From Candidatus Adlerbacteria bacterium (GTDB lineage Bacteria; Patescibacteriota; Minisyncoccia; Phycocordibacterales; SBAW01), in contig CAINNF010000009.1 in the NCBI GenBank assembly GCA_903851045.1, positions 6,525 through 70,524 on the forward strand: DNA of 64,000 nt. The letters are read 5' to 3'. The notes beneath the pieces were generated by a model. It did not search any database. It was not told the origin of the DNA and was given only the letters and a program-made list of their open reading frames with translations. Below, one piece after another: positions 1 to 64,000 of this stretch. Positions within the stretch are counted from its first letter, which is position 1; each line of letters starts with the position of its first letter. The translations under genes were made by a program, and so were the position numbers.

Positions 1-12494: not shown

Positions 12495-12896
12495 TTGATT
12501 TTCGGACACATAGCGTGCCCCAATTACTAACTAGGTGTATAGGGTAAGTGAGTTCGACCTCGGGAGGAGACCCTTTCGGATCATTAACGCCATATGGCTA
12601 CCCCCTTTCTCTGGCCCTATACAGAGCAGACTACCCGTGAGAGGCAGTGTTGTCAACTGGGGTCGTCGCGGGAGCAGGAGCGAATGCAGCGACCGCAATG
12701 AAGATCCCGTACGCTACACAGATGATGAGGAGAAATCCCGTCAAAAAGAGAAAAAAGGTGCTGGTGAAGTAGCGTTTCATATATTCATTGAATCACAATC
12801 GGGCGCTTTTAGTAATGATGTGGACAACTCAGTGGATAACCCTGTGGAAAACAAGCGCCTATCCCAAGGACAACAGGTGGATGGACTTCTGGATGC

Positions 12897-13961
12897 TTAT
12901 TTTGAGAAGCATTTGGTCGCTGTTGAACAGCTTTTGTTGGTTTGTTGGTAAGCGACCCCGGACAATTGTTTGATAACACTTTGCAGGGAGGCGAAGTCCG
13001 ACCCACGAGTCATAACGCACATCAGGTACGGGTGTCCTGGGTAGTAGACGATGCCGCAGTCGTGGAGCTCCGGTTCGGCTGGAGTGGTTCTCGTGGCCGG
13101 GTCGGTCGTCACACCGAACTTGTGTGCCACGGTGACACCCTTCGGCACCCCCGCCACCAGCCCACTCGTGTAGTGTGCCCGGGACAACAGGTCGAGCGCT
13201 TGTTGAGAGTGCCGCGGAGTTAGGTACGTCGTAGAGTACAGTACCCGGAAGATGAGCGAATACTGTTCGACCGAAAGAAAGTCGAACGAACTTTCTTTTT
13301 GATCAGTCGGGGACGGTATCTTGAGGTCGGTGAATATTTGTTTGAATGCGGCAAGCGTGCTCGGGTCAAAGTTGTCGAGCAATGTATTGAGGGCATCGTT
13401 GTCCGAGTAGACTATCATCTGTGCGATGACATCTTCGACACTGTAGTACTTACCCGACACCAAGTGCGGTATCACCTCCCCCGGCTTGTCTGCGGACATG
13501 TTCGCGGATCCTTCGAACCTGATCTCCTTTTGGAGAAGTGTCGGTTCATCCAGGTTCTCGGACTCGGCATAGAACGCGACCATGACAAAGACTTTCAGTA
13601 GACTCGCGGGCGCATAGCTGGTGGTGCCGTTTATCTCGAACCATCGTGCGGAGTTAAGCAGCCGATAATACACCGACACATCCTTCACACCCTCCTGGGA
13701 CTCGGACTGGTTGATCACGTCCATCATCGCAGTCTTGACCGGGTCGAGCTCTGGGAACGACGCCTCGGTCCCCACCTCTGCTGCAAGGAGCGGACTTACG
13801 AGCAAAAATTCTGGATCGTGTTGTCGAAGGATCGACCCACGAGACTGCTGTGCGAACAGGGTGTGTGGCGACAGCCATACCACGAGCCAACACACGAACA
13901 CACCAAGTACCAGCCCGGACAAGAACATCAGAACGTTCGTGTGTTTGATAATCCTTGCCAC
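12897..13961 (-). CDS. Class A beta-lactamase-like serine hydrolase with an N-terminal membrane anchor
   Basis: S-x-x-K (ASLLK), SDN (YSDNDALN) and a KTG-like HKFG motif. The N-terminal TM helix suggests an extracytoplasmic location. Confidence 0.65.
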   Translation of the reverse strand: MARIIKHTNVLMFLSGLVLGVFVCWLVVWLSPHTLFAQQSRGSILRQHDPEFLLVSPLLAAEVGTEASFPELDPVKTAMMDVINQSESQEGVKDVSVYYRLLNSARWFEINGTTSYAPASLLKVFVMVAFYAESENLDEPTLLQKEIRFEGSANMSADKPGEVIPHLVSGKYYSVEDVIAQMIVYSDNDALNTLLDNFDPSTLAAFKQIFTDLKIPSPTDQKESSFDFLSVEQYSLIFRVLYSTTYLTPRHSQQALDLLSRAHYTSGLVAGVPKGVTVAHKFGVTTDPATRTTPAEPELHDCGIVYYPGHPYLMCVMTRGSDFASLQSVIKQLSGVAYQQTNKSCSTATKCFSK

Positions 13962-13969
13962 GATACTAG

Positions 13970-14683
13970 TTACTGCTTCTGTAGGGCGAGGAGGTCGGGG
14001 TTGTTCGGGTTTGACTTCAAGCCTCGTACAAGGATATCCGCAGCGGCGGTCGTACCGGTCTTGTACTGATACTTATACAACGTGTACAGGTTTCGATAGA
14101 GGTCGATGTTCTTGGGGTCGAGCTGTACCGCCTGGAGATAGTTACTCTCCGCCTTCGGGTAGTCCTTCAAAAAGTTCTGGTACAGGTCGCCAAGGTCGCC
14201 GAAGGCAACCGCGTTCGTGGGCGCAGCTTTCGTCATATACAGCCAGACCGCTTCGGCAGCATGATAGTCCCCTGCTATCTTGTAGTACACCGCGAGCTGG
14301 AGCCACACATCCCCCTGAGCAGGATTCTGCTTGAGCGACGCTGTGTCGGACGCGATATTCTTCGAAATCGCGGTGACCGCATCCGGTGGAAGGTCCGCAG
14401 AGTAGGTTACTACGTGACTGAGGTCAGGCGCTTTAGCGACGGTGATGTTGGTACTGACTGGTGTAATGACCACCCTCGAACCTGCCGGGCCGGTCACCGT
14501 GATACCGTTCCCCAAGTCGGTGGTCGTGGTCGAAGCGGTCGCGCTGGTAGAGGTCGCATTCGTTGTGGTTGCCATAGGGGGCGTGGTCGCTGCCGGCAAA
14601 GTCGACTCCCGGCGAACGAAGAACCCAAAGAGCACCAACGCCACCACACCCACGAAAAGCCACAGTACTGTCTTGTTTTGCAT
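13970..14683 (-). CDS. TPR-repeat protein with an N-terminal TM anchor and a Thr/Ser-rich linker
   Basis: The C-terminal half shows TPR-like repeats (AVYYKIAGDYHAAEAVWLYM..., YLQAVQLDPKNIDLYRNLYTLY). The ATG at 14683 is preferred over the TTG at 14734, which lies inside the terminator hairpin. Confidence 0.65.
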   Translation of the reverse strand: MQNKTVLWLFVGVVALVLFGFFVRRESTLPAATTPPMATTTNATSTSATASTTTTDLGNGITVTGPAGSRVVITPVSTNITVAKAPDLSHVVTYSADLPPDAVTAISKNIASDTASLKQNPAQGDVWLQLAVYYKIAGDYHAAEAVWLYMTKAAPTNAVAFGDLGDLYQNFLKDYPKAESNYLQAVQLDPKNIDLYRNLYTLYKYQYKTGTTAAADILVRGLKSNPNNPDLLALQKQ

Positions 14684-14732
14684 ACAGGTAGTGTACCTCC
14701 CCACCACCCCTCCTGACAACTTTTGGACACAC

Positions 14733-14760
14733 AAAAGCCCCCTCTTCCGAGGGGGCTTTT
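14733..14760. terminator. Bidirectional intrinsic terminator
   Basis: aaaa-gccccctc-ttcc-gagggggc-tttt. Confidence 0.7.
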
Positions 14761-14818
14761 GGTAGCTCTTTAAGAGCTGCGTCCTGTAGTAGACCTCCTT
14801 TCTTAGAGGAGAAGTCTA

Positions 14819-17800
14819 TTACTGGGTTCGGTTCTGGTTAAGACCAACCGATGAGAGACCACTGATACCCGCTGCGTTCGTCCAGTCGCCTGAGCCGACC
14901 TGACCCGTGGTTGTAGCCGAGGTCGAGGTAGCGTTTGGAGACCATACGAAGTTCGATGCAGTAGACCCACCAGGAAGCAAGTTCGTGATGTTGGTCACTC
15001 CTGTTGTCGGAGCAGTCGAGTCACCCAAGAGCTTCGTGTTGATGTTGTACGTCGCACCAGTTGGTGAAACGGTACTTGTCAGCTGGAAGTAGAGGGTCTG
15101 ACCTGCGGAGACCTGGAGCGGTGCTATAGCAAGCGTCGTCGTTGCGGTACCAGCAGTACCGGTCGTCCACTGAGTCGTACCGACGAGACCGCCAGTCGTA
15201 CCAGTGTTCGCAGGCTGCGAGTATCCAGCGTCAGTGTAGGCGTAGAGGTTCACGTTCGCGATCGAGGTAACGCCACCAGAGGTGAGGTTAAACACGAATC
15301 GGTCGAGACCGATAGAACCCTGTGAGTTCGCCGTAACGGTGAAGCGCATAAGGTTACCATCAGAGACGCCGCCACTGGCGAGGCCGGTGCCAAGCGCAAT
15401 GGTTGGGAAGCTCTTGAACACACGTACACCCTGTGAGGTGACCGCACCAGTAACACCATCGATGGTCTTACCAGAGTTTGCACCTACACCGCGTGAACTG
15501 TTGTAGTTAACCTGTACGAGATCTCCTTCGGTGCCAGGCTGGCTGGTGCCGATAGCAGCAAGGTCAGCCTTGATGACGAAGGTCGCGTCAGTGTTGACTG
15601 GGAGTTGGACCGAGGTCGAGAGTGTCGAGGTTGCTGTAGCAGCGCCACTGAACACTACCGTACCAAGGAGCGTACCCGGAGCAACTGCTGCACCCGCGGT
15701 CGTGAGGACGTTGTTGCCAGCGTAGATGTACGCCTGAGCAACATCACCCGTGTTACCGACGAGCGTAAGACCGAGCTTCTGGAGGTTAACTGCCTCGTTC
15801 GTAGCGCGGAGCTTGATCACGTTGACCGTGAGGCCAGTCGTGCCACCTGCTGCGACCGAGTAACCCGGCGCAGAAGAGTCCGTACTAGCTGCGAGCGTTG
15901 CACCTGTTGAAGCGGTCATGGTCGGTGCAGTGCCACCAGGGGTGGTTACACTAACCGTTGAACCAGAGACAGCACCTGTTGCAGAGAAGAGCGACATGGT
16001 CGTTGCCTCTGCACCCCAAGTGTAGGTCGCGTTTGCCGAAGCAGACGAGGTGACGTTACAAGTGAGACCAAGACCCAAGACGGTGCCTTTCGGTACAGTG
16101 AGAGCATTGTCGAAGCTAAAGGTTACATGGTAGGTACCTGCACCTGGAGGTGGGACCGTTGAACTGATCTGCGTACTATTGACGACACGAGAGCCGGTGT
16201 TAAGGGCGGTCGTACCATTCCAGAGTTGGCAGTTGCTAAGGTCCGAGGTGGTCGCATAATTTGCGAGCACAACCTGGAGCGGAACCGAGGACATACGCAC
16301 ATCTTCACCCGACTGCGAAGCATCGAGGTTGATGGTCGCGAACTTGATGTTCTGGCCACCCGCGACGATAGTCTGCGAGGTCGGAGATGAGCCGTTGGAG
16401 ACAACGAGGGTCGCTGCCTGTACGGTCATCGTGTTCATGGTGAAGTCGGTCACACCGATAGCGACATTGTTACCGGTCGTCTGACCAGTGACATTCGTCC
16501 AGTCAGTCTTAGGATTGGTGTCTGCCTGGATAGTCGCACCGTTGATACCAGTCTGAGTCTGTACCTGACCCTCGAGGGTGTAGGTGTGTGAGCCAGTTGG
16601 GAATGCGGTCGCACCACTAAAGGTGACGTACTGCGTGTACGAGTTGCAGTACCCGTTGGTACTGTAGCTGGTCGCATCATCACAGGTCGCGTTGTACGGA
16701 CCAGCGACGACAGAGCCACTCTCGTTCACAAGAGATACGTTCTGAAGTACCGCGAGCTTAGCACTCGTGGTGAAGTGAACCTTAATTGACTGAGCCTGGA
16801 TAGCCTCGCCAGTAAGGTTGGTCGAGAAGCCACCGAGCGGCTGGTTCGGGACGTTGACTGCGATGTTCTGAGCACCGACAGAACTTGCGTTCTGGATGGT
16901 CGAGAAGGTACCTGCAGTAACGGTCACCGTTGAGCCCTGGATCCACGGAGTTGGGTTAGTGCCCGAGACGAAGATCGTCTTGTGTGAAGACGTGCTGTCG
17001 TATGTCGGAGTAATTGCACTCTGGTTACCATTGGTTGGCGTGATGCCGAAGCCATAGGTGTTACCAACGAGGTAGATGTCAGTGTTTCGGTAGATGTCGA
17101 ACTCTGCGTAGGTGTTCGCTGTGGTGTTTGCACCAAGGTCACCCTGGACATACAGGTCAATGGTCTGACCCTTCGGGATAACGATCGCCGATGGGAAGAC
17201 AGTTGAGTAGTAGCGACCAGTCGAGTCAACCGTAGCTGGGTACGACGTACCGTTGACTACAGTAACAACATTCTGGACACCAGATGTTGAACCTGAGTTG
17301 TACCAAGTGATGGACTTGAAGCTCACATCTTCAGCAGAACCTGCCTGTACGCGAACACCGGTGAAGCGGTATGCGGTCGTACCGATCGGCTGACTCGAAG
17401 CTGAGTTCGGGTCGTACGAAGATGACTGGATACTTGCGGTACCGATAGTGAGCGCAGTGTTGATGGTGTTACTTGCGCCAGTGATCGGGAGCGAGCCTGA
17501 GACGGTCGAGCCGGTGTTAACCGCCGTAACCGCAAAGGATGCTACGTCGCCAGAACCAGGAATCGTACCATTAACTGGAGCAATGTTACCCTCGACCCAG
17601 AAGGTCTTGGACGTACCAGCTGCGATAGTCACCGGCGTGCCGATGATAGCAGAGTGGTTCGCATCAAGAACGCGTGAGGTGCCAAGCTGCATACCGGTCG
17701 TAGCGTCGACAAGGATGACGCCTGCGAAGTCGGTGTCGAGCGAAGGACCCTGGCGCTGGACAGTGACGTTATTAACGGTCACTGCTGAAGCACCTGCCGT

Positions 17801-18469
17801 AACGGTGAACGCAGTGTACGGAACGCGTGACGCGCCCTGAGGAGCAATCGCGTTAACCGGCTGCGTACCAGCTGAGACGGTTGCAGTACCAGAGGTGGTC
17901 GTACCGCCGGTGGTCGTGCCACCAGTAGTAGTACCGCCAGTGGTCGTGCCGCCGGTCGTACCTGTGCAAAGGCTGTTGAGCTTCGCGCGGGTCATAGGAC
18001 CAACGTTACCGACCGCACTGATGCCGTTCGCAGTCTGGAAGGCCGTAACAGCCTTCTTCGTAGCAGGACCGAAGGTCGAGGTCTCCATACCTGGAGAACC
18101 TGCGCCCGTAGCGGCGATCTGCGTCGAAGCACTGAGGTTGAGGAACTGCTGGAGTGCCTTTACATCAGCACCAGTAGAACCTACCTGTAGATTGCGAGAC
18201 CAAGTGAACGGACACACTCCGCCGGTCGAGACGGTAGTACCGCCGGTCGTACCGGTGGTCGCCTGGCCATTGAGAGCACTGTTAACATTTGCGATCGTTG
18301 CAGCATCTGCGCCGAAAGACGAGAGGAGGTTCAGAATGCTCTGGACCTGCGTCTGGCTCAGTGCAGCTGCGCGTACCGGTGCTGAAGCTCCGAGCAAAAG
18401 CGCGAAGGCAACTGCGACGCCGGCTGCGAAAGCAACGAGTCGTGTTGTAGAACTCTGAGTAATAGTCAT
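14819..18469 (-). CDS. Very large secreted cell-surface protein (1216 aa). It has a signal peptide, two peptidoglycan-binding-like (PG_binding_1-type) modules and (TTGG)n linkers, followed by a long Thr/Ser/Gly-rich beta-rich region.
   Basis: N-terminal signal 'LLLGASAPVRAAA'. Repeated motif 'GSTGADVKALQQFLN...GPATKKAVTAFQTANGI'. 'TTGGTTTGGTTTGGTTTGG'. Many small ORFs on both strands within this span are artefacts. Confidence 0.8.
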   Translation of the reverse strand: MTITQSSTTRLVAFAAGVAVAFALLLGASAPVRAAALSQTQVQSILNLLSSFGADAATIANVNSALNGQATTGTTGGTTVSTGGVCPFTWSRNLQVGSTGADVKALQQFLNLSASTQIAATGAGSPGMETSTFGPATKKAVTAFQTANGISAVGNVGPMTRAKLNSLCTGTTGGTTTGGTTTGGTTTGGTTTSGTATVSAGTQPVNAIAPQGASRVPYTAFTVTAGASAVTVNNVTVQRQGPSLDTDFAGVILVDATTGMQLGTSRVLDANHSAIIGTPVTIAAGTSKTFWVEGNIAPVNGTIPGSGDVASFAVTAVNTGSTVSGSLPITGASNTINTALTIGTASIQSSSYDPNSASSQPIGTTAYRFTGVRVQAGSAEDVSFKSITWYNSGSTSGVQNVVTVVNGTSYPATVDSTGRYYSTVFPSAIVIPKGQTIDLYVQGDLGANTTANTYAEFDIYRNTDIYLVGNTYGFGITPTNGNQSAITPTYDSTSSHKTIFVSGTNPTPWIQGSTVTVTAGTFSTIQNASSVGAQNIAVNVPNQPLGGFSTNLTGEAIQAQSIKVHFTTSAKLAVLQNVSLVNESGSVVAGPYNATCDDATSYSTNGYCNSYTQYVTFSGATAFPTGSHTYTLEGQVQTQTGINGATIQADTNPKTDWTNVTGQTTGNNVAIGVTDFTMNTMTVQAATLVVSNGSSPTSQTIVAGGQNIKFATINLDASQSGEDVRMSSVPLQVVLANYATTSDLSNCQLWNGTTALNTGSRVVNSTQISSTVPPPGAGTYHVTFSFDNALTVPKGTVLGLGLTCNVTSSASANATYTWGAEATTMSLFSATGAVSGSTVSVTTPGGTAPTMTASTGATLAASTDSSAPGYSVAAGGTTGLTVNVIKLRATNEAVNLQKLGLTLVGNTGDVAQAYIYAGNNVLTTAGAAVAPGTLLGTVVFSGAATATSTLSTSVQLPVNTDATFVIKADLAAIGTSQPGTEGDLVQVNYNSSRGVGANSGKTIDGVTGAVTSQGVRVFKSFPTIALGTGLASGGVSDGNLMRFTVTANSQGSIGLDRFVFNLTSGGVTSIANVNLYAYTDAGYSQPANTGTTGGLVGTTQWTTGTAGTATTTLAIAPLQVSAGQTLYFQLTSTVSPTGATYNINTKLLGDSTAPTTGVTNITNLLPGGSTASNFVWSPNATSTSATTTGQVGSGDWTNAAGISGLSSVGLNQNRTQ

Positions 18470-18939
18470 ATTTTCAATTTTCGAACTGGTTAATAATTAC
18501 TTGTAATCGACTAATAAAGATTCGAACCAAATGAATCTACCCGCCGTGTCCCTTCAGCAATGTCGCGAGCCTCTTATAAAGAGGATCGCTGCTGCTAAGA
18601 GAGCAAGCGTTGGTAGCAAGGTTGAGGGGGAATTTCTGTCGTTAGTCTGGCGTGGTGGGACAAGGAATTTCTGCATGAGCAAATCACTTACTTTGACGCG
18701 TAAAGAGAACACTCCTTACAGTGTTTTCAACAACAATCTTTTATTCAGTTGTCAATGTTCAAGCAGATGCAACCGTGCCCGTATGTACAGTAGCTCTAGT
18801 AAGTATAGAGCGCGGTATGCCAGAACTCCAAAAAACGTCTGTGGACAACGATTAACGAGACCCTTCACGGACCTCTACTTACGTGCCCACACGCACCCAA
18901 AACTACACCAAATGAGGTGGGGGGTCAACGTACTCAGAT

Positions 18940-19674
18940 CTAGGCTTCGGTGATCGGTTCATACAAACTCCATCGCCGCTCCCCCACCCTACGTACAAGA
19001 CCCTTACTTATGAGTACGTTCAGTTCACGCTGAATGGTTTTTTCGCTGCAATTTTTGATCGTAGCGGCTATGTCCTTTATCGACACGCCCTTGTTCTCTC
19101 GGACAAAAGCAAGCACCTGGGTAGACCTATCTTGCTGGTCTTTGGTGATCTGGTGGGTCTGTCCTTTATGTATGTCCTTTAGTATCTCAGGCCCGGCAAG
19201 TGTCTTTTTAACTAACTCGTTCGAGACAAGTGAAGGACGCGACTCCGCTTTTTCGGACATCGGCGGTATGAGAAAGTCGTCCGAAGTGACGAACGGCGAG
19301 AGTCGTGTGCTTGCGTCCAGCTTCTCGGCGAGCGCCTCAAGCTCGTCGACTAATATGCGTCCGGTCTCCTTCGTTATACTATTGTTCGTAGTGAGCAGCC
19401 GTATGGCAGTCATGAGTGCAAAGAGCTCTGCCAACACCTGCGCCAAGTCCATCTCGCCCGCAGCCAAGTGCACTATCGATGTGGGGACGGAGGATGCATC
19501 GGTGACTAGGGCGTGGAACTCATCGCGCTGACTTTTATCCGCATGTTCAGCCAAGATCATGGTGACATGGGCGATACGTTCGGACTTGAGGAAACAAAAA
19601 TACCAATCACTGTGTCCTTTAAAAAGACTTGATTGCAATGCGAATCTGTGGAAGTTGTTTCCTTTGTCTGCCAT
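18940..19674 (-). CDS. Hypothetical protein with a C-terminal winged-helix HTH
   Basis: The C-terminal 'VSIKDIAATIKNCSEKTIQRELNVLISKGLVRRVGERRWSLY' resembles DeoR/MarR-type wHTH domains. Confidence 0.5.
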   Translation of the reverse strand: MADKGNNFHRFALQSSLFKGHSDWYFCFLKSERIAHVTMILAEHADKSQRDEFHALVTDASSVPTSIVHLAAGEMDLAQVLAELFALMTAIRLLTTNNSITKETGRILVDELEALAEKLDASTRLSPFVTSDDFLIPPMSEKAESRPSLVSNELVKKTLAGPEILKDIHKGQTHQITKDQQDRSTQVLAFVRENKGVSIKDIAATIKNCSEKTIQRELNVLISKGLVRRVGERRWSLYEPITEA

Positions 19675-19830
19675 AGTTTGTCCTTTATATGTCTAATACA
19701 TGTCCTACTACTTATAAAGGACCTGTGCAAGACTTTTATTGTCTTTCAGTGTAGCAGTGTCTTTGAGTTGTCACAATATTGCTTTTTTGAGAAAAAACGT
19801 CGTGAAGCGTGGTATGATGATAGACGCAAA

Positions 19831-22074
19831 ATGGCTAAGAAGAACGTCAGAAACGATAAATCGGGCAAAGGCGGTAATGGGCTGCCGCCGGAGACAAAGC
19901 GAGCGATCCTTGTGGTCGTGTTCGGTATCCTTGGGCTTATCTTGCTGCTCGCTGGCTTTGGGATCGCGGGTCCCGCGGGAAGTGACTTGTATACCCTTTT
20001 TAATGATCTACTTGGTGTTGGATACTTCCTGCTACCACTGCTCCTATTCATATTGGCAGGTACGACACTTCAAGAAGAGAGTCCTGGCATATCCGCGTTC
20101 AAAGGGGTTACAAGTCTTGTCTTCGTTATCTCGGGGCTTGGCTATGTGGGTCTCGTGTTCGGTAGAGGCGGACTCGTTGGGGATGCTATCGCCAAGCCCA
20201 TCGTACACTTCTTCGATATCTATGCGGCGCTTGTCTTGCTTGGCGGGTTGACCCTTATCTCGTTCCTCGTACTTGTTGAAGGCAAGATCTCGGTAGAGCT
20301 CTTCTCGCTTATCGGCCGAGCGGTCGCGACACCGTTCAAAGCGGCGTATAGCGTTCTTAAAAAGGAACCGCTTATCGAGACCGAACCAACCCTCACGGGC
20401 CTACCGATTGCACTTAAGGAATCGCCGAAAGATGTGCGTGCTGAGGAAGCTGAGGACGAGGAGGGTGCCGAGTCTATGCCCGCTTCAGACCCGGTCCGCC
20501 CGATCGCCACGACGAGCGCGAAAGAGATCCAGGCAAAGAACTCTGCGGATGCCCTGAAGGCGATGCTCGGCCAGTACACTCCCCCACCACTGTCGCTCCT
20601 TGAGCGTGACAAGGGCCGCCCGGGGGTCGGCGACATCAAAGGTAACGCCAACATCATCAAGCGCACACTTGCGAACTTCGGTATCGTCGTCGAACTCGAC
20701 GAGATATCCATCGGTCCGTCGGTCACCCGTTATGCCATTAAGCCAGCCGAAGGGGTGCGCCTCCAAAAGATAGTCGGACTCCAGACCAACCTCGAACTCG
20801 CGCTCGCGGCGCACCCGGTGCGTATCGAGGCCCCGATACCCGGCAAGTCGCTCGTCGGTATCGAGGTGCCGAACTCCGCCAAGGTGACCGTGGGTCTTGG
20901 TACCCTCCTGGAGGCACCTGAGTTCGCCGAGTCTGCCAAGCCGCTGTTGGTGGGACTTGGGCGCGACATCACCGGTGGGTCACACTTCGGCAATATCGCG
21001 AAAATGCCGCACATACTCATAGCGGGCGCGACAGGCTCGGGTAAGTCGGTGACCATCCACACCATCATCAACAGTCTCCTGTACCGTTGTGGGCCACAGC
21101 AGCTGCGCTTCATGATGATCGACCCAAAGCGTGTCGAACTGACGCTGTATAACCGCATCCCACACCTCCTTACACCCGTCATCACCGACCCGAAGAAGGC
21201 TATCCAGTCGTTACGTTGGGCGGTCAAAGAAATGGAGCGACGGTACAACGTCCTCGAGCAAGAGCGTGTGCGCGATATCGACTCGTACCACCAGAACGTC
21301 TTCATGCCAGCCATGGCGAAGATCCGTCAAAAGGGCGAGCCTGACGAAGACGAAGAGGTACCTGAAGCTATGCCGTACATCGTGATCGTCATAGACGAGC
21401 TCGCGGATATCATGCAGACCTTCCCGCGCGAGCTCGAAGCTGCTATCGTACGCTTGGCGCAGATGAGCCGCGCGGTCGGTATCCACCTCATGCTCTCGAC
21501 ACAACGGCCGTCGGTGAACGTCATCACCGGCCTCATCAAGGCGAACGTACCGTCGCGCCTCGCGCTCCAGGTCGCCTCGCAGATCGACTCTCGTACCATC
21601 CTCGACCAAGGTGGAGCGGAAAAACTGCTCGGCGCGGGCGATATGCTGTATCTTGGTGGCGAAATGGGTAAGCCGGTACGTCTCCAAAGCGCTTATATCA
21701 GCGAGAGCGAAGTGAAGAAGGTCACGGACTTTATCGCCAAGAACAACGAAGCACAGATCCCCGTCGACATGGGTACGGCGCTCGGCGGTGGCCCACTGAC
21801 ACCGCTACCAAGTTCGGGTGGGTTCGGTGGCGACGATGATGAGGGCGACGACGGTGAGATGTACGAGGCAGCGCGTGCCGAGGTTATAGCCTCCCAAAAG
21901 GCGTCGACCTCCTACCTCCAGCGAAAGCTCAAGGTCGGGTACGCGCGCGCGGCACGACTCATGGACATGTTGGAGGAGCGCGGCGTTATCGGCCCCGGTG
22001 ACGGTGCTAAGCCGCGTGAAGTGCTTGAAAAGGGCGGTGGGATGCCTCTCCCAGCGGACGAGGAGGACCTATGA
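19831..22074 (+). CDS. ftsK: DNA translocase FtsK/SpoIIIE
   Basis: N-terminal TM helices, a Walker A (GATGSGKSV), and a C-terminal gamma domain. The start is placed at the ATG at 19831 (MAKKNVRN...); the ORF track starts at 19633. Confidence 0.9.
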   Translation: MAKKNVRNDKSGKGGNGLPPETKRAILVVVFGILGLILLLAGFGIAGPAGSDLYTLFNDLLGVGYFLLPLLLFILAGTTLQEESPGISAFKGVTSLVFVISGLGYVGLVFGRGGLVGDAIAKPIVHFFDIYAALVLLGGLTLISFLVLVEGKISVELFSLIGRAVATPFKAAYSVLKKEPLIETEPTLTGLPIALKESPKDVRAEEAEDEEGAESMPASDPVRPIATTSAKEIQAKNSADALKAMLGQYTPPPLSLLERDKGRPGVGDIKGNANIIKRTLANFGIVVELDEISIGPSVTRYAIKPAEGVRLQKIVGLQTNLELALAAHPVRIEAPIPGKSLVGIEVPNSAKVTVGLGTLLEAPEFAESAKPLLVGLGRDITGGSHFGNIAKMPHILIAGATGSGKSVTIHTIINSLLYRCGPQQLRFMMIDPKRVELTLYNRIPHLLTPVITDPKKAIQSLRWAVKEMERRYNVLEQERVRDIDSYHQNVFMPAMAKIRQKGEPDEDEEVPEAMPYIVIVIDELADIMQTFPRELEAAIVRLAQMSRAVGIHLMLSTQRPSVNVITGLIKANVPSRLALQVASQIDSRTILDQGGAEKLLGAGDMLYLGGEMGKPVRLQSAYISESEVKKVTDFIAKNNEAQIPVDMGTALGGGPLTPLPSSGGFGGDDDEGDDGEMYEAARAEVIASQKASTSYLQRKLKVGYARAARLMDMLEERGVIGPGDGAKPREVLEKGGGMPLPADEEDL

Positions 22075-22427
22075 GTCGACTTTTCCTGATAGTACTCGTC
22101 CTGGTGGTCATTGGATACGGGTCCTTTGAAGCTCGGCGCATCATAGAGGGGCCGACCATAACCATCCTGACACCCGTCGACGGGAGCGCCACGTCTACGA
22201 ACGCACTGCTTATCTCCGGTACGGCGCAGAATATTTCCTTTTTGACGATTAATGATAAGCTTGCGTACACGGACAGAGCCGGAAACTTCGCGCTCACCAT
22301 ATCCCCACCCCCAGGGTTAGCGGTGGTGACGGTAGCGGCGAGAGACCGATTCGGTCGCAGTACGCGAAAGTCCGTTCTTATTACTGTTTTAAATTATTGT
22401 CCTGTCCCGACGGATAGGACGGCATAA
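22071..22427 (+). CDS. Small membrane-anchored hypothetical protein
   Basis: Its start overlaps the ftsK stop (ATGA). It has an N-terminal TM helix. Confidence 0.45.
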
Positions 22428-22432
22428 CCTCT

Positions 22433-23506
22433 ATGGCTAAAGACAAGGCGAAGAAGGTGATGGGTTCCCCGGACGCTCCCGACACGAGCGCCATCGATGC
22501 GGCTATTCGAGAAATTAAAACAAAGTTCGGCGACGAAGCTATCATGAAGCTCGGCGAGCAGCCGAAGGTCAACATCGACGCTATCCCTTCGGGCTCGGTC
22601 GGGCTCGATTGGGCGCTCGGTATCGGGGGGTACCCGCGTGGGCGTATTATCGAGATCTTTGGCCCAGAATCATCCGGCAAGACGACCTTGTCGCTCCATG
22701 CGATAGCCGAAGCCCAGAAGAAAGGGGGTATTTGCGCGTTCATCGACGCAGAACACGCGCTCGACCCGGAGTACGCCCGCAAGATTGGGGTCAAGCTCAA
22801 TGAGCTCTTGATCTCGCAACCGGACACTGGCGAGCAGGCGCTCGAGATCGTCGAGTCACTTGTCCGTTCAGGGAAGATCGACCTTATCATCATCGACTCG
22901 GTCGCAGCGCTCACACCCAAGGACGAGATTGAGGGCGACATGGGCCAGAGCCATGTCGGCAAGCAGGCACGCCTCATGAGCCAAGCGCTGCGCAAGCTCA
23001 CCGCTATCACCTCCAAATCGAAGACAATCGTCGTCTTTATCAACCAGATACGTATGCAGATCGGTGTCATGTTCGGCAACCCAGAGACCACGCCAGGCGG
23101 TAAGGCGCTCAAGTTCTACACCTCGGTCCGTCTCGATATACGCCGTATCGCACAGATAAAAAAGGGCGAGGAGGTCGTCGGTGGCCGCCACCGCGTCAAG
23201 GTGGTTAAGAATAAGGTCGCCGCACCCTTCCGCAAGGTGGAATTCGATCTTCTCTACAACGAAGGTATTTCGAGCGAGGGAGAGCTCCTCGCGCTTGGCG
23301 AGAGTCTTGGGTTGGTCAAAAAATCCGGCAGCTCCTACTCCTATGGCGAGGAGAAGCTCGGCCGCGGCTATGACGCATCGCGCACTTACCTGCGCGAGAA
23401 TAAAAAGGTCGCGAACGAACTCCTCAAAGAGATCAAGAAGGCGCTCGACAACAGCACCACCGGCGTTGCGGTCAAGACGAGCGGTGGTGCAGATGCGGAC
23501 GAATAG
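22433..23506 (+). CDS. recA: Recombinase RecA
   Basis: '[17 protein letters not shown]', '[10 protein letters not shown]', and the L2 loop region. Confidence 0.95.
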
Positions 23507-23512
23507 TACCGT

Positions 23513-23836
23513 TTAGGCGAACGAACGTTGTGACACGGGAGAGCGCACCATATCTCGCGCGAGCGACAATAGGGCGACCGTGCCGACGACAAGGGCGGCT
23601 TGAACCACGAAGTTCGTCTTCGTGACGGCCGAAAGGAGGAATGCGACCAGCGCCGGCACACCGGAACTTTCGGCATGGATAAAGTTCGCCGCGACATGCG
23701 GGAGCGATACGAAAGCCGCTATACCAACCAACGACAACAACAGTGCGTACGTCTTCACCGCGCCGGGAGACGTAAGACGTCGAGCGACATAGATCGCCGC
23801 GACGCCTGCCATGACCTGTTTCTCTAGTTTGTTCAT
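23513..23836 (-). CDS. Small membrane protein, a putative anti-sigma factor
   Basis: 107 aa, with two or three TM helices. It overlaps the stop of the upstream ECF sigma gene by 4 nt. Confidence 0.4.
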   Translation of the reverse strand: MNKLEKQVMAGVAAIYVARRLTSPGAVKTYALLLSLVGIAAFVSLPHVAANFIHAESSGVPALVAFLLSAVTKTNFVVQAALVVGTVALLSLARDMVRSPVSQRSFA

Positions 23837-24444
23837 ATATTTGTTGTTACTGCCTTATACATTCGCTCGAACTCCTTCTTGGCACGGTGCACCCTGGTCT
23901 TGATCGCACCCACACTGACACCTTCGGCCGCTGCTATCTCCTCTTGCGGCTTCCCGTCTATAAAGAAGGCGGTTAAGGCGCTGGCGAACAGAGGTGGCAT
24001 CTTGGCGAGTACCGAGGCTATTTCGCCTTGGATCTCCTTCATCTGAAACTGCTCGACACTGGAGTCCGGGAGGAGTTCGAAGATCTCTGGGTCGAGCTCT
24101 GCCCTGGTCATCCCCTCTCTTTTTCGCTTGGCGTAGTGGGTCAGCGAAGTGTTGATGAGGATGCGATAGCCCCACGACGAGAACTGTGCGCCCTCTTGCT
24201 TCTTGAACTTCCGGGCGTTGAGGTAGATCTTGAGGAAGGTCTCTTGGACGATATCCTCGGCCTCCTTGTCGTCTCGGACGATACTGCGAGCCTTGCGCAA
24301 GAACGGCTCCTCGTATTTGTGGACAAGCTTGGCGAACAGTGACGGTGTCTCGAGCGAGGCAAGCAGAACATCCTCGTCGGTATCCGACCGTACCTCCTCG
24401 TCCAGGCTGAGATATTCCTTGGTCATAGTCACACTGTACAACAT
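23833..24444 (-). CDS. RNA polymerase sigma-70 family, ECF subfamily
   Basis: A region 2 (…YEEPFLRKARSIVRDDKEAEDIVQETFLKIY…) and a region 4 HTH (…EEIAAAEGVSVGAIKTRVHRAKK…). Confidence 0.85.
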   Translation of the reverse strand: MLYSVTMTKEYLSLDEEVRSDTDEDVLLASLETPSLFAKLVHKYEEPFLRKARSIVRDDKEAEDIVQETFLKIYLNARKFKKQEGAQFSSWGYRILINTSLTHYAKRKREGMTRAELDPEIFELLPDSSVEQFQMKEIQGEIASVLAKMPPLFASALTAFFIDGKPQEEIAAAEGVSVGAIKTRVHRAKKEFERMYKAVTTNI

Positions 24445-24541
24445 ACTTGACTCGCTTTCTATAACGGCCCGCGACCGCCAGAGGTTACCGACCGAAATCC
24501 CCAGTAGACAAAAGGGATAATTTGGCTATTATGCATAGGTT

Positions 24542-25117
24542 ATGGCTATGCTTGAATATAATGAAATTTTACCAAAGAAGGTCATCCTGATGGACGAGGA
24601 GCCGTATGAGGTGCTTGATGCGCACGTCTTCCGCAAACAGCAGCGCAAGCCGGTCAACCAGACCAAACTGCGCCACCTTATCACTGGCAAGGTGACCGAA
24701 CAGGCCTTCCACCAGGCGGAGAAGGTCAATGAGGCCGACCTCTCGACCAAGGAGGTCAAATTCCTCTTTCACAACAAGGGCGAGTTCTGGTTCTGCACCC
24801 CCACCAACCCGGGAGACCGCTTCAAGCTCGAAGATGATGTCGTGGGCGCCGCAGGCGCCTTCCTTAAGCCGAACTCGATCATCGAGGCGCTCGTCTTTGA
24901 TGAACGCATCATCGCGGCGCGCATCCCTATCAAAGTCGAACTGATCGTAAAAGAGGCTCCCCCAGCCGTACGCGGCAACACCGCCCAAGGGGGCACAAAG
25001 CAGATCGTGCTCGAAACCGGCGCGACCGTCAACGCGCCTCTGTTCGTGGGCGAAGGCGACCTCGTGCGCATCAACACCGAAACCGGCCAGTACGTCGAGC
25101 GGGTGGATAAAAAATAG
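24542..25117 (+). CDS. efp: Elongation factor P
   Basis: 191 aa with an EF-P-like fold signature (KPVNQTKLRHLITGK; GDLVRINTETGQYVERV). Confidence 0.9.
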   Translation: MAMLEYNEILPKKVILMDEEPYEVLDAHVFRKQQRKPVNQTKLRHLITGKVTEQAFHQAEKVNEADLSTKEVKFLFHNKGEFWFCTPTNPGDRFKLEDDVVGAAGAFLKPNSIIEALVFDERIIAARIPIKVELIVKEAPPAVRGNTAQGGTKQIVLETGATVNAPLFVGEGDLVRINTETGQYVERVDKK

Positions 25118-25141
25118 CTGCATCAAGGTTTTGCGACAATC

Positions 25142-25171
25142 AAAAACCCCGGAGTTTCCTCCGGGGTTTTT
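25142..25171. terminator. Bidirectional intrinsic terminator serving efp and rpsR
   Basis: aaaaa-ccccggag-tttc-ctccgggg-ttttt. Confidence 0.7.
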
Positions 25172-25180
25172 GATTGCTGG

Positions 25181-25381
25181 TTAACGGATGATGTAGGGCA
25201 TGAGCGCCATAAAGCGTGCGCGCTTGACCGCCTCGGCGAGTGCTCGCTGGTTGGGAGCAGAGAGGCCCGTGCGGCGGCGCGGGAGGATCTTGCCGTGTGG
25301 GTTGATGAACTTCTTGAGCGTCTCGACGTCCTTGTAGTCGATACGTTGGAACTGTGCGACGTAATTATCTTTGGTAGGCAT
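25181..25381 (-). CDS. rpsR: 30S ribosomal protein S18
   Basis: 66 aa, '[32 protein letters not shown]'. Confidence 0.9.
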
Positions 25382-25480
25382 GCGATTTTGACGAAATCGT
25401 ACCCGATCCTGCTGGATCGTGCCGAATCATCCTTTGAGATTCGGCTTGTCCTTTAGGCGCGGCGTTCTTTCGATTAATGA

Positions 25481-25972
25481 TTAAAATGGGATATCGTCTG
25501 GGTTAATGTCTTCTTGAGGGTAGTCGATCGAGTCCTCGCTCGGGGCCTTTTGTGGCGCCTCTGCGTCGGAGTAGCCGTTCGTAGCCGATGATGTGTAGCC
25601 ACCTTGGCCGCCCGCTTGCGGTGAGCCTGTCGAACCCGTCGATCCACTCTTCGGTCCGAACTGGACTATGTCGGCAACAATTTCGGTGCGGTACTGCTTG
25701 CCTTTTTCACTATCCCAACTGCGCGTCTGGAGTCGTCCTTCGACATAGACCGGACTTCCCTTCTTGAGGTACTGCGCGGCGGTGTCAGCCTGGCGACCAA
25801 AGACAACGATGTTGTGGAACTGCACGTCTTCTTGCTTCGACCCATCCGCCTTCTTGAAGACGCGGTTGGTCGCTATCGAGAACGAGCACACGTTCGCACC
25901 CGTCGAAGGAATCGCGCGGACCTCCGGGTCGCGAGTGAGATTCCCGTAGAGCATGACCTTGTTGATGTACAT
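25481..25972 (-). CDS. ssb: Single-stranded DNA-binding protein
   Basis: OB-fold N-terminus 'NKVMLYGNLTRDPEVR', a Gly-rich tail and an acidic C-terminal 'DDIPF'. Confidence 0.9.
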   Translation of the reverse strand: MYINKVMLYGNLTRDPEVRAIPSTGANVCSFSIATNRVFKKADGSKQEDVQFHNIVVFGRQADTAAQYLKKGSPVYVEGRLQTRSWDSEKGKQYRTEIVADIVQFGPKSGSTGSTGSPQAGGQGGYTSSATNGYSDAEAPQKAPSEDSIDYPQEDINPDDIPF

Positions 25973-25985
25973 ACGGCGTCGTTCG

Positions 25986-26504
25986 TTATGCTACTAGTGC
26001 GTCAATCGATTTGTCGAGCTCCTCATCGGATACCTCGACCGCTTTCTCTGTTGCCACCACCACCTCTGGCTTCTTGATGGTCTCACCCGCGAGACGGTTA
26101 GAGGCGAAGACGGCACGGCGGGGAGCCGGCATATCCTCGCGGACGGTCTCGATGATAAGGAAACGCAATACTTCGGAGATACCGTTGATAGCGACCTTGA
26201 AGGCAGGCATATGCTCACGCTCCATCGCGAACTTGATACAACCAAAGTATGCCTCGGCGTACTTCTCACGCTTACCCTGCACGGAGCGCTCGACGACGTA
26301 GGCAAGCGACATACGGGTCGGGAACTGCTCAGAAATAATTTCATTCTCACCGAGGGCCTTGCGGACGAGTTCAACCACAGCTGCTACCCCGTCGTCTCCG
26401 ACGGTAGGTACGACATGAAAACCGAGTTCGTAGATCGGTGTCGTGTCCTTCTTCGCTTGGGTTAACCCTTCGGCTGGTGCCTCAGGATGCGACTTTTCGG
26501 TCAT
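25986..26504 (-). CDS. rpsF: 30S ribosomal protein S6, with terminal extensions
   Basis: Position in an rpsF-ssb-rpsR arrangement, plus the S6-like core 'YELGFHVVP...LAYVV'. Confidence 0.7.
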   Translation of the reverse strand: MTEKSHPEAPAEGLTQAKKDTTPIYELGFHVVPTVGDDGVAAVVELVRKALGENEIISEQFPTRMSLAYVVERSVQGKREKYAEAYFGCIKFAMEREHMPAFKVAINGISEVLRFLIIETVREDMPAPRRAVFASNRLAGETIKKPEVVVATEKAVEVSDEELDKSIDALVA

Positions 26505-26602
26505 GGGATGAGCTTACCACGAGTTGTCAGAATTGCAAATCCAGCCATACCAGTGAAAGAAAAATTGGCACACGCCCACGGGGCATATGCCAATATAGCA
26601 GA

Positions 26603-26836
26603 TCAGGGAAAGAAGTTCTTGAGGACCAGAAACAACCCAATAACGAAAAAGAAACTCGCCAGGGCGCCTCGGACAAAACTTTCCCACGCCTTGTTTATGT
26701 CATCGCCCATGCTCTGCATGAGCCCCATCCAGATCTCTCCCTCGGGAGGGAGAGTACACTCCCTTTCAGGGATTGGTGGCGATACGAAATGCAAGTACCA
26801 CGCCACCGAAAAACACACAGCCGCACCCAAGAGCAT
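26603..26836 (-). CDS. Small hydrophobic protein of 77 aa
   Basis: GGAGG 7 nt upstream of the ATG. Both termini are hydrophobic. Confidence 0.4.
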   Translation of the reverse strand: MLLGAAVCFSVAWYLHFVSPPIPERECTLPPEGEIWMGLMQSMGDDINKAWESFVRGALASFFFVIGLFLVLKNFFP

Positions 26837-26932
26837 TTTGTACCTCCGCGACCTGCGGTCGCTTCTGTATGTGAAGGACTGGTTATGCCCAATCCAGACA
26901 AAAACTACACCAGTATTGCCAGAATCGCAATA

Positions 26933-27817
26933 TCAAGCGCCCACACTGATACCAAATGTCTTTTGTGCATTTATGAGCAGCTGCGCCGCCACATCCTCTT
27001 CGGCAAGACCTTTGATCTCGGCGATCTTGCGGACGATATCGGGGATATGCGTAGACTCGTTGCGTTTGCCACGATGGGGTGAGGGGGTGACGTAGGGCGC
27101 ATCCGTTTCGGAGAGGAGCATGTCGAGCGGCGTGTTGCGGACGACCTCTTCATAGTCCTTCGCAAACGTGATGACACCGGTGAATGACAGCGTGAACCCA
27201 AGGTCGAGAAACTGCTTCGCTGTCTCCCACGAGCCCGCGAAGAAGTGGACGTCGCCTTGCACCCTAGTGTGTGCTTTTAATACATCGAGCACATCAAGAT
27301 ACGCATCGCCGACAGACGACGTATCCCCGCCTTTGGCTCCAGTCCGGATATGGAGCATCAGCGGCTTATTGACCTTGTTGGCAAGCTCGATCTGCGCAAC
27401 AAACGCCTCGGTCTGGACCTTCTTCGTATCATCGTCGAGCCGGAAGTAGTCGAGCCCACACTCGCCTATCGCGACCACCTTGGACTCGCGCGCCATCGTC
27501 TCGTACACAGCAAAATCGAACACCTCACCGCGCGAGGTGAATCCTCTATCCGCCTTGCCCGCCGTAGCCTCGGCGAAGGAGAGGCCAAGTTCCTGCGCAT
27601 CATGAAAAGACTTGCTCGTATGAATCGGGTGCAACCCCACGGTAGCCCACGCACCATCGTGACCATTCGCAAACGCTACTGCGGCGCGCGAAGTATCGAC
27701 TTGTGTCCCCACAATATTCATCCCCACCCCCGCCGCGACCGAACGCTCAAAAACCTCCTCACGGTCCTCATCATAAGCCGCGAACTGCAAGTGCGTATGT
27801 GCGTCGAAGTAGCGCAT
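26933..27817 (-). CDS. tatD: TatD-family metal-dependent hydrolase (DNase)
   Basis: 'FDAHTHLQF' N-terminus and conserved His/Glu/Asp positions. Confidence 0.85.
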   Translation of the reverse strand: MRYFDAHTHLQFAAYDEDREEVFERSVAAGVGMNIVGTQVDTSRAAVAFANGHDGAWATVGLHPIHTSKSFHDAQELGLSFAEATAGKADRGFTSRGEVFDFAVYETMARESKVVAIGECGLDYFRLDDDTKKVQTEAFVAQIELANKVNKPLMLHIRTGAKGGDTSSVGDAYLDVLDVLKAHTRVQGDVHFFAGSWETAKQFLDLGFTLSFTGVITFAKDYEEVVRNTPLDMLLSETDAPYVTPSPHRGKRNESTHIPDIVRKIAEIKGLAEEDVAAQLLINAQKTFGISVGA

Positions 27818-27818
27818 G

Positions 27819-28349
27819 TCAGGATGTGTGCCGCGTTTTCTCTAACCCCACCCTCTGCAAAATATCGTCAACGATCTCGTCGGTTGGTCGAGTTGCGTCA
27901 ACTGTTTCAACCCCTTCTTTGATCAAGCGTTGTTGTTTTAATTCGTGGTCCGATAGGATCCGCTCTATCTCTCCCGGCTTATGATGGCTCTCGTGCTCAT
28001 GCTTTTCTAACCTATCGCGCAACGTAGCAGCATCGATAGTAAGTACGAACACTTTGTCGAACAGCGGATAGAAATCTCCCTGTTTGAACACGATCGCTCC
28101 CAAAAAGACAGTCTCGTCGCTCGCGAGCAATCTCTCGATCTCTGGTCGCTGCCACACCCACGCATACTTGGCCCAATCGACCACACCACTCTCCGGCCAC
28201 TCCACCACCTCACCAGTATCCTTATTTTGGAGCCTGGTCACGCCAGGCATGTCGTCTGTGTTGTAGGCCGTATATCCGCGTTCCTGGAGCGCCTTAATGA
28301 CCGATGTCTTGCCAGACCCCTGCCTGCCGGTAATAAAATATTTACCCAT
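27819..28349 (-). CDS. P-loop NTPase / nucleoside-nucleotide kinase-like protein
   Basis: Walker A 'GRQGSGKTS', 176 aa. Packed between metG and tatD. Confidence 0.6.
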   Translation of the reverse strand: MGKYFITGRQGSGKTSVIKALQERGYTAYNTDDMPGVTRLQNKDTGEVVEWPESGVVDWAKYAWVWQRPEIERLLASDETVFLGAIVFKQGDFYPLFDKVFVLTIDAATLRDRLEKHEHESHHKPGEIERILSDHELKQQRLIKEGVETVDATRPTDEIVDDILQRVGLEKTRHTS

Positions 28350-28364
28350 GCAGCAAATATAGCA

Positions 28365-29867
28365 CTATTCCTTGCGAGGAAAGAGGTTTTCGGGTTTTTT
28401 GTTCTCGCGGATTGCCGTGAGGATTTTTTCTGAAGTCGTTGGCATAAAAGGAGCCAGGTCAGAAGCTATTGCATGCAATTCTCTTGCAAGTTTTTGTATA
28501 ATTTCCAGCGCCTTCTGCTTTTCTTGCTCATCATTCGATTTAACACCAGTGAATGGCTTTTCGAGCGTAATCATAGCATCACAGTGTCCGATACGAGTCC
28601 AAATAGCGTCCATCGCCTTATTCAATTCAAAGTCGCTGACGTATTGTGCAACCGAAGAATCGTTCTTAACTGCTCCAATGATTTCTACAGAAGTAGCAAA
28701 ATGTGCGGCAGTCATAGTCATGATGCGTGCAGCAAGATTACCCAACCCATTTGCAAGGTCGGCATTGTATAGTTCTTTAAAGCGCTCCATCGTAAAATCA
28801 CTGTCTTCGAACGGTGAGATGTGGCGCGCGAGGTAGTAGCGTAGGGCATCAACGCCATACTCCTGTACGATAGCGAATGGTTCTATGACATTGCCGAGCG
28901 ACTTGGACATCTTCTGACCGCCGCTCGTGATGAAGCCATGGTAGACGACCTTCTGGGTTTGGGGAAGTTTAGCCGACATGAGCATCGCCTGCCACATGAC
29001 GGACTGGAAGCGCACCTGGTCCTTGCCCGCGACCTGCACCGTCTCGCCATTAACCCAAAACTTTTCAAACAAACCCTCAGAGGCAGGCTCGCCCGCCGAA
29101 GCTTCAGCGGAGGAGGGCCAGTCGAGCGTCGAAATATAGTTGGTGAGCGCATCGAACCACACGTACATCACCTGCGACTCGTCCCCTGGCACCGGGATAC
29201 CCCAGCTCATGCGCGCGGTCTCGCGCGAGATGCTGAAATCTTCGAGCCCACCCTCGACGAACTTGATCGCCTCTTCGCGACGCCAGTCGGGCAGCACCAC
29301 ACTCGCATTCGAAAGGTAGGTGAGCAACTGCGATTGATACCGACTCAGACGGAAGAACCAATTCTCTTCTTCGATCTCGACCGGCTCCATGTTGGGATGG
29401 TTGGGGCACTTACCCCCTATTAAGTCTCCCTCTTTGAGGAACATCTCATCGCCAACGCAGTACAACCCTTTATATTTCTTCTTATAGATGTCGGGATTCC
29501 CCTGTTCGTCGACGTTCGCCGCGCATCGTCGCCACATCTCCTGCGCCGCTTTGATGTGCTTTTCGTCCGTGGTGCGGATAAAGACCAGGTCATCAGAAAG
29601 ACCGAGGCCTTCCTTTAGCTTGCGAAATTGCCCCGCATAGTAGTCGACATACGCCTGTACATCTTGCCCCTGTTCGTTCGCCTTTTGGAAGATCTTTTGG
29701 CCGTGCTCGTCGGTGCCAGTGTTAAAAAAGACGTTCTCTCTCCCGCGCACCAGTTGCTGGTAGCGGGCCTGGATGTCCGCATGCACGATCTCCAGCGCGA
29801 AGCCGATGTGCGGGTCGGCGTTCACATACGGGAGCGTGGTCGTGATGTAAAAAGGTTTTTGTGCCAT
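28365..29867 (-). CDS. metG: Methionyl-tRNA synthetase
   Basis: HIGH-region 'PYVNADPHIGFA' and 'KMSKSLGN'. Confidence 0.9.
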   Translation of the reverse strand: MAQKPFYITTTLPYVNADPHIGFALEIVHADIQARYQQLVRGRENVFFNTGTDEHGQKIFQKANEQGQDVQAYVDYYAGQFRKLKEGLGLSDDLVFIRTTDEKHIKAAQEMWRRCAANVDEQGNPDIYKKKYKGLYCVGDEMFLKEGDLIGGKCPNHPNMEPVEIEEENWFFRLSRYQSQLLTYLSNASVVLPDWRREEAIKFVEGGLEDFSISRETARMSWGIPVPGDESQVMYVWFDALTNYISTLDWPSSAEASAGEPASEGLFEKFWVNGETVQVAGKDQVRFQSVMWQAMLMSAKLPQTQKVVYHGFITSGGQKMSKSLGNVIEPFAIVQEYGVDALRYYLARHISPFEDSDFTMERFKELYNADLANGLGNLAARIMTMTAAHFATSVEIIGAVKNDSSVAQYVSDFELNKAMDAIWTRIGHCDAMITLEKPFTGVKSNDEQEKQKALEIIQKLARELHAIASDLAPFMPTTSEKILTAIRENKKPENLFPRKE

Positions 29868-29893
29868 AGGGAGTCAGGCTACTGCGCACGCAG

Positions 29894-30958
29894 CTACTCG
29901 TCAACCATGCGCTGGCGTACGAGAGTTCGGTCCTTCTTCTTTTCCAGATCGGCGACGAACTCTTGGATAGCACCTGCTATCGGCACCGACAGCAACACTC
30001 CGAGGAACCCGAAGAGGCGCAGGCCCACGAGGAGCGCGAGGATGACGAGGAGCGGCGGCACACCGACGACCTTCTTAACGACAAGCGGGTAGATAAGGTG
30101 CGCCTCGAACTGCTGCACGATCAAGTAGAGCGCGATCACGCCCAGTGCGAGTGGGAGCCCCCCAGTCGTGAACGCGAGAATGGCACCGGGTATGGCAGCA
30201 AGGATCTGACCGAACACGGGAATGAGTTCGAACATGGCGGCCAAAAGCGCCAACAGGAGCGCATACTTCACCCCAAGTATCGTGAGTCCAAGAAAGAGCA
30301 ATACGCCGACGAGACAACCGAGGATGAGCTGACCTTGCATCCACTTGCCTATCTTGTCCTGCGAGCGCTTCCAAAGATTGAGAATGTATGCTTCTTGTTC
30401 GACCGGAGTGATGATGCGCAAGAACACCTCGATCCCCGTCTCTTGAACCGAGAAGTAGAAGGAGAAAACGACGATGAGCACGAACGAGGTGAGACCGCCG
30501 AAGAACGCCGAAAGCGTCGTGAAGGCACCGCCAGTCGTGTCGGAGACGGTCGATGAGATGTTGTTGAGCAAATCGGCCGAAGAGAGCGTATTGATACCGG
30601 TCCATGACAAGAGACCGTGGGTGAGGTCGTCGACGTTGAGCGTCGAGAGTGAAGTTGGTAATTGTTGGAGTACGCCCGCCGCGTCGTGGAGTACGGGCGG
30701 CACGAAGATGAATAGTGTACCGAAGAAGATGGCGGCTATGCCCACGTACATACCGATAACCGCAACCAGGCGTGATATCTTCAGTGTCCGCTTCAGCCAA
30801 TGCACCCCCGGCTCCATCGCCGAGGCTATGACGACGGCACTGAGCACAATGAGCACAATGTCACGCAGGTACCACAGCGTAGCGAACAGTATCAAAAGGA
30901 GAATCGTCCGGACAATAGTCCCCGAAGTGATCTGAATGGTATGGTCCTTGCCCTGCAT
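29894..30958 (-). CDS. AI-2E family transporter (PerM/UPF0118 permease)
   Basis: 354 aa, eight TM helices with the family-typical topology. Confidence 0.75.
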   Translation of the reverse strand: MQGKDHTIQITSGTIVRTILLLILFATLWYLRDIVLIVLSAVVIASAMEPGVHWLKRTLKISRLVAVIGMYVGIAAIFFGTLFIFVPPVLHDAAGVLQQLPTSLSTLNVDDLTHGLLSWTGINTLSSADLLNNISSTVSDTTGGAFTTLSAFFGGLTSFVLIVVFSFYFSVQETGIEVFLRIITPVEQEAYILNLWKRSQDKIGKWMQGQLILGCLVGVLLFLGLTILGVKYALLLALLAAMFELIPVFGQILAAIPGAILAFTTGGLPLALGVIALYLIVQQFEAHLIYPLVVKKVVGVPPLLVILALLVGLRLFGFLGVLLSVPIAGAIQEFVADLEKKKDRTLVRQRMVDE

Positions 30959-31005
30959 GGGTTCATCCTAGCACATTAGCTGTTTTCGAGCAGAATGTGT
31001 ATCAA

Positions 31006-32406
31006 CTACGCCTTTATAGCCTCGGTTAAAAGTGCTGAAAGGTCTTCAATTGCTATGCGCTTCTGCTCCCCCGTGTCGCGATCGCGGACGGTGACGGTAT
31101 CTGCAAGGTCGGGGTTCTCTCCGAGCGTGTCGAAGTCGATAGTGATGCAAAACGGCGTACCAATCTCGTCCTGGCGTCGATAGCGCTTGCCAACGTTGCC
31201 ATTGTCGTCCCATTCCACACGCAAGTCTTTTTTGAGCATCGTGTACACCTCGCGCGCTTTCGCGACTAACTCTGGTTTATTTTTGAGCAACGGGAACACA
31301 GCCGCCTTAATTGGTGCGAGCTTCGCTGGGAAGCGCATCACCACGCGCGTATCATCCCCCATCGTGTCTTCGTGATAGAACTCGGTCATGACTGCGAGGA
31401 AGGTGCGGTCAAGGCCAACTGATGTCTCGACTATATGCGGTACGAAGCGCTCCTTCGTCGCTTCGTCAAAGTACGAGAGGTCAGTGCCCGAGAACTTTTG
31501 ATGCTGCGAGAGGTCGTAGTCACCGCGCGCGTGCACACCTTCCATCTCTTTGAAACCGAACGGGAATTTGTATTCGATATCCCACGCAGCCTTTGCATAG
31601 AAGACGAGGTTCTCATGCTCGTGCCATTTAAGATTCTTTGGGTCGAAGCCGAGGTCAAGATAATACTGCCAGCGCTTCGCTCGCCATTCTTCGTAGACTC
31701 GCATCTCGTCTTCCGGCCGTACGAACATTTGCATCTCCATCTGCGTCAGCTCACGCAGGCGGAAGATATATTGGCGCGGTGCGATCTCATTACGAAAAGC
31801 TTTCCCTATTTGCGCGATACCGAACGGTATCTTCACTCGTGCAGAGTCGAGCACATTCTTAAAATTGATATAGATACCCTGGCACGTCTCACCACGCAGG
31901 TAGGTCGGCTCTTTCGTCCAGTCACCGGTAAAGTTACCAAGATTCGATTGGACCAACAGATTGAACCGTCGCACTTCGGTAAACTCTTTTTTGCCACACA
32001 CCGGACAGGTGATGGTTGCACGGTGTGTATCAAAGACCGTATTAATCTCTTCGATCGACATTTTCTCGTCGGCAAAAGCGCCAACCGCCTCGAGCAAATG
32101 GTCCGCGCGCGAGCGTGTATGACACGACTTACACTCAACGAGTGGATCGGAAAAACCGCTCACATGACCCGATGCTTCCCACACCTTTGGGTTCGTAAAG
32201 ATCGCGGAGTCGAGTCCGACGATATTGTTTTCGTGTTGTACCATCGCTCGCCACCATGCGGCACGGATATTATTCGCGAGCTCGACGCCATAGGGTCCGT
32301 AGTCGTACGTACCGGGAAAGCCCCCGTAAATCTCGGAGCCTTGGTAGACGAAACCGCGTCGTTTGCACAACGAGACGATCTTCTCCATGAGTGATTCTTC
32401 TGCCAT
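31006..32406 (-). CDS. glyQS: Glycyl-tRNA synthetase, class II alpha2 type
   Basis: 'YQGSEIYGGFPGTYDYGPYG', class II motifs and a C-terminal anticodon-binding domain. Confidence 0.9.
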   Translation of the reverse strand: MAEESLMEKIVSLCKRRGFVYQGSEIYGGFPGTYDYGPYGVELANNIRAAWWRAMVQHENNIVGLDSAIFTNPKVWEASGHVSGFSDPLVECKSCHTRSRADHLLEAVGAFADEKMSIEEINTVFDTHRATITCPVCGKKEFTEVRRFNLLVQSNLGNFTGDWTKEPTYLRGETCQGIYINFKNVLDSARVKIPFGIAQIGKAFRNEIAPRQYIFRLRELTQMEMQMFVRPEDEMRVYEEWRAKRWQYYLDLGFDPKNLKWHEHENLVFYAKAAWDIEYKFPFGFKEMEGVHARGDYDLSQHQKFSGTDLSYFDEATKERFVPHIVETSVGLDRTFLAVMTEFYHEDTMGDDTRVVMRFPAKLAPIKAAVFPLLKNKPELVAKAREVYTMLKKDLRVEWDDNGNVGKRYRRQDEIGTPFCITIDFDTLGENPDLADTVTVRDRDTGEQKRIAIEDLSALLTEAIKA

Positions 32407-32414
32407 ATATCGGT

Positions 32415-34370
32415 TTATTGAGCTGCTACGTTACCCATCGCGTCGACGTATCCCTGATCGTTCACGAGCGCAATGTTCGCGGCTGGCGCTAACGACTCGA
32501 CGTTCACCTGCGCGAAACGATCTTGCCCCGCAAGTTTGGCATCGCCCGTGAGCGTGAGCCGCTGCCCCGCCTGCGATGAGCTCGGCATGAGCGACACCTG
32601 GAAGGCGGTCGAAAGTGGCGAACTACTAAAGCCGGTACCCGCCTTGAGGTCCCCTATCGCCCACGTGACCGTGCGACTCGACTGGTCGTAGGTGACCGTG
32701 GCGTCTTTTGCCGCCACGAAGGTCACATACGGCGGCAGTACGGCGGACACGGTCGCGTTGGCTATAGTATTTGAAGAATTGGTAACCGTCCAGACCAACG
32801 TGTACGTAGTGCGCTGCTCTGGGGCTGGCGGCATGGGACCAGCGTTCGTGAATGGTCCGGTGAAATGGAGCGCCGATTCGGTCAACAGTACCGCCGAAGC
32901 TATCGTCGCCTCCATAGAAGCTGCGGACGAGACCGTCTCCGGCACACCGGTCTGCCCTTCGCGCACACCAGAGACGGTTAGGTTGAGGTCGACCGTAGGG
33001 TTCTTGTATACCGTACCGTTCGTCCCAGGTGCGAGCGTATCGAACGAGAACTGCAAGGTCCCGGTACTACCCGGCGCGACGTTCGCCAGACTCGACTCCT
33101 GGTCCTTGTTCCATGTGATGGTGTTATCCGCTGATTGATAGAAACCATCGGACGAGTTCACTGATGTTCTATCGAGCGCGGGACCCGCAAGAGACAGGAC
33201 GACCTGTGCGTTCGAGACGGGTACCGAAAGATTGTTCTGCCAGGTGATGGTACCGTTCACCGTCTTGCCCGACTGTATCGCGACCGACTTACCCTGTTTC
33301 CCATCGAGCACAAGGGTCGCGGTAATGAACGGTTTATGTACCGTCAAGGTCTGCGGAATAATGATGAACGGTATCTTGATACTGGTGTCGGTCTGGTCCG
33401 CATCCGAGCCGGTCGAGAATTTGAAGACTCGTTCATCGCCGTCTTGACCGATGATGGAACCCACGAGGTGCACCTGCTTCGTCTCGCCGGGAGCGAGCGT
33501 GCCGAGTCGCCAGAGGTTGCCGTTCGACTGAGCCTGCGGTGTGGCGTTCGTGAGCGTATAGCCGTACGGGAACTGGCCTTGTAACACCAGATTCTGGATC
33601 GGCGCCTGCGAATTGCTGGTCACCGACACATCCATAGAGAACGATTGGTCCGAGATAGCTTCAGAGGGAGCAGCGATACTCACCGACACCGGAGAGGAGC
33701 CGACCGTAAAGTCCGCTTCTGCCTGCTTTTGGAATATCGCGTTCGAGTTCGCGACCGAATATTGAAGCGTCACCATGACCTTCTGTTGTGCACCCTCCTG
33801 ACCATAGAACACCGCGTTTGCCGTTCGCTTTACTTGTTGGCCAGCGTTCACACTTCCGACGGACTGACGCACGTGTTGGAGCGGTTGGGATTGGTCGACA
33901 GGATTACGCGTGTTGTCTGGATAGTCGATCGAGACATCCACAAGCTGTAAGGCTGATTGATTGCGATTATTGATGATGATCTCGAGCGTCGTCTGCTTAC
34001 CACCATCGATGATCGACGGTGCCAACACTTGTAGGTCGATATTTTGAGGTGAGATGGTGTTGGTGCCGGCATAAAATATATATCCCGCAACACCTACGGC
34101 AACGACAAAAAACACGAACGAGGCAATGAAAAATTTGCTTGCAAACGACATGTGGGGTGGCGGGGGAATCTCGACCGAGGTCGTCTTGGGGATGTCCGGC
34201 TCTATCTTTGCGTCACTCCACGCAACAGGCGGATGCTCGACACCCTCAGGCTCAAGAGTCGAACGGCTTTCAGTATGCAACTCGGGCAGGTGCTTACGTG
34301 AGTAGAGCGAATCCTTCATGCCGTCGATAGAGCCTTTCGCTCTCCCCATCCTATTCCCCCGTAGCGCCAT
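32415..34370 (-). CDS. Membrane-anchored extracellular protein with repeated DUF11/CARDB-like beta-sandwich domains
   Basis: 651 aa, a single N-terminal TM helix, and repeated 'L/VAPGxTxxxxF' motifs. Confidence 0.6.
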   Translation of the reverse strand: MALRGNRMGRAKGSIDGMKDSLYSRKHLPELHTESRSTLEPEGVEHPPVAWSDAKIEPDIPKTTSVEIPPPPHMSFASKFFIASFVFFVVAVGVAGYIFYAGTNTISPQNIDLQVLAPSIIDGGKQTTLEIIINNRNQSALQLVDVSIDYPDNTRNPVDQSQPLQHVRQSVGSVNAGQQVKRTANAVFYGQEGAQQKVMVTLQYSVANSNAIFQKQAEADFTVGSSPVSVSIAAPSEAISDQSFSMDVSVTSNSQAPIQNLVLQGQFPYGYTLTNATPQAQSNGNLWRLGTLAPGETKQVHLVGSIIGQDGDERVFKFSTGSDADQTDTSIKIPFIIIPQTLTVHKPFITATLVLDGKQGKSVAIQSGKTVNGTITWQNNLSVPVSNAQVVLSLAGPALDRTSVNSSDGFYQSADNTITWNKDQESSLANVAPGSTGTLQFSFDTLAPGTNGTVYKNPTVDLNLTVSGVREGQTGVPETVSSAASMEATIASAVLLTESALHFTGPFTNAGPMPPAPEQRTTYTLVWTVTNSSNTIANATVSAVLPPYVTFVAAKDATVTYDQSSRTVTWAIGDLKAGTGFSSSPLSTAFQVSLMPSSSQAGQRLTLTGDAKLAGQDRFAQVNVESLAPAANIALVNDQGYVDAMGNVAAQ

Positions 34371-34411
34371 GGAGAAAGTATACCACTTGTTATCTGTTCA
34401 ACAGGCTTAAT

Positions 34412-36922
34412 TTATTCCTCCCGATACCAAGCGCTCGCAGTTGCATCCCAGCGCACGCGCATACCTGTGTATGCATTGAGCGTCGAACCGTTGGTCCAGC
34501 CGTTCACGGTCGGAGAGAACGTGAGCGAGGTGATAGACCCCGCGTAGTTGGAGAATTGGATTGACTGACCATCCGCAAGTGCGGTTGGGAGTGTCACAGT
34601 AGATGCGCTTACGGTGGTGCCTTGGGTGAATCGTACGAGGGAGGTGTTAGCAGGGACGATGTAGGTGGCACCGAGCGATTGGCGAACACCGCTACCATCT
34701 ATCTGAGCACCAACGGATACGACGGGTATTCCCGAGGTACCGCTCAAGCCGAGCTGCACAGAGCTTGGGCCAATAACAACAGACGACGCGTTATTACCGC
34801 TAGAGAACGACAGTGTCGTCGCATTAGTCCATGTCAGATTTACACTTAGTCCGGTAGCGCCCCACGTCTTCGCCATCATGTCTGGCGACAACGTTACCGG
34901 ATTACTCGGTGCAACACCCGTGACAACAGGTGCACGATAGAGCGTGACGGATGCAACGCTTCCGCCCGATAACGTCAGTAGGTACACGCCCCCATACGCA
35001 TCAGTCGCGTAGTAAGTATTTCCATCTGTCGGCCATGAAGAACCAGCAGATGCGATTGATGAAAACGCACCAACCTCTCCACCTGAACTTATGTTCAAAC
35101 CATTTCCTGTATCAGAGATTGTTCCACGTCCAACCGACACTGCGCCCGTTCCGCTCACAACGAAGCCTTGTGAACGAAACGCTGAGTCCGAGAAGGTCGG
35201 CAGGAGAAGATCTATTCCTCGAAACGCCGATGATGGTGACGAATTGTAGTTATATCCAAGCTCACCTCTTAAGACAGTGCCAGCCGTTGTTGACAAGGGC
35301 CACAGACCACCGCGACCACCAACCTCAAAAATCGACTTCCACGGAGCTGTTGAACCTCCTTGGTCGGAAATTTTTTCAGCGACATCCTCCATTGAACCAG
35401 AAACAGCGTTCGACGAAGTATGTACAATCAGCATGCCTGACGACGAAAGATACGAGGAACCTGTATTCGCCGCAACATCGACCTCGATACCCGATCCGCC
35501 TCCGCCGTTGACATACCCTGACCCAAAACTCAGAAATGGATTAAACGCCGTGGCAGACCCCTTCGCGGTTGACGGTGTAAGACCTGTCCCACCAAATGAA
35601 TTATTCAGAGTGACACTATTCTGGCCACCTTCAATAATCCCACCGTTTGCAACGGCACCCGTCTGAATTAAATTTGTTAGGATTCCAACTCTTCCACCAG
35701 AATATCCCGCCCCACCAAAGTTATGATCGATTTGTATATCAGAAATCATCTGAGGAGCGCTCGCTGTATCGGAGTTAACAGTCCAGTGCGTCCACCCAGC
35801 AATTCCCGCATTAGTGATTGTTCCATTTAAGTTTACATTTGGACTAAAGATAGACGATAGTGCAATATTATTAGTCTGAGGCAGAGTAACATTTCCTGTT
35901 GATAGAGCTCCTGTAACCGTGGTGGTCGCGTTCAACTTTATTGAAGCTGTGCCCTGTGGGCTTATGTTTATATTAGAACCATTCGGGGTCGAAATGGTTG
36001 TATTGCCACCAGCCGCCACAGCTGTCCCAAGACTAATACTGGTGCCAACTGAGAAGGTTCCGAGACTCGTAATACTACCGCCGGTAATAGCGACGGCGTT
36101 TGCCGCTTGTGTCGCAATAGAACCGAGACCAAGGTTCGTGCGTGCCGTCGATGTACTAATAAGATCAGACAAGTTATTTTGCGGAAGTAGGCCTCCCCCT
36201 CCTACCCCACAGTCCGCCCCTGTGCCGGTGACGTTACCGTTAGCGTCTGTATGCAGACACTGCGAAGAACCAAGGATGTTGGAGAGCTTAAGCCCGGGGA
36301 TAGTGGTCGAGCCGGTGAGCGTACCACCCGAGAGTGGCAGGTATGGTAACGCAGGAATGTCAGAGGCTGTGAGCCCTGAGACTCCGTTCACCTGTGCGCC
36401 AGAGATGGTGACACCTTGGAGATTGTTAATCTTCTGTGACGCAGCGATAGCGCCCCAGAGTCCGCCGCCTGCCATGGTAGAGGTGGCGCCGTAGAGTTGT
36501 TGGTGCACCGAGTCGAGTGTCTGCTGTATAGCAGCGTTCACTGCTTGTTGCAGCTGTGCTTGGGTAACAAGTCCTGAGGCGTTGGTGGTTGTTGTGAGCG
36601 TGGCGGGTGTTGGCGCGGTGGTTGATACACCACCAGTGAGTGACTGCATGAGCGCGAGTGTTTGTGTGCCGACCGAGCCAGTGCTCGTGAGACCGTGTGC
36701 GGCTTGAAATGCTCTGACCGCTTTGATAGTGGCAGGGCCGTACGTACCGTTTGGTGTGGTGGTGAGATAGCCTTGGGTGACGAGGAACTGCTGAAGTGCT
36801 AGAACGTCAGCGCCACTACTGCCTTTGGTGAGGGTGTGGGTGATGGTGGATGCGAAGGTGAACGCGGGGGTGGATAGTAAGAAAAGGATAACGGCAAATA
36901 CCAACACTGACTTGTGGTGCAT
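34412..36922 (-). CDS. Large secreted surface protein with an N-terminal PG_binding_1-like module and a Gly/Thr/Ser-rich repetitive body
   Basis: Signal/TM 'VLVFAVILFLLSTPAFTFA', then 'GSSGADVLALQQFLVTQGY...GPATIKAVRAFQAAHGL'. The preferred start is the ATG at 36922 (MHHKS...); the ORF track extends to 37000. Confidence 0.7.
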   Translation of the reverse strand: MHHKSVLVFAVILFLLSTPAFTFASTITHTLTKGSSGADVLALQQFLVTQGYLTTTPNGTYGPATIKAVRAFQAAHGLTSTGSVGTQTLALMQSLTGGVSTTAPTPATLTTTTNASGLVTQAQLQQAVNAAIQQTLDSVHQQLYGATSTMAGGGLWGAIAASQKINNLQGVTISGAQVNGVSGLTASDIPALPYLPLSGGTLTGSTTIPGLKLSNILGSSQCLHTDANGNVTGTGADCGVGGGGLLPQNNLSDLISTSTARTNLGLGSIATQAANAVAITGGSITSLGTFSVGTSISLGTAVAAGGNTTISTPNGSNINISPQGTASIKLNATTTVTGALSTGNVTLPQTNNIALSSIFSPNVNLNGTITNAGIAGWTHWTVNSDTASAPQMISDIQIDHNFGGAGYSGGRVGILTNLIQTGAVANGGIIEGGQNSVTLNNSFGGTGLTPSTAKGSATAFNPFLSFGSGYVNGGGGSGIEVDVAANTGSSYLSSSGMLIVHTSSNAVSGSMEDVAEKISDQGGSTAPWKSIFEVGGRGGLWPLSTTAGTVLRGELGYNYNSSPSSAFRGIDLLLPTFSDSAFRSQGFVVSGTGAVSVGRGTISDTGNGLNISSGGEVGAFSSIASAGSSWPTDGNTYYATDAYGGVYLLTLSGGSVASVTLYRAPVVTGVAPSNPVTLSPDMMAKTWGATGLSVNLTWTNATTLSFSSGNNASSVVIGPSSVQLGLSGTSGIPVVSVGAQIDGSGVRQSLGATYIVPANTSLVRFTQGTTVSASTVTLPTALADGQSIQFSNYAGSITSLTFSPTVNGWTNGSTLNAYTGMRVRWDATASAWYREE

Positions 36923-36983
36923 GGTGGTAGTATGGCACCCCCCCCCGCGAGGGGGCAAGGTGTGTATACACAAGACACGCTTG

Positions 36984-37565
36984 CTACAACCCCGTCGCAT
37001 TGAGCGACTCGTTTATCGTACGAGTCAGCATGCGGCGAGACGCCTGGACTCTCTGTACCATGTCTGGCGCGGTGACCGCATCACATAGGTATGGTGCGAG
37101 TTCCGACGTTTGGGGCAGATACCCTAAGTGCGCGAGCATCCGTAGGACGAGCACATACTCGATACTCTCCGCCTCGATCGGATCCTCGACCTGTATCACC
37201 TGTCCGAACCCTTCCAGGAGCGTCTCGTACAGTTCCGGCACCGCCTCCTCGCCATGTATCAATCGAAGTAATAAACGGAGCATCTTCCCTATTTGCGTAC
37301 GACGTGCGGCGCTCGTCGCCGAAAGCGAACGGGAGATGCCTTCGACCCCGGTCAACTTCCACTCGTGGCGCCCACGCACGAGGGAGAACCGAGCGATCGT
37401 GAGCGGTTCCAGACCGAACCGGAGCTTCGACACCTCCTTGCGAGCCGAACGAGCTGCGACACGCACGAGCCCTAGTTCGCGCGTCAGGATCATCACGAGC
37501 GTGTTCGACTCTCCCACGCTACGCTTCCCTACCACCAACCCTTCGGTGACGTGGATCACATGCAT
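36984..37565 (-). CDS. recO: DNA repair protein RecO
   Basis: OB-fold N-terminus 'GLVVGKRSVGESNTLVMILTRELGLVRVAARSARK...FGLEPLT' and 'YVLVLRMLAHLGYLP'. Directly downstream of ileS. Confidence 0.7.
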   Translation of the reverse strand: MHVIHVTEGLVVGKRSVGESNTLVMILTRELGLVRVAARSARKEVSKLRFGLEPLTIARFSLVRGRHEWKLTGVEGISRSLSATSAARRTQIGKMLRLLLRLIHGEEAVPELYETLLEGFGQVIQVEDPIEAESIEYVLVLRMLAHLGYLPQTSELAPYLCDAVTAPDMVQRVQASRRMLTRTINESLNATGL

Positions 37566-37567
37566 AG

Positions 37568-40500
37568 TTACCGCGTGAGCGTACAGCTCGCAGGGAATGG
37601 GAAGTTCGTTGGCTCGTCGGTCGAGGATGATCCGATGACCAGATCGGAGAGGTTGGTATCGCGCACAAAGGTGTCCTTGAAGCGTGTGAAGAATGTCGCG
37701 CCTTCGCCGTTGGTATCGACACGCAGCACAGGCCGATCGTTGATCGTCAGGTTGGTGTTCTTTCGTAGTTCTTGTATCGAGCGCACGAAGTCACGCACCA
37801 ACCCTTCCTCCTGCAACTCCGGCGTGAGCGTCGTATCGAGCTCGGGTTCTCCAGGAGTTGCCGTATCCAGCTTGATCCCAGGACCTCCTGGCTCTACACC
37901 ACTTTTGAAGACGACTTCCTTCACGTTGATCTCGTCGCGCAGAATATCCAAAAATTCTTGGGGCAGTGGTGGCTTCTCTGTGAAATGCTTGATCGTCAAT
38001 GCGCGTAATGGTTGCCGGATCTTGATCCCCGCCATCTCTCTCTGTTTCAAAGCCATGGTCGCGAAGCTGCGCACATACGACATACGGGTCAACACCTCTT
38101 GATCGATCACGATCTCGGTCGGCCAATCGCACAAGTGTACACTTTGCTGATCGTAGGACTTTTTGACACGCAAGTAGAGGTCTTCGGCATAGAACGGCAT
38201 GACGGGGGCCATCACTTTCGCAACCACCACGAGCACTTCTCGCAAGGTCGCGAGCGCTTCCCCTTTGTCGGTTCCCTCTTCCTTGAAGCGGTCACGTGAC
38301 CGTCGCACGTACCAGGTCGATAGGTCGTCGATAAAGCTCGCGAGTGGTCGTGCCGCCGCATCGAGCTCGTAGCTTTCGAACCCTTTCGTCGCATCCCGCA
38401 CCAACTCTCCGAGTCGAGAGATGATCCAACGGTCGAGCACATGTGTGCCGACGCTCGTCGTATCCGCGGCGTCGGTGGTCGCATACAGCTCATAGAACGA
38501 GCGAACATTGTCCAGGCGCATAAGCAGTTTCTTGGTGACCTCCTCGACGCCGCGCGCCGCGAAGCGCAGATCTTCGCCGCGAATGACGGCGGACGACAAG
38601 AGATAGTAGCGCAGCGAGTCCGCACCGAACCGCTCCACCAACTCCATCGGGTCGGGGTAGTTCTTCAGTTTCTTGCTCATCTTGCGACCATCTTCGGCGA
38701 GCACGAGTCCGTTGGTCACGACCGACTTGTAGGGACTTTTGCCGAACAGCCCGACACCAAGCACGATGAGCGAGTAGAACCAACCACGCGTCTGGTCGAT
38801 GCTCTCGGCGATGAAATCCGCAGGATACCCTTTCGCGAAGAAGCCGAGCGTACCTTTCGGGTTAAAGACGTCGGTCTCCATCGGGTAATGGTGCGACGCG
38901 TACGGCATCGAACCGGATTCGAACCAGCAGTCAAAGACATCCGTAACACGCTTCCATTCACCGTCTAAACCGCCACCCAACTGCACCTCGTCGATGAACG
39001 GGCGGTGCAGGTCGAGCATGAAGTGTTCGTTGTGCGGATACGCCGTGAACATGAGTTCCATCCATCCGGCGGTCGGCAGGAGCTTGCGCCGATGCTCGTC
39101 GTGCAGTTCGTGACGGGGTGTGCGCTGCGCTACCGCCTGCATGAGCCATGCGGGGATCTCGTGCGTGACGATGAGCACCCGCTTGCCGCTATAGCGACGC
39201 TCGATATCGAAGAGAAAATCACCCACGCGGGCGAAGACCTGGTCGTACGTCTCTCCCCCAACGACGGTGCGATTGAAGCGGTCCGAGAGCGTCGCAAACA
39301 CCGCATGCCACTCCGCCTGCGGCGCGTTATTCTTCTCACCGAAGTGGGTCTCGGACAACCGCGTATCCGTCATGATGCTGGATGGCGAAAGACCAAGCTC
39401 TTCGCACACGATGCGCGCGGTCTCTTGGGTGCGCGTCAAAGGCGAGGCGACGATAATATCGACGCCGAGCAGCGCCAGTTCTTTAGCGGTCGCTCGTGCC
39501 TCGGCCCGACCGACGTCGGTCAAGTGGTTCTCTATATCGTTCGTCGAGTTCACGAAGTTCTCCGCATTACTGCGAGCTTCGCCGTGGCGCATCACCAAGT
39601 AACGATTGCCCGACTTGCGCACCATCGAAAGCAGCTCGTCGACGGACCCGATCGCCTTCAACTCCTTGGTCTTGGTGTTCCGCCATACCGGGATAGGCGC
39701 ACCCCAGTAGCGACTGCGCGATATCGCCCAATCCGGCGCGCTTTCGAGCAGGTTGTGGAAGCGCCCACGCCCGACATGCTCGGGCACCCAGCGAACTTTT
39801 TTATTCTCTTCGAGGAGATCTTGTTTGAGGTCCTGGACGTTCACGAACCACGAGGTCGCTGCCCAGTTGAGGAGCGGCGTGTCGCAGCGCCAGCAGTGCG
39901 GGTAGGAGTGCGTGATCTTCTCTTGTTTGAAGAGCAACCTCTTTGCATCCAAATACGCGACTATCTTCGCATCGGTCTCCATGTGGCGACCTTTTGGTTT
40001 GACTGGTAGGTGTTCGAAATCCTTAACCGTCGAGATAAAGCGACCATCATCGGTCACGTGGTGGATGAGCGGGATCTTCTCCTTTTGTGCCAACTCCAAG
40101 TCCTCTGCACCGTACGCGGGTGCCAAGTGGACGATGCCCGTGCCATCCTGCAGTGTCACGTAGTCGGCAGCGTAGACCTTCCACGCGTGCGTCTTATGCT
40201 TGTGCACCAAATCTTTAAAGTATGGGAACGGCGGTTCGTACGACTTCCCTACCAAATCCTTCCCCAAAATTTCGCCCTCGATCTTCACCGCATCACTACC
40301 AAAAACTTTAACCACAAGCTCTTTGGCGACCACCACGAACCCATCATCGGTGCGCACCTTCACATACGTCGCGCCTGCGTTGACCGCGGCGGCAGAGTTG
40401 CCCGGTAGCGTCCATGGGGTCGTCGTCCAGATGAGGAGCGAGGTGCCCGGCTCGTCGACAAGCGGCAACTTCACCGTCACTGCGATGTCGGGGATGTCTT

Positions 40501-41131
40501 GGTACGCCTGCGCCACTTCGAAGTTCGAGAGCGTCGTCCCGCAACGCGGGCACAGATGCATCGCCTTGAACCCCTCATAGATCAAATTCTTGTCATACAA
40601 CGTCTTGAACGACCACCACACCGACTCGGTGTAGGTCGCGTCCATCGTCTTGTAGTCATGCTCCATGTCTGCCCAACGACCCATGCGCGGGATGATGCGA
40701 CGCCACTCGTCCGCATAGCGAAGCACCGCGCCCTGCGCCTTGGCGTTGAACTGCTGGATACCGTACTCCTCGATGTCGCGCTTGGACTTAAATCCTAACT
40801 CCTGCTCGATCTGATTCTCCAGCGGCAAACCGTGGCAGTCCCACCCCCACTGTCGTGGCACGTGGTAGCCCTGCATGGTCCGATAGCGCGGAATAGCGTC
40901 CTTGATAGCGCTCTGGAGCAGGTGGCCGTAGTGCGGCAACCCCGTGGCGAACGGCGGCCCATCATAAAAAACATACTCACCCTTGGGCGCAGGCTTCGCG
41001 AGCGACTTCTCGAAGATATGGTGATTGTCCCAGAACTTCAGAACCTCCTCTTCTCGAGCAGCAAAAGGCGACTTCGCCACATACGGCGGCTTCTCCCGCT
41101 CCTCCCCGCCCTGTTTTAAATCGTCTACCAT
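37568..41131 (-). CDS. ileS: Isoleucyl-tRNA synthetase carrying an internal histidine-phosphatase (PGAM-like) domain insertion
   Basis: 'PFATGLPHYGHLL' (HIGH), 'KMSKKLKN' (KMSKS) and CP1/editing blocks. The start is placed at the ATG at 41131 (MVDDLKQGG...). The extra 95 aa up to 41416 are not IleRS-like. Confidence 0.9.
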   Translation of the reverse strand: MVDDLKQGGEEREKPPYVAKSPFAAREEEVLKFWDNHHIFEKSLAKPAPKGEYVFYDGPPFATGLPHYGHLLQSAIKDAIPRYRTMQGYHVPRQWGWDCHGLPLENQIEQELGFKSKRDIEEYGIQQFNAKAQGAVLRYADEWRRIIPRMGRWADMEHDYKTMDATYTESVWWSFKTLYDKNLIYEGFKAMHLCPRCGTTLSNFEVAQAYQDIPDIAVTVKLPLVDEPGTSLLIWTTTPWTLPGNSAAAVNAGATYVKVRTDDGFVVVAKELVVKVFGSDAVKIEGEILGKDLVGKSYEPPFPYFKDLVHKHKTHAWKVYAADYVTLQDGTGIVHLAPAYGAEDLELAQKEKIPLIHHVTDDGRFISTVKDFEHLPVKPKGRHMETDAKIVAYLDAKRLLFKQEKITHSYPHCWRCDTPLLNWAATSWFVNVQDLKQDLLEENKKVRWVPEHVGRGRFHNLLESAPDWAISRSRYWGAPIPVWRNTKTKELKAIGSVDELLSMVRKSGNRYLVMRHGEARSNAENFVNSTNDIENHLTDVGRAEARATAKELALLGVDIIVASPLTRTQETARIVCEELGLSPSSIMTDTRLSETHFGEKNNAPQAEWHAVFATLSDRFNRTVVGGETYDQVFARVGDFLFDIERRYSGKRVLIVTHEIPAWLMQAVAQRTPRHELHDEHRRKLLPTAGWMELMFTAYPHNEHFMLDLHRPFIDEVQLGGGLDGEWKRVTDVFDCWFESGSMPYASHHYPMETDVFNPKGTLGFFAKGYPADFIAESIDQTRGWFYSLIVLGVGLFGKSPYKSVVTNGLVLAEDGRKMSKKLKNYPDPMELVERFGADSLRYYLLSSAVIRGEDLRFAARGVEEVTKKLLMRLDNVRSFYELYATTDAADTTSVGTHVLDRWIISRLGELVRDATKGFESYELDAAARPLASFIDDLSTWYVRRSRDRFKEEGTDKGEALATLREVLVVVAKVMAPVMPFYAEDLYLRVKKSYDQQSVHLCDWPTEIVIDQEVLTRMSYVRSFATMALKQREMAGIKIRQPLRALTIKHFTEKPPLPQEFLDILRDEINVKEVVFKSGVEPGGPGIKLDTATPGEPELDTTLTPELQEEGLVRDFVRSIQELRKNTNLTINDRPVLRVDTNGEGATFFTRFKDTFVRDTNLSDLVIGSSSTDEPTNFPFPASCTLTR

Positions 41132-41260
41132 AATAAAAAGACTATACCACAAAAGGGTTTTCAGAATAGGTCGACCATCCCGCCACACCACCCTACGGCG
41201 GGATTGACAAATGGTATTATATTGGTGTATAATATATCCAGACTGGCAATCCGGCCAGAA

Positions 41261-41551
41261 ATGGAGGTTCTCGTGGAAATCAACTACGCTCTCGGTTTGG
41301 TGACGGTTTTTGTAACCATCGCGGCGCTGCTCCCCGTTCTTTGGCGGGTACTGCCGGGAACCTGGCGGTTCGTGAGTCCCATTGTTTGCGTTGCGGTCAT
41401 CTGCTACGCCTTCCATCTGGGCTGGCCGCTGATCTGGTATTGGCAGCCGGTCGACGGGAGCGTGGGTGATTCATCCATAATCGCCATTCTCGCCTACGTG
41501 CTTGCGATGTTAATGGGCGCGCGGATGGCGGCGGAGTGCCCTTTTTTTTAA
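41261..41551 (+). CDS. Small membrane protein, hypothetical
   Basis: Two or three TM helices, a GGAGG near the start, and a terminator downstream. Confidence 0.4.
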   Translation: MEVLVEINYALGLVTVFVTIAALLPVLWRVLPGTWRFVSPIVCVAVICYAFHLGWPLIWYWQPVDGSVGDSSIIAILAYVLAMLMGARMAAECPFF

Positions 41552-41575
41552 ACCGCTGATAAAGCCAAATGAAAA

Positions 41576-41611
41576 GGAGGGCGACGGGCTGCGACACTTG
41601 TGTCGCAGCCC
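41576..41611. terminator. Intrinsic terminator, probably used by both the small plus-strand gene and argS
   Basis: gggctgcgacac-ttg-tgtcgcagccc plus a T-tract. Confidence 0.6.
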
Positions 41612-41626
41612 TTTCACTTTTACACT

Positions 41627-43552
41627 CTACATCTCCTCTGGGGCGGGAATGCCCAGGAGGTGGAGGCCCTTCCCCATCGTGTTGGCGAAGGCTTCGGTGA
41701 GGAGCAAACCGTACTCTTCGTCTTTGCTCCCTATCACGCGACCGCTGGCGTACCAGGAATTAAAAAGTGAGGCGAGTTCGGTGAGGTAGGTGGTGATGTA
41801 GTGCGGCTCGAGCTCGCCGACGGAACGTGTCACTACTTCAGAGAAATGCAGAAGTACACGTTCGAGGGAGCCGGCCGGTGGCGTATTGTATGCTTCCGCT
41901 GGGCCCGTTGTTGACGCTGCATCATCCAACACGCCACCGGCCGGCACCGGGGACTCCGATTTCGCAGCGTCCCTGTGATGACCTGCAGCGGAGACATCGA
42001 AGTCCCCGGCGCCGTTTGCAGATCTTTTAGCAGCGCGCAACAACGATAGCGCGCGAGTGTGCGCATACTGCAAGTACGGCCCTGAGTCGCCTTCTATAGA
42101 GAGTGACTTCTCGGGGTCAAAGACGATATCCTTGCCGCTCCCCTGCTTGAGCACCGCATACTTGATAGCGCCGACGGCAATTTGCTGTGCCGTCATCTCC
42201 GGGTCCTTCAAATTGCGCTCACCGATCTTCACCTTCGCCGCATCCTGCAAATCTGCGAGAAGCGACTCGCCCGTGATGACATTGCCTTTGCGCGACGACA
42301 TCTTCCCCTCGGCAAAACGCATCATGCCATGGGAGACATGCGTCGTCTTGTCCGCGACATCCTTCACCTCAGGAATTTCCCGAGCCGCCGCGAGCATCAC
42401 CTTAAAATATTCGTTCTGTTCGTTGGCAGTAATAGTGATAGAGAGATCAAAATCCGCTGCTTCTTTTTTAAGCTGCAACAGTCCTAAGTCTTTTGCTTCG
42501 TAGGTTGGATTACCCTGCGATGTTATGAACACTCGAGTATGAAGCCCAACCTTCTCGCCAGGAAAAACAATAGCGCCGTTGCTTTCTTGAAAAACATCGC
42601 CAACATGCTCGCGCACAAGCGCTGAGCCTTTCGGGAAAGACTTGCTTTCAAAAAAATAGAAATCGAATTTTGTACCAAGCGCTTTATAGATTTCTTCAAA
42701 GTGTGCAAGGCTTAGTCTTTTGCCAGCTTCGTATATGTTTGAAATCAGAGTCTCTCTAGGATCATTTATTGGTTCATCAGCTAGAATTTTATATATAAAA
42801 CCATTTATTTTATCTATTTCTATCTTTTTTTCTGGATCAGTTTCATAGGCAGTAGCACCTAAGACATACCACTTACCGAGTAATTGGGCGGGCTTTTCTG
42901 TTGTTAATCCTACTTGAAGGATATTCCCAATCTGCTCCATGTCTTCTTGAGAAGCACCCCAAATAGCCTTCGCCACATGTGGACCAACATCGCCTTGGTA
43001 GTTCGCACGGATGACCTTCGCGCCCGCTTGTTCGAGGATGCGCGCGATCGACTCGCCGATGGTGTTGCTCATCAGGTGGCCGATATGGAACTCCTTGAAT
43101 GGGTTCGGGTCGGTATACTCGACCATCACGGTCTGGCCGTCGACGTCGGAGAGGATCTTTGGGAACTCACCCTTAGCAGCCTTCGCCACTTCTCCCACTA
43201 TCGCATCGCGCGTAAGGAAGAAGTTGATAAAGCCAGGCCCCGCGATTTCGATCTTCGCAACTCCTCCAAAAGAAACTTTCTGAAGAAAATAGTCTGGCCC
43301 GCCTGGCTGGCCGCCAGCCTGGACGGGAGACCCGAGGACTTTTTTGGAAGAAAGTTTCTTTTGAAGGAGTTCTCGCACCATCTCCGCCACCGCGCGCGGA
43401 GGCTTGCCGAGGTGCTTGGCCGCCGCGAGCGCAGCGTTGGTAGCGTAGTCACCGTGCGAGAGGTCGCCCGGGCGCTCCACCACAAAAGCCGCATCGGTCA
43501 CTCCGAGCTCGGCGAGGGCATGTTCTATAGCTTGTGCAATCTCCTGCTGCAT
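41627..43552 (-). CDS. argS: Arginyl-tRNA synthetase
   Basis: 'HIGHLMSNTIGESIARIL' and the C-terminal DALR domain ending 'GLHLLGIPAPEEM'. It has a low-complexity insert of about 45 aa near the DALR domain. Confidence 0.9.
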   Translation of the reverse strand: MQQEIAQAIEHALAELGVTDAAFVVERPGDLSHGDYATNAALAAAKHLGKPPRAVAEMVRELLQKKLSSKKVLGSPVQAGGQPGGPDYFLQKVSFGGVAKIEIAGPGFINFFLTRDAIVGEVAKAAKGEFPKILSDVDGQTVMVEYTDPNPFKEFHIGHLMSNTIGESIARILEQAGAKVIRANYQGDVGPHVAKAIWGASQEDMEQIGNILQVGLTTEKPAQLLGKWYVLGATAYETDPEKKIEIDKINGFIYKILADEPINDPRETLISNIYEAGKRLSLAHFEEIYKALGTKFDFYFFESKSFPKGSALVREHVGDVFQESNGAIVFPGEKVGLHTRVFITSQGNPTYEAKDLGLLQLKKEAADFDLSITITANEQNEYFKVMLAAAREIPEVKDVADKTTHVSHGMMRFAEGKMSSRKGNVITGESLLADLQDAAKVKIGERNLKDPEMTAQQIAVGAIKYAVLKQGSGKDIVFDPEKSLSIEGDSGPYLQYAHTRALSLLRAAKRSANGAGDFDVSAAGHHRDAAKSESPVPAGGVLDDAASTTGPAEAYNTPPAGSLERVLLHFSEVVTRSVGELEPHYITTYLTELASLFNSWYASGRVIGSKDEEYGLLLTEAFANTMGKGLHLLGIPAPEEM

Positions 43553-43606
43553 GTGTCCCTACAGTAGCAGAAATGAGGCTATATAAAAAGTAAGGTACGA
43601 CTATGT

Positions 43607-44701
43607 CTACAGTGACGAGGATGTGAGCGCGGGTGGCGTGCCGACTTGGGCGCTAAAGGCTATGCGACCGATGAGCTGGCCTCGAGAGGTTTCGACGTTG
43701 CAGCGCCATTGTCCCGGGGTGAGTACCTCGGTGCTCCACCCACGATACCCTTCTGCTCTGCCGCCACTGATCGGGAAGGAGAAGGTCGACTGGAGCTCCC
43801 ACTTACCAGTGTCGGTATCGTACTTCTCCCACGTGTGGACGATCGGTGTCGTGAGGCTGCCGGGCGCGAAGACCGCGCTAAAACAATATGCCTCGCTACC
43901 AGATGTGTAGGTGTAGGTCGACGCCGTATCGCGCCAAAAGACGTACCACGCGGGCGCCTCGTACATACCCACATAGTCGCCCGACGGTAGTTTCGAAATA
44001 GAGTGATAAACGCCAATCCCCTTGATCGACAACGGCACAGGCGGGATGATGTTGAGGAAGTAGAGACCGCTAAAGATGATGAAGATGCATCCGGCGATGA
44101 ACCCCACCTCGAGCACCTGCTTCTTGTCGCGCGCACGGAACGCTGCGACCGACAGTATCCACAAAAAGATACTGATGACACCAAGACTGATAGCGCCGCT
44201 TATCACAAACACTTGCGCGCCGATAGCATGCAGCAGGAACGTGGGCACCGCTATGATGCAGTACGTTAGCAGCAGGAAGTAGTAGATGGCGATGTTGAGT
44301 CGCAACAGTTGATACCGTCCCTTGAGGAAATCGTTCCCCAGCGCGAACGCCGCGAGCAATACCACGAAGAGAAAGCTGCCGCCCAGGGTGCCGCTTTTCC
44401 CGTACAGTATCAGCAGGTTGTTCGCAAGGCCACCGAAGCAGAATTGGAGAACAAGCAGGAGCGCGAGCGGCTCGACCGGATGTTGCTTCTCCTCCTGTCG
44501 ACGCGACTGACGCACGTTGAGGAGTATGATGACCGCACCGCAGATAAAGAGGTACGTGAGCAGCAAGATATTGTCGACGACACTATCGGGCCGCTTCGCG
44601 AGGTACAGGTCGAACGCAAACCCCGTCACCAAACCGACAAAGTTGATGATACGTGAATGCTTCTCCCACAACATGAGGAGCCTCTTCCCAAGACCTTTCA
44701 T
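43607..44701 (-). CDS. Polytopic membrane protein with a C-terminal extracellular beta-rich domain, hypothetical
   Basis: 364 aa, about seven TM helices, then a soluble roughly 120-aa tail. Confidence 0.6.
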   Translation of the reverse strand: MKGLGKRLLMLWEKHSRIINFVGLVTGFAFDLYLAKRPDSVVDNILLLTYLFICGAVIILLNVRQSRRQEEKQHPVEPLALLLVLQFCFGGLANNLLILYGKSGTLGGSFLFVVLLAAFALGNDFLKGRYQLLRLNIAIYYFLLLTYCIIAVPTFLLHAIGAQVFVISGAISLGVISIFLWILSVAAFRARDKKQVLEVGFIAGCIFIIFSGLYFLNIIPPVPLSIKGIGVYHSISKLPSGDYVGMYEAPAWYVFWRDTASTYTYTSGSEAYCFSAVFAPGSLTTPIVHTWEKYDTDTGKWELQSTFSFPISGGRAEGYRGWSTEVLTPGQWRCNVETSRGQLIGRIAFSAQVGTPPALTSSSL

Positions 44702-44725
44702 GCGCTTAGTATACCTCTTTTATGA

Positions 44726-45988
44726 TTACACGAATGTATCGGGGATTGGGAACTTCGCGCACAAATCTTTTATTTCTTGGTGCACCGCTTTGAGCGTCAC
44801 TTCGTCATCCTTCCCTTGCAGCGCCTGGAGCATCAACTCGGCGACTCGGGTACTCTCCTTCTCGGTGAATCCGCGCGTCGTGATGGCGGGTGTGCCGAAG
44901 CGGATACCAGAGGGGTCCATAGGTGAGCGCGTGTCGTCGGCGATAACGTTCTTGTTGAGCGTGATGCCGACAGTGTCGAGGACCTTCTCCGCCACCTTGC
45001 CGGGGATAGCGAGCGAGCCGAAGACGTCGGCAAGAATAAGATGGTTGCTGGTGCCGCCGCCGAGCATGCGCACGTTGTTGGCTTTGAACACCGCCTCCAT
45101 GGCTTTGGCGTTCGTAAGGATCTGCGCCGCGTACGTTTGGAACGACGGGTGCAGTGCTTCGCTGAAGGCGACCGCCTTGGCGGCGATGACATGCATCAGC
45201 GGCCCACCCTGGAGCCCAGGGAAGATTGCTTTGTCTATCTTCTTGGCAAGCTCCTCAGATTCGCGCGTGAGGATTATACCGCCGCGCGGGCCCCGGAGCG
45301 TCTTGTGCGTCGTGGAGGTCATGATGTCGAAGCCGTAATCGAAGGGGTTCTTTGCCGCCTTGCCCGCGATGAGTCCCGCGATATGAGCGGCGTCGATGAC
45401 CGCGTAGGCACCGACCTCGCGCGCGATGGCGACGAACTTCGCGTAGTCGAGCTCGCGCGAGTAGGCGGAAAATCCGGCCAAAATAATCTTCGGCTTGTGC
45501 GCCTTCGCGACCGCGAGCATGTCGTCGTAGTCGATTTCACCCGTCTCAACATCCTTCATTTTGTAGCGGACAAAGTTGAAGAACTTGGTGATATAGGTCA
45601 CCGGGTGGCCGTGCGTCAGATGGCCGCCGTGGGAGAGATCCATTCCGAGCACGGTGTCACCCGGTTGGAGCAAAGCGAAGTACATACCGATATTTGCGTT
45701 AGCGCCCGAGTGCGGCTGCACATTGGCGAACGATGCGCCGAACAATTTCTTCACGCGCTCGATAGCGAACGCCTCTGCTTGGTCGGTGAACTCCTGCCCG
45801 CCATAGTAGCGCCTCCCTGGGTACCCTTCGGCATACTTGTTGGTGAGAATGGAACCTTGCGCTTCGCGCACCGCTTTGGACACGTAATTCTCCGACGGAA
45901 TAAGCTCGAGCCCCTCTCGCTCACGGGTCTCCTCACCCTCCAGAGCGGCGAATAATTCCTTGTCTTGCTTTTTGATTGCGTCGTACAT
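44726..45988 (-). CDS. glyA: Serine hydroxymethyltransferase
   Basis: 'LELIPSENYVS', and the PLP-lysine region 'TTHKTLRGPRGG'. Confidence 0.95.
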   Translation of the reverse strand: MYDAIKKQDKELFAALEGEETREREGLELIPSENYVSKAVREAQGSILTNKYAEGYPGRRYYGGQEFTDQAEAFAIERVKKLFGASFANVQPHSGANANIGMYFALLQPGDTVLGMDLSHGGHLTHGHPVTYITKFFNFVRYKMKDVETGEIDYDDMLAVAKAHKPKIILAGFSAYSRELDYAKFVAIAREVGAYAVIDAAHIAGLIAGKAAKNPFDYGFDIMTSTTHKTLRGPRGGIILTRESEELAKKIDKAIFPGLQGGPLMHVIAAKAVAFSEALHPSFQTYAAQILTNAKAMEAVFKANNVRMLGGGTSNHLILADVFGSLAIPGKVAEKVLDTVGITLNKNVIADDTRSPMDPSGIRFGTPAITTRGFTEKESTRVAELMLQALQGKDDEVTLKAVHQEIKDLCAKFPIPDTFV

Positions 45989-46047
45989 AAAAAATATCTA
46001 GGTTAAAAAGTAATAACTGGTTGTACGAAACTTAAATCATATACGTA

Positions 46048-46476
46048 TTATATCCCGGTCGTGCCGAACCCGCCGCGGTCGGGCGTGTCGAGCGAGTCGA
46101 CCTCCTGCCACGACACACGGTCAAAGGGCAGTAGCATCATCTGCACCACACGTTCACCACGCTTCACCTCGACGGAAGCGTCAGTGAAGTTGTAGAGCGG
46201 CGCCTTGTATTCGTCCTGATCGCCCGAGTAGTCTTCGTCGCCGATACCGACCGCGTTGGCGGTCATGAGTCCCCGCTTATGGAGCGAGGAGCGCGCCGCC
46301 AAAAAAACGAAGTACCCCTTGGGTGGCTTCACGGCGATATTGAGCGACACCATCGCGACCGACTTCGCTGGCACGATGACATCCTCGCGCACCACACAAT
46401 CCATCGCCGCCGCACCGGTCGTTTTATACTCCGGCAGCGGCAACCCCTTGTCGAAGCGTTTTATCTGGACATCCAT
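46048..46476 (-). CDS. dut: dUTP diphosphatase
   Basis: 142 aa, 'GAAAMDCVV', 'ARSSLHKRG', and a C-terminal 'RGGFGTTG'. Confidence 0.9.
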   Translation of the reverse strand: MDVQIKRFDKGLPLPEYKTTGAAAMDCVVREDVIVPAKSVAMVSLNIAVKPPKGYFVFLAARSSLHKRGLMTANAVGIGDEDYSGDQDEYKAPLYNFTDASVEVKRGERVVQMMLLPFDRVSWQEVDSLDTPDRGGFGTTGI

Positions 46477-46571
46477 GTGGGTATTCTACTCCAGGACCCG
46501 AACAGCGCACACCATTGACTTGAGGGCGACATGAGCTATGCTAGCCCGTGGATGAAAGGGGGTGATATTGA

Positions 46572-46997
46572 GTGAATAGTATCCAAGCGTGGGTACCGTT
46601 GGCGTTTTTTGGTCAACTGCTTCCGTTCAATATGGAACTGATTAACGGAAACGCCACGATTCTGCGCGCCTGCGGTGCACAACTGAAAGATGGGAGCATT
46701 CTTCGTTCGCGAGAGTACATCCTTTTCGGACATGGTATAGCAACCATAGCACCACATGCAGCAGCACTCTCCTGCAGAGAAGTACTCGGCTACAACATGG
46801 ACTTCGAATGCAAGAGGGACAGACGGGGGGTTGTCTGCTTTGAGGTAAACGTCTCACGACCACAACGATCTCGAGAACCGTGGGAATTGTGCGTCTCAGA
46901 CGCAACACCCGAGACAAGCGAAGGGATACACATCATTAGACTTTGCTCCGTCGAAGGCGACCCAGGACAGTACTTCTATCTGTCCAGAATCGCTTAG
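46572..46997 (+). CDS. Hypothetical protein (weak call)
   Basis: An ORF in a lower-GC stretch with no recognisable motifs. Confidence 0.3.
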   Translation: MNSIQAWVPLAFFGQLLPFNMELINGNATILRACGAQLKDGSILRSREYILFGHGIATIAPHAAALSCREVLGYNMDFECKRDRRGVVCFEVNVSRPQRSREPWELCVSDATPETSEGIHIIRLCSVEGDPGQYFYLSRIA

Positions 46998-47107
46998 TCG
47001 ATAAATGCCTGCATCATAACCGAGGTAAAGTCGTCTTCCCCATGCAGCCCCAAAGGGGCTTTCCCTATGCGACGATCACCCTCCCTCACCCGAAGGGACT
47101 GATCGTC

Positions 47108-47599
47108 ATGCGTACACTTGTGTATATCTCCGGCGCTCTTTCAGATGTGCCGGCAGACATTCGAGACCACTACCTCACCTTCTACGAGTTGTTGGGGCAG
47201 GTGGTGGAAGTTGCGGGTCTCATGGCGTATGTGCCACACCAGAACACCGACCCGGTGCGACACAAGGATGTCACGCCAAGACAGGTCGACCTCATCGACC
47301 GCACCGCGGTCATGTCGTCGGTCTTGGTCGCCGCGGTCGTCGACAACCCGTCGCTCGGTGTCGGCATCGAGGTCGAGATGGCCTATCACGCCGCCAAACC
47401 GGTCGTGCTGCTGTGCCACCACGACCGTCTCGCGCAACGGCGCATTAGCCGCCTCGTCCGGGGCAACCCCGCAGTGGTGCACGAAATCGTGTACACCTCG
47501 CGGGAGGATGCGTTGGAGCAATTCGCCGAGTTCCTTCGTACGTTCCTGAGGGAGCAAACGGAGGGGATCCTGCCGCGGTCGCTTCAACCAACGAGATAA
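47108..47599 (+). CDS. Nucleoside 2-deoxyribosyltransferase-like protein (DNPH1/Rcl-like)
   Basis: 'VYISGALS...', 'VMSSVLVAAVVDNPSLGVGIEVEMAYHAAKPVVLL' matches the family core. The ATG at 47108 is preferred; the ORF track starts at 46943. Confidence 0.55.
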   Translation: MRTLVYISGALSDVPADIRDHYLTFYELLGQVVEVAGLMAYVPHQNTDPVRHKDVTPRQVDLIDRTAVMSSVLVAAVVDNPSLGVGIEVEMAYHAAKPVVLLCHHDRLAQRRISRLVRGNPAVVHEIVYTSREDALEQFAEFLRTFLREQTEGILPRSLQPTR

Positions 47600-47605
47600 T
47601 GTGCT

Positions 47606-47640
47606 GGGCCGCCTTCGACACCGAAGGCGGCCTTTTTTCT
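47606..47640 (+). terminator. Intrinsic terminator
   Basis: gggccgccttcg-acac-cgaaggcggcc-ttttttct. Confidence 0.7.
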
Positions 47641-47715
47641 TGTACCGTACAATTGCCTTTTCCAAACAAACACGTTAGGTTTGAGGTCGGCACCTTATGA
47701 AAGGAACGAGTCGCC

Positions 47716-48342
47716 ATGTGCGCTCATACGGACACCGCATCGCTCGAGTCTGAACTTACTCACTTGCCGGAGACATTCCCCGGATTGGAACAACTATCTG
47801 ACAACACCCTTTATCTGCTCAGCTGTCGTCATTTCGTACAGTTTTGCGGTACTTACCGGTCGATCATGAATCCGGCGGTGTTTTGTCTCTTCTGTAACTT
47901 CCGCGACTTGGTAGAACGCCAACCAATTCATCGGATCGGCGGGTGGTATGTGAAGCCGAGCGATTACAAGTACGACCACCACGAGCACCAGTTCGTTCTC
48001 TTCCCCGCCAGACACGTAACATCTCTACAGGAACTCACCGACCAAGACGCTATGGACCTACTCCGTCTGGAGCAGTGGTTGTACAAAGAATTCGATCTCG
48101 ACGGGTGTTCAAGCGTCATGCGATCGGGCAATCCGAGGAGACATGTCGGGACCGTTCCCCACATCCACAAACTGGTCAATGTCCCAGATGGACACGGACC
48201 AGCTATGGCGTATTTCGGAAAGACCATCGAACACTGGACTGCTGACTACCAAAGAATGCTGATATTCCTGGCCGAGATCGATCGTCGAGGTGGTCTGCCA
48301 TGGCTCCTCACCGATGGGGTCGTCATTGAGGATTTTGGCTAA
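47716..48342 (+). CDS. HIT/GalT-superfamily-like protein (divergent), monocistronic
   Basis: 'VFCLFCNFRDLVERQPIHRIGGWYVKPSDYKYDHHEHQFVLFPARHV' resembles a HIT N-terminal half-barrel, followed by a degenerate His motif 'VPHIHKLV'. Confidence 0.45.
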   Translation: MCAHTDTASLESELTHLPETFPGLEQLSDNTLYLLSCRHFVQFCGTYRSIMNPAVFCLFCNFRDLVERQPIHRIGGWYVKPSDYKYDHHEHQFVLFPARHVTSLQELTDQDAMDLLRLEQWLYKEFDLDGCSSVMRSGNPRRHVGTVPHIHKLVNVPDGHGPAMAYFGKTIEHWTADYQRMLIFLAEIDRRGGLPWLLTDGVVIEDFG

Positions 48343-48357
48343 TCGACCTTACGACAA

Positions 48358-48390
48358 GCGCCCGCCATCACCGGCGGGCTTTTCTTTTTC
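48358..48390 (+). terminator. Intrinsic terminator
   Basis: gcgcccgcc-atcacc-ggcgggc-ttttctttttc. Confidence 0.7.
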
Positions 48391-48417
48391 GAATGTGGGA
48401 ATGGTATCATTGGCCGC

Positions 48418-49308
48418 ATGAAACCATACGCCGAGCGCACGCCCGATTATCAGTATCGTCAATTACTGGAGCGGATCATGAACGAAGGTCGCGACACCAT
48501 GCCCATACATGGCATTGGTGCACGTGGCGTGGTCGGGCACCAAATCCGCTACACGATGGAGAACGGCTTTCCGCTCATGACCGAGCGCGACTTGGCACGC
48601 ACCTTCCCCGGCGCACTGGGCGAACACATCGGCTTTCTCAACGGTGCACGAACGCTCGAGGATCTCAAAAAATATGGCATGCCCGCGATATTTTGGGACC
48701 GGTGGGTCACCAAGGAGAAGTGCGAGATTTTCGGGCTGCCCGAAGGTGACCTTGGTGACGGTTCCTATGGCGCCGCCTGGGGCAGCTTCCCCACTAAAGA
48801 GGGCGAGCCGTTCAACCAGATCGCGCACGTGGTGCAGCAGATCAAAGAGCGACCCTATTTGCGCACGCACTTCGTGTCACCATGGATACCGCAGTACACG
48901 CTCCAACACGAAGGTCTGACGCGCAAAGTCGTCGTGGCGCCGTGCCATGGATGGATGCATATCTTCACTTACCCCGACACGAAAGAGTTGGTCATCCACC
49001 ACTTCCAGCGCAGCGCCGATGTGCCGATCGGTGTCGTCTCCAACATCGTACAGTATGCGGCGTTCGGTATGATGCTCGGCCAGGTCATCGGGTATACCAT
49101 GAAGGAGTTGGTGCATACGTTCTCGGACGCACACATCTACCACAACCAGTTCGACGCGGTGCAAGAACTTCTTGCGCGCGAACCAAAGCCCTTCCCCACC
49201 GTGACGCTTGACCCGACCATCACCAACATATTCGACTTTCGCCCGTCTCACTTCACACTTACCGATTACGAACCACACCCCAAAATGGTCATACCGACCG
49301 CGATATAG
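48418..49308 (+). CDS. thyA: Thymidylate synthase (ThyA family, divergent)
   Basis: Catalytic 'VVAPCHGW', 'FQRSADVPIGVVSNIVQY' (R166/S167/D169/N177 equivalents), 'SDAHIYHNQ', and a folA gene nearby. The N-terminal Arg-loop (RTGTGT) is not conserved. Confidence 0.8.
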   Translation: MKPYAERTPDYQYRQLLERIMNEGRDTMPIHGIGARGVVGHQIRYTMENGFPLMTERDLARTFPGALGEHIGFLNGARTLEDLKKYGMPAIFWDRWVTKEKCEIFGLPEGDLGDGSYGAAWGSFPTKEGEPFNQIAHVVQQIKERPYLRTHFVSPWIPQYTLQHEGLTRKVVVAPCHGWMHIFTYPDTKELVIHHFQRSADVPIGVVSNIVQYAAFGMMLGQVIGYTMKELVHTFSDAHIYHNQFDAVQELLAREPKPFPTVTLDPTITNIFDFRPSHFTLTDYEPHPKMVIPTAI

Positions 49309-49310
49309 CT

Positions 49311-49793
49311 ATGAGAAAAAAAGATTTCGTCGACATCAAGGCCGCTGGGGACCGAGTCGAATACGCAACGGTGCTTACAAAGATCAAGAAGGATGGGGTA
49401 TGTCCGTTCTGCCCCGAACACTTCAAGTACCATACGCGCCCGATACTACGCGATGGGAAGTATTGGCTCGCGACCGAGAACATGGCTCCGTACACGGGGA
49501 CGAAACACCACTTCTTACTCCTACACAAAAAACATATCGAACATGTGACTGACATCTCGCCCAAGGCGTGGCAAGAACTCCTCTCACAGATACAGTGGCT
49601 GTGTGAGACGTACAAACTTCCTGCAGGGAGCTTCTTTATGCGATTCGGCGATAAGCGATACACTGGCGCGAGCGTCACCCAACACCTCCATGCACAGATG
49701 TTTATCGGCTCCCCAAAAAGCAAAAAGACCTACCCACTCACTCCTATACTTGGGTACAGCACTAAAAAATACGTCCCGCCGCAGAAAAGCTAA
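49311..49793 (+). CDS. HIT/GalT-like nucleotide hydrolase or transferase with an H-x-H-x-Q motif
   Basis: 'CPFCPEH...' Cys pair and 'TQHLHAQMF' (H-phi-H-phi-Q). Its start lies 2 nt after the thyA stop. Confidence 0.5.
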   Translation: MRKKDFVDIKAAGDRVEYATVLTKIKKDGVCPFCPEHFKYHTRPILRDGKYWLATENMAPYTGTKHHFLLLHKKHIEHVTDISPKAWQELLSQIQWLCETYKLPAGSFFMRFGDKRYTGASVTQHLHAQMFIGSPKSKKTYPLTPILGYSTKKYVPPQKS

Positions 49794-50641
49794 AGCCCCT
49801 GCACAAGGATGATCTCTACGCCAGCGTTTTTAAGGATCCCTTCCGCATCGAGACGCGAGTACCCTTGCGCGTAATACACATGTGAAATGCCTGAGCGCGC
49901 GATGAGGAATGCGCAGTTGATACAGGGGAAGGTGCTCGAATAGAGCGCTGCCCCGACGAGCGACACCCCTTCGCGAGCAGCTCGCGCGACTATACCAGCC
50001 TCCGCATGCATCGAAATGTAGAGGTCAGGACGCTCGCCGAAGTCGACCGTCGTGCGCGGTGTACCAAAAATGTCGAGCGCGAGGTCCGAAGGAAAGTATG
50101 CGATGTGCGATGCAAATACGAGGACCTTGTCCCTCACCAACACCGCGCCTATCTGCCGCCACCAGTCGGCACTCTTCTCTCCCTCGTGCACAGCGGCGCG
50201 CATGAACGTGCGGTCGAGCTCCTCCACCGAGACGGTGCGGTCGGGTGGCACCTCGTTCTCTTTGTTGGAGAACACGCCATCCCAACGTAGGAATATGTTC
50301 TGCAGTGTCACCGAGGCGTCCCGTGGTATGTGTTTTTCGGCGAAGTCTCGTGACACATCCTCGTCGGGGAGGACGATCTGTCCGAACGGAGACAACACTT
50401 CGACATCGGCAAGTTCGATGACCGACGCCTGATACCCGAGCGACCGAAGAGCGGCGACGGCGCTCATAGGGTCGAGCGCGCGGATGTCTCGGTTCAGCCG
50501 CGGATACGCATCGATGAAACTCTTCCCTAATACGAAGACGGTGGCGCCGGGGTGCGCGTTGAAAAAAGAGATATACCCCGCATGGAGCGCTGGCACGTAT
50601 GCGACGATCGCTTTATTGATTATGGAATTTGTCGAGTGCAT
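49790..50641 (-). CDS. dCMP/cytidine deaminase domain (C-terminal) fused to an uncharacterised N-terminal domain of about 140 aa
   Basis: Zn-binding 'SMHAEAG' and 'TFPCINCA' lie in the C-terminal 140 aa. The N-terminal half has no recognised motif. It overlaps the upstream gene by 29 nt. Confidence 0.7.
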   Translation of the reverse strand: MHSTNSIINKAIVAYVPALHAGYISFFNAHPGATVFVLGKSFIDAYPRLNRDIRALDPMSAVAALRSLGYQASVIELADVEVLSPFGQIVLPDEDVSRDFAEKHIPRDASVTLQNIFLRWDGVFSNKENEVPPDRTVSVEELDRTFMRAAVHEGEKSADWWRQIGAVLVRDKVLVFASHIAYFPSDLALDIFGTPRTTVDFGERPDLYISMHAEAGIVARAAREGVSLVGAALYSSTFPCINCAFLIARSGISHVYYAQGYSRLDAEGILKNAGVEIILVQGL

Positions 50642-51227
50642 TTTTTACTACTTGCGGGATACCGTGCATGATCTCCCCCGCCAACTGGTCCGCACCGTTG
50701 ATGGTGAGTAGTCGGATCCGCGCGGTCGTCGAGGTCGTCGCCTGTGGCGGCAACACGACTATCTCTCCGCACAGCTGCGTATATAGATCTGCCTCTTTTT
50801 TTCCGAAATCGGCGGTCGACTCCGATGTGATGAGCACGTGCGGCTTAACCACCTCTATGAGGTGCCCGATAGGATGATGCGAGTAGCGAAGCGTGAGGAT
50901 GCTGACCGAACGCAGATGTGCGAGCATTTGCAGTCGCTCCGCTTCCGGTACCACCGGCCGCTGTGGACCCTTTCGCTTTCGCGTGAGCTCGTCGGAATCG
51001 ACGCCGACCACGAGTAGGTCTCCGTAGGAGAGCGCCTTCTCGAGGTAGCGGGCGTGACCTTCATGCAACAAATCGTACACCCCCTGGGTCAGCACGAGAC
51101 GATACCCCATTCGCTTGAGATCATCGACGACTTGTCCCAATTCGGTATAGTCAGGAATATAGCGGTCCGCAAGGTTCGACCCCGAGGAAAGGATGTTCTT
51201 GATCGTCACCCGTTGTATGGTCGGCAT
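50613..51227 (-). CDS. Cytidylyltransferase-like nucleotidyltransferase (HldE domain II / TagD-like)
   Basis: 'LTQGVYDLLHEGHARYLEKA' (H-x-G-H) and 'LLVVGVDSDELTRKRKGPQRPVVPEAER'. The ATG at 51227 is preferred; the ORF track extends to 51440. Confidence 0.65.
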   Translation of the reverse strand: MPTIQRVTIKNILSSGSNLADRYIPDYTELGQVVDDLKRMGYRLVLTQGVYDLLHEGHARYLEKALSYGDLLVVGVDSDELTRKRKGPQRPVVPEAERLQMLAHLRSVSILTLRYSHHPIGHLIEVVKPHVLITSESTADFGKKEADLYTQLCGEIVVLPPQATTSTTARIRLLTINGADQLAGEIMHGIPQVVKNALDKFHNQ

Positions 51228-51291
51228 GACGTAATGAAACCATGCCCCAATTCGCTTTGCAAACTTCCCAACCAAAGGACATACTGTCCGT

Positions 51292-51792
51292 ATGCACAGC
51301 ACTTGCGTCAGCATAATCGCCGCACTCGGGAAAGACCGCGCCATCGGCAAGAACAACCGCCTTTTGTGGCATATCCCGAGCGACCTCAAGCGATTTAAGA
51401 CACTCACGCTTGGGCACCCGGTCATTATGGGACGCACCACGTTCGACTCGATCGTCGCTCAGCTCGGCAAGCCGCTCCCCGGACGCACCAACATAGTCCT
51501 CACGAGAGATACGACCTGGCAGTACGAGGGTGCCACGGCCTGTCACTCGATCGAAGAAGCCCTCGCCAAAGCGGAGGAAGTCGACCACGAAGAGGTGTTC
51601 ATTATCGGCGGCGCACAAATCTACGCGCAAGCACTCCCCTTCGCCAACCGGCTCTATCTCACCCTCGTCGAGAGCGATACCGAGGGCGACACATTTTTCC
51701 CTGAGTACGAAAATCTATTTATCAAAAAAGTATCCGAGGAATCGCACGAGGATGAGCCTATCCCCTATCGTTTTGTGACACGAGAGAAATAA
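51292..51792 (+). CDS. folA: Dihydrofolate reductase
   Basis: 'SIIAALGKDRAIGKNNRLLWHIPSDLKRFKTLTLGHPVIMGRTTFDSI', 'IIGGAQIYAQALP'. Confidence 0.85.
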   Translation: MHSTCVSIIAALGKDRAIGKNNRLLWHIPSDLKRFKTLTLGHPVIMGRTTFDSIVAQLGKPLPGRTNIVLTRDTTWQYEGATACHSIEEALAKAEEVDHEEVFIIGGAQIYAQALPFANRLYLTLVESDTEGDTFFPEYENLFIKKVSEESHEDEPIPYRFVTREK

Positions 51793-52362
51793 CTATCGCA
51801 CCTCCAACTTCAAAAAACTACGAAAAAGCTCGTCACCAAATGTTTGCTCAAGCATCTTTTCGGGATGAAATTGGAACCCATAGATAGGGCGGCTTCGGTG
51901 TCGTATCACCTCTGGACCATGTATCGAGCGAGCGAGGATTTGTAAATCGGGCGGCACCGTGTCTATGGCCCAGCGGTGGGCGTCGTACACTTCGAATTGT
52001 CTTCGTCCTAAAAAGAGTGGGTTGTCCGCTACCACTTCGACTTCGACACTGTCGCGCTTTTGGCTCCCCTCCCCTCTATCTCGCAGACTCCCACCAAACG
52101 CGACCGCGATCAACTCACAGCCGTAACAAATCCCCAAGACGGGGATGTTGCTCGTCTGGATGAGTGCAATTTCATCCTTAAGCTTCTCGCGATTATAGAC
52201 AACGGGGAATTGGCTACTTCCCGACAGCACAAGTACATCAAAATCATCTGTGCACAGCTTTGCGATGTCTGCATACCCGACCACCTCGCACGAAGCCCCG
52301 TCGAGCAGCGACAGGATCTTGTCTGGACTTGATGCACCATTGTTTATGATGGCAGCGCGCAT
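51793..52362 (-). CDS. Class I glutamine amidotransferase-like protein (stand-alone GATase1)
   Basis: 'VLGICYGCELI' (nucleophile Cys) and 'FQFHPE' (His/Glu). The ATG at 52362 is preferred; the ORF track extends to 52440. Confidence 0.65.
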   Translation of the reverse strand: MRAAIINNGASSPDKILSLLDGASCEVVGYADIAKLCTDDFDVLVLSGSSQFPVVYNREKLKDEIALIQTSNIPVLGICYGCELIAVAFGGSLRDRGEGSQKRDSVEVEVVADNPLFLGRRQFEVYDAHRWAIDTVPPDLQILARSIHGPEVIRHRSRPIYGFQFHPEKMLEQTFGDELFRSFLKLEVR

Positions 52363-52372
52363 ATAGTCATAT

Positions 52373-53275
52373 TTACAACAACCCGCCCTCAAGTAGACGA
52401 AATTCTTTGTTGGTCTCCCAGATATGTTTGAGCTCGTCAAAGTTGTCGTCTGGTTTTTGCATCAACTGAGCGAGGTGGTCGATTTGTTCCAGCTCAGTCG
52501 AAGTAAGTTTTTCAAATACTTCAGGGAGAGCGCAGTGCGGATGGTGCGGATAGATACACTCGTTGTTCATGATGCAGTGGAAGTCGTAGAACAGCGACCA
52601 CAGTATCACGATCGTGCCGCGAATGGGCAACGCGTTCCAAAAACGCTGCGGGTCGTCTGTGCCAGCACGAATCGCGAGCCATGCGTCCGCAGGGAAATCG
52701 AAGACGCCCTCGGGCATGTCATATGGGTCAAAGTCGGCATCAAGACTCAAACTCCCGTCCACGTCGATAGTCACCCAGCGACTCTCCTTCGCGTGCCAAT
52801 ACTGCGCTATCCAGTGGTCGGCACTCACCTTACCCACTTCGCCCATATCGAAATAGGGCGCGTTGCCCGAGCGGACTCGCGCAGGAATTCCTTTCGATTT
52901 TAAAATACTCGCCACCATCACATGGACAAATCGGCACGTGAGCACAAGCTTGTCCTCTGGCTTGCGGTCATGCACCAACCCGCGCTGGTCGCGCCGATAC
53001 AGCTCGGCGAACATCGCCGCAGCGGTCACCAAAATGTCGTCCTCTGGTTGGCGCCACCACGGGACACGGGTCATATCGCCAAACCGCAGATCAGCATTCG
53101 ATCCCACATTCCCCTCAGCGAGCGTGGTGCGATGGATCACGTTTTGGCGCATCAACAACCCCAACTCCCGAACATCGTCCGGTAGGTCGCGCACCAGGAG
53201 GTCTTGATAGAGTCCCGGGTAGGTGTAGGTACTGAACGCGAGACAGTGTTGTAACATAGCATCGTCCATGCGCAC
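52373..53275 (-). CDS. Transglutaminase-like superfamily protein (Cys-His-Asp core)
   Basis: 'LTCRFVHVMVASILKSKGIPARV' then 'HWIAQYWHAKESRWVTIDVD'. Confidence 0.55.
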   Translation of the reverse strand: MRMDDAMLQHCLAFSTYTYPGLYQDLLVRDLPDDVRELGLLMRQNVIHRTTLAEGNVGSNADLRFGDMTRVPWWRQPEDDILVTAAAMFAELYRRDQRGLVHDRKPEDKLVLTCRFVHVMVASILKSKGIPARVRSGNAPYFDMGEVGKVSADHWIAQYWHAKESRWVTIDVDGSLSLDADFDPYDMPEGVFDFPADAWLAIRAGTDDPQRFWNALPIRGTIVILWSLFYDFHCIMNNECIYPHHPHCALPEVFEKLTSTELEQIDHLAQLMQKPDDNFDELKHIWETNKEFRLLEGGLL

Positions 53276-53376
53276 ATAGTACTATGCCTGCCCAACCACA
53301 CAAACATAGGTCATGTGTGATATGTGGTAGAAAAATAAATCCCCCGCCCCGGTAGTACCGAGAGCGGAGGATATCG

Positions 53377-53637
53377 TCAGGCTGCCTGCTTGTTTTTGGG
53401 AAACGGTATTATCTGTGCCCCGGTGACCCGGCCGGCCGCATCCACAACTTCATCCACAGCTGTTGCTGGCACAAGATAAGAAGGCGGCTGCAACGTTCCT
53501 CTAGAAGCAGCAATCGCATCAACATTCGCTGCATACCATGCCGCATATGAGGTATATCTTTTTTCTTCCACACCTAATCTCCGTTCGAGATGAACACGCG
53601 TTTTCAGCGCAAGCACGCGATAATGGTTATATACCAC
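53377..53637 (-). CDS. Hypothetical small protein (weak call)
   Basis: An 86-aa ORF between a terminator and the transglutaminase-like gene. Confidence 0.3.
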   Translation of the reverse strand: MVYNHYRVLALKTRVHLERRLGVEEKRYTSYAAWYAANVDAIAASRGTLQPPSYLVPATAVDEVVDAAGRVTGAQIIPFPKNKQAA

Positions 53638-53655
53638 GGTACGGACAAAAATACA

Positions 53656-53679
53656 AAACGCCGCGAGTGCGGCGTTTTG
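53656..53679. terminator. Bidirectional intrinsic terminator after rplK
   Basis: aaaa-cgccgc-gagt-gcggcg-tttt. Confidence 0.7.
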
Positions 53680-53711
53680 TTAGAAAAAATAAAACAGTTC
53701 GATTTATTTAA

Positions 53712-54134
53712 TTATTTTATATCAACCCCCATCGAGCGGGCGGTGCCAGCAATAATCTGCATGGCGCCTTCGACATCCTTTGCGTTGAGGTCGGACATCT
53801 TCTTCTCGGCGATCTCTTTGAGCTGTGCCTTTGTTATCGAACCAACCTTCGCGGTGTTCGGCTTGCCGGAACCCTTCTCCTTGCCGATCGCCTTCATGAT
53901 GAGGCCGGATGCTGGAGGGGTCTTGAGCACGAAGTCGTAGGAGCGGTCGTCGTAGATCGTGATGATACACGGGACGAGGTTGCCGATCATCGGCTGGGTC
54001 GCGTCGTTGAACTTCTTGACGAACTCGCCGATGTTGATACCAGCGGGGCCGAGCGTGGTACCCAGCGGAGGCGCGGGAGTAGCTTTGCCTGCCGGTGCGA
54101 TGATCTTGATTTTCTTTGTTATTTTCTTTGCCAT
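53712..54134 (-). CDS. rplK: 50S ribosomal protein L11
   Basis: '[35 protein letters not shown]...' The ATG at 54134 is preferred; the ORF track extends to 54158. Confidence 0.9.
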
Positions 54135-54314
54135 GTGATTTTGATTGTTGGTGACCAAGTGCCTTTGGAGACCGTCCCCATGATGGCCTGCAGTGTCTCC
54201 GAAGGCACTTGGTCACCTTGGAGTATGCGGGAGCGGGTCTCTTCTAGACGCTGCAGGACATTGAGGGGACGGTCTAGAAGAGACCCTCTCCTGCCCTGTG
54301 CGGCAGATAGTACC
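54135..54314 (-). promoter_or_regulatory. Structured rplK mRNA leader (two long hairpins), a candidate r-protein autoregulatory leader
   Basis: A 23-nt inverted repeat ggtgaccaagtgcctttggagac / gtctccgaaggcacttggtcacc, and a 15-nt inverted repeat gggtctcttctagac / gtctagaagagaccc, both lying between nusG and rplK. Confidence 0.5.
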
Positions 54315-54866
54315 TTATATTCTCTTGATTTGCAAAAAGTCGAGCTCGACCGGGGTCTCGCGACCGAACATCGACACAAGCACCTTCACCTTACCGCGAG
54401 CCTCGTCGACCTCGCCAACCTTGCCGTCGAGGTCCTTGAACGGACCATCAACGATAACGACCGCGTCACCGACCCCAAGGTCGATAGCGTGTTTGACCGA
54501 ACCCTCAGCCTCCTGCATACGCCCAAGGAGCGTATCCACCTCGTGCTGTTGGAGCGGGACCGGGTTCACACCACTACCAACGAAGCCTGTCACGCGCGGC
54601 GTATTGCGCACCACGTACCACGACTGGTCGTCCACGAGCATGTCGACGAGCACGTAGCCAGGGTAGACCTTCTCTTCCTCTTCGACACGACGGCCGCCTT
54701 TGATCTTTACCGTATGTTCGGTCGGCACGATGACGTTGAATATCTTGTCTTGGAGTCCGAGCGATTCGATACGCTGGCGCAGATTGCGCGCGACCGCGTT
54801 CTCGTACCCCGCGTACGTATGGATCGCGTACCACGCCCTGCCGACACTTGAGTCTTGTTTAGCCAT
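54315..54866 (-). CDS. nusG: Transcription termination/antitermination factor NusG
   Basis: NGN domain 'WYAIHTYAGYENAV' and a KOW domain 'GDAVVIVDGPFKDLDGKV'. Confidence 0.9.
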   Translation of the reverse strand: MAKQDSSVGRAWYAIHTYAGYENAVARNLRQRIESLGLQDKIFNVIVPTEHTVKIKGGRRVEEEEKVYPGYVLVDMLVDDQSWYVVRNTPRVTGFVGSGVNPVPLQQHEVDTLLGRMQEAEGSVKHAIDLGVGDAVVIVDGPFKDLDGKVGEVDEARGKVKVLVSMFGRETPVELDFLQIKRI

Positions 54867-54930
54867 GTGATTTTGTCGAAATCATGCCGCGTAATCGTCC
54901 TTTAGACGCGGCCTTCTTTCTACATTATTG

Positions 54931-55101
54931 TTAAATAATTTTCTGGATAATCGCCGAAAATACATAATCCCATAACCCGAGGTAGAGCGCGGTCGCGATG
55001 GACACACCAATCACCACAGCCGTATAAGCTATGGTCTGGTGACGAGACGGCCATGATACATGGCGCATCTCAGAACGAACGTCTTTTAGATATTGCATCA
55101 T
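54931..55101 (-). CDS. secE: Preprotein translocase subunit SecE (below the 60-aa cutoff of the ORF track)
   Basis: A 56-aa ORF 'MMQYLKDVRSEMRHVSWPSRHQTIAYTAVVIGVSIATALYLGLWDYVFSAIIQKII', found by reading the sequence. It shows a SecE pattern (VxWP-x-R, one TM helix) and lies upstream of nusG. Confidence 0.7.
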   Translation of the reverse strand: MMQYLKDVRSEMRHVSWPSRHQTIAYTAVVIGVSIATALYLGLWDYVFSAIIQKII

Positions 55102-55134
55102 ACGTTTTTTGTTGCTGCCAAAAAAGGCAATTTT

Positions 55135-55153
55135 AAAAGCCCCGGGGGGCTTT
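55135..55153. terminator. Bidirectional intrinsic terminator
   Basis: aaaa-gcccc-gg-ggggc-ttt. Confidence 0.55.
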
Positions 55154-55202
55154 ATACCCCACTATACTACCCGAGCTTCGTCTATAAGTCAACAGCACAC
55201 CC

Positions 55203-56036
55203 CTACCGTATCTCGTAGGTAATGGAAACGTCGTCTTGGACCTTGTTTTGACCGGTCGAAATTTCGGGAGCTGCGGCAGCCTTGGAGTCCATTGCCGCAG
55301 TAGCCATGCCGTACGCCATAGGCATCACATACCCAGAACTATTCTCATTAAATGAGGTGACACGCACCAGACTCACCCCGAGAGAGTCGGCGAGCTTCTG
55401 AGCCTTTTGCTTCGCATCCGCTATGGCTTTGTCGCGCACCTGTTGCTGCACGCCCGTCGGGTCGTCGAACGTAAAGTTGAGACTGCTGACCTCGGTCGCC
55501 CCTTTCGTCCCGACACCAGCAAGCAAATCTCCCGCTTTCGACGTGTCGTGCACTTTCACGGTCGTCGTCTGACGCACCTCGTATCCCTTGAGCACTTGGC
55601 GTCCTGGCGGACAATAGACCGCATCGGGGGTGTTGGTCCCAGCAGATACAGGAGTGGCCACCGGGCACACCGCCGTCTGGTACTCGTATCGTGGCGACAC
55701 GGAGTAGTCGGTGGTCTGCATATCCCTATCGGCGATCCCCTGTGCCTTGAGATAGTCGGTGACCGCGTTCGCTTGTGCGGTCGCATCAGTTTGTGCGGCT
55801 GCTACGGTCGCCTTATCGGACACGACCGAGAACGTGAAGGTAGCGACATCCGGCTTCGCCAACAACTCTCCATGCCCCGAGACGGTGACGGTGTTGGTCG
55901 CTGCCACCCCTGCCCCGATGTATCGCATGCCCTCTACACTCACGAGCGATTGGACCGCTAAATAGACCCCGAGCAGCACCGCGACCGTGAGTAGTGCTTT
56001 GCGCAGTCGCTCACCTGTCGTACCGTCAAATGGCAT
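55203..56036 (-). CDS. SIMPL-domain (DUF541) periplasmic or surface protein
   Basis: An N-terminal anchor, then 'VTVSGHGELLAKPDVATFTFSV' and a C-terminal 'DSLGVSLVRVTSFNE'. Confidence 0.75.
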   Translation of the reverse strand: MPFDGTTGERLRKALLTVAVLLGVYLAVQSLVSVEGMRYIGAGVAATNTVTVSGHGELLAKPDVATFTFSVVSDKATVAAAQTDATAQANAVTDYLKAQGIADRDMQTTDYSVSPRYEYQTAVCPVATPVSAGTNTPDAVYCPPGRQVLKGYEVRQTTTVKVHDTSKAGDLLAGVGTKGATEVSSLNFTFDDPTGVQQQVRDKAIADAKQKAQKLADSLGVSLVRVTSFNENSSGYVMPMAYGMATAAMDSKAAAAPEISTGQNKVQDDVSITYEIR

Positions 56037-56060
56037 ATAGGTTATTTGATTTGTTGTTAA

Positions 56061-56771
56061 TTACTTGATCGAATTGATCGACTGTGTGATCTGCGCTTCA
56101 GGTAACGCACCGGAGACCGAGACCATTTTGCCGGTCTTGGTGTTCACGATGACGGTAAAAGGAGTGCCGTTGCCTCCATTGCTTTGTGCCTCGTTGGAGT
56201 CGGCGTCTATAAGACCCTTATACTGCTGCGACGATACGCAGGTGGCGAACTTCGTCGGGTCGGCTCCAAGTTTTGCCGCGATCTGGGCCGAATACGCCGG
56301 ACTCAATTGTGACTGGTTGGCGAACACAGCGTCCGCGTACTTCCAATAGGCGTCATTCCCCAGTTCGGCCGCTATACACTCTGCCGCATCCGCTGCAGGC
56401 TCCGCATTGGGGTGGATGGTCGTGAGCGGCATCTCGCGCTGCACAAAGGCTATCTGACCATTCGAGTTAGCGACAATTTTTTTGAGCGTCGGATAGATCA
56501 TGGAACAGAACGGGCACTGGAAGTCCGAGTACTCGACGAGGACTATCGGTGCGGTTGGCGAGCCGATGATATGGTCGGTGGTGGACGGCGGACGAATGGA
56601 TAGTTTGGTCGTTGGCGTCGGAGCACCCGCAGCCGCAGCCGCAGCGCCAGCGACCTGCGGTGCCGGATGCATGTTCACGAAGATGATAGCACCGGCGATA
56701 AGTAAGCCCGCTATGATAATCGAGATCGAGGGAGAAAGCTCGAACTTTTTGGTTGGCAAATTTTCTGGCAT
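56061..56771 (-). CDS. DsbA-like thiol:disulfide oxidoreductase (thioredoxin fold), membrane-anchored
   Basis: N-terminal TM, Ala-rich linker, and the active site 'FQCPFCS'. Confidence 0.8.
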   Translation of the reverse strand: MPENLPTKKFELSPSISIIIAGLLIAGAIIFVNMHPAPQVAGAAAAAAGAPTPTTKLSIRPPSTTDHIIGSPTAPIVLVEYSDFQCPFCSMIYPTLKKIVANSNGQIAFVQREMPLTTIHPNAEPAADAAECIAAELGNDAYWKYADAVFANQSQLSPAYSAQIAAKLGADPTKFATCVSSQQYKGLIDADSNEAQSNGGNGTPFTVIVNTKTGKMVSVSGALPEAQITQSINSIK

Positions 56772-56789
56772 ATATTCAACGATAGCTCA

Positions 56790-57284
56790 CTATGAGTGCT
56801 TTTGCAATTTCTCGATATCGGCCATAAGTCGCTCAAGGCCGGCATGAATCTCCTTTAGCGTCCTCTCCTGCCCCGCCTGCTTCGCCTCCTCTTCTTTATC
56901 CTCCTCGGTCATCTCCTCGACATCCTCTTGGAGCTCATCGACGTCTTCCTGGATCTCGTCAACGTCCTCTTGGATCTCATCCACGTCCTCCTGGATCTCG
57001 TCGATATCCTCCTGGATCTCGTCGATGTTCTGCCCCACCTCCTCGATGGTCGCGCTTGTAAGGTTGATGGTCATCTGGATAAAGATGGAGAGATAGATAG
57101 CTTCAAGCGACACCACCGTCGTTAGTACCAACAACATCCGATCGAACGGCAAGATCCCAAGCCACACCGCACTAAAGCTCGCAAGAAAAATGAACGTATG
57201 TAGCACGATGGACGGCAGTGACCCGACCCACCGGGTCACCCCCAGCGCAAATCGCTCCACCCCCTGCTTCGGCCGCTGTACCAT
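56790..57284 (-). CDS. DUF1003-like membrane protein with C-terminal acidic heptad repeats
   Basis: Two TM helices, then '(D/E)xDEIQED' repeated five times. Confidence 0.55.
   Translation of the reverse strand: MVQRPKQGVERFALGVTRWVGSLPSIVLHTFIFLASFSAVWLGILPFDRMLLVLTTVVSLEAIYLSIFIQMTINLTSATIEEVGQNIDEIQEDIDEIQEDVDEIQEDVDEIQEDVDELQEDVEEMTEEDKEEEAKQAGQERTLKEIHAGLERLMADIEKLQKHS
56918..57022. repeat. Five tandem 21-bp repeats inside the CDS, encoding the DxDEIQE heptads
   Basis: gacrtcytcytggakctcrtc repeated five times. The units are in frame. Confidence 0.8.
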
Positions 57285-57447
57285 ATACCCCCTATTGTAT
57301 ACCTAAAACATACAATACCCCCTTGTCCGCACAGTACCGAAACAAGGAGTATACAGAGACCAACCTCACCAACGCTTTATTGACATTTATATAAGAACAT
57401 GTTTTACTGGCTTGCAGTAGCCCTTAAAAAACAGGAACAGGGTCATC

Positions 57448-58173
57448 ATGGAAGCCTTCCTTGGGATGTTTATGGTGGAAGTTTTGTTTTGCGTAATCGT
57501 CCTATATTTGATGAGGAATGTGCCTCTGGCGAAAGTCAGAGCATTCATCCACCGCATCACGGAGCCATGGGAATGGTTGTGTGTGTTCGGGACCGCCGGA
57601 GCCCTAGCCTGCCTCGTCACACACCCAGGCACCAGCAAGTGGTTCTGTCTCGTTGGTGGCATTATATTCTGGCTGCCACCATTCTGTATCATACCGTACA
57701 TCATAATTGCCTTCGCGATACCAATGTTGTGCCACGCAATGACTGCCGACATGTCTGCCGAACGAATCCGTGTGATGGATATGAAGACGTACGCACCCAT
57801 CGTTGGGTGGGCACTGTACGTCTCCATCCTCGCTGGCAGGATGTGGCTGGAACCAAGTGCAACAACATTCGCGGAAGTCTATGCCTTCCGTATGAACGAG
57901 ATCCAGCAACTCGGCGCACTGGATATTGGTCCAACAACCCTCACCTTTGTCCTTGAGCCGTTCTCGATTGGCTTATGGACGGTGGGTCCTCTCGACTTCG
58001 GGAGTTTCCGTTTCGACGGGCTTCATGTCCCAGCGGACACAATGCAGGCGATGGCGGTCATCGCTTACGCGATGATTATCCTGATTCCACCCTTCCCACT
58101 TTTTTTCTGGACACGGCAACGCCGCAAGACACAGCCGTATCTTGAAACCAAAGAAGTGGAGTGTGTGGATTAA
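57448..58173 (+). CDS. Polytopic membrane protein, hypothetical (lower-GC segment)
   Basis: 241 aa with six or seven hydrophobic helices. Confidence 0.5.
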   Translation: MEAFLGMFMVEVLFCVIVLYLMRNVPLAKVRAFIHRITEPWEWLCVFGTAGALACLVTHPGTSKWFCLVGGIIFWLPPFCIIPYIIIAFAIPMLCHAMTADMSAERIRVMDMKTYAPIVGWALYVSILAGRMWLEPSATTFAEVYAFRMNEIQQLGALDIGPTTLTFVLEPFSIGLWTVGPLDFGSFRFDGLHVPADTMQAMAVIAYAMIILIPPFPLFFWTRQRRKTQPYLETKEVECVD

Positions 58174-58353
58174 GCTTGGGAAATTGTGCAGGTTCGTGTA
58201 AGTTGCCTCGGGTCGCCGAATCCTCTAGGATTCGGCGACCTTTTTACTTTCAACACAACTTAAAGGCCGTTGTGGACGACATTCGAACTATTTTTGAGCG
58301 GCCAGATGATGCGACTATCTAGAACACGAGTTTCTACCCTACCCCCGAACACA

Positions 58354-59346
58354 CTATTCCAACAGAGACTTGTGTTGAGCAAGATACGTGTGAAAGTTCT
58401 CGATGACCTGCGTTCTGTTTTTTTGATGTTGATAGGGAAGTTTATATACCATGTTCACAAAAATCGCCGCGTGAAGTACTTGTTCGTCAACGTGTCCTTC
58501 GTCTCCATAGCCTGCAAGCAGCTTTTGAGGGAATGTGCCGGAGTGAGCAATATAGTTTACGAGCGTTTTACCAAGGTCAATATACCCATGATTGAAGAAT
58601 GGGTTCGGGTCAAAGACTGTTGGCGGTTCAGTGGCAAAGAGGTGGCCGGTGCTGTAATCGAAGTGGCAATAACTACTCGTATCACTATCTCCTATATAGT
58701 CGATAAGGACTTTCTTCGCTGTAGCATATGAACCATGTTCTTCATCATGCAACACACCATGCTCTTGGATATACTCCTCTCGCTTCTTCATGTCCGCAGA
58801 GTTGAGCCACTGGTCGAATGACTCATACTCACCTCTTCCCTCTACAACGAGTCCAAAACCAGTTGCTTCTGGTTTGTGCATGTTTCGCAGTATTGTACCC
58901 GCCTCAAAATATACTTGTTCCATCTTTGCAGGGTCGTTTCCATACTTCTCCCCAACCAGTGGCGCATCTATAAACTGCATGAGGACAAATGGACGTTCAG
59001 CGATCCTACCTTCCTTAAAAACATGCGGGACACGGACATTCCCCGCCTCCCATGTTTTCAAGAATAATGCCTCACTACCTTCAGGCACTGTAGTGCCCAG
59101 CGGTATTTTTAAAACATATTTTTCTTCCTGAACCTCGACAAAGGCAACCAATGAAGAAATTCCTTCTTTTGAGAACGTAACCGAGACTTCCCTACCAGCA
59201 AACAATTCGTCAGTCGCCAAAAACTGCTCGAGGCGAGGAACAAGAGCCAATCGTAACGCATCATGCTCTTGGTCGACTGCATCTCCTGTAAGCTTGGGCT
59301 GATTTTTGAAAGTTACCATTGAGGCCTGAGTAGATACACCTTCCAT
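58354..59346 (-). CDS. Aminoglycoside/choline-kinase-family phosphotransferase (APH-like kinase)
   Basis: Catalytic 'CHFDYSTGHLFA' (HxD...) and an APH-fold length of 330 aa. The local GC is about 40-45%. Confidence 0.65.
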   Translation of the reverse strand: MEGVSTQASMVTFKNQPKLTGDAVDQEHDALRLALVPRLEQFLATDELFAGREVSVTFSKEGISSLVAFVEVQEEKYVLKIPLGTTVPEGSEALFLKTWEAGNVRVPHVFKEGRIAERPFVLMQFIDAPLVGEKYGNDPAKMEQVYFEAGTILRNMHKPEATGFGLVVEGRGEYESFDQWLNSADMKKREEYIQEHGVLHDEEHGSYATAKKVLIDYIGDSDTSSYCHFDYSTGHLFATEPPTVFDPNPFFNHGYIDLGKTLVNYIAHSGTFPQKLLAGYGDEGHVDEQVLHAAIFVNMVYKLPYQHQKNRTQVIENFHTYLAQHKSLLE

Positions 59347-59464
59347 TGCACAAGCATATCATTGCTTCTTATGTTTGGGTGCACCCAACGGGCACACGCC
59401 AAAAATATAGTCGCTTGGGTGCACTGCTCGCAGAGCCTCCCAGCACACTCCAAATGGCAGCAAC

Positions 59465-59494
59465 AAAAAAGTCTTCCTTTCGGAAGACTTTTTT
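59465..59494. terminator. Bidirectional intrinsic terminator downstream of tRNA-His
   Basis: aaaaaa-gtcttcc-tttc-ggaagac-tttttt. Confidence 0.75.
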
Positions 59495-59504
59495 GCTGGC
59501 CATT

Positions 59505-59579
59505 TGGGTGCCTACTGGGAATCGAACCCAGATTGCGAGTTCCACAAACTCGAGTGTTAACCTTTACACCATAGGCACC
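59505..59579 (-). tRNA. tRNA-His (anticodon GUG) with an encoded G-1. The CCA is not fully encoded.
   Basis: Reverse complement GGUGCCUAUGGUGUAAAGGUUAACACUCGAGUUUGUGGAACUCGCAAUCUGGGUUCGAUUCCCAGUAGGCACCCA. It folds as a cloverleaf with the anticodon loop UUGUGGA and an 8-bp acceptor (G-1:C73). Confidence 0.85.
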
Positions 59580-59908
59580 ATGTCACGCGCGGGGCACCAT
59601 GTCCTGCATGGCGCGAAGGCGTAGAACAGTTATAACAGAATTGCCGCGACCCAGCCAGGGGTTGGTCGCCTGAGAGCCGGACTTGGTTTGGGATAAGAGG
59701 GGTGTGCTGAGCCGACGAAAGGGCAAAAACGCACTATGGCAGCCCCACACATCAACGAAGGAGTTGACCAAATTGGTATTATACCAGCATCAATTGAATT
59801 CTGTCAATACATACTTATTTACATTCCATGGACTTCTGGTATTGTTGCGACGTAACTGAAGTCGTTCGGTTACGATTATTTAATTTAATAAGTTAACCAA
59901 GGAGACAT

Positions 59909-60262
59909 ATGAAGACTCGTTTCACTAGTGCTGCGGTCGGGCTCTTGCTCGCAGCCTCGGTTATGGTGCCTGGTGTCGTTTCTGCTTATTCATACTCTGG
60001 TTCGCAGATATGGAGTATTGGCTCCGGCTCGGGCTCTTCGAGCTCAAGCAGTTATGCGGGTGCCGCAAGCTGCAGCCTGAGCGCTTCGACCGTAAGCGGC
60101 GTCACCACGTTGAAGTGGACCGCCGCTGGCACGAGCATCACCCTCACGCCGTATGGCACGGTCGGCACGTCTGGCACCAAGACGACCACGGTCACGGGAC
60201 AGAAGTTCGTACTCACCGCAAAGAGCGGCACTGGTGTCGCCACTTGCTCGACCAGTAACTAA
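59909..60262 (+). CDS. Small secreted Ser/Thr/Gly-rich protein with a signal peptide
   Basis: SD AAGGAG 5 nt before the ATG. Signal 'LLLAASVMVPGVVSA', 117 aa, with a terminator after it. Confidence 0.6.
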   Translation: MKTRFTSAAVGLLLAASVMVPGVVSAYSYSGSQIWSIGSGSGSSSSSSYAGAASCSLSASTVSGVTTLKWTAAGTSITLTPYGTVGTSGTKTTTVTGQKFVLTAKSGTGVATCSTSN

Positions 60263-60279
60263 GTTCGAAGTTCCCTATC

Positions 60280-60324
60280 GGGCACATAAAAACCACGAGC
60301 AAAACTCGTGGTTTTTATGTGCCC
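60280..60324. terminator. Strong bidirectional terminator with a 20-bp perfect stem
   Basis: gggcacataaaaaccacgag-caaaa-ctcgtggtttttatgtgccc. Confidence 0.75.
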
Positions 60325-60406
60325 GACTAACTACTACGCAGCAGGGAGCGTGAACGTTGCAGGATCTGCACCACCAAGCAAAGTGTGCCGCTGGTGTCTG
60401 TTACGC

Positions 60407-60430
60407 AAAAACCGGCCAAAGCCGGTTTTT
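60407..60430. terminator. Bidirectional intrinsic terminator downstream of tRNA-Leu
   Basis: aaaaa-ccggc-caaa-gccgg-ttttt. Confidence 0.7.
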
Positions 60431-60436
60431 CCTTCG

Positions 60437-60521
60437 GTGCCCAGGAGAAGACTCGAACTTCCAATCCCTTGCGGGAGCTACCACCTCAAGGTAGTGCGTC
60501 TACCAATTTCGCCACCTGGGC
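60437..60521 (-). tRNA. tRNA-Leu (anticodon GAG), type II with a long variable arm
   Basis: Reverse complement GCCCAGGUGGCGAAAUUGGUAGACGCACUACCUUGAGGUGGUAG-CUCCCGCAAGGGAUU-GGAAGUUCGAGUCUUCU-CCUGGGCACC. The anticodon loop is UUGAGGU. Confidence 0.85.
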
Positions 60522-60580
60522 ATATGACGACCAAAAAAGCATGAGCACAAAAAGAAGTATAACCTAAAACAAAAGAGGCG

Positions 60581-61111
60581 CTAGGCGGCGACCTCTTCGG
60601 ACGTCTCGACTGCCGATGCCACAGGAACAGTGTCGATGCTGACATCTTCGGGTGCAGCTTCGATTGCTATATTCTCAACCTCCGCTTCTTCAGGCTTCCC
60701 TGAAGCAACGATAGAGACCTGGACCGACTTGCGCATAGCACGCTTCTGGTCACGAGATGCCTTATCACGGATAAAATAGAGCTTTGCGCGGCGAGTGCTC
60801 GCACGACGAAGAATCTCGATAGAATCGATCATGGGTGAGTAGAGCGGGAAGATCTTCTCGACACCAACACCGCTGGCAACCTTACGCACCGTGAAGGTAC
60901 CGCCCGCCTCGGAGCCATGCTTGACCGCCAACACGAGACCTTCGAATGCTTGGCGACGGGTGTTCTTGAGCGTCACCACCTTCTTGTCGGCACCCTTACC
61001 GAGCTTCAACTCGACGATGTTTTGCCATACACGAACGGTGTCGCCAGAACGAAGGCCAAGCGCCGCGCGCTCCTTCATATTGACCGGGGATGTTTTGACC
61101 AGTGATTTCAT
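60581..61111 (-). CDS. rplS: 50S ribosomal protein L19 with a C-terminal acidic extension
   Basis: 'GDTVRVWQNIVE...RRQAFEGLVLAVKHG...FTVRKVASGVGVEKIFPLYSPMIDSIEILRRASTRRAKLYFIRD'. Confidence 0.85.
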   Translation of the reverse strand: MKSLVKTSPVNMKERAALGLRSGDTVRVWQNIVELKLGKGADKKVVTLKNTRRQAFEGLVLAVKHGSEAGGTFTVRKVASGVGVEKIFPLYSPMIDSIEILRRASTRRAKLYFIRDKASRDQKRAMRKSVQVSIVASGKPEEAEVENIAIEAAPEDVSIDTVPVASAVETSEEVAA

Positions 61112-61146
61112 ATCTTTGTGTGTGCACGTAATCTACCACAGGGGGC

Positions 61147-61827
61147 TTATTTTCGCAATTTCTCCTCTGCGGCCAGAAAATCGGGTGGCAGCGGGGCCGA
61201 AAAGACCCTCTCTTCCCCGTTCGGGAGCGTGATGGTAAGCGACAGCGCGTGCAGTGCCAAGCGCTCGAAGCCAAGCATGGACATACGGCTTGGGGCATAG
61301 AGCTGGTCGCAGATGACCGGTCGTTGGATCGAAGCGAAGTGCACTCGGATCTGATGCGTACGCCCCGTTTTTGGTCGCACCTCTACGTAGGTCGCCGCCT
61401 TGTCGGGAGTAGAGTCGGATGATCGCTCGAGCACCTTGAACGTCGTGATGGCTTCGCGTAGTTGGCCATGGGGACGGGTGACCGAACGTGGCCCCTTCCC
61501 TCCCCGAGCGCTCCCTATGGGTTTGTCGATGATGCCACGCTCATCCTTGATGATGCCGTAGACGAACGCTCGATACACCTTGCGCACATCACGGTCGTGG
61601 AACTGCTCCTTCAAGAACTCATGCGCCGCTTCGGTCTTCGCGACGACCAACACACCTGACGTTTCCCGGTCGAGCCGATGTACCAAAAAATGCTCCGGGT
61701 ACTTTGTCTCCAGCCACGTCGTGAGTGCCGGGTAGTCGTGGATCCCATCCGGGTGGACGATAAGCCCCGTCGGTTTGTCGAGCACCACGACGGCGTCGTC
61801 TTCGTACAAGATAGTAGGTTCTCTCAT
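61147..61827 (-). CDS. RluA-family 23S rRNA/tRNA pseudouridine synthase
   Basis: Catalytic 'HRLDRETSGVLVVAKT'. The ATG at 61827 is preferred; the ORF track extends to 61872. Confidence 0.85.
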   Translation of the reverse strand: MREPTILYEDDAVVVLDKPTGLIVHPDGIHDYPALTTWLETKYPEHFLVHRLDRETSGVLVVAKTEAAHEFLKEQFHDRDVRKVYRAFVYGIIKDERGIIDKPIGSARGGKGPRSVTRPHGQLREAITTFKVLERSSDSTPDKAATYVEVRPKTGRTHQIRVHFASIQRPVICDQLYAPSRMSMLGFERLALHALSLTITLPNGEERVFSAPLPPDFLAAEEKLRK

Positions 61828-61897
61828 GCCACTTACCCTACAACATATATAGCAATATGGGAAGTCCATCATACCGGGTATCGTATACTAGTGGTAC

Positions 61898-64000
61898 TTG
61901 AAAAAACATTTCACACAGCATTTGCACCGTGCGCGGCGTGTCCTCACGACCTGTGCGAGAAAGATTCGGGATAGACGATATAGGCCCTACGTCGTTGGCG
62001 GCATAGCGTTGAGCGTGCTCGTCACACTCATACCGCTGCATCTCATGGAACAACGGCTACTGTCCAGATACCACGCCCTGGAGTCCGTCACCATCGAGGA
62101 CAGGAACGGCGTCGTGCTGATCGAACTCCCGAACCAAAACGGTGCATACGGCATATATACGGATACGATTCCACCGCGAGTACAAGAATTATTGTTGCAT
62201 AAGGAAGACCGCTATTTTTATCTCCATCCCGGCATCAACCCGTTCAGTATCGTACGAGCGACCGTTCAGTATCTGACCGGCCACCGAGTCGGCGGGGCAA
62301 GCACTATCACCCAGCAGCTCGTCAAGAACATCTTAGGTACGGGGCAGGACCGATCGATCGGCAACAAACTCATGGAGATGGTGTACGCGCTCGATCTGGA
62401 ACTGTTCACTTCAAAAGAAGAGATCCTCATCATGTATGCGAACACGGTGTACATGGGCAACCAGATAGAAGGTCTGCATGGTGCAAGCGAACTCTATTTC
62501 GATACGAAGCTCGAACACCTGGATGACACGAAGATCATGATGCTGCTCGCCACCCTCTCGAGCCCGAGTACCCGAAATCCGTGGCGAGACGACAATGCGA
62601 CCGCCTCTCGAAACTTGGCACACCGACTCGGTGTCATCTTCGACCCAAAGGAGGCCCTCGTCACCCAGGCACACACCTATGTGCCTCCACGAAGTTTCGA
62701 ACTTAGCTCGATGCATCAGTCATGTGTCGTGAGCTGTCGAACGACCCTTGATGCAGACCTCACGAACCGTCTGCGCACCATACTCGACCAACATGTGCAA
62801 CTGGGGTGGGGCGTGGGTGCGCGGAGCGGCGCGATCGTCGTACTGAAGCTGCCCGAAAACGAGGTGCTCGCGGTCGTGGGGACACCAGACACTGAAAGTT
62901 ACGAGTCGGGTCAGCAAATCAACATGGCCATACAACCGCGGCCGATCGGGTCGACCGCAAAACCCTTCATCTATCTCGAAGGCTTCGCGAAGGGTCTTCG
63001 ACCGTATACGCTCGTCAATGACCGCGAGTACAAGTTCCCAATCGGCAACGGCTTTCCCCTATATCCAAAAAATTATGACGGTACCTATCGAGGATGGATC
63101 ACGCTACACACCGCGCTCTCGAACAGTTTGAACGTGCCTACCGTGAAAGTGCTCCAATACGTCGGGCTTCCGACCTTCTACACCTTTCTCGAACATACGC
63201 TCGGCTTTACTCCGCTCCAAGATCTCGACACCTACCGATACGGCATCGCGCTAGGAGCGCTCGAGATGGACCCGCTCACGTTGGCGCACCTCCTGAGCAT
63301 CTTTCCCCAAGAGGGTGTGTTGGCACCGTTACACCTCTTTCTCTCCGGCACGACGACCACGACCATCGCAACGCCGATGTCGCGTACGACCAGTACGAAA
63401 ATGGTCGCCGACCCGGCGTTCACGGAACTCGTGACGAAAGTATTGAACGATCGCCTCACGGGGGTCCAGCAATTCGGACTAGCGAGCAGCCTCAATCTGT
63501 CACAGTCGAACTATGCGGTCAAAACAGGCACCTCGCAGGATTACCACGACAGCTGGACGGTCGGCTACACTCCCGACTTTCTCGTCGTCGTTTGGTTTGG
63601 GAATCCCGACAACACCCCACTGCAACACGTGACCGGACAGTCGGGGGCCGGTAGTATCTGGCATGATGCCATGGAACTGCTCATGAACACCGACTATAAC
63701 AAACACACGCCACTGAACTTCTCTCACGTCGAGGATGTCACGATCAACAACAGCATCGACTTTGGATCGCAAGGGGATGTCGTCACGGAGCACCAACACC
63801 TGCTTCCCGACGACACCTTGATCACCTCCCCGCAGGACGGTGACACGTTCCTGCAAGAAGCGCATACGAATATCCCGCTCGTGTCACCAGAGTCGGTGTC
63901 GTGGTACGTGAACGGAGCGCTCATCGGAACCGGCTCGCGAGTCACCTTCTCCCCCACCACCGCAAATGATTACACCATCAAAGCCGTGAGCACTCGCGGC
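61898..64000 (+). CDS. Class A penicillin-binding protein (bifunctional glycosyltransferase/transpeptidase, PBP1A-like), 3'-truncated by the window edge
   Basis: The frame is open from 61892 to the window end and is not in the ORF track. It has an N-terminal TM (YVVGGIALSVLVTLIPL), the GT51 motif 'GASTITQQLVKN', and transpeptidase motifs SxxK 'IGSTAKPF', SxN 'SLNVP' and 'VKTGTSQD'. The start is uncertain: TTG at 61898 or 61922, or ATG at 62045. Confidence 0.8.
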   Translation, partial: MKKHFTQHLHRARRVLTTCARKIRDRRYRPYVVGGIALSVLVTLIPLHLMEQRLLSRYHALESVTIEDRNGVVLIELPNQNGAYGIYTDTIPPRVQELLLHKEDRYFYLHPGINPFSIVRATVQYLTGHRVGGASTITQQLVKNILGTGQDRSIGNKLMEMVYALDLELFTSKEEILIMYANTVYMGNQIEGLHGASELYFDTKLEHLDDTKIMMLLATLSSPSTRNPWRDDNATASRNLAHRLGVIFDPKEALVTQAHTYVPPRSFELSSMHQSCVVSCRTTLDADLTNRLRTILDQHVQLGWGVGARSGAIVVLKLPENEVLAVVGTPDTESYESGQQINMAIQPRPIGSTAKPFIYLEGFAKGLRPYTLVNDREYKFPIGNGFPLYPKNYDGTYRGWITLHTALSNSLNVPTVKVLQYVGLPTFYTFLEHTLGFTPLQDLDTYRYGIALGALEMDPLTLAHLLSIFPQEGVLAPLHLFLSGTTTTTIATPMSRTTSTKMVADPAFTELVTKVLNDRLTGVQQFGLASSLNLSQSNYAVKTGTSQDYHDSWTVGYTPDFLVVVWFGNPDNTPLQHVTGQSGAGSIWHDAMELLMNTDYNKHTPLNFSHVEDVTINNSIDFGSQGDVVTEHQHLLPDDTLITSPQDGDTFLQEAHTNIPLVSPESVSWYVNGALIGTGSRVTFSPTTANDYTIKAVSTRG

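Follow-up and report, generated by a model that had tools for sequence, protein, structure and literature searches.

Homopolymer-driven phase variation is textbook knowledge for mucosal pathogens and mycoplasmas. In Neisseria meningitidis, the length of the homopolymer lying in the spacer between the -35 and -10 elements of porA (poly-G), opc and fetA (poly-C) sets promoter strength stepwise and not as a strict on/off switch, while in Mycoplasma hyorhinis the vlp genes constitute a lipoprotein multigene family with conserved 5' regions, including promoter and signal peptide, and with a poly-A in each -35/-10 spacer. In the fim2, fim3, fimX and fimN genes of Bordetella, a C-stretch separates the activator-binding 'fim box' from the -10 box; its length differs among paralogues, species and strains, pure and interrupted tracts coexist, and alleles differing by 1 bp show ~4-fold differences in transcript level (PMC1891110). 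At the poly-A of Neisseria nspA, an effect of length occurs even without a -35 consensus (PMC6389960). A full-text literature search returned no paper tying SSR phase variation to Patescibacteria/CPR.

The window, that is, the whole stretch of 64,000 nucleotides of Candidatus Adlerbacteria DNA analysed here, carries on its minus strand a gene for a surface protein whose start codon is preceded at short distance by a run of nine G (G9). We assign a probability of roughly 50% to the combined reading that this run is a slippage-prone spacer in the leaderless promoter of the gene of a peptidoglycan (PG)-anchored protein, and that its length modulates expression. Coordinates are collected in Table 1, and the sense strand from the stop codon of recO to the start codon of the surface gene reads TAG-CAAGCGTGTCT-TGTGTATACACA-CC-TTGCCC-CCTCGC-GGGGGGGGG-TGC-CATACT-ACCACC-ATG(36922).

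Table 1. Features at and around the G tract (window positions; promoter positions relative to the inferred transcription start).
Feature	Position	Strand	Remarks
recO	36984..37565	-	Pfam RecO_N and RecO_C; stop codon 61 nt before the surface-gene ATG
Perfect 12-nt palindrome TGTGTATACACA	36961..36972	-	just upstream of the -35-like hexamer
-35-like TTGCCC	36953..36958	-	18 nt upstream of the -10 hexamer; spacer CCTCGC + G9 + TGC
G9 homopolymer (C9 on the + strand)	36938..36946	-	about -24..-16 relative to the inferred transcription start (A of ATG 36922)
Extended -10 TGC-CATACT	36929..36937	-	TG at -15/-14, hexamer -12..-7; abuts the G tract
ATG start of the surface gene, inferred +1 of a leaderless mRNA	36920..36922	-	6 nt past the -10 hexamer
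Surface-protein gene, 836 aa	34412..36922	-	signal peptide 1-24, PG_binding_1 36-92 (~36647-36817)
G-to-T nonsense site, GGA to TGA, codon 287	36061	-	L015 position 3124, ERZ27229602; truncates the surface protein

The initial annotation, which had proposed the run as a candidate phase-variation switch, is borne out by the sequence as regards its position: the C9 of the plus strand is a G9 on the sense strand, and its final G lies 16 nt upstream of the ATG of the MHHKS start, the 15 nt between them being TGCCATACTACCACC. It is also, as had been noticed, the longest homopolymer in the window, followed by a T8 at 41542-41549 and then by a few A7/T7 runs. Length 6 is reached by five G/C runs in the 64-kb window, lengths 7 and 8 by none, and length 9 by this one. 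For runs of at least 9 in this window, 0.47 (C) plus 0.31 (G) would be expected under an iid model and 0.19 (C) plus 0.06 (G) under a first-order Markov model; the genome is, however, poor in G/C runs, and extrapolation of their geometric decay (ratio 0.19 per base) lowers the expectation to ~0.06. G9 is a statistical outlier, with the length (at least ~8) and the over-representation characteristic of the G/C SSRs of contingency loci.

The run is not an assembly artefact, because nine independently retrieved contigs have exactly G9. The exact RecO protein was located on 17 contigs, and G9 is present in all 8 of them with DNA (L001-L008) as well as in L015, contigs of this type being 99.9-100% identical to the window; an 862-aa product called from an upstream ATG, which needs the G9 frame, is recorded on 7 contigs. 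No alternative N-terminal variant was found in the 90% cluster of the 862-aa product, and the 836-aa product that gene callers would be expected to give on a non-G9 allele is not on record, which constitutes evidence for a uniform G9 and not against the assignment of the start given below. Taken together, at least 14 contigs, representing ~10 assemblies or runs, have G9, and several of these may go back to shared lakes or shared reads; uniform length, named in the initial annotation as evidence against a switch if seen by deep sequencing, is thus observed in consensus sequences, and length polymorphism is absent from this locus at that level. One 21.5-kb scaffold stops exactly one base past the run (36937), a break that could reflect loss of coverage or heterogeneity at the tract.

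Gene callers placed the start of the surface gene at an ATG at 37000, which yields an ORF of 862 aa that overlaps recO and that, as the initial annotation had indicated, does run as ...LPPRGGGCH... across the tract, reading it in frame as GGG. Were this the true start, the gain or loss of one G would truncate the protein by frameshift, and the ORF is open from 37000. However, the resulting 26-residue extension (MRRGCSKRVLCIHTLPPRGGGCHTTT) is not conserved, overlaps the end of recO and precedes a Sec-type signal peptide (MHHKSVLVFAVILFLLSTPAFTFA/S) that is complete from MHHKS at 36922; upstream, the homologues display non-triplet indels and other or no in-frame starts; an identical 900-aa product is called for the G10 and G11 alleles of the homologue P0003, described below; and the leaderless promoter falls inside the supposed extension. 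A switch by coding frameshift is hardly probable at all, and the option of a tract inside the coding sequence had to be abandoned. The locus likewise does not fall in the intragenic frameshift subtype, its start being MHHKS at 36922 and the unconserved extension upstream holding the promoter. Because the signal peptide starts at 36922, the starts of the homologues align there and the indels upstream are non-triplet, the product is taken as 836 and not 862 aa, and these comparisons indicate that ATG 36922, the start preferred from the outset, is the correct one.

The signal peptide and the PG_binding_1 domain (E = 2.4e-16) support the predicted nature of the product downstream of the tract, namely a secreted protein anchored to peptidoglycan. 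Its PG_binding_1 domain is followed by a Thr-rich linker, a conserved LYGATSTMAGGGLWGAIAASQKINNL module, a G/S/T-rich middle and a conserved C-terminal module of ~92 aa. The protein had been described as repeat-rich, which does not hold: TRF gives just three marginal short arrays near the 5' end, and the sequence is instead G/S/T-rich and of low complexity. No recognisable domains were found in the G/S/T-rich middle, the PG-binding domain was the only match of the surface protein in PDB and PHROG sequence searches, and it was also the only confident part of an AlphaFold2 model of the 836-aa protein (7-sequence alignment; mean pLDDT 36). Neither a DGR-type template repeat nor cassette repeats for the gene were found in the window. 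With its signal peptide and PG_binding_1 domain, and with a tailspike/pectate-lyase beta-helix in its paralogues, the gene has the profile of a surface-exposed or interaction gene; a secreted, wall-anchored member of a mosaic family with tailspike-like members is the usual class of contingency-gene product, which supports the mechanism proposed here. In one assembly (L015 in Table 1) the gene is present as a natural knockout allele, its nonsense change being one of only two differences in 3.3 kb. This observation suggests that loss of the surface protein is tolerated or selected in some populations, and is consistent with selection acting on its presence or absence.

Several other features of the window were recorded. 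A second large ORF at 14819-18469 (-), of 1216 aa, contains at 17969-18205 a PG_binding_1-like segment with 44% identity to the domain of the surface protein, and the region upstream of this ORF is AT-rich and lacks a G tract. Within the ORF at 56790-57284 (-), of 164 aa, positions 56893-57039 display an in-frame 21-nt tandem periodicity, equivalent to 7-residue repeats, in at least five overlapping copies of 65-75% identity. The ileS ORF at 37568-41416 (-), of 1282 aa, shows an unusual domain insertion, with His_Phos_1 (residues 607-773, E = 6e-31) placed between the halves of the catalytic domain, together with an N-terminal extension of ~124 aa; the deposited MAG GCA_903951275.1 has a C-to-A difference at 40238 (L001 position 328) and, coinciding with it, two gene calls in place of one ileS, which may reflect a nonsense change or a fault of assembly. 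The 23S rRNA at 3729-7220 (-) has 3492 nt as compared with 2925 nt in the model, which corresponds to ~570 nt of insertion(s), and is adjoined by the 5S at 3492-3605 (-), with no 16S alongside. CPR bacteria typically have such insertions, and rRNA genes that are not linked. A 'tRNA-???' reported by ARAGORN at 4183-4270, within the 23S, is probably a false prediction.

Promoter and Shine-Dalgarno (SD) signals were sought in the 45 nt preceding each of ~49 long window ORFs. In 8 genes a TANNNT leaves a gap of exactly 6 nt to the start codon, as compared with a background of ~1.2 per position (Poisson P ~4e-5); TGN[TC]ANNNT shows this gap in 7 genes of the window and almost no other gap, and a loose SD-like 4-mer is present in only ~12 of the 49 genes. 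Examples of an extended -10 (TGnTAnnnT) 6 nt before the ATG and without SD are 2674-3426 (-), 27819-28349 (-), 29894-30958 (-), 32415-34370 (-), 25986-26504 (-) and 48418-49308 (+), and the same grammar is observed in the related contigs L016 and L009. Such a 6-nt gap places the +1 on the A of the ATG or immediately beside it and hence points to leaderless mRNAs from extended -10 promoters, which implies that leaderless mRNAs are a major mode in this CPR-like genome. The surface gene matches this grammar exactly, as TGC-CATACT-6 nt-ATG, and its homologues present TGG-CACACT and TGC-GATACT at the same place. It is therefore quite probable that the spacer of a leaderless promoter contains the tract; with a promoter of its own in front of the gene, the tract would be promoter DNA and neither 5'UTR nor coding sequence, and any switch would be transcriptional. 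The repeat is in this way placed where a change in its length could change expression, an effect that is predicted from sequence.

An action of the tract on the initiation of translation, the other possibility raised in the initial annotation, would require it to be in the 5'UTR of a leadered mRNA, produced for example by read-through from recO, with its length altering ribosome binding or initiation. The G-run is purine-rich and SD-like, and a terminator scan found no intrinsic terminator on the minus strand between recO and the surface gene, so that read-through transcripts containing the tract are possible. Nonetheless, the 15 nt that separate the tract from the ATG are too great a distance for an SD and contain no SD-like motif; the gene is preceded by an extended -10 box of its own, at the leaderless distance that is common in the genome; and P0003 keeps the same module behind a different upstream gene. 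Given the extended -10 peak 6 nt before starts and the few SDs, the mRNA is most likely leaderless, and therefore the tract would not be transcribed from the gene's own promoter. A translational role is thus very unlikely.

The tract can also be drawn as one arm of a stem-loop, CCCCC-TCGC-GGGGG, with a 5-bp G-C stem and a tetraloop, that might end recO transcription or be a structured RNA element. This stem-loop is present in the MFE fold, and L009, the contig of the paralogue P0001, has CCCCAC-ACG-GTGGGG. However, the fold energy does not stand out from that of shuffled sequences (z = -0.06; 81 of 200 shuffles reach an equal or better energy), no Rfam match was obtained, and the C-run partner is missing from contigs L010-L013 of the homologue (TTGCACAATCGC), which nevertheless carry a longer G tract. 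No T-run follows the stem, unlike in the evident terminators of the genome, and the terminator scan gave no match. A hairpin function is consequently highly improbable, and a Rho-independent terminator was rejected as a class for this element on the values of z, T-run, scan and homologue partner just given.

Returning to the promoter, TTGC(C/A)C is present in all three family promoters, with spacers of 17 nt in P0001, 18 nt in the window and 19-20 nt in P0003, an arrangement that would be of the promoter-spacer subtype if, as we infer, the hexamer is used as the -35 element. A generic sigma-70 consensus scan did not call the surface-gene promoter, whose -35-like and -10 hexamers match 8 of 12 positions, and no clear -35 consensus was found in the other promoters of the window. 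The palindrome upstream of the hexamer is a possible regulator-binding site, and related, non-identical inverted repeats occupy the same relative place in L009 (TTGTGTTATACACA) and L010 (TTGT-GT-ACAA). At position -12, all three family promoters have C or G and not T, the base that the other promoters of the genome have there, and, because the family -10 hexamers are devoid of the -12 T, dependence of these promoters on upstream elements appears likely.

The window gene (34412-36922, minus strand), P0001 (L009:3001-5451) and P0003 (L011:3001-5703) form a mosaic family. Their N-terminal module, comprising promoter, signal peptide, PG-binding domain and LYGATSTMAGGG module, is near-identical across the family, the C-terminal module of the window protein is 88% identical to that of P0001 over 92 aa, and the middles are unrelated, with a tailspike/pectate-lyase beta-helix in P0001; this pattern suggests cassette-like recombination between surface-protein paralogues. 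P0001 is found in the same assembly as L001 (GCA_903951275.1), with ~90% DNA identity across the first ~260 nt of coding sequence. Its spacer is the interrupted GGTGGGGA, in the arrangement TTGCCC-17-GATACT-7 nt-ATG (L009), a non-slippery version, and its TTGCCC is preceded by CCGC and not by CACC. Several independent short-read assemblies break within the 5' module, at 36764, 36764, 36739 and 36893, which the near-identical paralogue explains; together with the scaffold break at 36937, these are the contig ends of L003, L004, L005, L007 and L008.

P0006 (L014) belongs to the family at a greater distance. Its leaderless promoter, TGATACAAT, lacks a G tract, and at L014:2200-2520 the signal-peptide ORF and the PG-binding domain occupy different frames that meet at an A-rich ACAAAATAAA; either the gene is frameshifted or an apparent long-read assembly has a homopolymer error there. 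P0006 was left out of the homopolymer arguments, as its assembly looks frameshifted at the A-run. P0017 is another member of the family. Beyond these, the promoter-module pattern CACCTTGCNCNNTCGCGGGGGGN{0,12}TGSCAYACT had no match in JGI metagenome contigs or in viral contigs, and among GTDB species representatives it matched the homologue L013 only, the representative of the window's own species being without a match. A protein-guided scan of JGI metagenomes with the alignment of the N-terminal module gave no confirmed relative, a homology search with the 105-aa N-terminus gave one irrelevant match, and a profile search retrieved mostly generic PG_binding_1 proteins, together with the truncated allele P0016.

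P0003 is a 900-aa homologue with PG_binding_1 and a pectate-lyase-like domain, encoded in a different genome behind a malic-enzyme gene, and its carriers include Candidatus Adlerbacteria bacterium I3b_bin-425. Its promoter module reads TTGTGTACAACCCACC-TTGCAC-AATCGC-G(n)-TGG-CACACT-GGTAGC-ATG, shares CACC-TTGC(C/A)C with the window, and has spacers of 19 or 20 nt (L010-L013). The value of n is 10 in ERZ27313165 and 11 in ERZ27313262, ERR4193669 and CAIRHB01; the distance between the genes (78 vs 79 nt) indicates 10 for ERZ1426630 and 11 for ERZ1426850. Apart from contig-end noise, this one-G indel is the sole difference between G10 and G11 contigs over ~10.4 kb, a pattern that marks a mutational hot spot unless it stems from an error in sequencing or assembling the homopolymer. 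Length polymorphism, as known from contingency loci, is thus present at the homologous locus. The idea of a contingency locus has consequently gained from a tract that differs between otherwise identical contigs in P0003 and lost from the uniform G9 at the window's own locus, while the absence of similar tracts elsewhere, initially put forward as an argument against it, is contradicted by the P0003 tract. In L016, which covers 22.7 kb of the P0003 genome, the promoter tract is the sole G/C run of at least 7, and the 64-kb window, the 22.7 kb of L016 and the 8.4 kb of L009 together contain only two such runs, both at the same promoter position.

In the mechanism that we propose, slipped-strand mispairing would add or drop one G in the tract, and this change would move the -35-like hexamer and the palindrome by 1 bp relative to the -10. 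With weak -10 hexamers (C/G at -12), the promoter probably needs upstream contacts, and transcription would then be strengthened or weakened by the length of the tract, with an optimum at a spacer of 17 nt as compared with 18 nt here and 19-20 nt in P0003. The outcome would be a stochastic, heritable and reversible 'volume control', or an on/off switch, of the surface protein. The invariant G9 at the window's locus and the negative sigma-70 scan weigh against it. A simple model with 17 nt as the ON state also fits poorly with P0003, whose spacers of 19 and 20 nt are both well above that value, and extended -10 promoters can work without a -35, in which case a 1-bp change in the spacer might matter little. 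That tract length modulates expression in nature is accordingly a proposition with, at best, even chances.

The main rival is a static or neutral spacer, G-rich and inherited with the duplicated 5' module, that slips occasionally and whose length has no regulatory effect, the G10/G11 difference in P0003 being then a neutral indel polymorphism or a homopolymer error. It accommodates well the invariance of G9 in at least 14 contigs, the failure of the consensus scan to flag the promoter and the lack of a recognisable -35 in the window's other promoters, and the GGTGGGGA at the same place in the paralogue indicates that G-richness is ancestral to the module. Considering, however, that (i) G/C runs are strongly depleted and yet two long ones share a promoter position despite a divergence of ~26% between the flanks of the window gene and P0003, (ii) the one-G indel is the sole difference in 10.4 kb between two populations, (iii) the family -10 hexamers, being without the -12 T, argue for dependence on upstream elements, and (iv) in Neisseria nspA a 1-nt change in a homopolymer alters expression even without a -35 consensus (PMC6389960), a spacer without regulatory effect is a real possibility with the odds against it. 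In particular, the maintenance of a mutable tract, pure and long, through ~26% divergence suggests selection.

On the proposed mechanism the surface gene is a plausible promoter-spacer contingency locus, in which switching would depend on the slippage outlined above. A life attached to host cells is presumed for ultra-small CPR bacteria, and stochastic switching, if true, could vary host attachment or evade phages; a poly-G switch in a promoter would be a simple mechanism for generating population heterogeneity in a few large surface proteins. It would also be the first SSR-driven phase variation in the CPR radiation, in an environmental and non-pathogenic setting. The mechanism as such is already known, and it is the taxon and the setting, a freshwater CPR bacterium with leaderless extended -10 promoters and mosaic PG-anchored tailspike-like proteins, that are candidates for novelty. 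The broader proposition that Adlerbacteria-like CPR episymbionts have true contingency loci, with poly-G leaderless promoters stochastically tuning a mosaic tailspike-like family, is tentative and would have to be regarded as doubtful for the present. Independently of it, an extended -10 located 6 nt before the ATG is a usable promoter grammar that puts right the start annotated for the surface gene and would improve start-codon calls in related MAGs.

Among known systems, Bordetella fim and Neisseria porA/opc appear to be the closest. As in Neisseria porA, opc and fetA, the homopolymer here occupies the space between the -35 and -10 positions of a surface-protein gene; the Neisseria loci display abundant variation among isolates and within cultures, whereas here it is seen only in P0003 and at the level of assembly consensus. 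With M. hyorhinis vlp the locus has in common a family of surface proteins sharing 5' regions and a homopolymer in the spacer, in a small-genome, host-dependent bacterium. Unlike in vlp, the tract is poly-G and not poly-A, and in place of lipoproteins with tandem-repeat C-termini the family comprises PG-binding proteins with tailspike-like or uncharacterised middles and no tandem repeats. Compared with Bordetella fim, no equivalent of the activator BvgA is known here, tracts measure 9-11 instead of 7-22, the window's own copy is without observed variation, and leaderless mRNAs from extended -10 promoters are predicted in an uncultivated freshwater CPR bacterium, which is not a pathogen. Nonetheless, the architecture resembles that of fim in its paralogous surface genes with a conserved promoter module and in a G/C homopolymer that abuts the -10 downstream of a conserved element, and, as in fim, pure and interrupted tracts of different length coexist among the family copies, which carry G9, G10/G11 and the interrupted GGTGGGGA.

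Follow-up and report, generated by a model that had tools for sequence, protein, structure and literature searches.

Few enzymes have been studied as thoroughly as the aminoacyl-tRNA synthetases. To our knowledge their cores rarely house additional catalytic domains, and in bacteria we know of almost none apart from the editing domain. This domain, the CP1 of class Ia synthetases, is hydrolytic, is nested in the connective peptides of the Rossmann fold and acts on the 3' end of the tRNA. Another enzyme that works on this end also carries a phosphatase: in E. coli, the CCA-adding enzyme has an HD domain that has been proposed to heal blocked ends. For IleRS, the family ileS_w_GNAT (NF040702) provides a curated precedent of a bacterial enzyme with an extra enzymatic domain inside the polypeptide. 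Branch-1 histidine phosphatases, in which a His attacks a phosphomonoester or phosphoanhydride and a phospho-histidine intermediate is formed, are found fused to a nucleic-acid or nucleotide enzyme in the bifunctional RNase H/acid phosphatase (Rv2228c type, NF005567) and in the mycobacterial MutT1 (Nudix + His_Phos).

The window studied here (the whole stretch of DNA analysed, 64,000 nucleotides from Candidatus Adlerbacteria) encodes a single polypeptide, a type-2 IleRS with a complete branch-1 histidine phosphatase (HP) that is nested in a short loop of CP3 and folds independently. With CP1 and the CCA-adding HD domain the HP domain shares a functional analogy only, as folds and chemistry are unrelated. 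The RNase H/acid phosphatase and MutT1 are end-to-end fusions with other partners, whereas the HP of the window IleRS is nested. The NF040702 proteins carry a GNAT domain, not an HP, and the model offset places their extra residues N-terminal to window aa 318. The architecture was not described in the literature on synthetases with phosphatases, on inserted domains and on Patescibacteria that we searched, a search with most subscription journals outside its scope.

The ileS gene and its synthetase parts

The ileS gene is one uninterrupted reading frame (37568..41416, minus strand). A start at MVDDLKQ (position 41131) agrees with the consensus of 60 relatives and gives the length of 1187 aa already reported in the preliminary description; insert-less relatives have 946-976 aa. 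The features of the locus are listed in table 1, with domain names (CP1, CP2, CP3) following PMC7955072 and PMC7191050.

Table 1. Features of the ileS locus of the window and of the phosphatase nested in it.
Feature	Position	Strand	Residues	Remarks
recO	36984..37565	-		downstream neighbour, anchors orthologous synteny; Pfam RecO_N/RecO_C and synteny
ileS	37568..41131	-	1-1187	type-2 (eukaryote/archaeal-like) IleRS with embedded phosphatase; stop codon 37568-37570
IleRS C-terminal part	37571..39019	-	705-1187	remaining CP3 (YPHN..DLHRPFIDEV), WFESG strand, KMSKK, anticodon-binding domain, DUF5915
KMSKS motif (KMSKK)	38669-38683	-	817-821	
CWFESGSMPYA			735-745	
DLHRPFIDEV	38984-39013	-	from 707	
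HP insert	39020..39622	-	504-704	complete branch-1 His_Phos fold nested in CP3 loop
VLIVTHEIPAW	39146-39178	-	652-662	
H657 (in VTHEIPAW)	39161..39163	-	657	second catalytic-pocket His; invariant; followed by subfamily-specific P-x-W
Lid/cap segment	39254..39349	-	about 595-626	variable; deleted in some Adlerbacteria relatives (alignment, L006-L009)
E594 (in RLSE)	39350..39352	-	594	predicted proton donor; invariant
R567 (in SPLTRTQETA)	39431..39433	-	567	phosphate-pocket arginine; invariant
LVMRHGEARSN	39566-39598	-	512-522	
RHG motif (R515-H516-G517)	39581..39589	-	515-517	H516 predicted nucleophile; kept also in divergent and tandem copies
IleRS N-terminal part	39623..41131	-	1-503	first half of Rossmann fold, HIGH, CP core, CP1 editing, CP2, start of CP3
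Start of CP3	about 39623-39721	-		in the N-terminal part
SRYWGAPIPVWRN	39677-39715	-	473-485	
Editing motif GTGIVHLAPAYGAED	40100-40144	-	330-344	GTGxVHxAPxxGxxD type
Editing motif WTTTPWTLPGN	40397-40429	-	235-245	
HIGH motif (HYGH)	40922-40933	-	67-70	
argS (ArgRS)	41627..43552	-		upstream operon neighbour; Pfam and synteny

Despite the insert, the whole protein matches the ileS model TIGR00392 with 873 bits (equivalog cut-off 621.4); its scores with the valS, leuS and metG models lie under their cut-offs, as do those with the MupA and MupB exception models. It belongs to the type-2 enzymes, with about 700 bits to the yeast-type IleRS and IleRS2 structures 8wnd, 8c8v and 7d5c against 311 bits to 1ffy (S. 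aureus, type 1), and it carries the DUF5915-type C-terminal domain of that type. The synthetase motifs had been described as intact, and HYGH, KMSKK, WTTTPWTLPGN and GTGIVHLAPAYGAED are indeed all present; residues H67, G69, H70, K817, M818 and K820 and the two editing motifs of CP1 are invariant in 60 relatives. All synthetase catalytic and editing motifs are kept; isoleucylation and editing are predicted activities.

The inserted phosphatase domain

The preliminary description had placed a branch-1 histidine phosphatase of about 200 aa between the WGAPIPVW and DLHRP blocks, at 39000-39630. This architecture is borne out by the profile matches (PF00300 and TIGR00392) and by alignment to solved IleRS, which sets the limits of the insert at 39020-39622, in close agreement with that range. 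In the alignment to solved yeast-type IleRS, aa 504-704 are unmatched between chain residues 491 and 497, so that some 200 aa take the place of a CP3 loop of about 5-8 residues. The spacing from WGxPxPxW to WFESG is about 263 aa in the window IleRS versus 67-74 aa in insert-less IleRS. Profile searches of the insert and of its flanks each give a strong match: the flanks match Pfam tRNA-synt_1, Anticodon_1 and DUF5915, and His_Phos_1 (PF00300) matches aa 512-678 with E = 5.3e-31 and the excised insert with E = 2e-32 (108-113 bits; gathering cut-off 21.7).

The phosphatase folds independently, as judged from modelling the excised insert with AlphaFold (pLDDT 95.3, pTM 0.91). In Foldseek this model has the alpha/beta fold of many branch-1 histidine phosphatases (probability 1.00), the top matches being GpgP Rv2419c, PspA, CobC and PhoE with E of about 1e-13 to 1e-14. 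The full-length model (pTM 0.58) has a patchy core, and inter-domain geometry is unreadable from it.

The RHG motif and the region of the second His occur where they had been noted (LVMRHGEARSN and VLIVTHEIPAW). According to what is known of the family, His516 would be the nucleophile, Arg515, Arg567, His657 and Asn522 would hold the phosphate, and Glu594 would act as acid/base. Among 60 full-length relatives R515 and H516 never vary, G517 is conserved in at least 90 per cent, and each of the residues R515, H516, G517, N522, R567, E594 and H657 is either invariant or conserved to that level. Only 16 of the 201 positions are invariant among these relatives, and they include six of six catalytic or pocket residues (hypergeometric p = 9e-8). 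The rest of the HP domain is more variable than the synthetase core (conservation 0.57 versus about 0.8), the junction linker is highly conserved (0.78), and in L006-L009 the lid is absent with the catalytic residues kept. Conservation of the catalytic residues across such deep divergence implies selection for catalysis, and we predict that the protein is very probably bifunctional, with an active phosphatase.

The CP2-CP3 linker lines the tRNA CCA pocket (PMC7955072), and the HP domain is located near this linker. Such a position could suit a catalytically silent structural or regulatory module, sensing phosphate or nucleotide and modulating IleRS without turnover, and so could the H-x-x-P-x-W motif, which here takes the place of the HG(G) usual at the second His. 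A silent module is nevertheless hardly credible: the catalytic set R-H-G-N-R-E-H, nucleophile and proton donor included, is kept in all copies examined, and pseudo-enzymes normally lose some of their catalytic residues.

Assignment within the histidine phosphatases

The HP domain (about 190 aa) resembles the compact phosphatases in size and has none of the mutase-specific extensions of the dPGM architecture (about 250 aa). A true phosphoglycerate mutase was rejected, as the best dPGM model gives 79 bits against a cut-off of 225 and the matches of other dPGM models are confined to some 90 residues at the N-terminus. Scores were also below the cut-offs for CobC (63 bits against 163), PspA (53 against 350), GpmB (43 against 261) and SixA (34 against 74.5, a partial model match). 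The best curated match to the insert is the RNase H/acid phosphatase NF005567, with 85 bits against a cut-off of 326; MutT1 matches marginally (E = 1e-4). For the whole protein, ileS_w_GNAT gives 316 bits against 1999, and the GNAT domain is absent.

Among solved structures, the insert has its fold in common with Rv2419c GpgP (4pz9), Hydrogenobacter PspA (4ij5), CobC (6nru, 6e4b), Bacillus PhoE (1h2e) and Rv3214 (2a6p), with Foldseek E values of 1e-12 to 3e-14 and TM of about 0.7. These proteins share with it the catalytic residues and the size of about 200 aa without mutase extensions, but are only 17-26 per cent identical to it, and all are free-standing small-molecule enzymes, none being part of a synthetase. 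The nearest characterised relatives (at most 25-26% identity) are the small-molecule phosphatases GpgP, PspA, CobC and PhoE, an observation that speaks against a partnership with the synthetase.

Distribution of the embedded form and integrity of the gene

The insertion is clade-wide. It is present in all of the 120 best full-length relatives, which come from many sources and are 57-86 per cent identical to the window protein, and about 97 instances of the domain occupy the same site among the top cluster representatives. The contig scan started from a single protein query and reached close (Adlerbacteria-type) relatives. A candidate outside Patescibacteria, a "Rectinemataceae" fragment (P0014, 47% identity to the window protein over 532 aa), lies on a 1.4-kb contig that is probably mis-binned and was not retained.

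An assembly chimera or a frameshifted gene, which the preliminary description had named as a possible source of error, is effectively refuted. It might have been suspected from the fragmentation of some relatives: in L021 and L022, ileS is split into several ORFs on long-read-style contigs. In both the phosphatase still lies inside ileS, and in L022 argS is as fragmented as ileS, a sign that the assembly contains indel errors. The window ORF is unbroken and its insert has the composition of the flanks; the same architecture recurs in at least 120 independent full-length proteins, from more than 120 independent assemblies that include long-read-style contigs.

A recent horizontal insertion was likewise rejected, since the GC profile gives no signal (0.60-0.61 in the insert, as in the flanks). 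A 17-nt imperfect direct repeat (38983-38999 and 39631-39647) was considered as a target-site duplication. Its two copies encode FIDEV and SVDEL, and both motifs are found about 15 aa apart in insert-less IleRS; the repeat is therefore not a transposition footprint.

A free-standing phosphatase gene beside ileS

In the window the gene order is argS-ileS(HP)-recO and a free HP copy is absent. Seven lineages with an insert-less ileS were checked, and all seven have a free-standing HP gene of about 190 aa beside it (argS-HP-ileS-recO). Five of the seven free genes lie on the ileS strand and abut ileS directly, the overlap or gap never exceeding 17 nt. Among the lineages sampled, a NUDIX gene separates HP from ileS in L011, ileS is convergent in L019, where HP is co-oriented with argS only, and the HP-ileS pair persists without argS in L020. 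The free HP is packed against argS as tightly as against ileS, and this, together with L019, means that adjacency alone does not single out IleRS. Where HP is embedded, a free copy is absent from the locus, and argS abuts ileS in L005 and L007-L009. Pfam was uninformative for the small unannotated genes that travel with the HP-ileS pair, except for a MutT-like NUDIX gene found in the free-HP cluster of L011/L012 and of L018.

The free proteins are annotated as 'histidine phosphatase family protein / broad specificity phosphatase PhoE' (e.g. P0391, P0388 and P0419, the first from GCA_041661545.1, labelled Candidatus Staskawiczbacteria). They occupy the orthologous locus, equal the insert in catalytic set and length, and share the unusual H-x-x-P-x-W motif at 34-42 per cent identity; the junctions of the insert fall where the free ORF begins and ends. 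They differ from the insert in having their own start and stop codons and in their charge (mostly pI about 10 versus 6.4 for the window insert). Their partner IleRS (946-976 aa) keeps the CP3 Cys pairs. We infer that the insert is the same protein as the separate gene found between argS and the insert-less ileS of sister Patescibacteria. In the Adlerbacteria-type lineage, the whole HP ORF would have moved in frame, nearly residue for residue, about 1.5 kb downstream into the CP3 loop of ileS, and the zinc-knuckle cysteines of CP3 would have been lost.

Other insertion sites

In other lineages, members of the same HP family occupy three further sites in IleRS (A', B and C), with up to three copies per IleRS, and one ValRS carries four. 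The divergent and tandem copies that were checked keep the catalytic set. At least one relative has an IleRS with GNAT and IS200-like Y1 transposase (Y1_Tnp) domains as well, the latter in frame. In a tree of embedded and free domains the main free family forms one clade, and in proteins with two copies the first copies group apart from the second ones. Neither the root nor the deep branching order is reliable, and some of the leaves labelled 'free' represent fragments. That an insertion took place, and not an excision, rests on parsimony and is not settled by this tree.

The variety of sites and copy numbers, the second host protein ValRS and the in-frame transposase domain could suggest a selfish or mobile domain that spreads into essential genes, where it is hard to lose, without benefit to the host. 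We regard this as very improbable. The module lacks nuclease, recombinase and intein features, there is no target-site duplication (the 17-nt repeat motifs being present in insert-less IleRS too), and its GC content is that of the flanks. Its catalytic residues are strictly conserved over deep divergence, and inheritance appears vertical, with conserved synteny.

Charge of the free and embedded forms

The free HP proteins have a median pI of 9.8 and a net charge of +14, and the embedded domains a median pI of 7.2, a contrast partly confounded by genome GC (0.32-0.45 in the free-form loci versus about 0.57 in the window). In five of the seven loci the free protein carries +13 to +26 and the corresponding IleRS is near neutral; the free HP of L013 and L018 is neutral or acidic. 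The charge of the L011 protein equals or exceeds that of IF3 and SmpB, and the NUDIX protein of the same locus is acidic. The extra positive charge of the free HP is concentrated near loops close to the active site.

These data bear on the possibility of a protein phosphatase that reverses an inhibitory phosphorylation of the synthetase or of a translation factor. Kinase toxins of the HipA/HipT type phosphorylate class I synthetases and could be its counterpart, and some members of the histidine phosphatase family (SixA, PGAM5 and Sts-1) act as protein phosphatases. The partial match to the SixA model fits this idea; so does the lid loss in L006-L009, which opens the active site with the catalytic residues kept, and in-cis attachment at several loops would suit self-repair. 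However, the SixA score is far under its cut-off, a kinase toxin was not found in the window or in the sampled loci, and for the basic free forms RNA would be a more fitting partner than the near-neutral IleRS. We consider a protein phosphatase improbable.

Discussion

The explanation that we find best is a whole-gene insertion of a phosphatase partner encoded in the synthetase operon; the product would be a bifunctional enzyme, probably with coupling between its two activities. New in this analysis are the presence of the HP as a separate neighbour gene of ileS in sister lineages and as a nested domain in others, and its insertion into several loops and into a ValRS. Neighbour gene, nested domain and independent insertions, taken together, argue strongly for a functional partnership by fusion-based ('Rosetta stone') logic. 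HP would then be an accessory enzyme working with the synthetase and not in unrelated metabolism, and functional coupling of the two has, in our opinion, a somewhat better than even chance of being real.

The most serious alternative, though a rather unlikely one, is a housekeeping small-molecule phosphatase (PhoE, PspA or CobC-like) unrelated to the synthetase and fused to it by mere proximity within the argS-ileS operon. Local rearrangements would have put copies into permissive loops, and the catalytic residues would be kept for the metabolic job of the phosphatase itself. The closest solved and curated relatives do act on small molecules. Moreover, CP3 is the most variable subdomain of IleRS (PMC7191050), and, together with the GNAT and Y1 transposase domains inside a relative's IleRS, this variability means that the enzyme may simply tolerate insertions. 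That different loops have been used makes a fixed placement with respect to the aminoacylation site less likely, and suggests that precise geometry is not required. Finally, recO and argS are also conserved neighbours without an obvious functional link to ileS. Against such a chance fusion, the same family has been inserted in frame repeatedly, at no fewer than four IleRS sites and in a ValRS, the HP-ileS pairing survives a change of neighbourhood (L020), and the junctions are tight and strongly conserved. The high positive charge of most free forms would also be odd for a metabolic phosphatase.

If HP is a partner of the synthetase, the substrate class that we favour is a polyanionic one, RNA or nucleotides connected with tRNA charging, for example a phosphate or pyrophosphate blocking the tRNA 3' end, or a nucleotide by-product. 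The basic charge of most free forms, its concentration near the active-site loops and the dispensable lid of L006-L009 hint at a polyanion. An RNA or nucleotide-type substrate is our tentative choice, short of an even chance. A role specifically in the repair of tRNA ends is more doubtful. In its most speculative form, which we consider unlikely as it stands, this idea makes HP a dedicated translation-repair enzyme of Patescibacteria, which would rid tRNA 3' ends, or the synthetase itself, of an inhibitory phosphate or pyrophosphate so that charging resumes. Toxin kinases, pyrophosphokinases or nucleases could be the source of such damage, and strong selection for the presence of HP at the synthetase would have driven its repeated independent insertion into IleRS (at least four sites) and ValRS. 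If true, this would add a second hydrolytic quality-control module, beside CP1 editing, to those nested in class Ia synthetases.

In a major group of bacteria that are uncultured and ultra-small, an apparently active second enzyme is conserved within IleRS or next to it. The window protein and its split counterparts form a ready-made pair for experiments. If the two activities are not coupled, the locus is still a clear case of a whole gene that nature has put into a permissive loop of an essential enzyme, useful for the study of domain-insertion evolution and for synthetase engineering. If they are coupled, a new step accessory to tRNA charging or its repair would come to light, in organisms in whose minimal genomes every retained gene is informative.

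Synthetase gene and insert junctions

The preliminary description placed a histidine-phosphatase insert at 39000-39630, within an isoleucyl-tRNA synthetase (IleRS); this observation is confirmed. The ileS gene lies in a single unbroken ORF, with no frameshift dividing it, and its start is assigned to the ATG at 41131 because the relatives share a conserved N-terminus, MxDDxKQGGEE; the protein has 1187 aa. All motifs quoted in that description, HIGH and KMSKS included, are in place (see the table). By profile, the protein belongs to both IleRS and PF00300: it scores 873 bits with the NCBIfam ileS model TIGR00392 (cut-off 621), and in Pfam the flanks match tRNA-synt_1 (E = 7e-131), which is interrupted by His_Phos_1 (E = 5e-31) and followed by Anticodon_1 and then DUF5915. 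Membership of ileS_w_GNAT was tested and lies below the cut-off.

In the alignment with a solved yeast-type IleRS, query residues 22-503 match chain residues 9-491 and query 705-1078 match chain 497-886; the gap between them indicates that about 200 residues replace a loop of about five. The WGxPxPxW-to-WFESG spacing is about 263 residues, against 67-74 in insert-less IleRS. There is no GC step across the junctions, and conservation is high in the junction linker (0.78). The host loop lies in connective peptide 3 (CP3), residues 459-526 of yeast IleRS (PMC7955072), whose topology varies between the Candida, Thermus and Staphylococcus structures compared (PMC7191050). The CP2-CP3 linker, immediately before CP3, lines the pocket for the tRNA CCA end (PMC7955072).

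Table. Coordinates of features in the window, in its IleRS and in relatives (L0xx, loci; P0xxx, proteins).
Feature	Position	Remarks
Window (nt)
23S rRNA gene	3729-7220 (-)	3492 nt; Rfam model 2925 nt; ~570 nt extra
tRNA-like match	4183-4270 (-)	inside 23S rRNA gene; weak, 30.4 bits; 4-base anticodon (ARAGORN)
metG-like	28365-29867	label from sequence appearance only
glyS	31006-32406	synthetase group with ileS and argS
secreted-looking protein	34412-37000 (-)	862 aa; N-terminal peptidoglycan-binding domain
ileS ORF	37568-41416 (-)
phosphatase insert	39020-39622
hydrophobic ORF	41204-41551 (+)	115 aa
argS	41627-43552 (-)	ArgRS, 641 aa
dUTPase	46048-46476	pyrimidine-salvage cluster
thymidylate synthase	48418-49308	pyrimidine-salvage cluster
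HIT-like protein (weak)	49311-49793	pyrimidine-salvage cluster
dCMP deaminase-like protein	49790-50641	pyrimidine-salvage cluster
Window IleRS (aa)
HYGH (HIGH)	67-70
WGAPIPVWRN	last residue 485
LVMRHGEARSN	512-522	in insert
His_Phos_1	512-678
VLIVTHEIPAW	652-662	in insert
DLHRPFIDEV	from 707
CWFESGSMPYA	from 735
KMSKK (KMSKS)	817-821
Relatives
broken ileS, L021	3337-6857	four ORFs
NUDIX, L011	6587-7033	148 aa
NUDIX, L012	987-1433	148 aa
NUDIX, L018	3915-4361	148 aa
bAvd and RVT_1, L017	9716-10567
Y1 transposase domain (IS200-like), P0334	aa 340-461	editing region
His_Phos_1, P0334	aa 680-854
GNAT acetyltransferase, P0334	aa 935-1063
site A'	CP3, after DLHRPxxD	P0292 copy 2, P0335 copy 1
site B	directly after WFESGSMPYAS	P0282 copy 1, P0335 copy 2
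site C	start of anticodon-binding domain	P0282 copy 2, P0335 copy 3

The phosphatase domain

The insert was modelled alone (221-aa segment, with alignment), and the independent folding raised in the preliminary description is predicted with confidence (alpha/beta, pLDDT 95.3, pTM 0.91). Its best solved neighbours are compact branch-1 histidine phosphatases (HP) of about 200 aa at 17-26% identity (glucosyl-3-phosphoglycerate phosphatase Rv2419c, phosphoserine phosphatase PspA, CobC, PhoE and Rv3214), nearer to it than the longer phosphoglycerate mutases. No curated equivalog cut-off for phosphatases is reached by the insert; its top curated match is the phosphatase half of 'bifunctional RNase H/acid phosphatase' (85 bits, cut-off 326). 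The identities dPGM, CobC, PspA and SixA were each tested and each fell below the curated cut-off.

The catalytic set is complete (R515, H516, G517, N522, R567, E594, H657) and includes the RHG motif and second histidine claimed at the outset. Across 60 full-length relatives, invariance is limited to 16 of the insert's 201 positions, and the six catalytic or pocket residues are all among these (hypergeometric P = 9e-8); mean column conservation is 0.57 for the rest of the domain and about 0.8 for the synthetase core. Because the catalytic residues are invariant while the rest varies more than the core, the pattern reads as that of an enzyme selected for catalysis. With the motifs of both enzymes intact, ileS is predicted to encode a bifunctional polypeptide. 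Phosphatase chemistry would proceed through phospho-His516, with Glu594 as acid/base, as in the superfamily generally.

Distribution of the embedded form

A survey of orthologues, as proposed in the preliminary description, found PF00300 in all 120 best full-length relatives from NCBI, JGI, ENA and Logan assemblies (57-86% identity, 1022-1240 aa); those with names are Candidatus Adlerbacteria, Nomurabacteria, Paceibacterota or Minisyncoccia. The HP architecture is deeply conserved. An exhaustive search with the insert alone against 1.84 billion cluster representatives matched 613 proteins at E ≤ 1e-10, and among the top matches about 97 domain instances share the site of the window. The closest copies among species-representative genomes are in Adlerbacteria MAGs, with the order SHMT - membrane protein - argS - ileS(HP) - recO - DUF11 protein - glyS. 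The labels given to these proteins in public records go no further than 'class I tRNA ligase family protein' or 'isoleucyl-tRNA synthetase'.

The phosphatase also lies inside ileS on two long-read-style contigs (L021 and L022), though the ORFs are broken there. In L022 argS is fragmented as well, a sign of indel errors in the assembly. On the 733-kb contig L021, argS, recO and glyS are intact nearby; its broken ileS reflects either clustered sequencing errors at this spot or decay of the gene. An assembly artefact is ruled out by the clade-wide occurrence, which includes these contigs.

A free-standing partner gene

Some short matches are true free-standing proteins of about 190 aa, which begin MKLNNKYYxLRHG and stop shortly beyond the final beta-strand. 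Their identity to the insert is 34-42%, and the unusual H-x-x-P-x-W that follows the second catalytic His is present in both. By profile search they form a large family, the 120 best matches all having 179-228 aa; sources, where given, are Staskawiczbacteria, Nealsonbacteria, Patescibacteria group or just 'bacterium'.

In the neighbourhoods of seven divergent free HP genes, all seven adjoin an insert-less ileS (946-976 aa). Five directly abut it on the same strand (7-nt overlap to 17-nt gap); in L011 a NUDIX gene intervenes, and in L019 ileS is convergent. The usual order is argS - HP - (NUDIX) - ileS - ... - recO. L020 is without argS but retains a 4-nt overlap between HP and ileS, and L013 keeps the pairing though its IleRS is only 33% identical to that of the window. 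No free-standing HP is found in the 64-kb window or in nine Adlerbacteria-type loci, and argS directly abuts ileS in L005 and L007-L009. Free and embedded forms are mutually exclusive in the sampled loci.

The ends of the free ORF match the insert junctions almost exactly ('MKLNNKYY...GELREL(stop)' against 'RKSGNRYL...GWMELMF'), and by sequence the insert appears orthologous to the partner gene of sister lineages. Like the Thermus enzyme, IleRS partnered with a free HP retain both Cys pairs of CP3; these have been lost from the insert-bearing family, and the embedded state is therefore taken as derived. A whole HP gene would have been relocated into the CP3 loop.

The MutT-like NUDIX gene comes directly after HP in L011 and L012; in L018 it is two genes upstream of HP. 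The pairing is reminiscent of mycobacterial MutT1, in which Nudix and His_Phos are fused. L017 has, about 1.3 kb downstream of ileS, a reverse transcriptase and a bAvd accessory gene, a combination characteristic of diversity-generating retroelements.

Other sites, copies and charge

In other lineages HP also occupies further IleRS sites, and P0248 (1161 aa, truncated) is a ValRS with four copies (valS models 381-411 bits, ileS 199 bits), at least one upstream of the WGxPxP region. These positions argue for fusion at multiple independent sites. R-H-(G/A)-N-R-E-H is kept in every copy examined, except for Asn-to-Ala in P0248 copy 3. In a crude tree first copies group together, as do second copies, so the two-copy state is old and both copies have been retained. 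In L006-L009 a lid of about 30 residues after RLxE is deleted and the catalytic residues are kept. P0334 (IleRS, 1066 aa, truncated) has three extra in-frame domains; in these bacteria, IleRS may be generally prone to domain insertion.

Free HP are mostly very basic (median pI 9.8, net charge +14, n = 113) and embedded HP neutral (7.2, 0, n = 185; window insert pI 6.4). At five of the seven loci, net charge is +13 to +26 for the roughly 190 aa of the free HP, at least as much as in the RNA-binding IF3 (+12) and SmpB (+10) of L011; L013 and L018 are exceptions. AT-rich genomes are not the sole cause, since the NUDIX of L011 is acidic (-6) and IleRS is near neutral (-3 to +6) in the same five loci. 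The extra charge lies mainly after RHG, around RLxE, in the lid and at the C-terminus.

Other features of the window

No intron family was detected at E < 0.01 in the long 23S rRNA gene. The 23S-5S pair is not linked to a 16S rRNA gene, none having been detected in the whole window. ArgRS has 516-565 aa in most relatives; that of the window has Pfam gaps at aa 72-138 and 479-562, resembling low-complexity inserts, and GC falls to 0.37-0.42 around 42400-43000 within argS. The strongly hydrophobic ORF, without a Pfam match, lies on the opposite strand in the argS-ileS spacer (~495 bp), absent from several relatives in which argS abuts ileS. The secreted-looking protein separates recO from the DUF11 protein, which directly follows recO in L001-L004, L008 and L009. 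Four synthetase genes and the pyrimidine-salvage cluster lie within about 22 kb (28365-50641).

Possible function

We consider it rather probable that HP is functionally coupled to the synthetase: adjacency alone hardly accounts for independent insertions at four or more loops and in ValRS, conservation of the junction linker is strong, and the HP-ileS pairing outlasts changes elsewhere in the neighbourhood. The main alternative, that HP is an ordinary phosphatase of small molecules which proximity has brought into permissive loops, seems unlikely, although the closest relatives that have been characterised use small-molecule substrates, the free gene sits just as tightly against argS as it does against ileS, P0334 has also taken up GNAT and Y1-transposase domains, and the several insertion sites imply no fixed geometry. 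As the substrate we lean towards a polyanionic RNA or nucleotide species, because the free forms resemble RNA binders, embedded forms could borrow the synthetase's own tRNA binding, and the lid is dispensable. The most concrete version, removal of a phosphate or pyrophosphate blocking the tRNA 3' end, is more doubtful still.

The CP1 editing domain of class Ia synthetases is a precedent for a nested enzymatic domain, the NCBI family ileS_w_GNAT for an extra domain in IleRS, and the mycobacterial fusions of His_Phos to RNase H and to Nudix for a fused HP. Targeted full-text searches of the literature turned up no account of an architecture or partnership that joins IleRS to a histidine phosphatase, and a broader search gave nothing relevant. 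While the sequences themselves are in public databases, neither the partnership nor its evolutionary pattern seems to have been described before; both are experimentally tractable.

Follow-up and report, generated by a model that had tools for sequence, protein, structure and literature searches.

A thymidylate-cycle gene cluster of a Parcubacterial genome with conserved HIT-fold and cytidylyltransferase-family members as putative dCMP or dUMP suppliers

The window considered here, a stretch of 64,000 nucleotides in all, comes from a small-genome Parcubacteria (Kaiserbacteria-like) bacterium, and the region listed in Table 1 is a thymidylate-cycle (dTMP synthesis) cluster. A preliminary description from the sequence alone had named most of these genes and pointed to a small-genome organism; ORF and family searches placed the named genes at or close to the positions given there, bore out the HIT, deaminase-fusion and cytidylyltransferase calls, and agreed with a bacterium of the Parcubacteria/Kaiserbacteria type. 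The thyA and HIT-B genes run convergently with ctp and dcd, while folA lies alongside, divergent from ctp across 64 bp. The ATG of HIT-B follows the thyA stop codon by 2 nt (TAG-ct-ATG), and the two genes are translationally coupled. The ctp gene overlaps the start of dcd by 29 nt and is likewise coupled to it in translation; a ctp start at 51440 was rejected in favour of that at 51227, and orthologues of the resulting 204 aa exist. The terminator that the preliminary description had assigned to the Ndt-like gene corresponds to a hairpin at the expected place. The ORF beyond dut is one that we take to be glyA, partly on our own reading of its sequence; serine hydroxymethyltransferase, the glyA product, supplies 5,10-methylene-THF.

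Table 1. Genes and terminator-like features of the region, in coordinates of the window.
Feature	Coordinates	Strand	Evidence
glyA (serine hydroxymethyltransferase)	44726..45988	-	420-aa ORF; call from own sequence and relatives
dut (dUTPase; dUTP to dUMP and PPi)	46048..46476	-	Pfam dUTPase 2.5e-17; TIGR00576 92 bits
Doubtful ORF, 141 aa	46572..46997	+	Without Pfam or NCBIfam match
Ndt-like gene (nucleoside 2-deoxyribosyltransferase/DNPH1 superfamily)	47108..47599	+	Pfam Nuc_deoxyrib_tr 19.8 bits, below gathering score 28.8
Terminator-like hairpin 3' of Ndt-like gene	47606..47633	+	12-bp stem with 9 GC pairs, then T run
HIT-A	47716..48342 (probable start M at 47866)	+	Monocistronic; hhalign to HIT-B family
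Terminator-like hairpin 3' of HIT-A	48360..48379	+	7 GC pairs, then T run
thyA, folate-dependent thymidylate synthase	48418..49308	+	Pfam 210 bits; TIGR03284 177 bits, above cut-off 108
HIT-B	49311..49793	+	Hint/Fhit-type profile matches; motifs CPFC and HLHAQ
dcd fusion (N-terminally extended dCMP deaminase)	49790..50641	-	Pfam dCMP_cyt_deam_1 at residues 142-258
ctp, cytidylyltransferase family (ECT/HldC/TagD-like), 204 aa	50613..51227	-	Pfam CTP_transf_like 3.9e-15
folA (dihydrofolate reductase)	51292..51792	+	Pfam DHFR_1 9.1e-54, 182 bits
GATase1, stand-alone class-I glutamine amidotransferase/Peptidase_C26-like	51793..52440	-	Pfam GATase 1.1e-23; Peptidase_C26 6.7e-14
Transglutaminase-core-like gene	52373..53275	-	Pfam Transglut_core 19.9 bits, below gathering score 23

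ThyA shares 31% identity with the E. coli enzyme, and C146, H147, E58, W80, W83, Y94, R166, S167, D169, N177, H207 and Y209 are invariant among 65 Patescibacterial and 38 high-GC sequences. Asn177 has been described as the rule by which ThyA enzymes distinguish uracil from cytosine, marking dUMP specificity (bioRxiv 10.1101/2024.12.05.627091). With all catalytic residues and this asparagine kept, the protein is, judged by its residues, most probably an ordinary thymidylate synthase. Among the Patescibacterial sequences R21 is replaced by Ile in 60 of 65 and R127' by Thr in 62 of 65, and these proteins belong to a divergent clade marked by R127'->Thr and, additionally in Patescibacteria, by R21->Ile. 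Natural loss of R127', one of four phosphate-binding arginines, is shared with the VAAP-clade ThyA of Vibrio parahaemolyticus, which is active as a thymidylate synthase despite that loss (PMC6005164); the VAAP enzyme, however, has Gly at this position where the present clade has Thr, and the Patescibacterial members also lack R21, a loss not reported for the VAAP enzyme (PMC6005164).

The two HIT-like ORFs do encode proteins of the HIT fold, as initially proposed. HIT-B scores below the Pfam gathering score; its family profile matches Hint/Fhit-type PDB chains (E 4e-6), and its AF2 model (pLDDT 91.9) matches Hint1/HinT with a Foldseek probability of 1.0; it is a divergent protein of true Hint-like fold and a putative nucleotide hydrolase or transferase. 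Like the Hint/HinT and Fhit branch (nucleoside phosphoramidases and ApnA hydrolases), it is one domain of ~150 aa, sharing the fold, a zinc-type CxxC motif and a nucleophilic His in the middle position, the latter invariant in the HIT-B family; it differs from them in its fixed gene context beside thyA and, from Hint, in an Arg within the MRFGD segment, which a visual alignment pairs with the part of Hint that bears the Asn. The window protein shares its HLHAQ and CPFC motifs with the GalT/Ap4A phosphorylase branch (HxHxQ), and Rv2613c of that branch is among its Foldseek matches, but HIT-B is a single small domain as against the duplicated GalT architecture, and its GalT matches are marginal (E 0.09-0.35). 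The Gln, a trait of the GalT branch, is not conserved across the family either: the third His position holds Gln, Asn or His by lineage, with HVHAH in high-GC members and the full HxHxH triad in distant ones. The HxHxQ motif that had been called GalT-like is a local derived trait, and both HIT genes stand nearer the Hint/Fhit branch than GalT. HIT-A (motifs CLFC and HIHKL), for which a Pfam search gave no match, is related to HIT-B by BLASTP (E 7e-9) and to the HIT-B family profile by hhalign (98.4% probability, E 4e-15). Replacement of the third histidine is also known from the MccH clade of HIT hydrolases, which remain catalytic with this change, confer immunity to microcin C-like aspartamide-adenylates and include stand-alone Parcubacteria genes (bioRxiv 10.1101/2020.03.04.977132); HIT-A and HIT-B, however, have neither the ExxxxxHxHxK motif nor the His->Phe change by which MccH is defined.

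The dcd fusion joins an N-terminal domain of ~135 aa (PxxHxGY, RDxR, PDED, FLRW) to a dCMP deaminase domain (HAE...PCxxC), and it is matched best, in sequence as in fold, by true dCMP deaminases. The zinc site HAE and PCxxC is common to known dCMP deaminases (ComEB, T4 cd, human DCTD, PBCV-1 bi-DCD), from which the protein differs in its additional domain, one without known relative. This domain, which had no Pfam or PDB match, is new and Rossmann-like, and almost all of its 412 cluster representatives have the same architecture of N-domain plus deaminase. In ctp the HEGH and STT motifs are intact, and HxGH, the KG..RP segment and STT are invariant across the family; these are shared with ECT/Pcyt2, CCT, TagD and HldC (RfaE domain II), with profile E-values of 1e-13 to 1e-29 (human ECT 3.8e-29, HldC 5x9q 5.6e-26). 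It departs from that family in an N-terminal extension of ~40 aa and in being always coupled to a dCMP deaminase. One natural fusion of ctp and deaminase in a single protein (P0210) was found, which may be an indel artefact between overlapping genes.

The core of the cluster recurs widely. Every Patescibacterial locus not cut by a contig end holds thyA, HIT-B, ctp and dcd (66 loci, of which 64 hold HIT-B, 61 dcd and 58 ctp, each absence lying at a contig end), ctp adjoins dcd wherever it occurs (58/58), and HIT-B lies downstream of thyA in 63 of the 64 loci that hold it, remaining linked to thyA where gene order is shuffled. A second HIT paralogue, of the HIT-A type, was present in 16 of 67 loci compared, and by count from the listing thyA is bracketed by two HIT genes, as in the window, in 11 of these 16. 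Unbiased clustering of ORFs found only the core-module families to be universal, and their linkage persists while folA, glyA, dut, flanks, order and orientation change. The folA gene is present in 49 of 66 loci at variable position and strand; glyA relatives (tblastn) are a frequent but movable neighbour of thyA (36/66); dut lies near thyA in 19 of 66, with a gap of only ~45 bp in the closest relatives; and among the thyA neighbourhoods of relatives, 8 include FolD and 6 include Tmk. The arrangement ctp–dcd / HIT–folA–thyA is found again in soil metagenome contigs of 70–75% GC, with flanks that differ from those in Patescibacteria and neighbours of free-living type; here ctp adjoins dcd in 53 of 53 loci, HIT and thyA are both present in 33 of 35, and folA stands within a thyA-folA-HIT operon. 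A thyA-folA operon is seen in distant loci as well. A five-gene core (thyA, folA, HIT, ctp and the N-terminally extended dcd) is common to Patescibacteria and this unrelated lineage. Its recurrence in ~60 Patescibacterial and ~50 high-GC metagenome loci is far beyond chance, and comparative genomics shows HIT, ctp and the deaminase N-domain to be integral members of the module. The salvage module of host-dependent bacteria, one of the readings first offered, is weakened because the five genes also occur together in these free-living-type bacteria. Literature searches found no description of the thyA-HIT or deaminase-cytidylyltransferase arrangement, in line with the original impression of novelty.

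The enzymes and logic of canonical thymidylate cycle operons (thyA-folA in many bacteria; T4 td/frd/cd; glyA, dut) are common to this cluster; here, however, an HIT protein, a cytidylyltransferase and a deaminase with an N-terminal extension are always added, and ThyA is of the clade with R127'->Thr. It is strongly supported that dCMP deaminase and dUTPase make dUMP, that ThyA methylates dUMP to dTMP while methylene-THF is oxidised to DHF, and that the cofactor is regenerated by FolA and GlyA, joined in relatives by FolD; some relatives also have Tmk nearby. The dCMP-deaminase route would need dCMP as its input, and we infer that HIT and ctp putatively supply dCMP or dUMP. In such a scheme ctp would convert (d)CTP and a phospho-alcohol to (d)CDP-X and PPi, and the HIT enzyme would release dCMP (or dUMP) from the activated conjugate through a covalent NMP-His intermediate. 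In phage contigs TS, dCMP deaminase and PRA-PH co-localise, so that these modules, like the present one, place a nucleotide-cleaving partner with a TS homologue; the partner, however, is there a MazG/PRA-PH pyrophosphatase and here a cytidylyltransferase (plus HIT), which may take the place of such MazG/PRA-PH-type dCTPases. A two-enzyme route from dCTP to dCMP is less parsimonious than one Nudix or MazG enzyme. Taken as a whole, a thymidylate-cycle cluster with HIT and ctp as putative dCMP or dUMP feeders is the reading that we consider probable, with a sizeable margin of doubt.

That HIT and ctp are instead unrelated housekeeping genes, a generic Hint-type phosphoramidase and an envelope glycan or teichoic acid enzyme of the HldC/TagD type held in place by inherited synteny, is unlikely, though it has some arguments: the best scores of ctp are to RfaE domain II/HldC, ECT and TagD, public pipelines label it ADP-heptose synthase (HldC), HIT-B resembles generic Hint proteins, and half of the loci have the conserved rplK-nusG block next to the cluster. 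Yet ctp reaches only 99 bits against TIGR02199 (HldC equivalog cut-off 181.5), overlaps dcd and is once fused to it, and the linkage withstands both the shuffling of neighbours and the change of flanks in the unrelated high-GC lineage. The preliminary description had singled out the coupling of thyA to HIT and the overlap between the deaminase and cytidylyltransferase genes; both are conserved in relatives, so the partners are not housekeeping genes that lie there by chance. A regulatory role appears less probable still: ctp and the N-domain would act together as a nucleotide sensor, binding dCTP or dTTP in place of the classical allosteric site of dCMP deaminase, with HIT modulating ThyA or clearing an inhibitory nucleotide. 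Cytidylyltransferases do bind CTP or dCTP, the ctp-dcd coupling is tight, and the N-domain is Rossmann-like, has its strand 1 followed immediately by a HIGH-like PxxHxG[YH] motif and is almost confined to dcd-type deaminases; however, every catalytic motif of ctp is invariant, as expected of an active enzyme, the HIT nucleophile is likewise invariant, and hhalign did not link the N-domain to ctp (0.9% probability).

Synthesis of a modified pyrimidine by a ThyA-type reaction had also been proposed initially; in the fuller form of this reading, 5-hydroxymethyl- or other modified dUMP/dCMP from the ThyA homologue would be elaborated by HIT and ctp, as in phage DNA hypermodification. The divergence of ThyA with its substituted arginines, the unusual nucleotide-handling partners and the DNPH1/Ndt-like gene in the window are compatible with it, but Asn177 and all residues of reductive methylation are invariant, DHFR, needed only if DHF is produced, is an operon partner, and the Ndt-like gene is not conserved. 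Genes for 5-HMUDK, aGPT-Pplase and glycosyltransferase were not seen among the recurrent neighbourhood families, and IMG/VR yielded no relatives of HIT-B or the dcd N-domain. An ordinary ThyA, its clustering with DHFR, SHMT, FolD and Tmk, and the lack of phage relatives together make a base-modification pathway very unlikely. Anti-phage nucleotide depletion, after the manner of dCTP deaminase defence (AvcD/DCD), is effectively refuted: the deaminase does match the NCBIfam 'anti-phage dCTP deaminase' and PADLOC dCTPase models, but over only ~65-70 residues of its core (57.6 bits, where the cut-off is 400), its N-terminal domain is different, with no P-loop kinase-like domain detected, and dcd is universal and single-copy amid thyA, folA and ribosomal genes.

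The 7 kb regarded at first as one unit are conserved in their core only. Relatives of the Ndt-like gene, the 46572-46997 ORF, GATase1 and the transglutaminase-like gene were found in 0 of 66 related loci; the Ndt-like, GATase1 and transglutaminase-like genes are local insertions outside the conserved module, and the ORF, for which Pfam, NCBIfam and the 66 loci gave no homologue and which may be no gene, is part of an insertion particular to this lineage that separates dut from thyA. The best NCBIfam match of GATase1 is GMP synthase subunit A (84 bits, below the cut-off of 198). The Ndt-like protein has weak PDB matches to NDT 7m5h (E 0.0018), Rcl/DNPH1 and BlsM, and its SLGVGIE segment aligns with SLGVGYE of DNPH1.

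The gene order around thyA follows from the ORF listing and profile scans (see the table) and confirms the preliminary description as an observation, its operon details being correct. Between the stop of thyA and the ATG of HIT-B, the downstream member of the two HIT-family genes flanking thyA, lie 2 nt, in keeping with the translational coupling described for this pair, and the overlap of the dCMP deaminase gene (dcd) with the cytidylyltransferase-family gene (ctp) amounts to 29 nt of the dcd start. Strong terminator-like hairpins occur 3' of the Ndt-like gene, to which a terminator had been ascribed, and also 3' of HIT-A. The ctp product is 204 aa long rather than 275, with 204-aa orthologs covering it end to end, and from this start the gene does not overlap folA. 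Downstream of the transglutaminase-like gene follow rplK and nusG, and an Rfam scan of the region at gathering thresholds returned no riboswitch or other RNA. A DUF2914 membrane protein (43607-44701, minus strand) is encoded upstream of glyA and conserved in 8 related loci, and a SIMPL/DUF541 protein (55203-56036, minus strand) is encoded downstream of nusG.

Genes in and around the thyA cluster, with window positions and supporting evidence
Gene	Position	Strand	Evidence or remark
glyA	44726-45988	-	420-aa ORF; relatives adjoin thyA in 36 loci
dut	46048-46476	-	Pfam dUTPase 2.5e-17
ORF without support (141 aa)	46572-46997	+	zero profile matches
Ndt/DNPH1-like	47108-47599	+	19.8 bits in Pfam, under the gathering score; weak PDB matches
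HIT-A	47716/47866-48342	+	HIT-B paralog
thyA	48418-49308	+	210 bits
HIT-B	49311-49793	+	HLHAQ, CPFC
dCMP deaminase with N-terminal extension	49790-50641	-	deaminase domain = residues 142-258
ctp (cytidylyltransferase)	50613-51227	-	CTP_transf_like
folA	51292-51792	+	182 bits
GATase1/Peptidase_C26-like	51793-52440	-	GATase 1.1e-23
transglutaminase-core-like	52373-53275	-	19.9 bits, under the gathering score

A ThyA scan with one genome per species recovered 63 loci, all from Parcubacteria-type MAGs and with 47-91% identity, the closest ThyA relatives being found in Kaiserbacteria. When these loci were searched by tblastn with the window proteins, the order thyA(+), HIT-B(+), dcd(-), ctp(-) proved to be kept in essentially all of them; among 66 loci HIT-B is present in 64, dcd in 61 and ctp in 58, and wherever one of the three is missing the contig runs on for less than 1.3 kb past thyA. 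When all ORFs were clustered without bias, ThyA, HIT, ctp and dcd were the only near-universal families; folA (49/66), glyA (36/66) and dut (19/66) are common neighbors that vary in place and strand. The 7 kb once regarded as a single island are not conserved as a unit: none of the 66 loci contains the Ndt-like gene, the 141-aa ORF, GATase1 or the transglutaminase-like gene and, as dut and thyA are only ~45 bp apart in the closest relatives, these four represent local insertions. A second HIT gene of the HIT-A type is carried by 16 of 67 loci, 11 of which have thyA bracketed as in the window, and a third, more canonical HIT gene is found in six further loci. Even the most distant HIT-B homologs (33-39% identity) still lie with thyA, folA, dcd and ctp, in a changed order. 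Other recurrent neighbors are FolD (8 loci), Tmk (6 loci) and a CofE-like gamma-glutamyl ligase (7 loci).

This last neighbor is an F420_ligase family protein (e.g., L026:4232-4990, in one of the related loci), and the GATase1 gene of the window, tail-to-tail with folA, also matches Peptidase_C26 (gamma-glutamyl hydrolase), a pairing that hints at the handling of folate polyglutamate tails. The Ndt-like gene, which has its own terminator, scores 19.8 bits against PF05014 (gathering score 28.8), weakly matches NDT, Rcl/DNPH1 and BlsM in the PDB and keeps the SLGVGxE nucleophile motif of the DNPH1/Rcl dNMP N-glycosidases; these features suggest membership in the nucleoside 2-deoxyribosyltransferase/DNPH1 superfamily and nothing narrower. 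The 1.9-kb dut-thyA stretch that holds it is missing from the closest relatives.

A metagenome scan with P0299, a divergent high-GC member of the family of deaminases carrying the N-terminal domain, yielded 80 soil loci (L092-L171), nearly all of 70-75% GC (mean 71%). In these, ctp->N-dcd (the deaminase gene with its N-terminal domain) is convergent with thyA->folA->HIT; ctp adjoins dcd in all 53 of the 53 loci with room for it, and both HIT and thyA are present in 33 of 35. The flanks encode a tricorn protease, a Ser/Thr kinase, a PabA-PabB fusion, flavohaemoglobin and CcdA (e.g., L110:13572-15809), and from these flanking genes the carriers are free-living-type bacteria with large genomes. 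The suggestion of a salvage module typical of host-dependent bacteria is weakened, as the same five genes occur in this lineage, and the module is therefore no peculiarity of such bacteria.

Few pathways are understood as well, or targeted by drugs as often, as dTMP synthesis. The interpretation first given to the cluster is partly supported: the canonical part of the cluster is ordinary, and the linkage of HIT, ctp and the N-domain to it is conserved. The canonical thymidylate cycle, dCMP/dUTP -> dUMP -> dTMP with the cofactor recycled by DHFR and SHMT, is well supported. ThyA exceeds the cut-offs of PF00303 (210 bits; cut-off 24.3) and TIGR03284 (177 bits; cut-off 108), stays below those of more specific PRK equivalogs and shares only 31% identity with the E. 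coli enzyme. Across 65 Patescibacterial and 38 high-GC ThyA sequences, Cys146/His147, Glu58, Tyr94, Trp80/83, Arg166, Ser167, Asp169, His207 and Tyr209 are invariant, as is Asn177 (65/65 and 38/38), the residue that marks uracil (dUMP) versus cytosine specificity in TS (bioRxiv 10.1101/2024.12.05.627091). In distant relatives DHFR is an operon partner of thyA, which indirectly supports the predicted reductive methylation yielding dTMP and DHF. The window ThyA departs from the four-arginine phosphate site (R21, R126', R127', R166), retaining R126' and R166 and carrying R21->Ile and R127'->Thr; the former change is found in 60/65 and the latter in 62/65 Patescibacterial sequences, so that a natural loss of two of four 'invariant' phosphate-binding arginines is documented. 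L. casei R179', equivalent to R127', is reported to be tolerant of mutation, and an active natural ThyA with R127'->Gly exists (PMC6005164). Because the catalytic residues and Asn177 are invariant and substitutions at R127' are reportedly tolerated, we read the arginine losses, from the sequences compared, as a signature of the ThyA clade and not as a sign of another substrate. R21 we take to be L. casei R23, where substitution is presumably tolerated as well. The idea that loss of R21 universally marks HIT-linked ThyA as having an altered phosphate pocket was rejected, since the high-GC lineage retains R21; the only change common to both lineages is R127'->Thr, at a position where substitutions leave ThyA active.

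HIT-A and HIT-B are paralogs (BLASTP E 7e-9; HIT-A against the HIT-B family in hhalign, 98.4% probability, E 4e-15). Their placement in the HIT superfamily fails with Pfam PF01230, for which HIT-B reaches 20.8 versus 21.5 and HIT-A gives zero matches, and succeeds with a family profile, the one built from 32 HIT-B homologs matching Hint/Fhit-type proteins in the PDB (E 4e-6). The AF2 model of HIT-B (pLDDT 91.9) has the predicted HIT alpha+beta fold, and Foldseek aligns it with Hint1/HinT at probability 1.0 and a target-normalized TM-score of ~0.7. Within the HIT-B family, CPFC is invariant, as are the first two histidines of the HxHxHxx triad, whose middle His is the nucleophile in the superfamily, and Q, N or H fills the third position; this residue is Gln in HIT-B (HLHAQ), Leu in HIT-A (HIHKL) and His in distant and high-GC members, the latter having a complete triad, mostly HVHAH. 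By this residue pattern HxHxQ is a derived trait, and the GalT-like reading once attached to it, along with GalT-type transferase chemistry, was rejected at the family level, Gln being no family trait and distant members carrying His. The GalT branch also differs in its duplicated half-barrel of about 320-350 aa, whereas HIT-B is a single 160-aa domain, and GalT chains match HIT-B marginally (E 0.09-0.35). The MccH clade, defined by an ExxxxxHxHxK motif and loss of the N-terminal His (bioRxiv 10.1101/2020.03.04.977132), does not accommodate this family, in which that motif is absent, the third triad position is Q/N/H and H67/H75 are conserved. A role for HIT as a thymidylate kinase bypass was rejected, since 6 loci have a Tmk gene next to the cluster.

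The ctp product is predicted to be a classic cytidylyltransferase-family enzyme: it scores 56.7 bits against PF01467 (cut-off 21), H55, G57 and H58 of its HxGH motif are invariant, the STT-type C-terminal motif is present (QATTSTTARIR), and its profile matches human ECT (3.8e-29), HldC (5.6e-26), and TagD and CCT (1e-13 to 1e-14). Assignment to HldC/RfaE domain II, a heptose-1-P adenylyltransferase, is not supported, with 99.1 bits against the TIGR02199 equivalog (cut-off 181.5) and none of the ADP-heptose partners (GmhA, GmhB, HldA-like) among the recurrent neighborhood families; the name 'rfaE domain II' given by annotation pipelines is probably a mis-annotation. In the deaminase the zinc site (HAE/PCxxC; H212, E214, P239, C240, C243) is invariant, T4 cd is the top PDB sequence match, the top fold matches are the S. 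mutans, T4, S-TIM5, human and PBCV-1 enzymes, and its nearest relatives are genuine dCMP deaminases (ComEB/DCTD type). Its N-terminal ~135 residues are confidently modeled as a five-strand beta/alpha domain with conserved PxxHxG[Y/H], RDxR, PDED and FLRW motifs. A Pfam scan of 22 members gave zero matches to this N-domain, two profiles (one diverse) found zero relatives among PDB sequences, Foldseek with the whole deaminase model returned deaminases only, and hhalign against the ctp family showed no relationship (0.9% probability). Among 1.84 billion cluster representatives the N-domain has 412 matches, nearly always in the same architecture. A single representative, P0210 (469 aa), joins ctp, N-domain and deaminase in one protein; it could be a true fusion or an indel artifact between two overlapping genes, and it supports a physical or functional unit of ctp and the N-domain deaminase.

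HIT, ctp and the N-domain are new components in a known pathway cluster, and literature searches on the HIT/ctp/thyA linkage found no description of it. Since dCMP is what the route requires, it would most plausibly be supplied by ctp and HIT, ctp converting (d)CTP into a (d)CDP-X from which HIT would free the monophosphate; in phage dCMP-deaminase/TS modules, the place proposed here for the pair is filled by PRA-PH/MazG-type enzymes. The specific working mechanism, a two-step dCTP->dCMP 'pyrophosphatase by proxy', is put forward tentatively and with considerable doubt. It is far less probable, indeed very unlikely, that thymidylate is made on a carrier by a route common to Patescibacteria and the high-GC soil lineage. 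In that case ctp would move dCMP from dCTP to a phospho-alcohol, the resulting dCDP-X would be the substrate of the N-domain deaminase and possibly of the arginine-depleted ThyA, and dUMP, dTMP or dTDP would then be freed by the HIT enzyme; free dUMP/dUTP would not build up, and the route would be a previously unrecognized one.

As rival explanations, the linkage could reflect synteny alone, a sensor with a regulatory role, modification of bases, or defense. Synteny alone has to be set beside the breadth of the pattern, in which two enzyme families and one novel-looking domain are linked with thyA, folA and dcd in almost all testable loci of two unrelated bacterial lineages. Base modification, raised earlier as a pathway to a modified pyrimidine deoxynucleotide, finds little to draw on: N177 is kept, no 5-HMUDK, aGPT-Pplase or glycosyltransferase genes are among the recurrent neighborhood families, and an IMG/VR search returned zero relatives of HIT-B or the N-domain, on which ground phage origin and hypermodification were rejected. 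For defense, the deaminase does match PADLOC, over residues 210-279 only, and the anti-phage dCTP deaminase (AvcD/DCD) profile NF041025, with 57.6 bits versus a cut-off of 400 and over profile positions 337-401 only; the deaminase core alone matches, the full-length match with the N-terminal kinase-like domain fails, and a defense role was rejected on that ground. The linkage suggests an unrecognized step, most plausibly dCMP supply to deaminase-dependent thymidylate synthesis, or else regulation of that step. The HIT subfamily and the 'rfaE domain II' gene thereby gain a concrete functional context, and high-GC carriers may be culturable, which would make experiments possible.

Elsewhere in the window, the 23S rRNA gene (3729-7220, minus strand) measures 3492 nt versus a 2925-nt model and therefore holds ~570 nt of insertions; inside it ARAGORN calls an unusual 'tRNA' whose anticodon has 4 nt (4183-4270). 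A 5S gene (3492-3605, minus strand) follows the 23S, and, as there is no 16S within the 64 kb, the rRNA genes are not linked. Positions 14819-18469, 34412-37000 and 32415-34370 encode two very large PG_binding_1 proteins and a DUF11 protein. A histidine-phosphatase domain (His_Phos_1, PF00300, 6.3e-31) occupies residues 607-773 of the isoleucyl-tRNA synthetase ORF (37568-41416, minus strand, 1282 aa), with the N-terminal portion of the class I catalytic core on one side and the remainder of the enzyme on the other.
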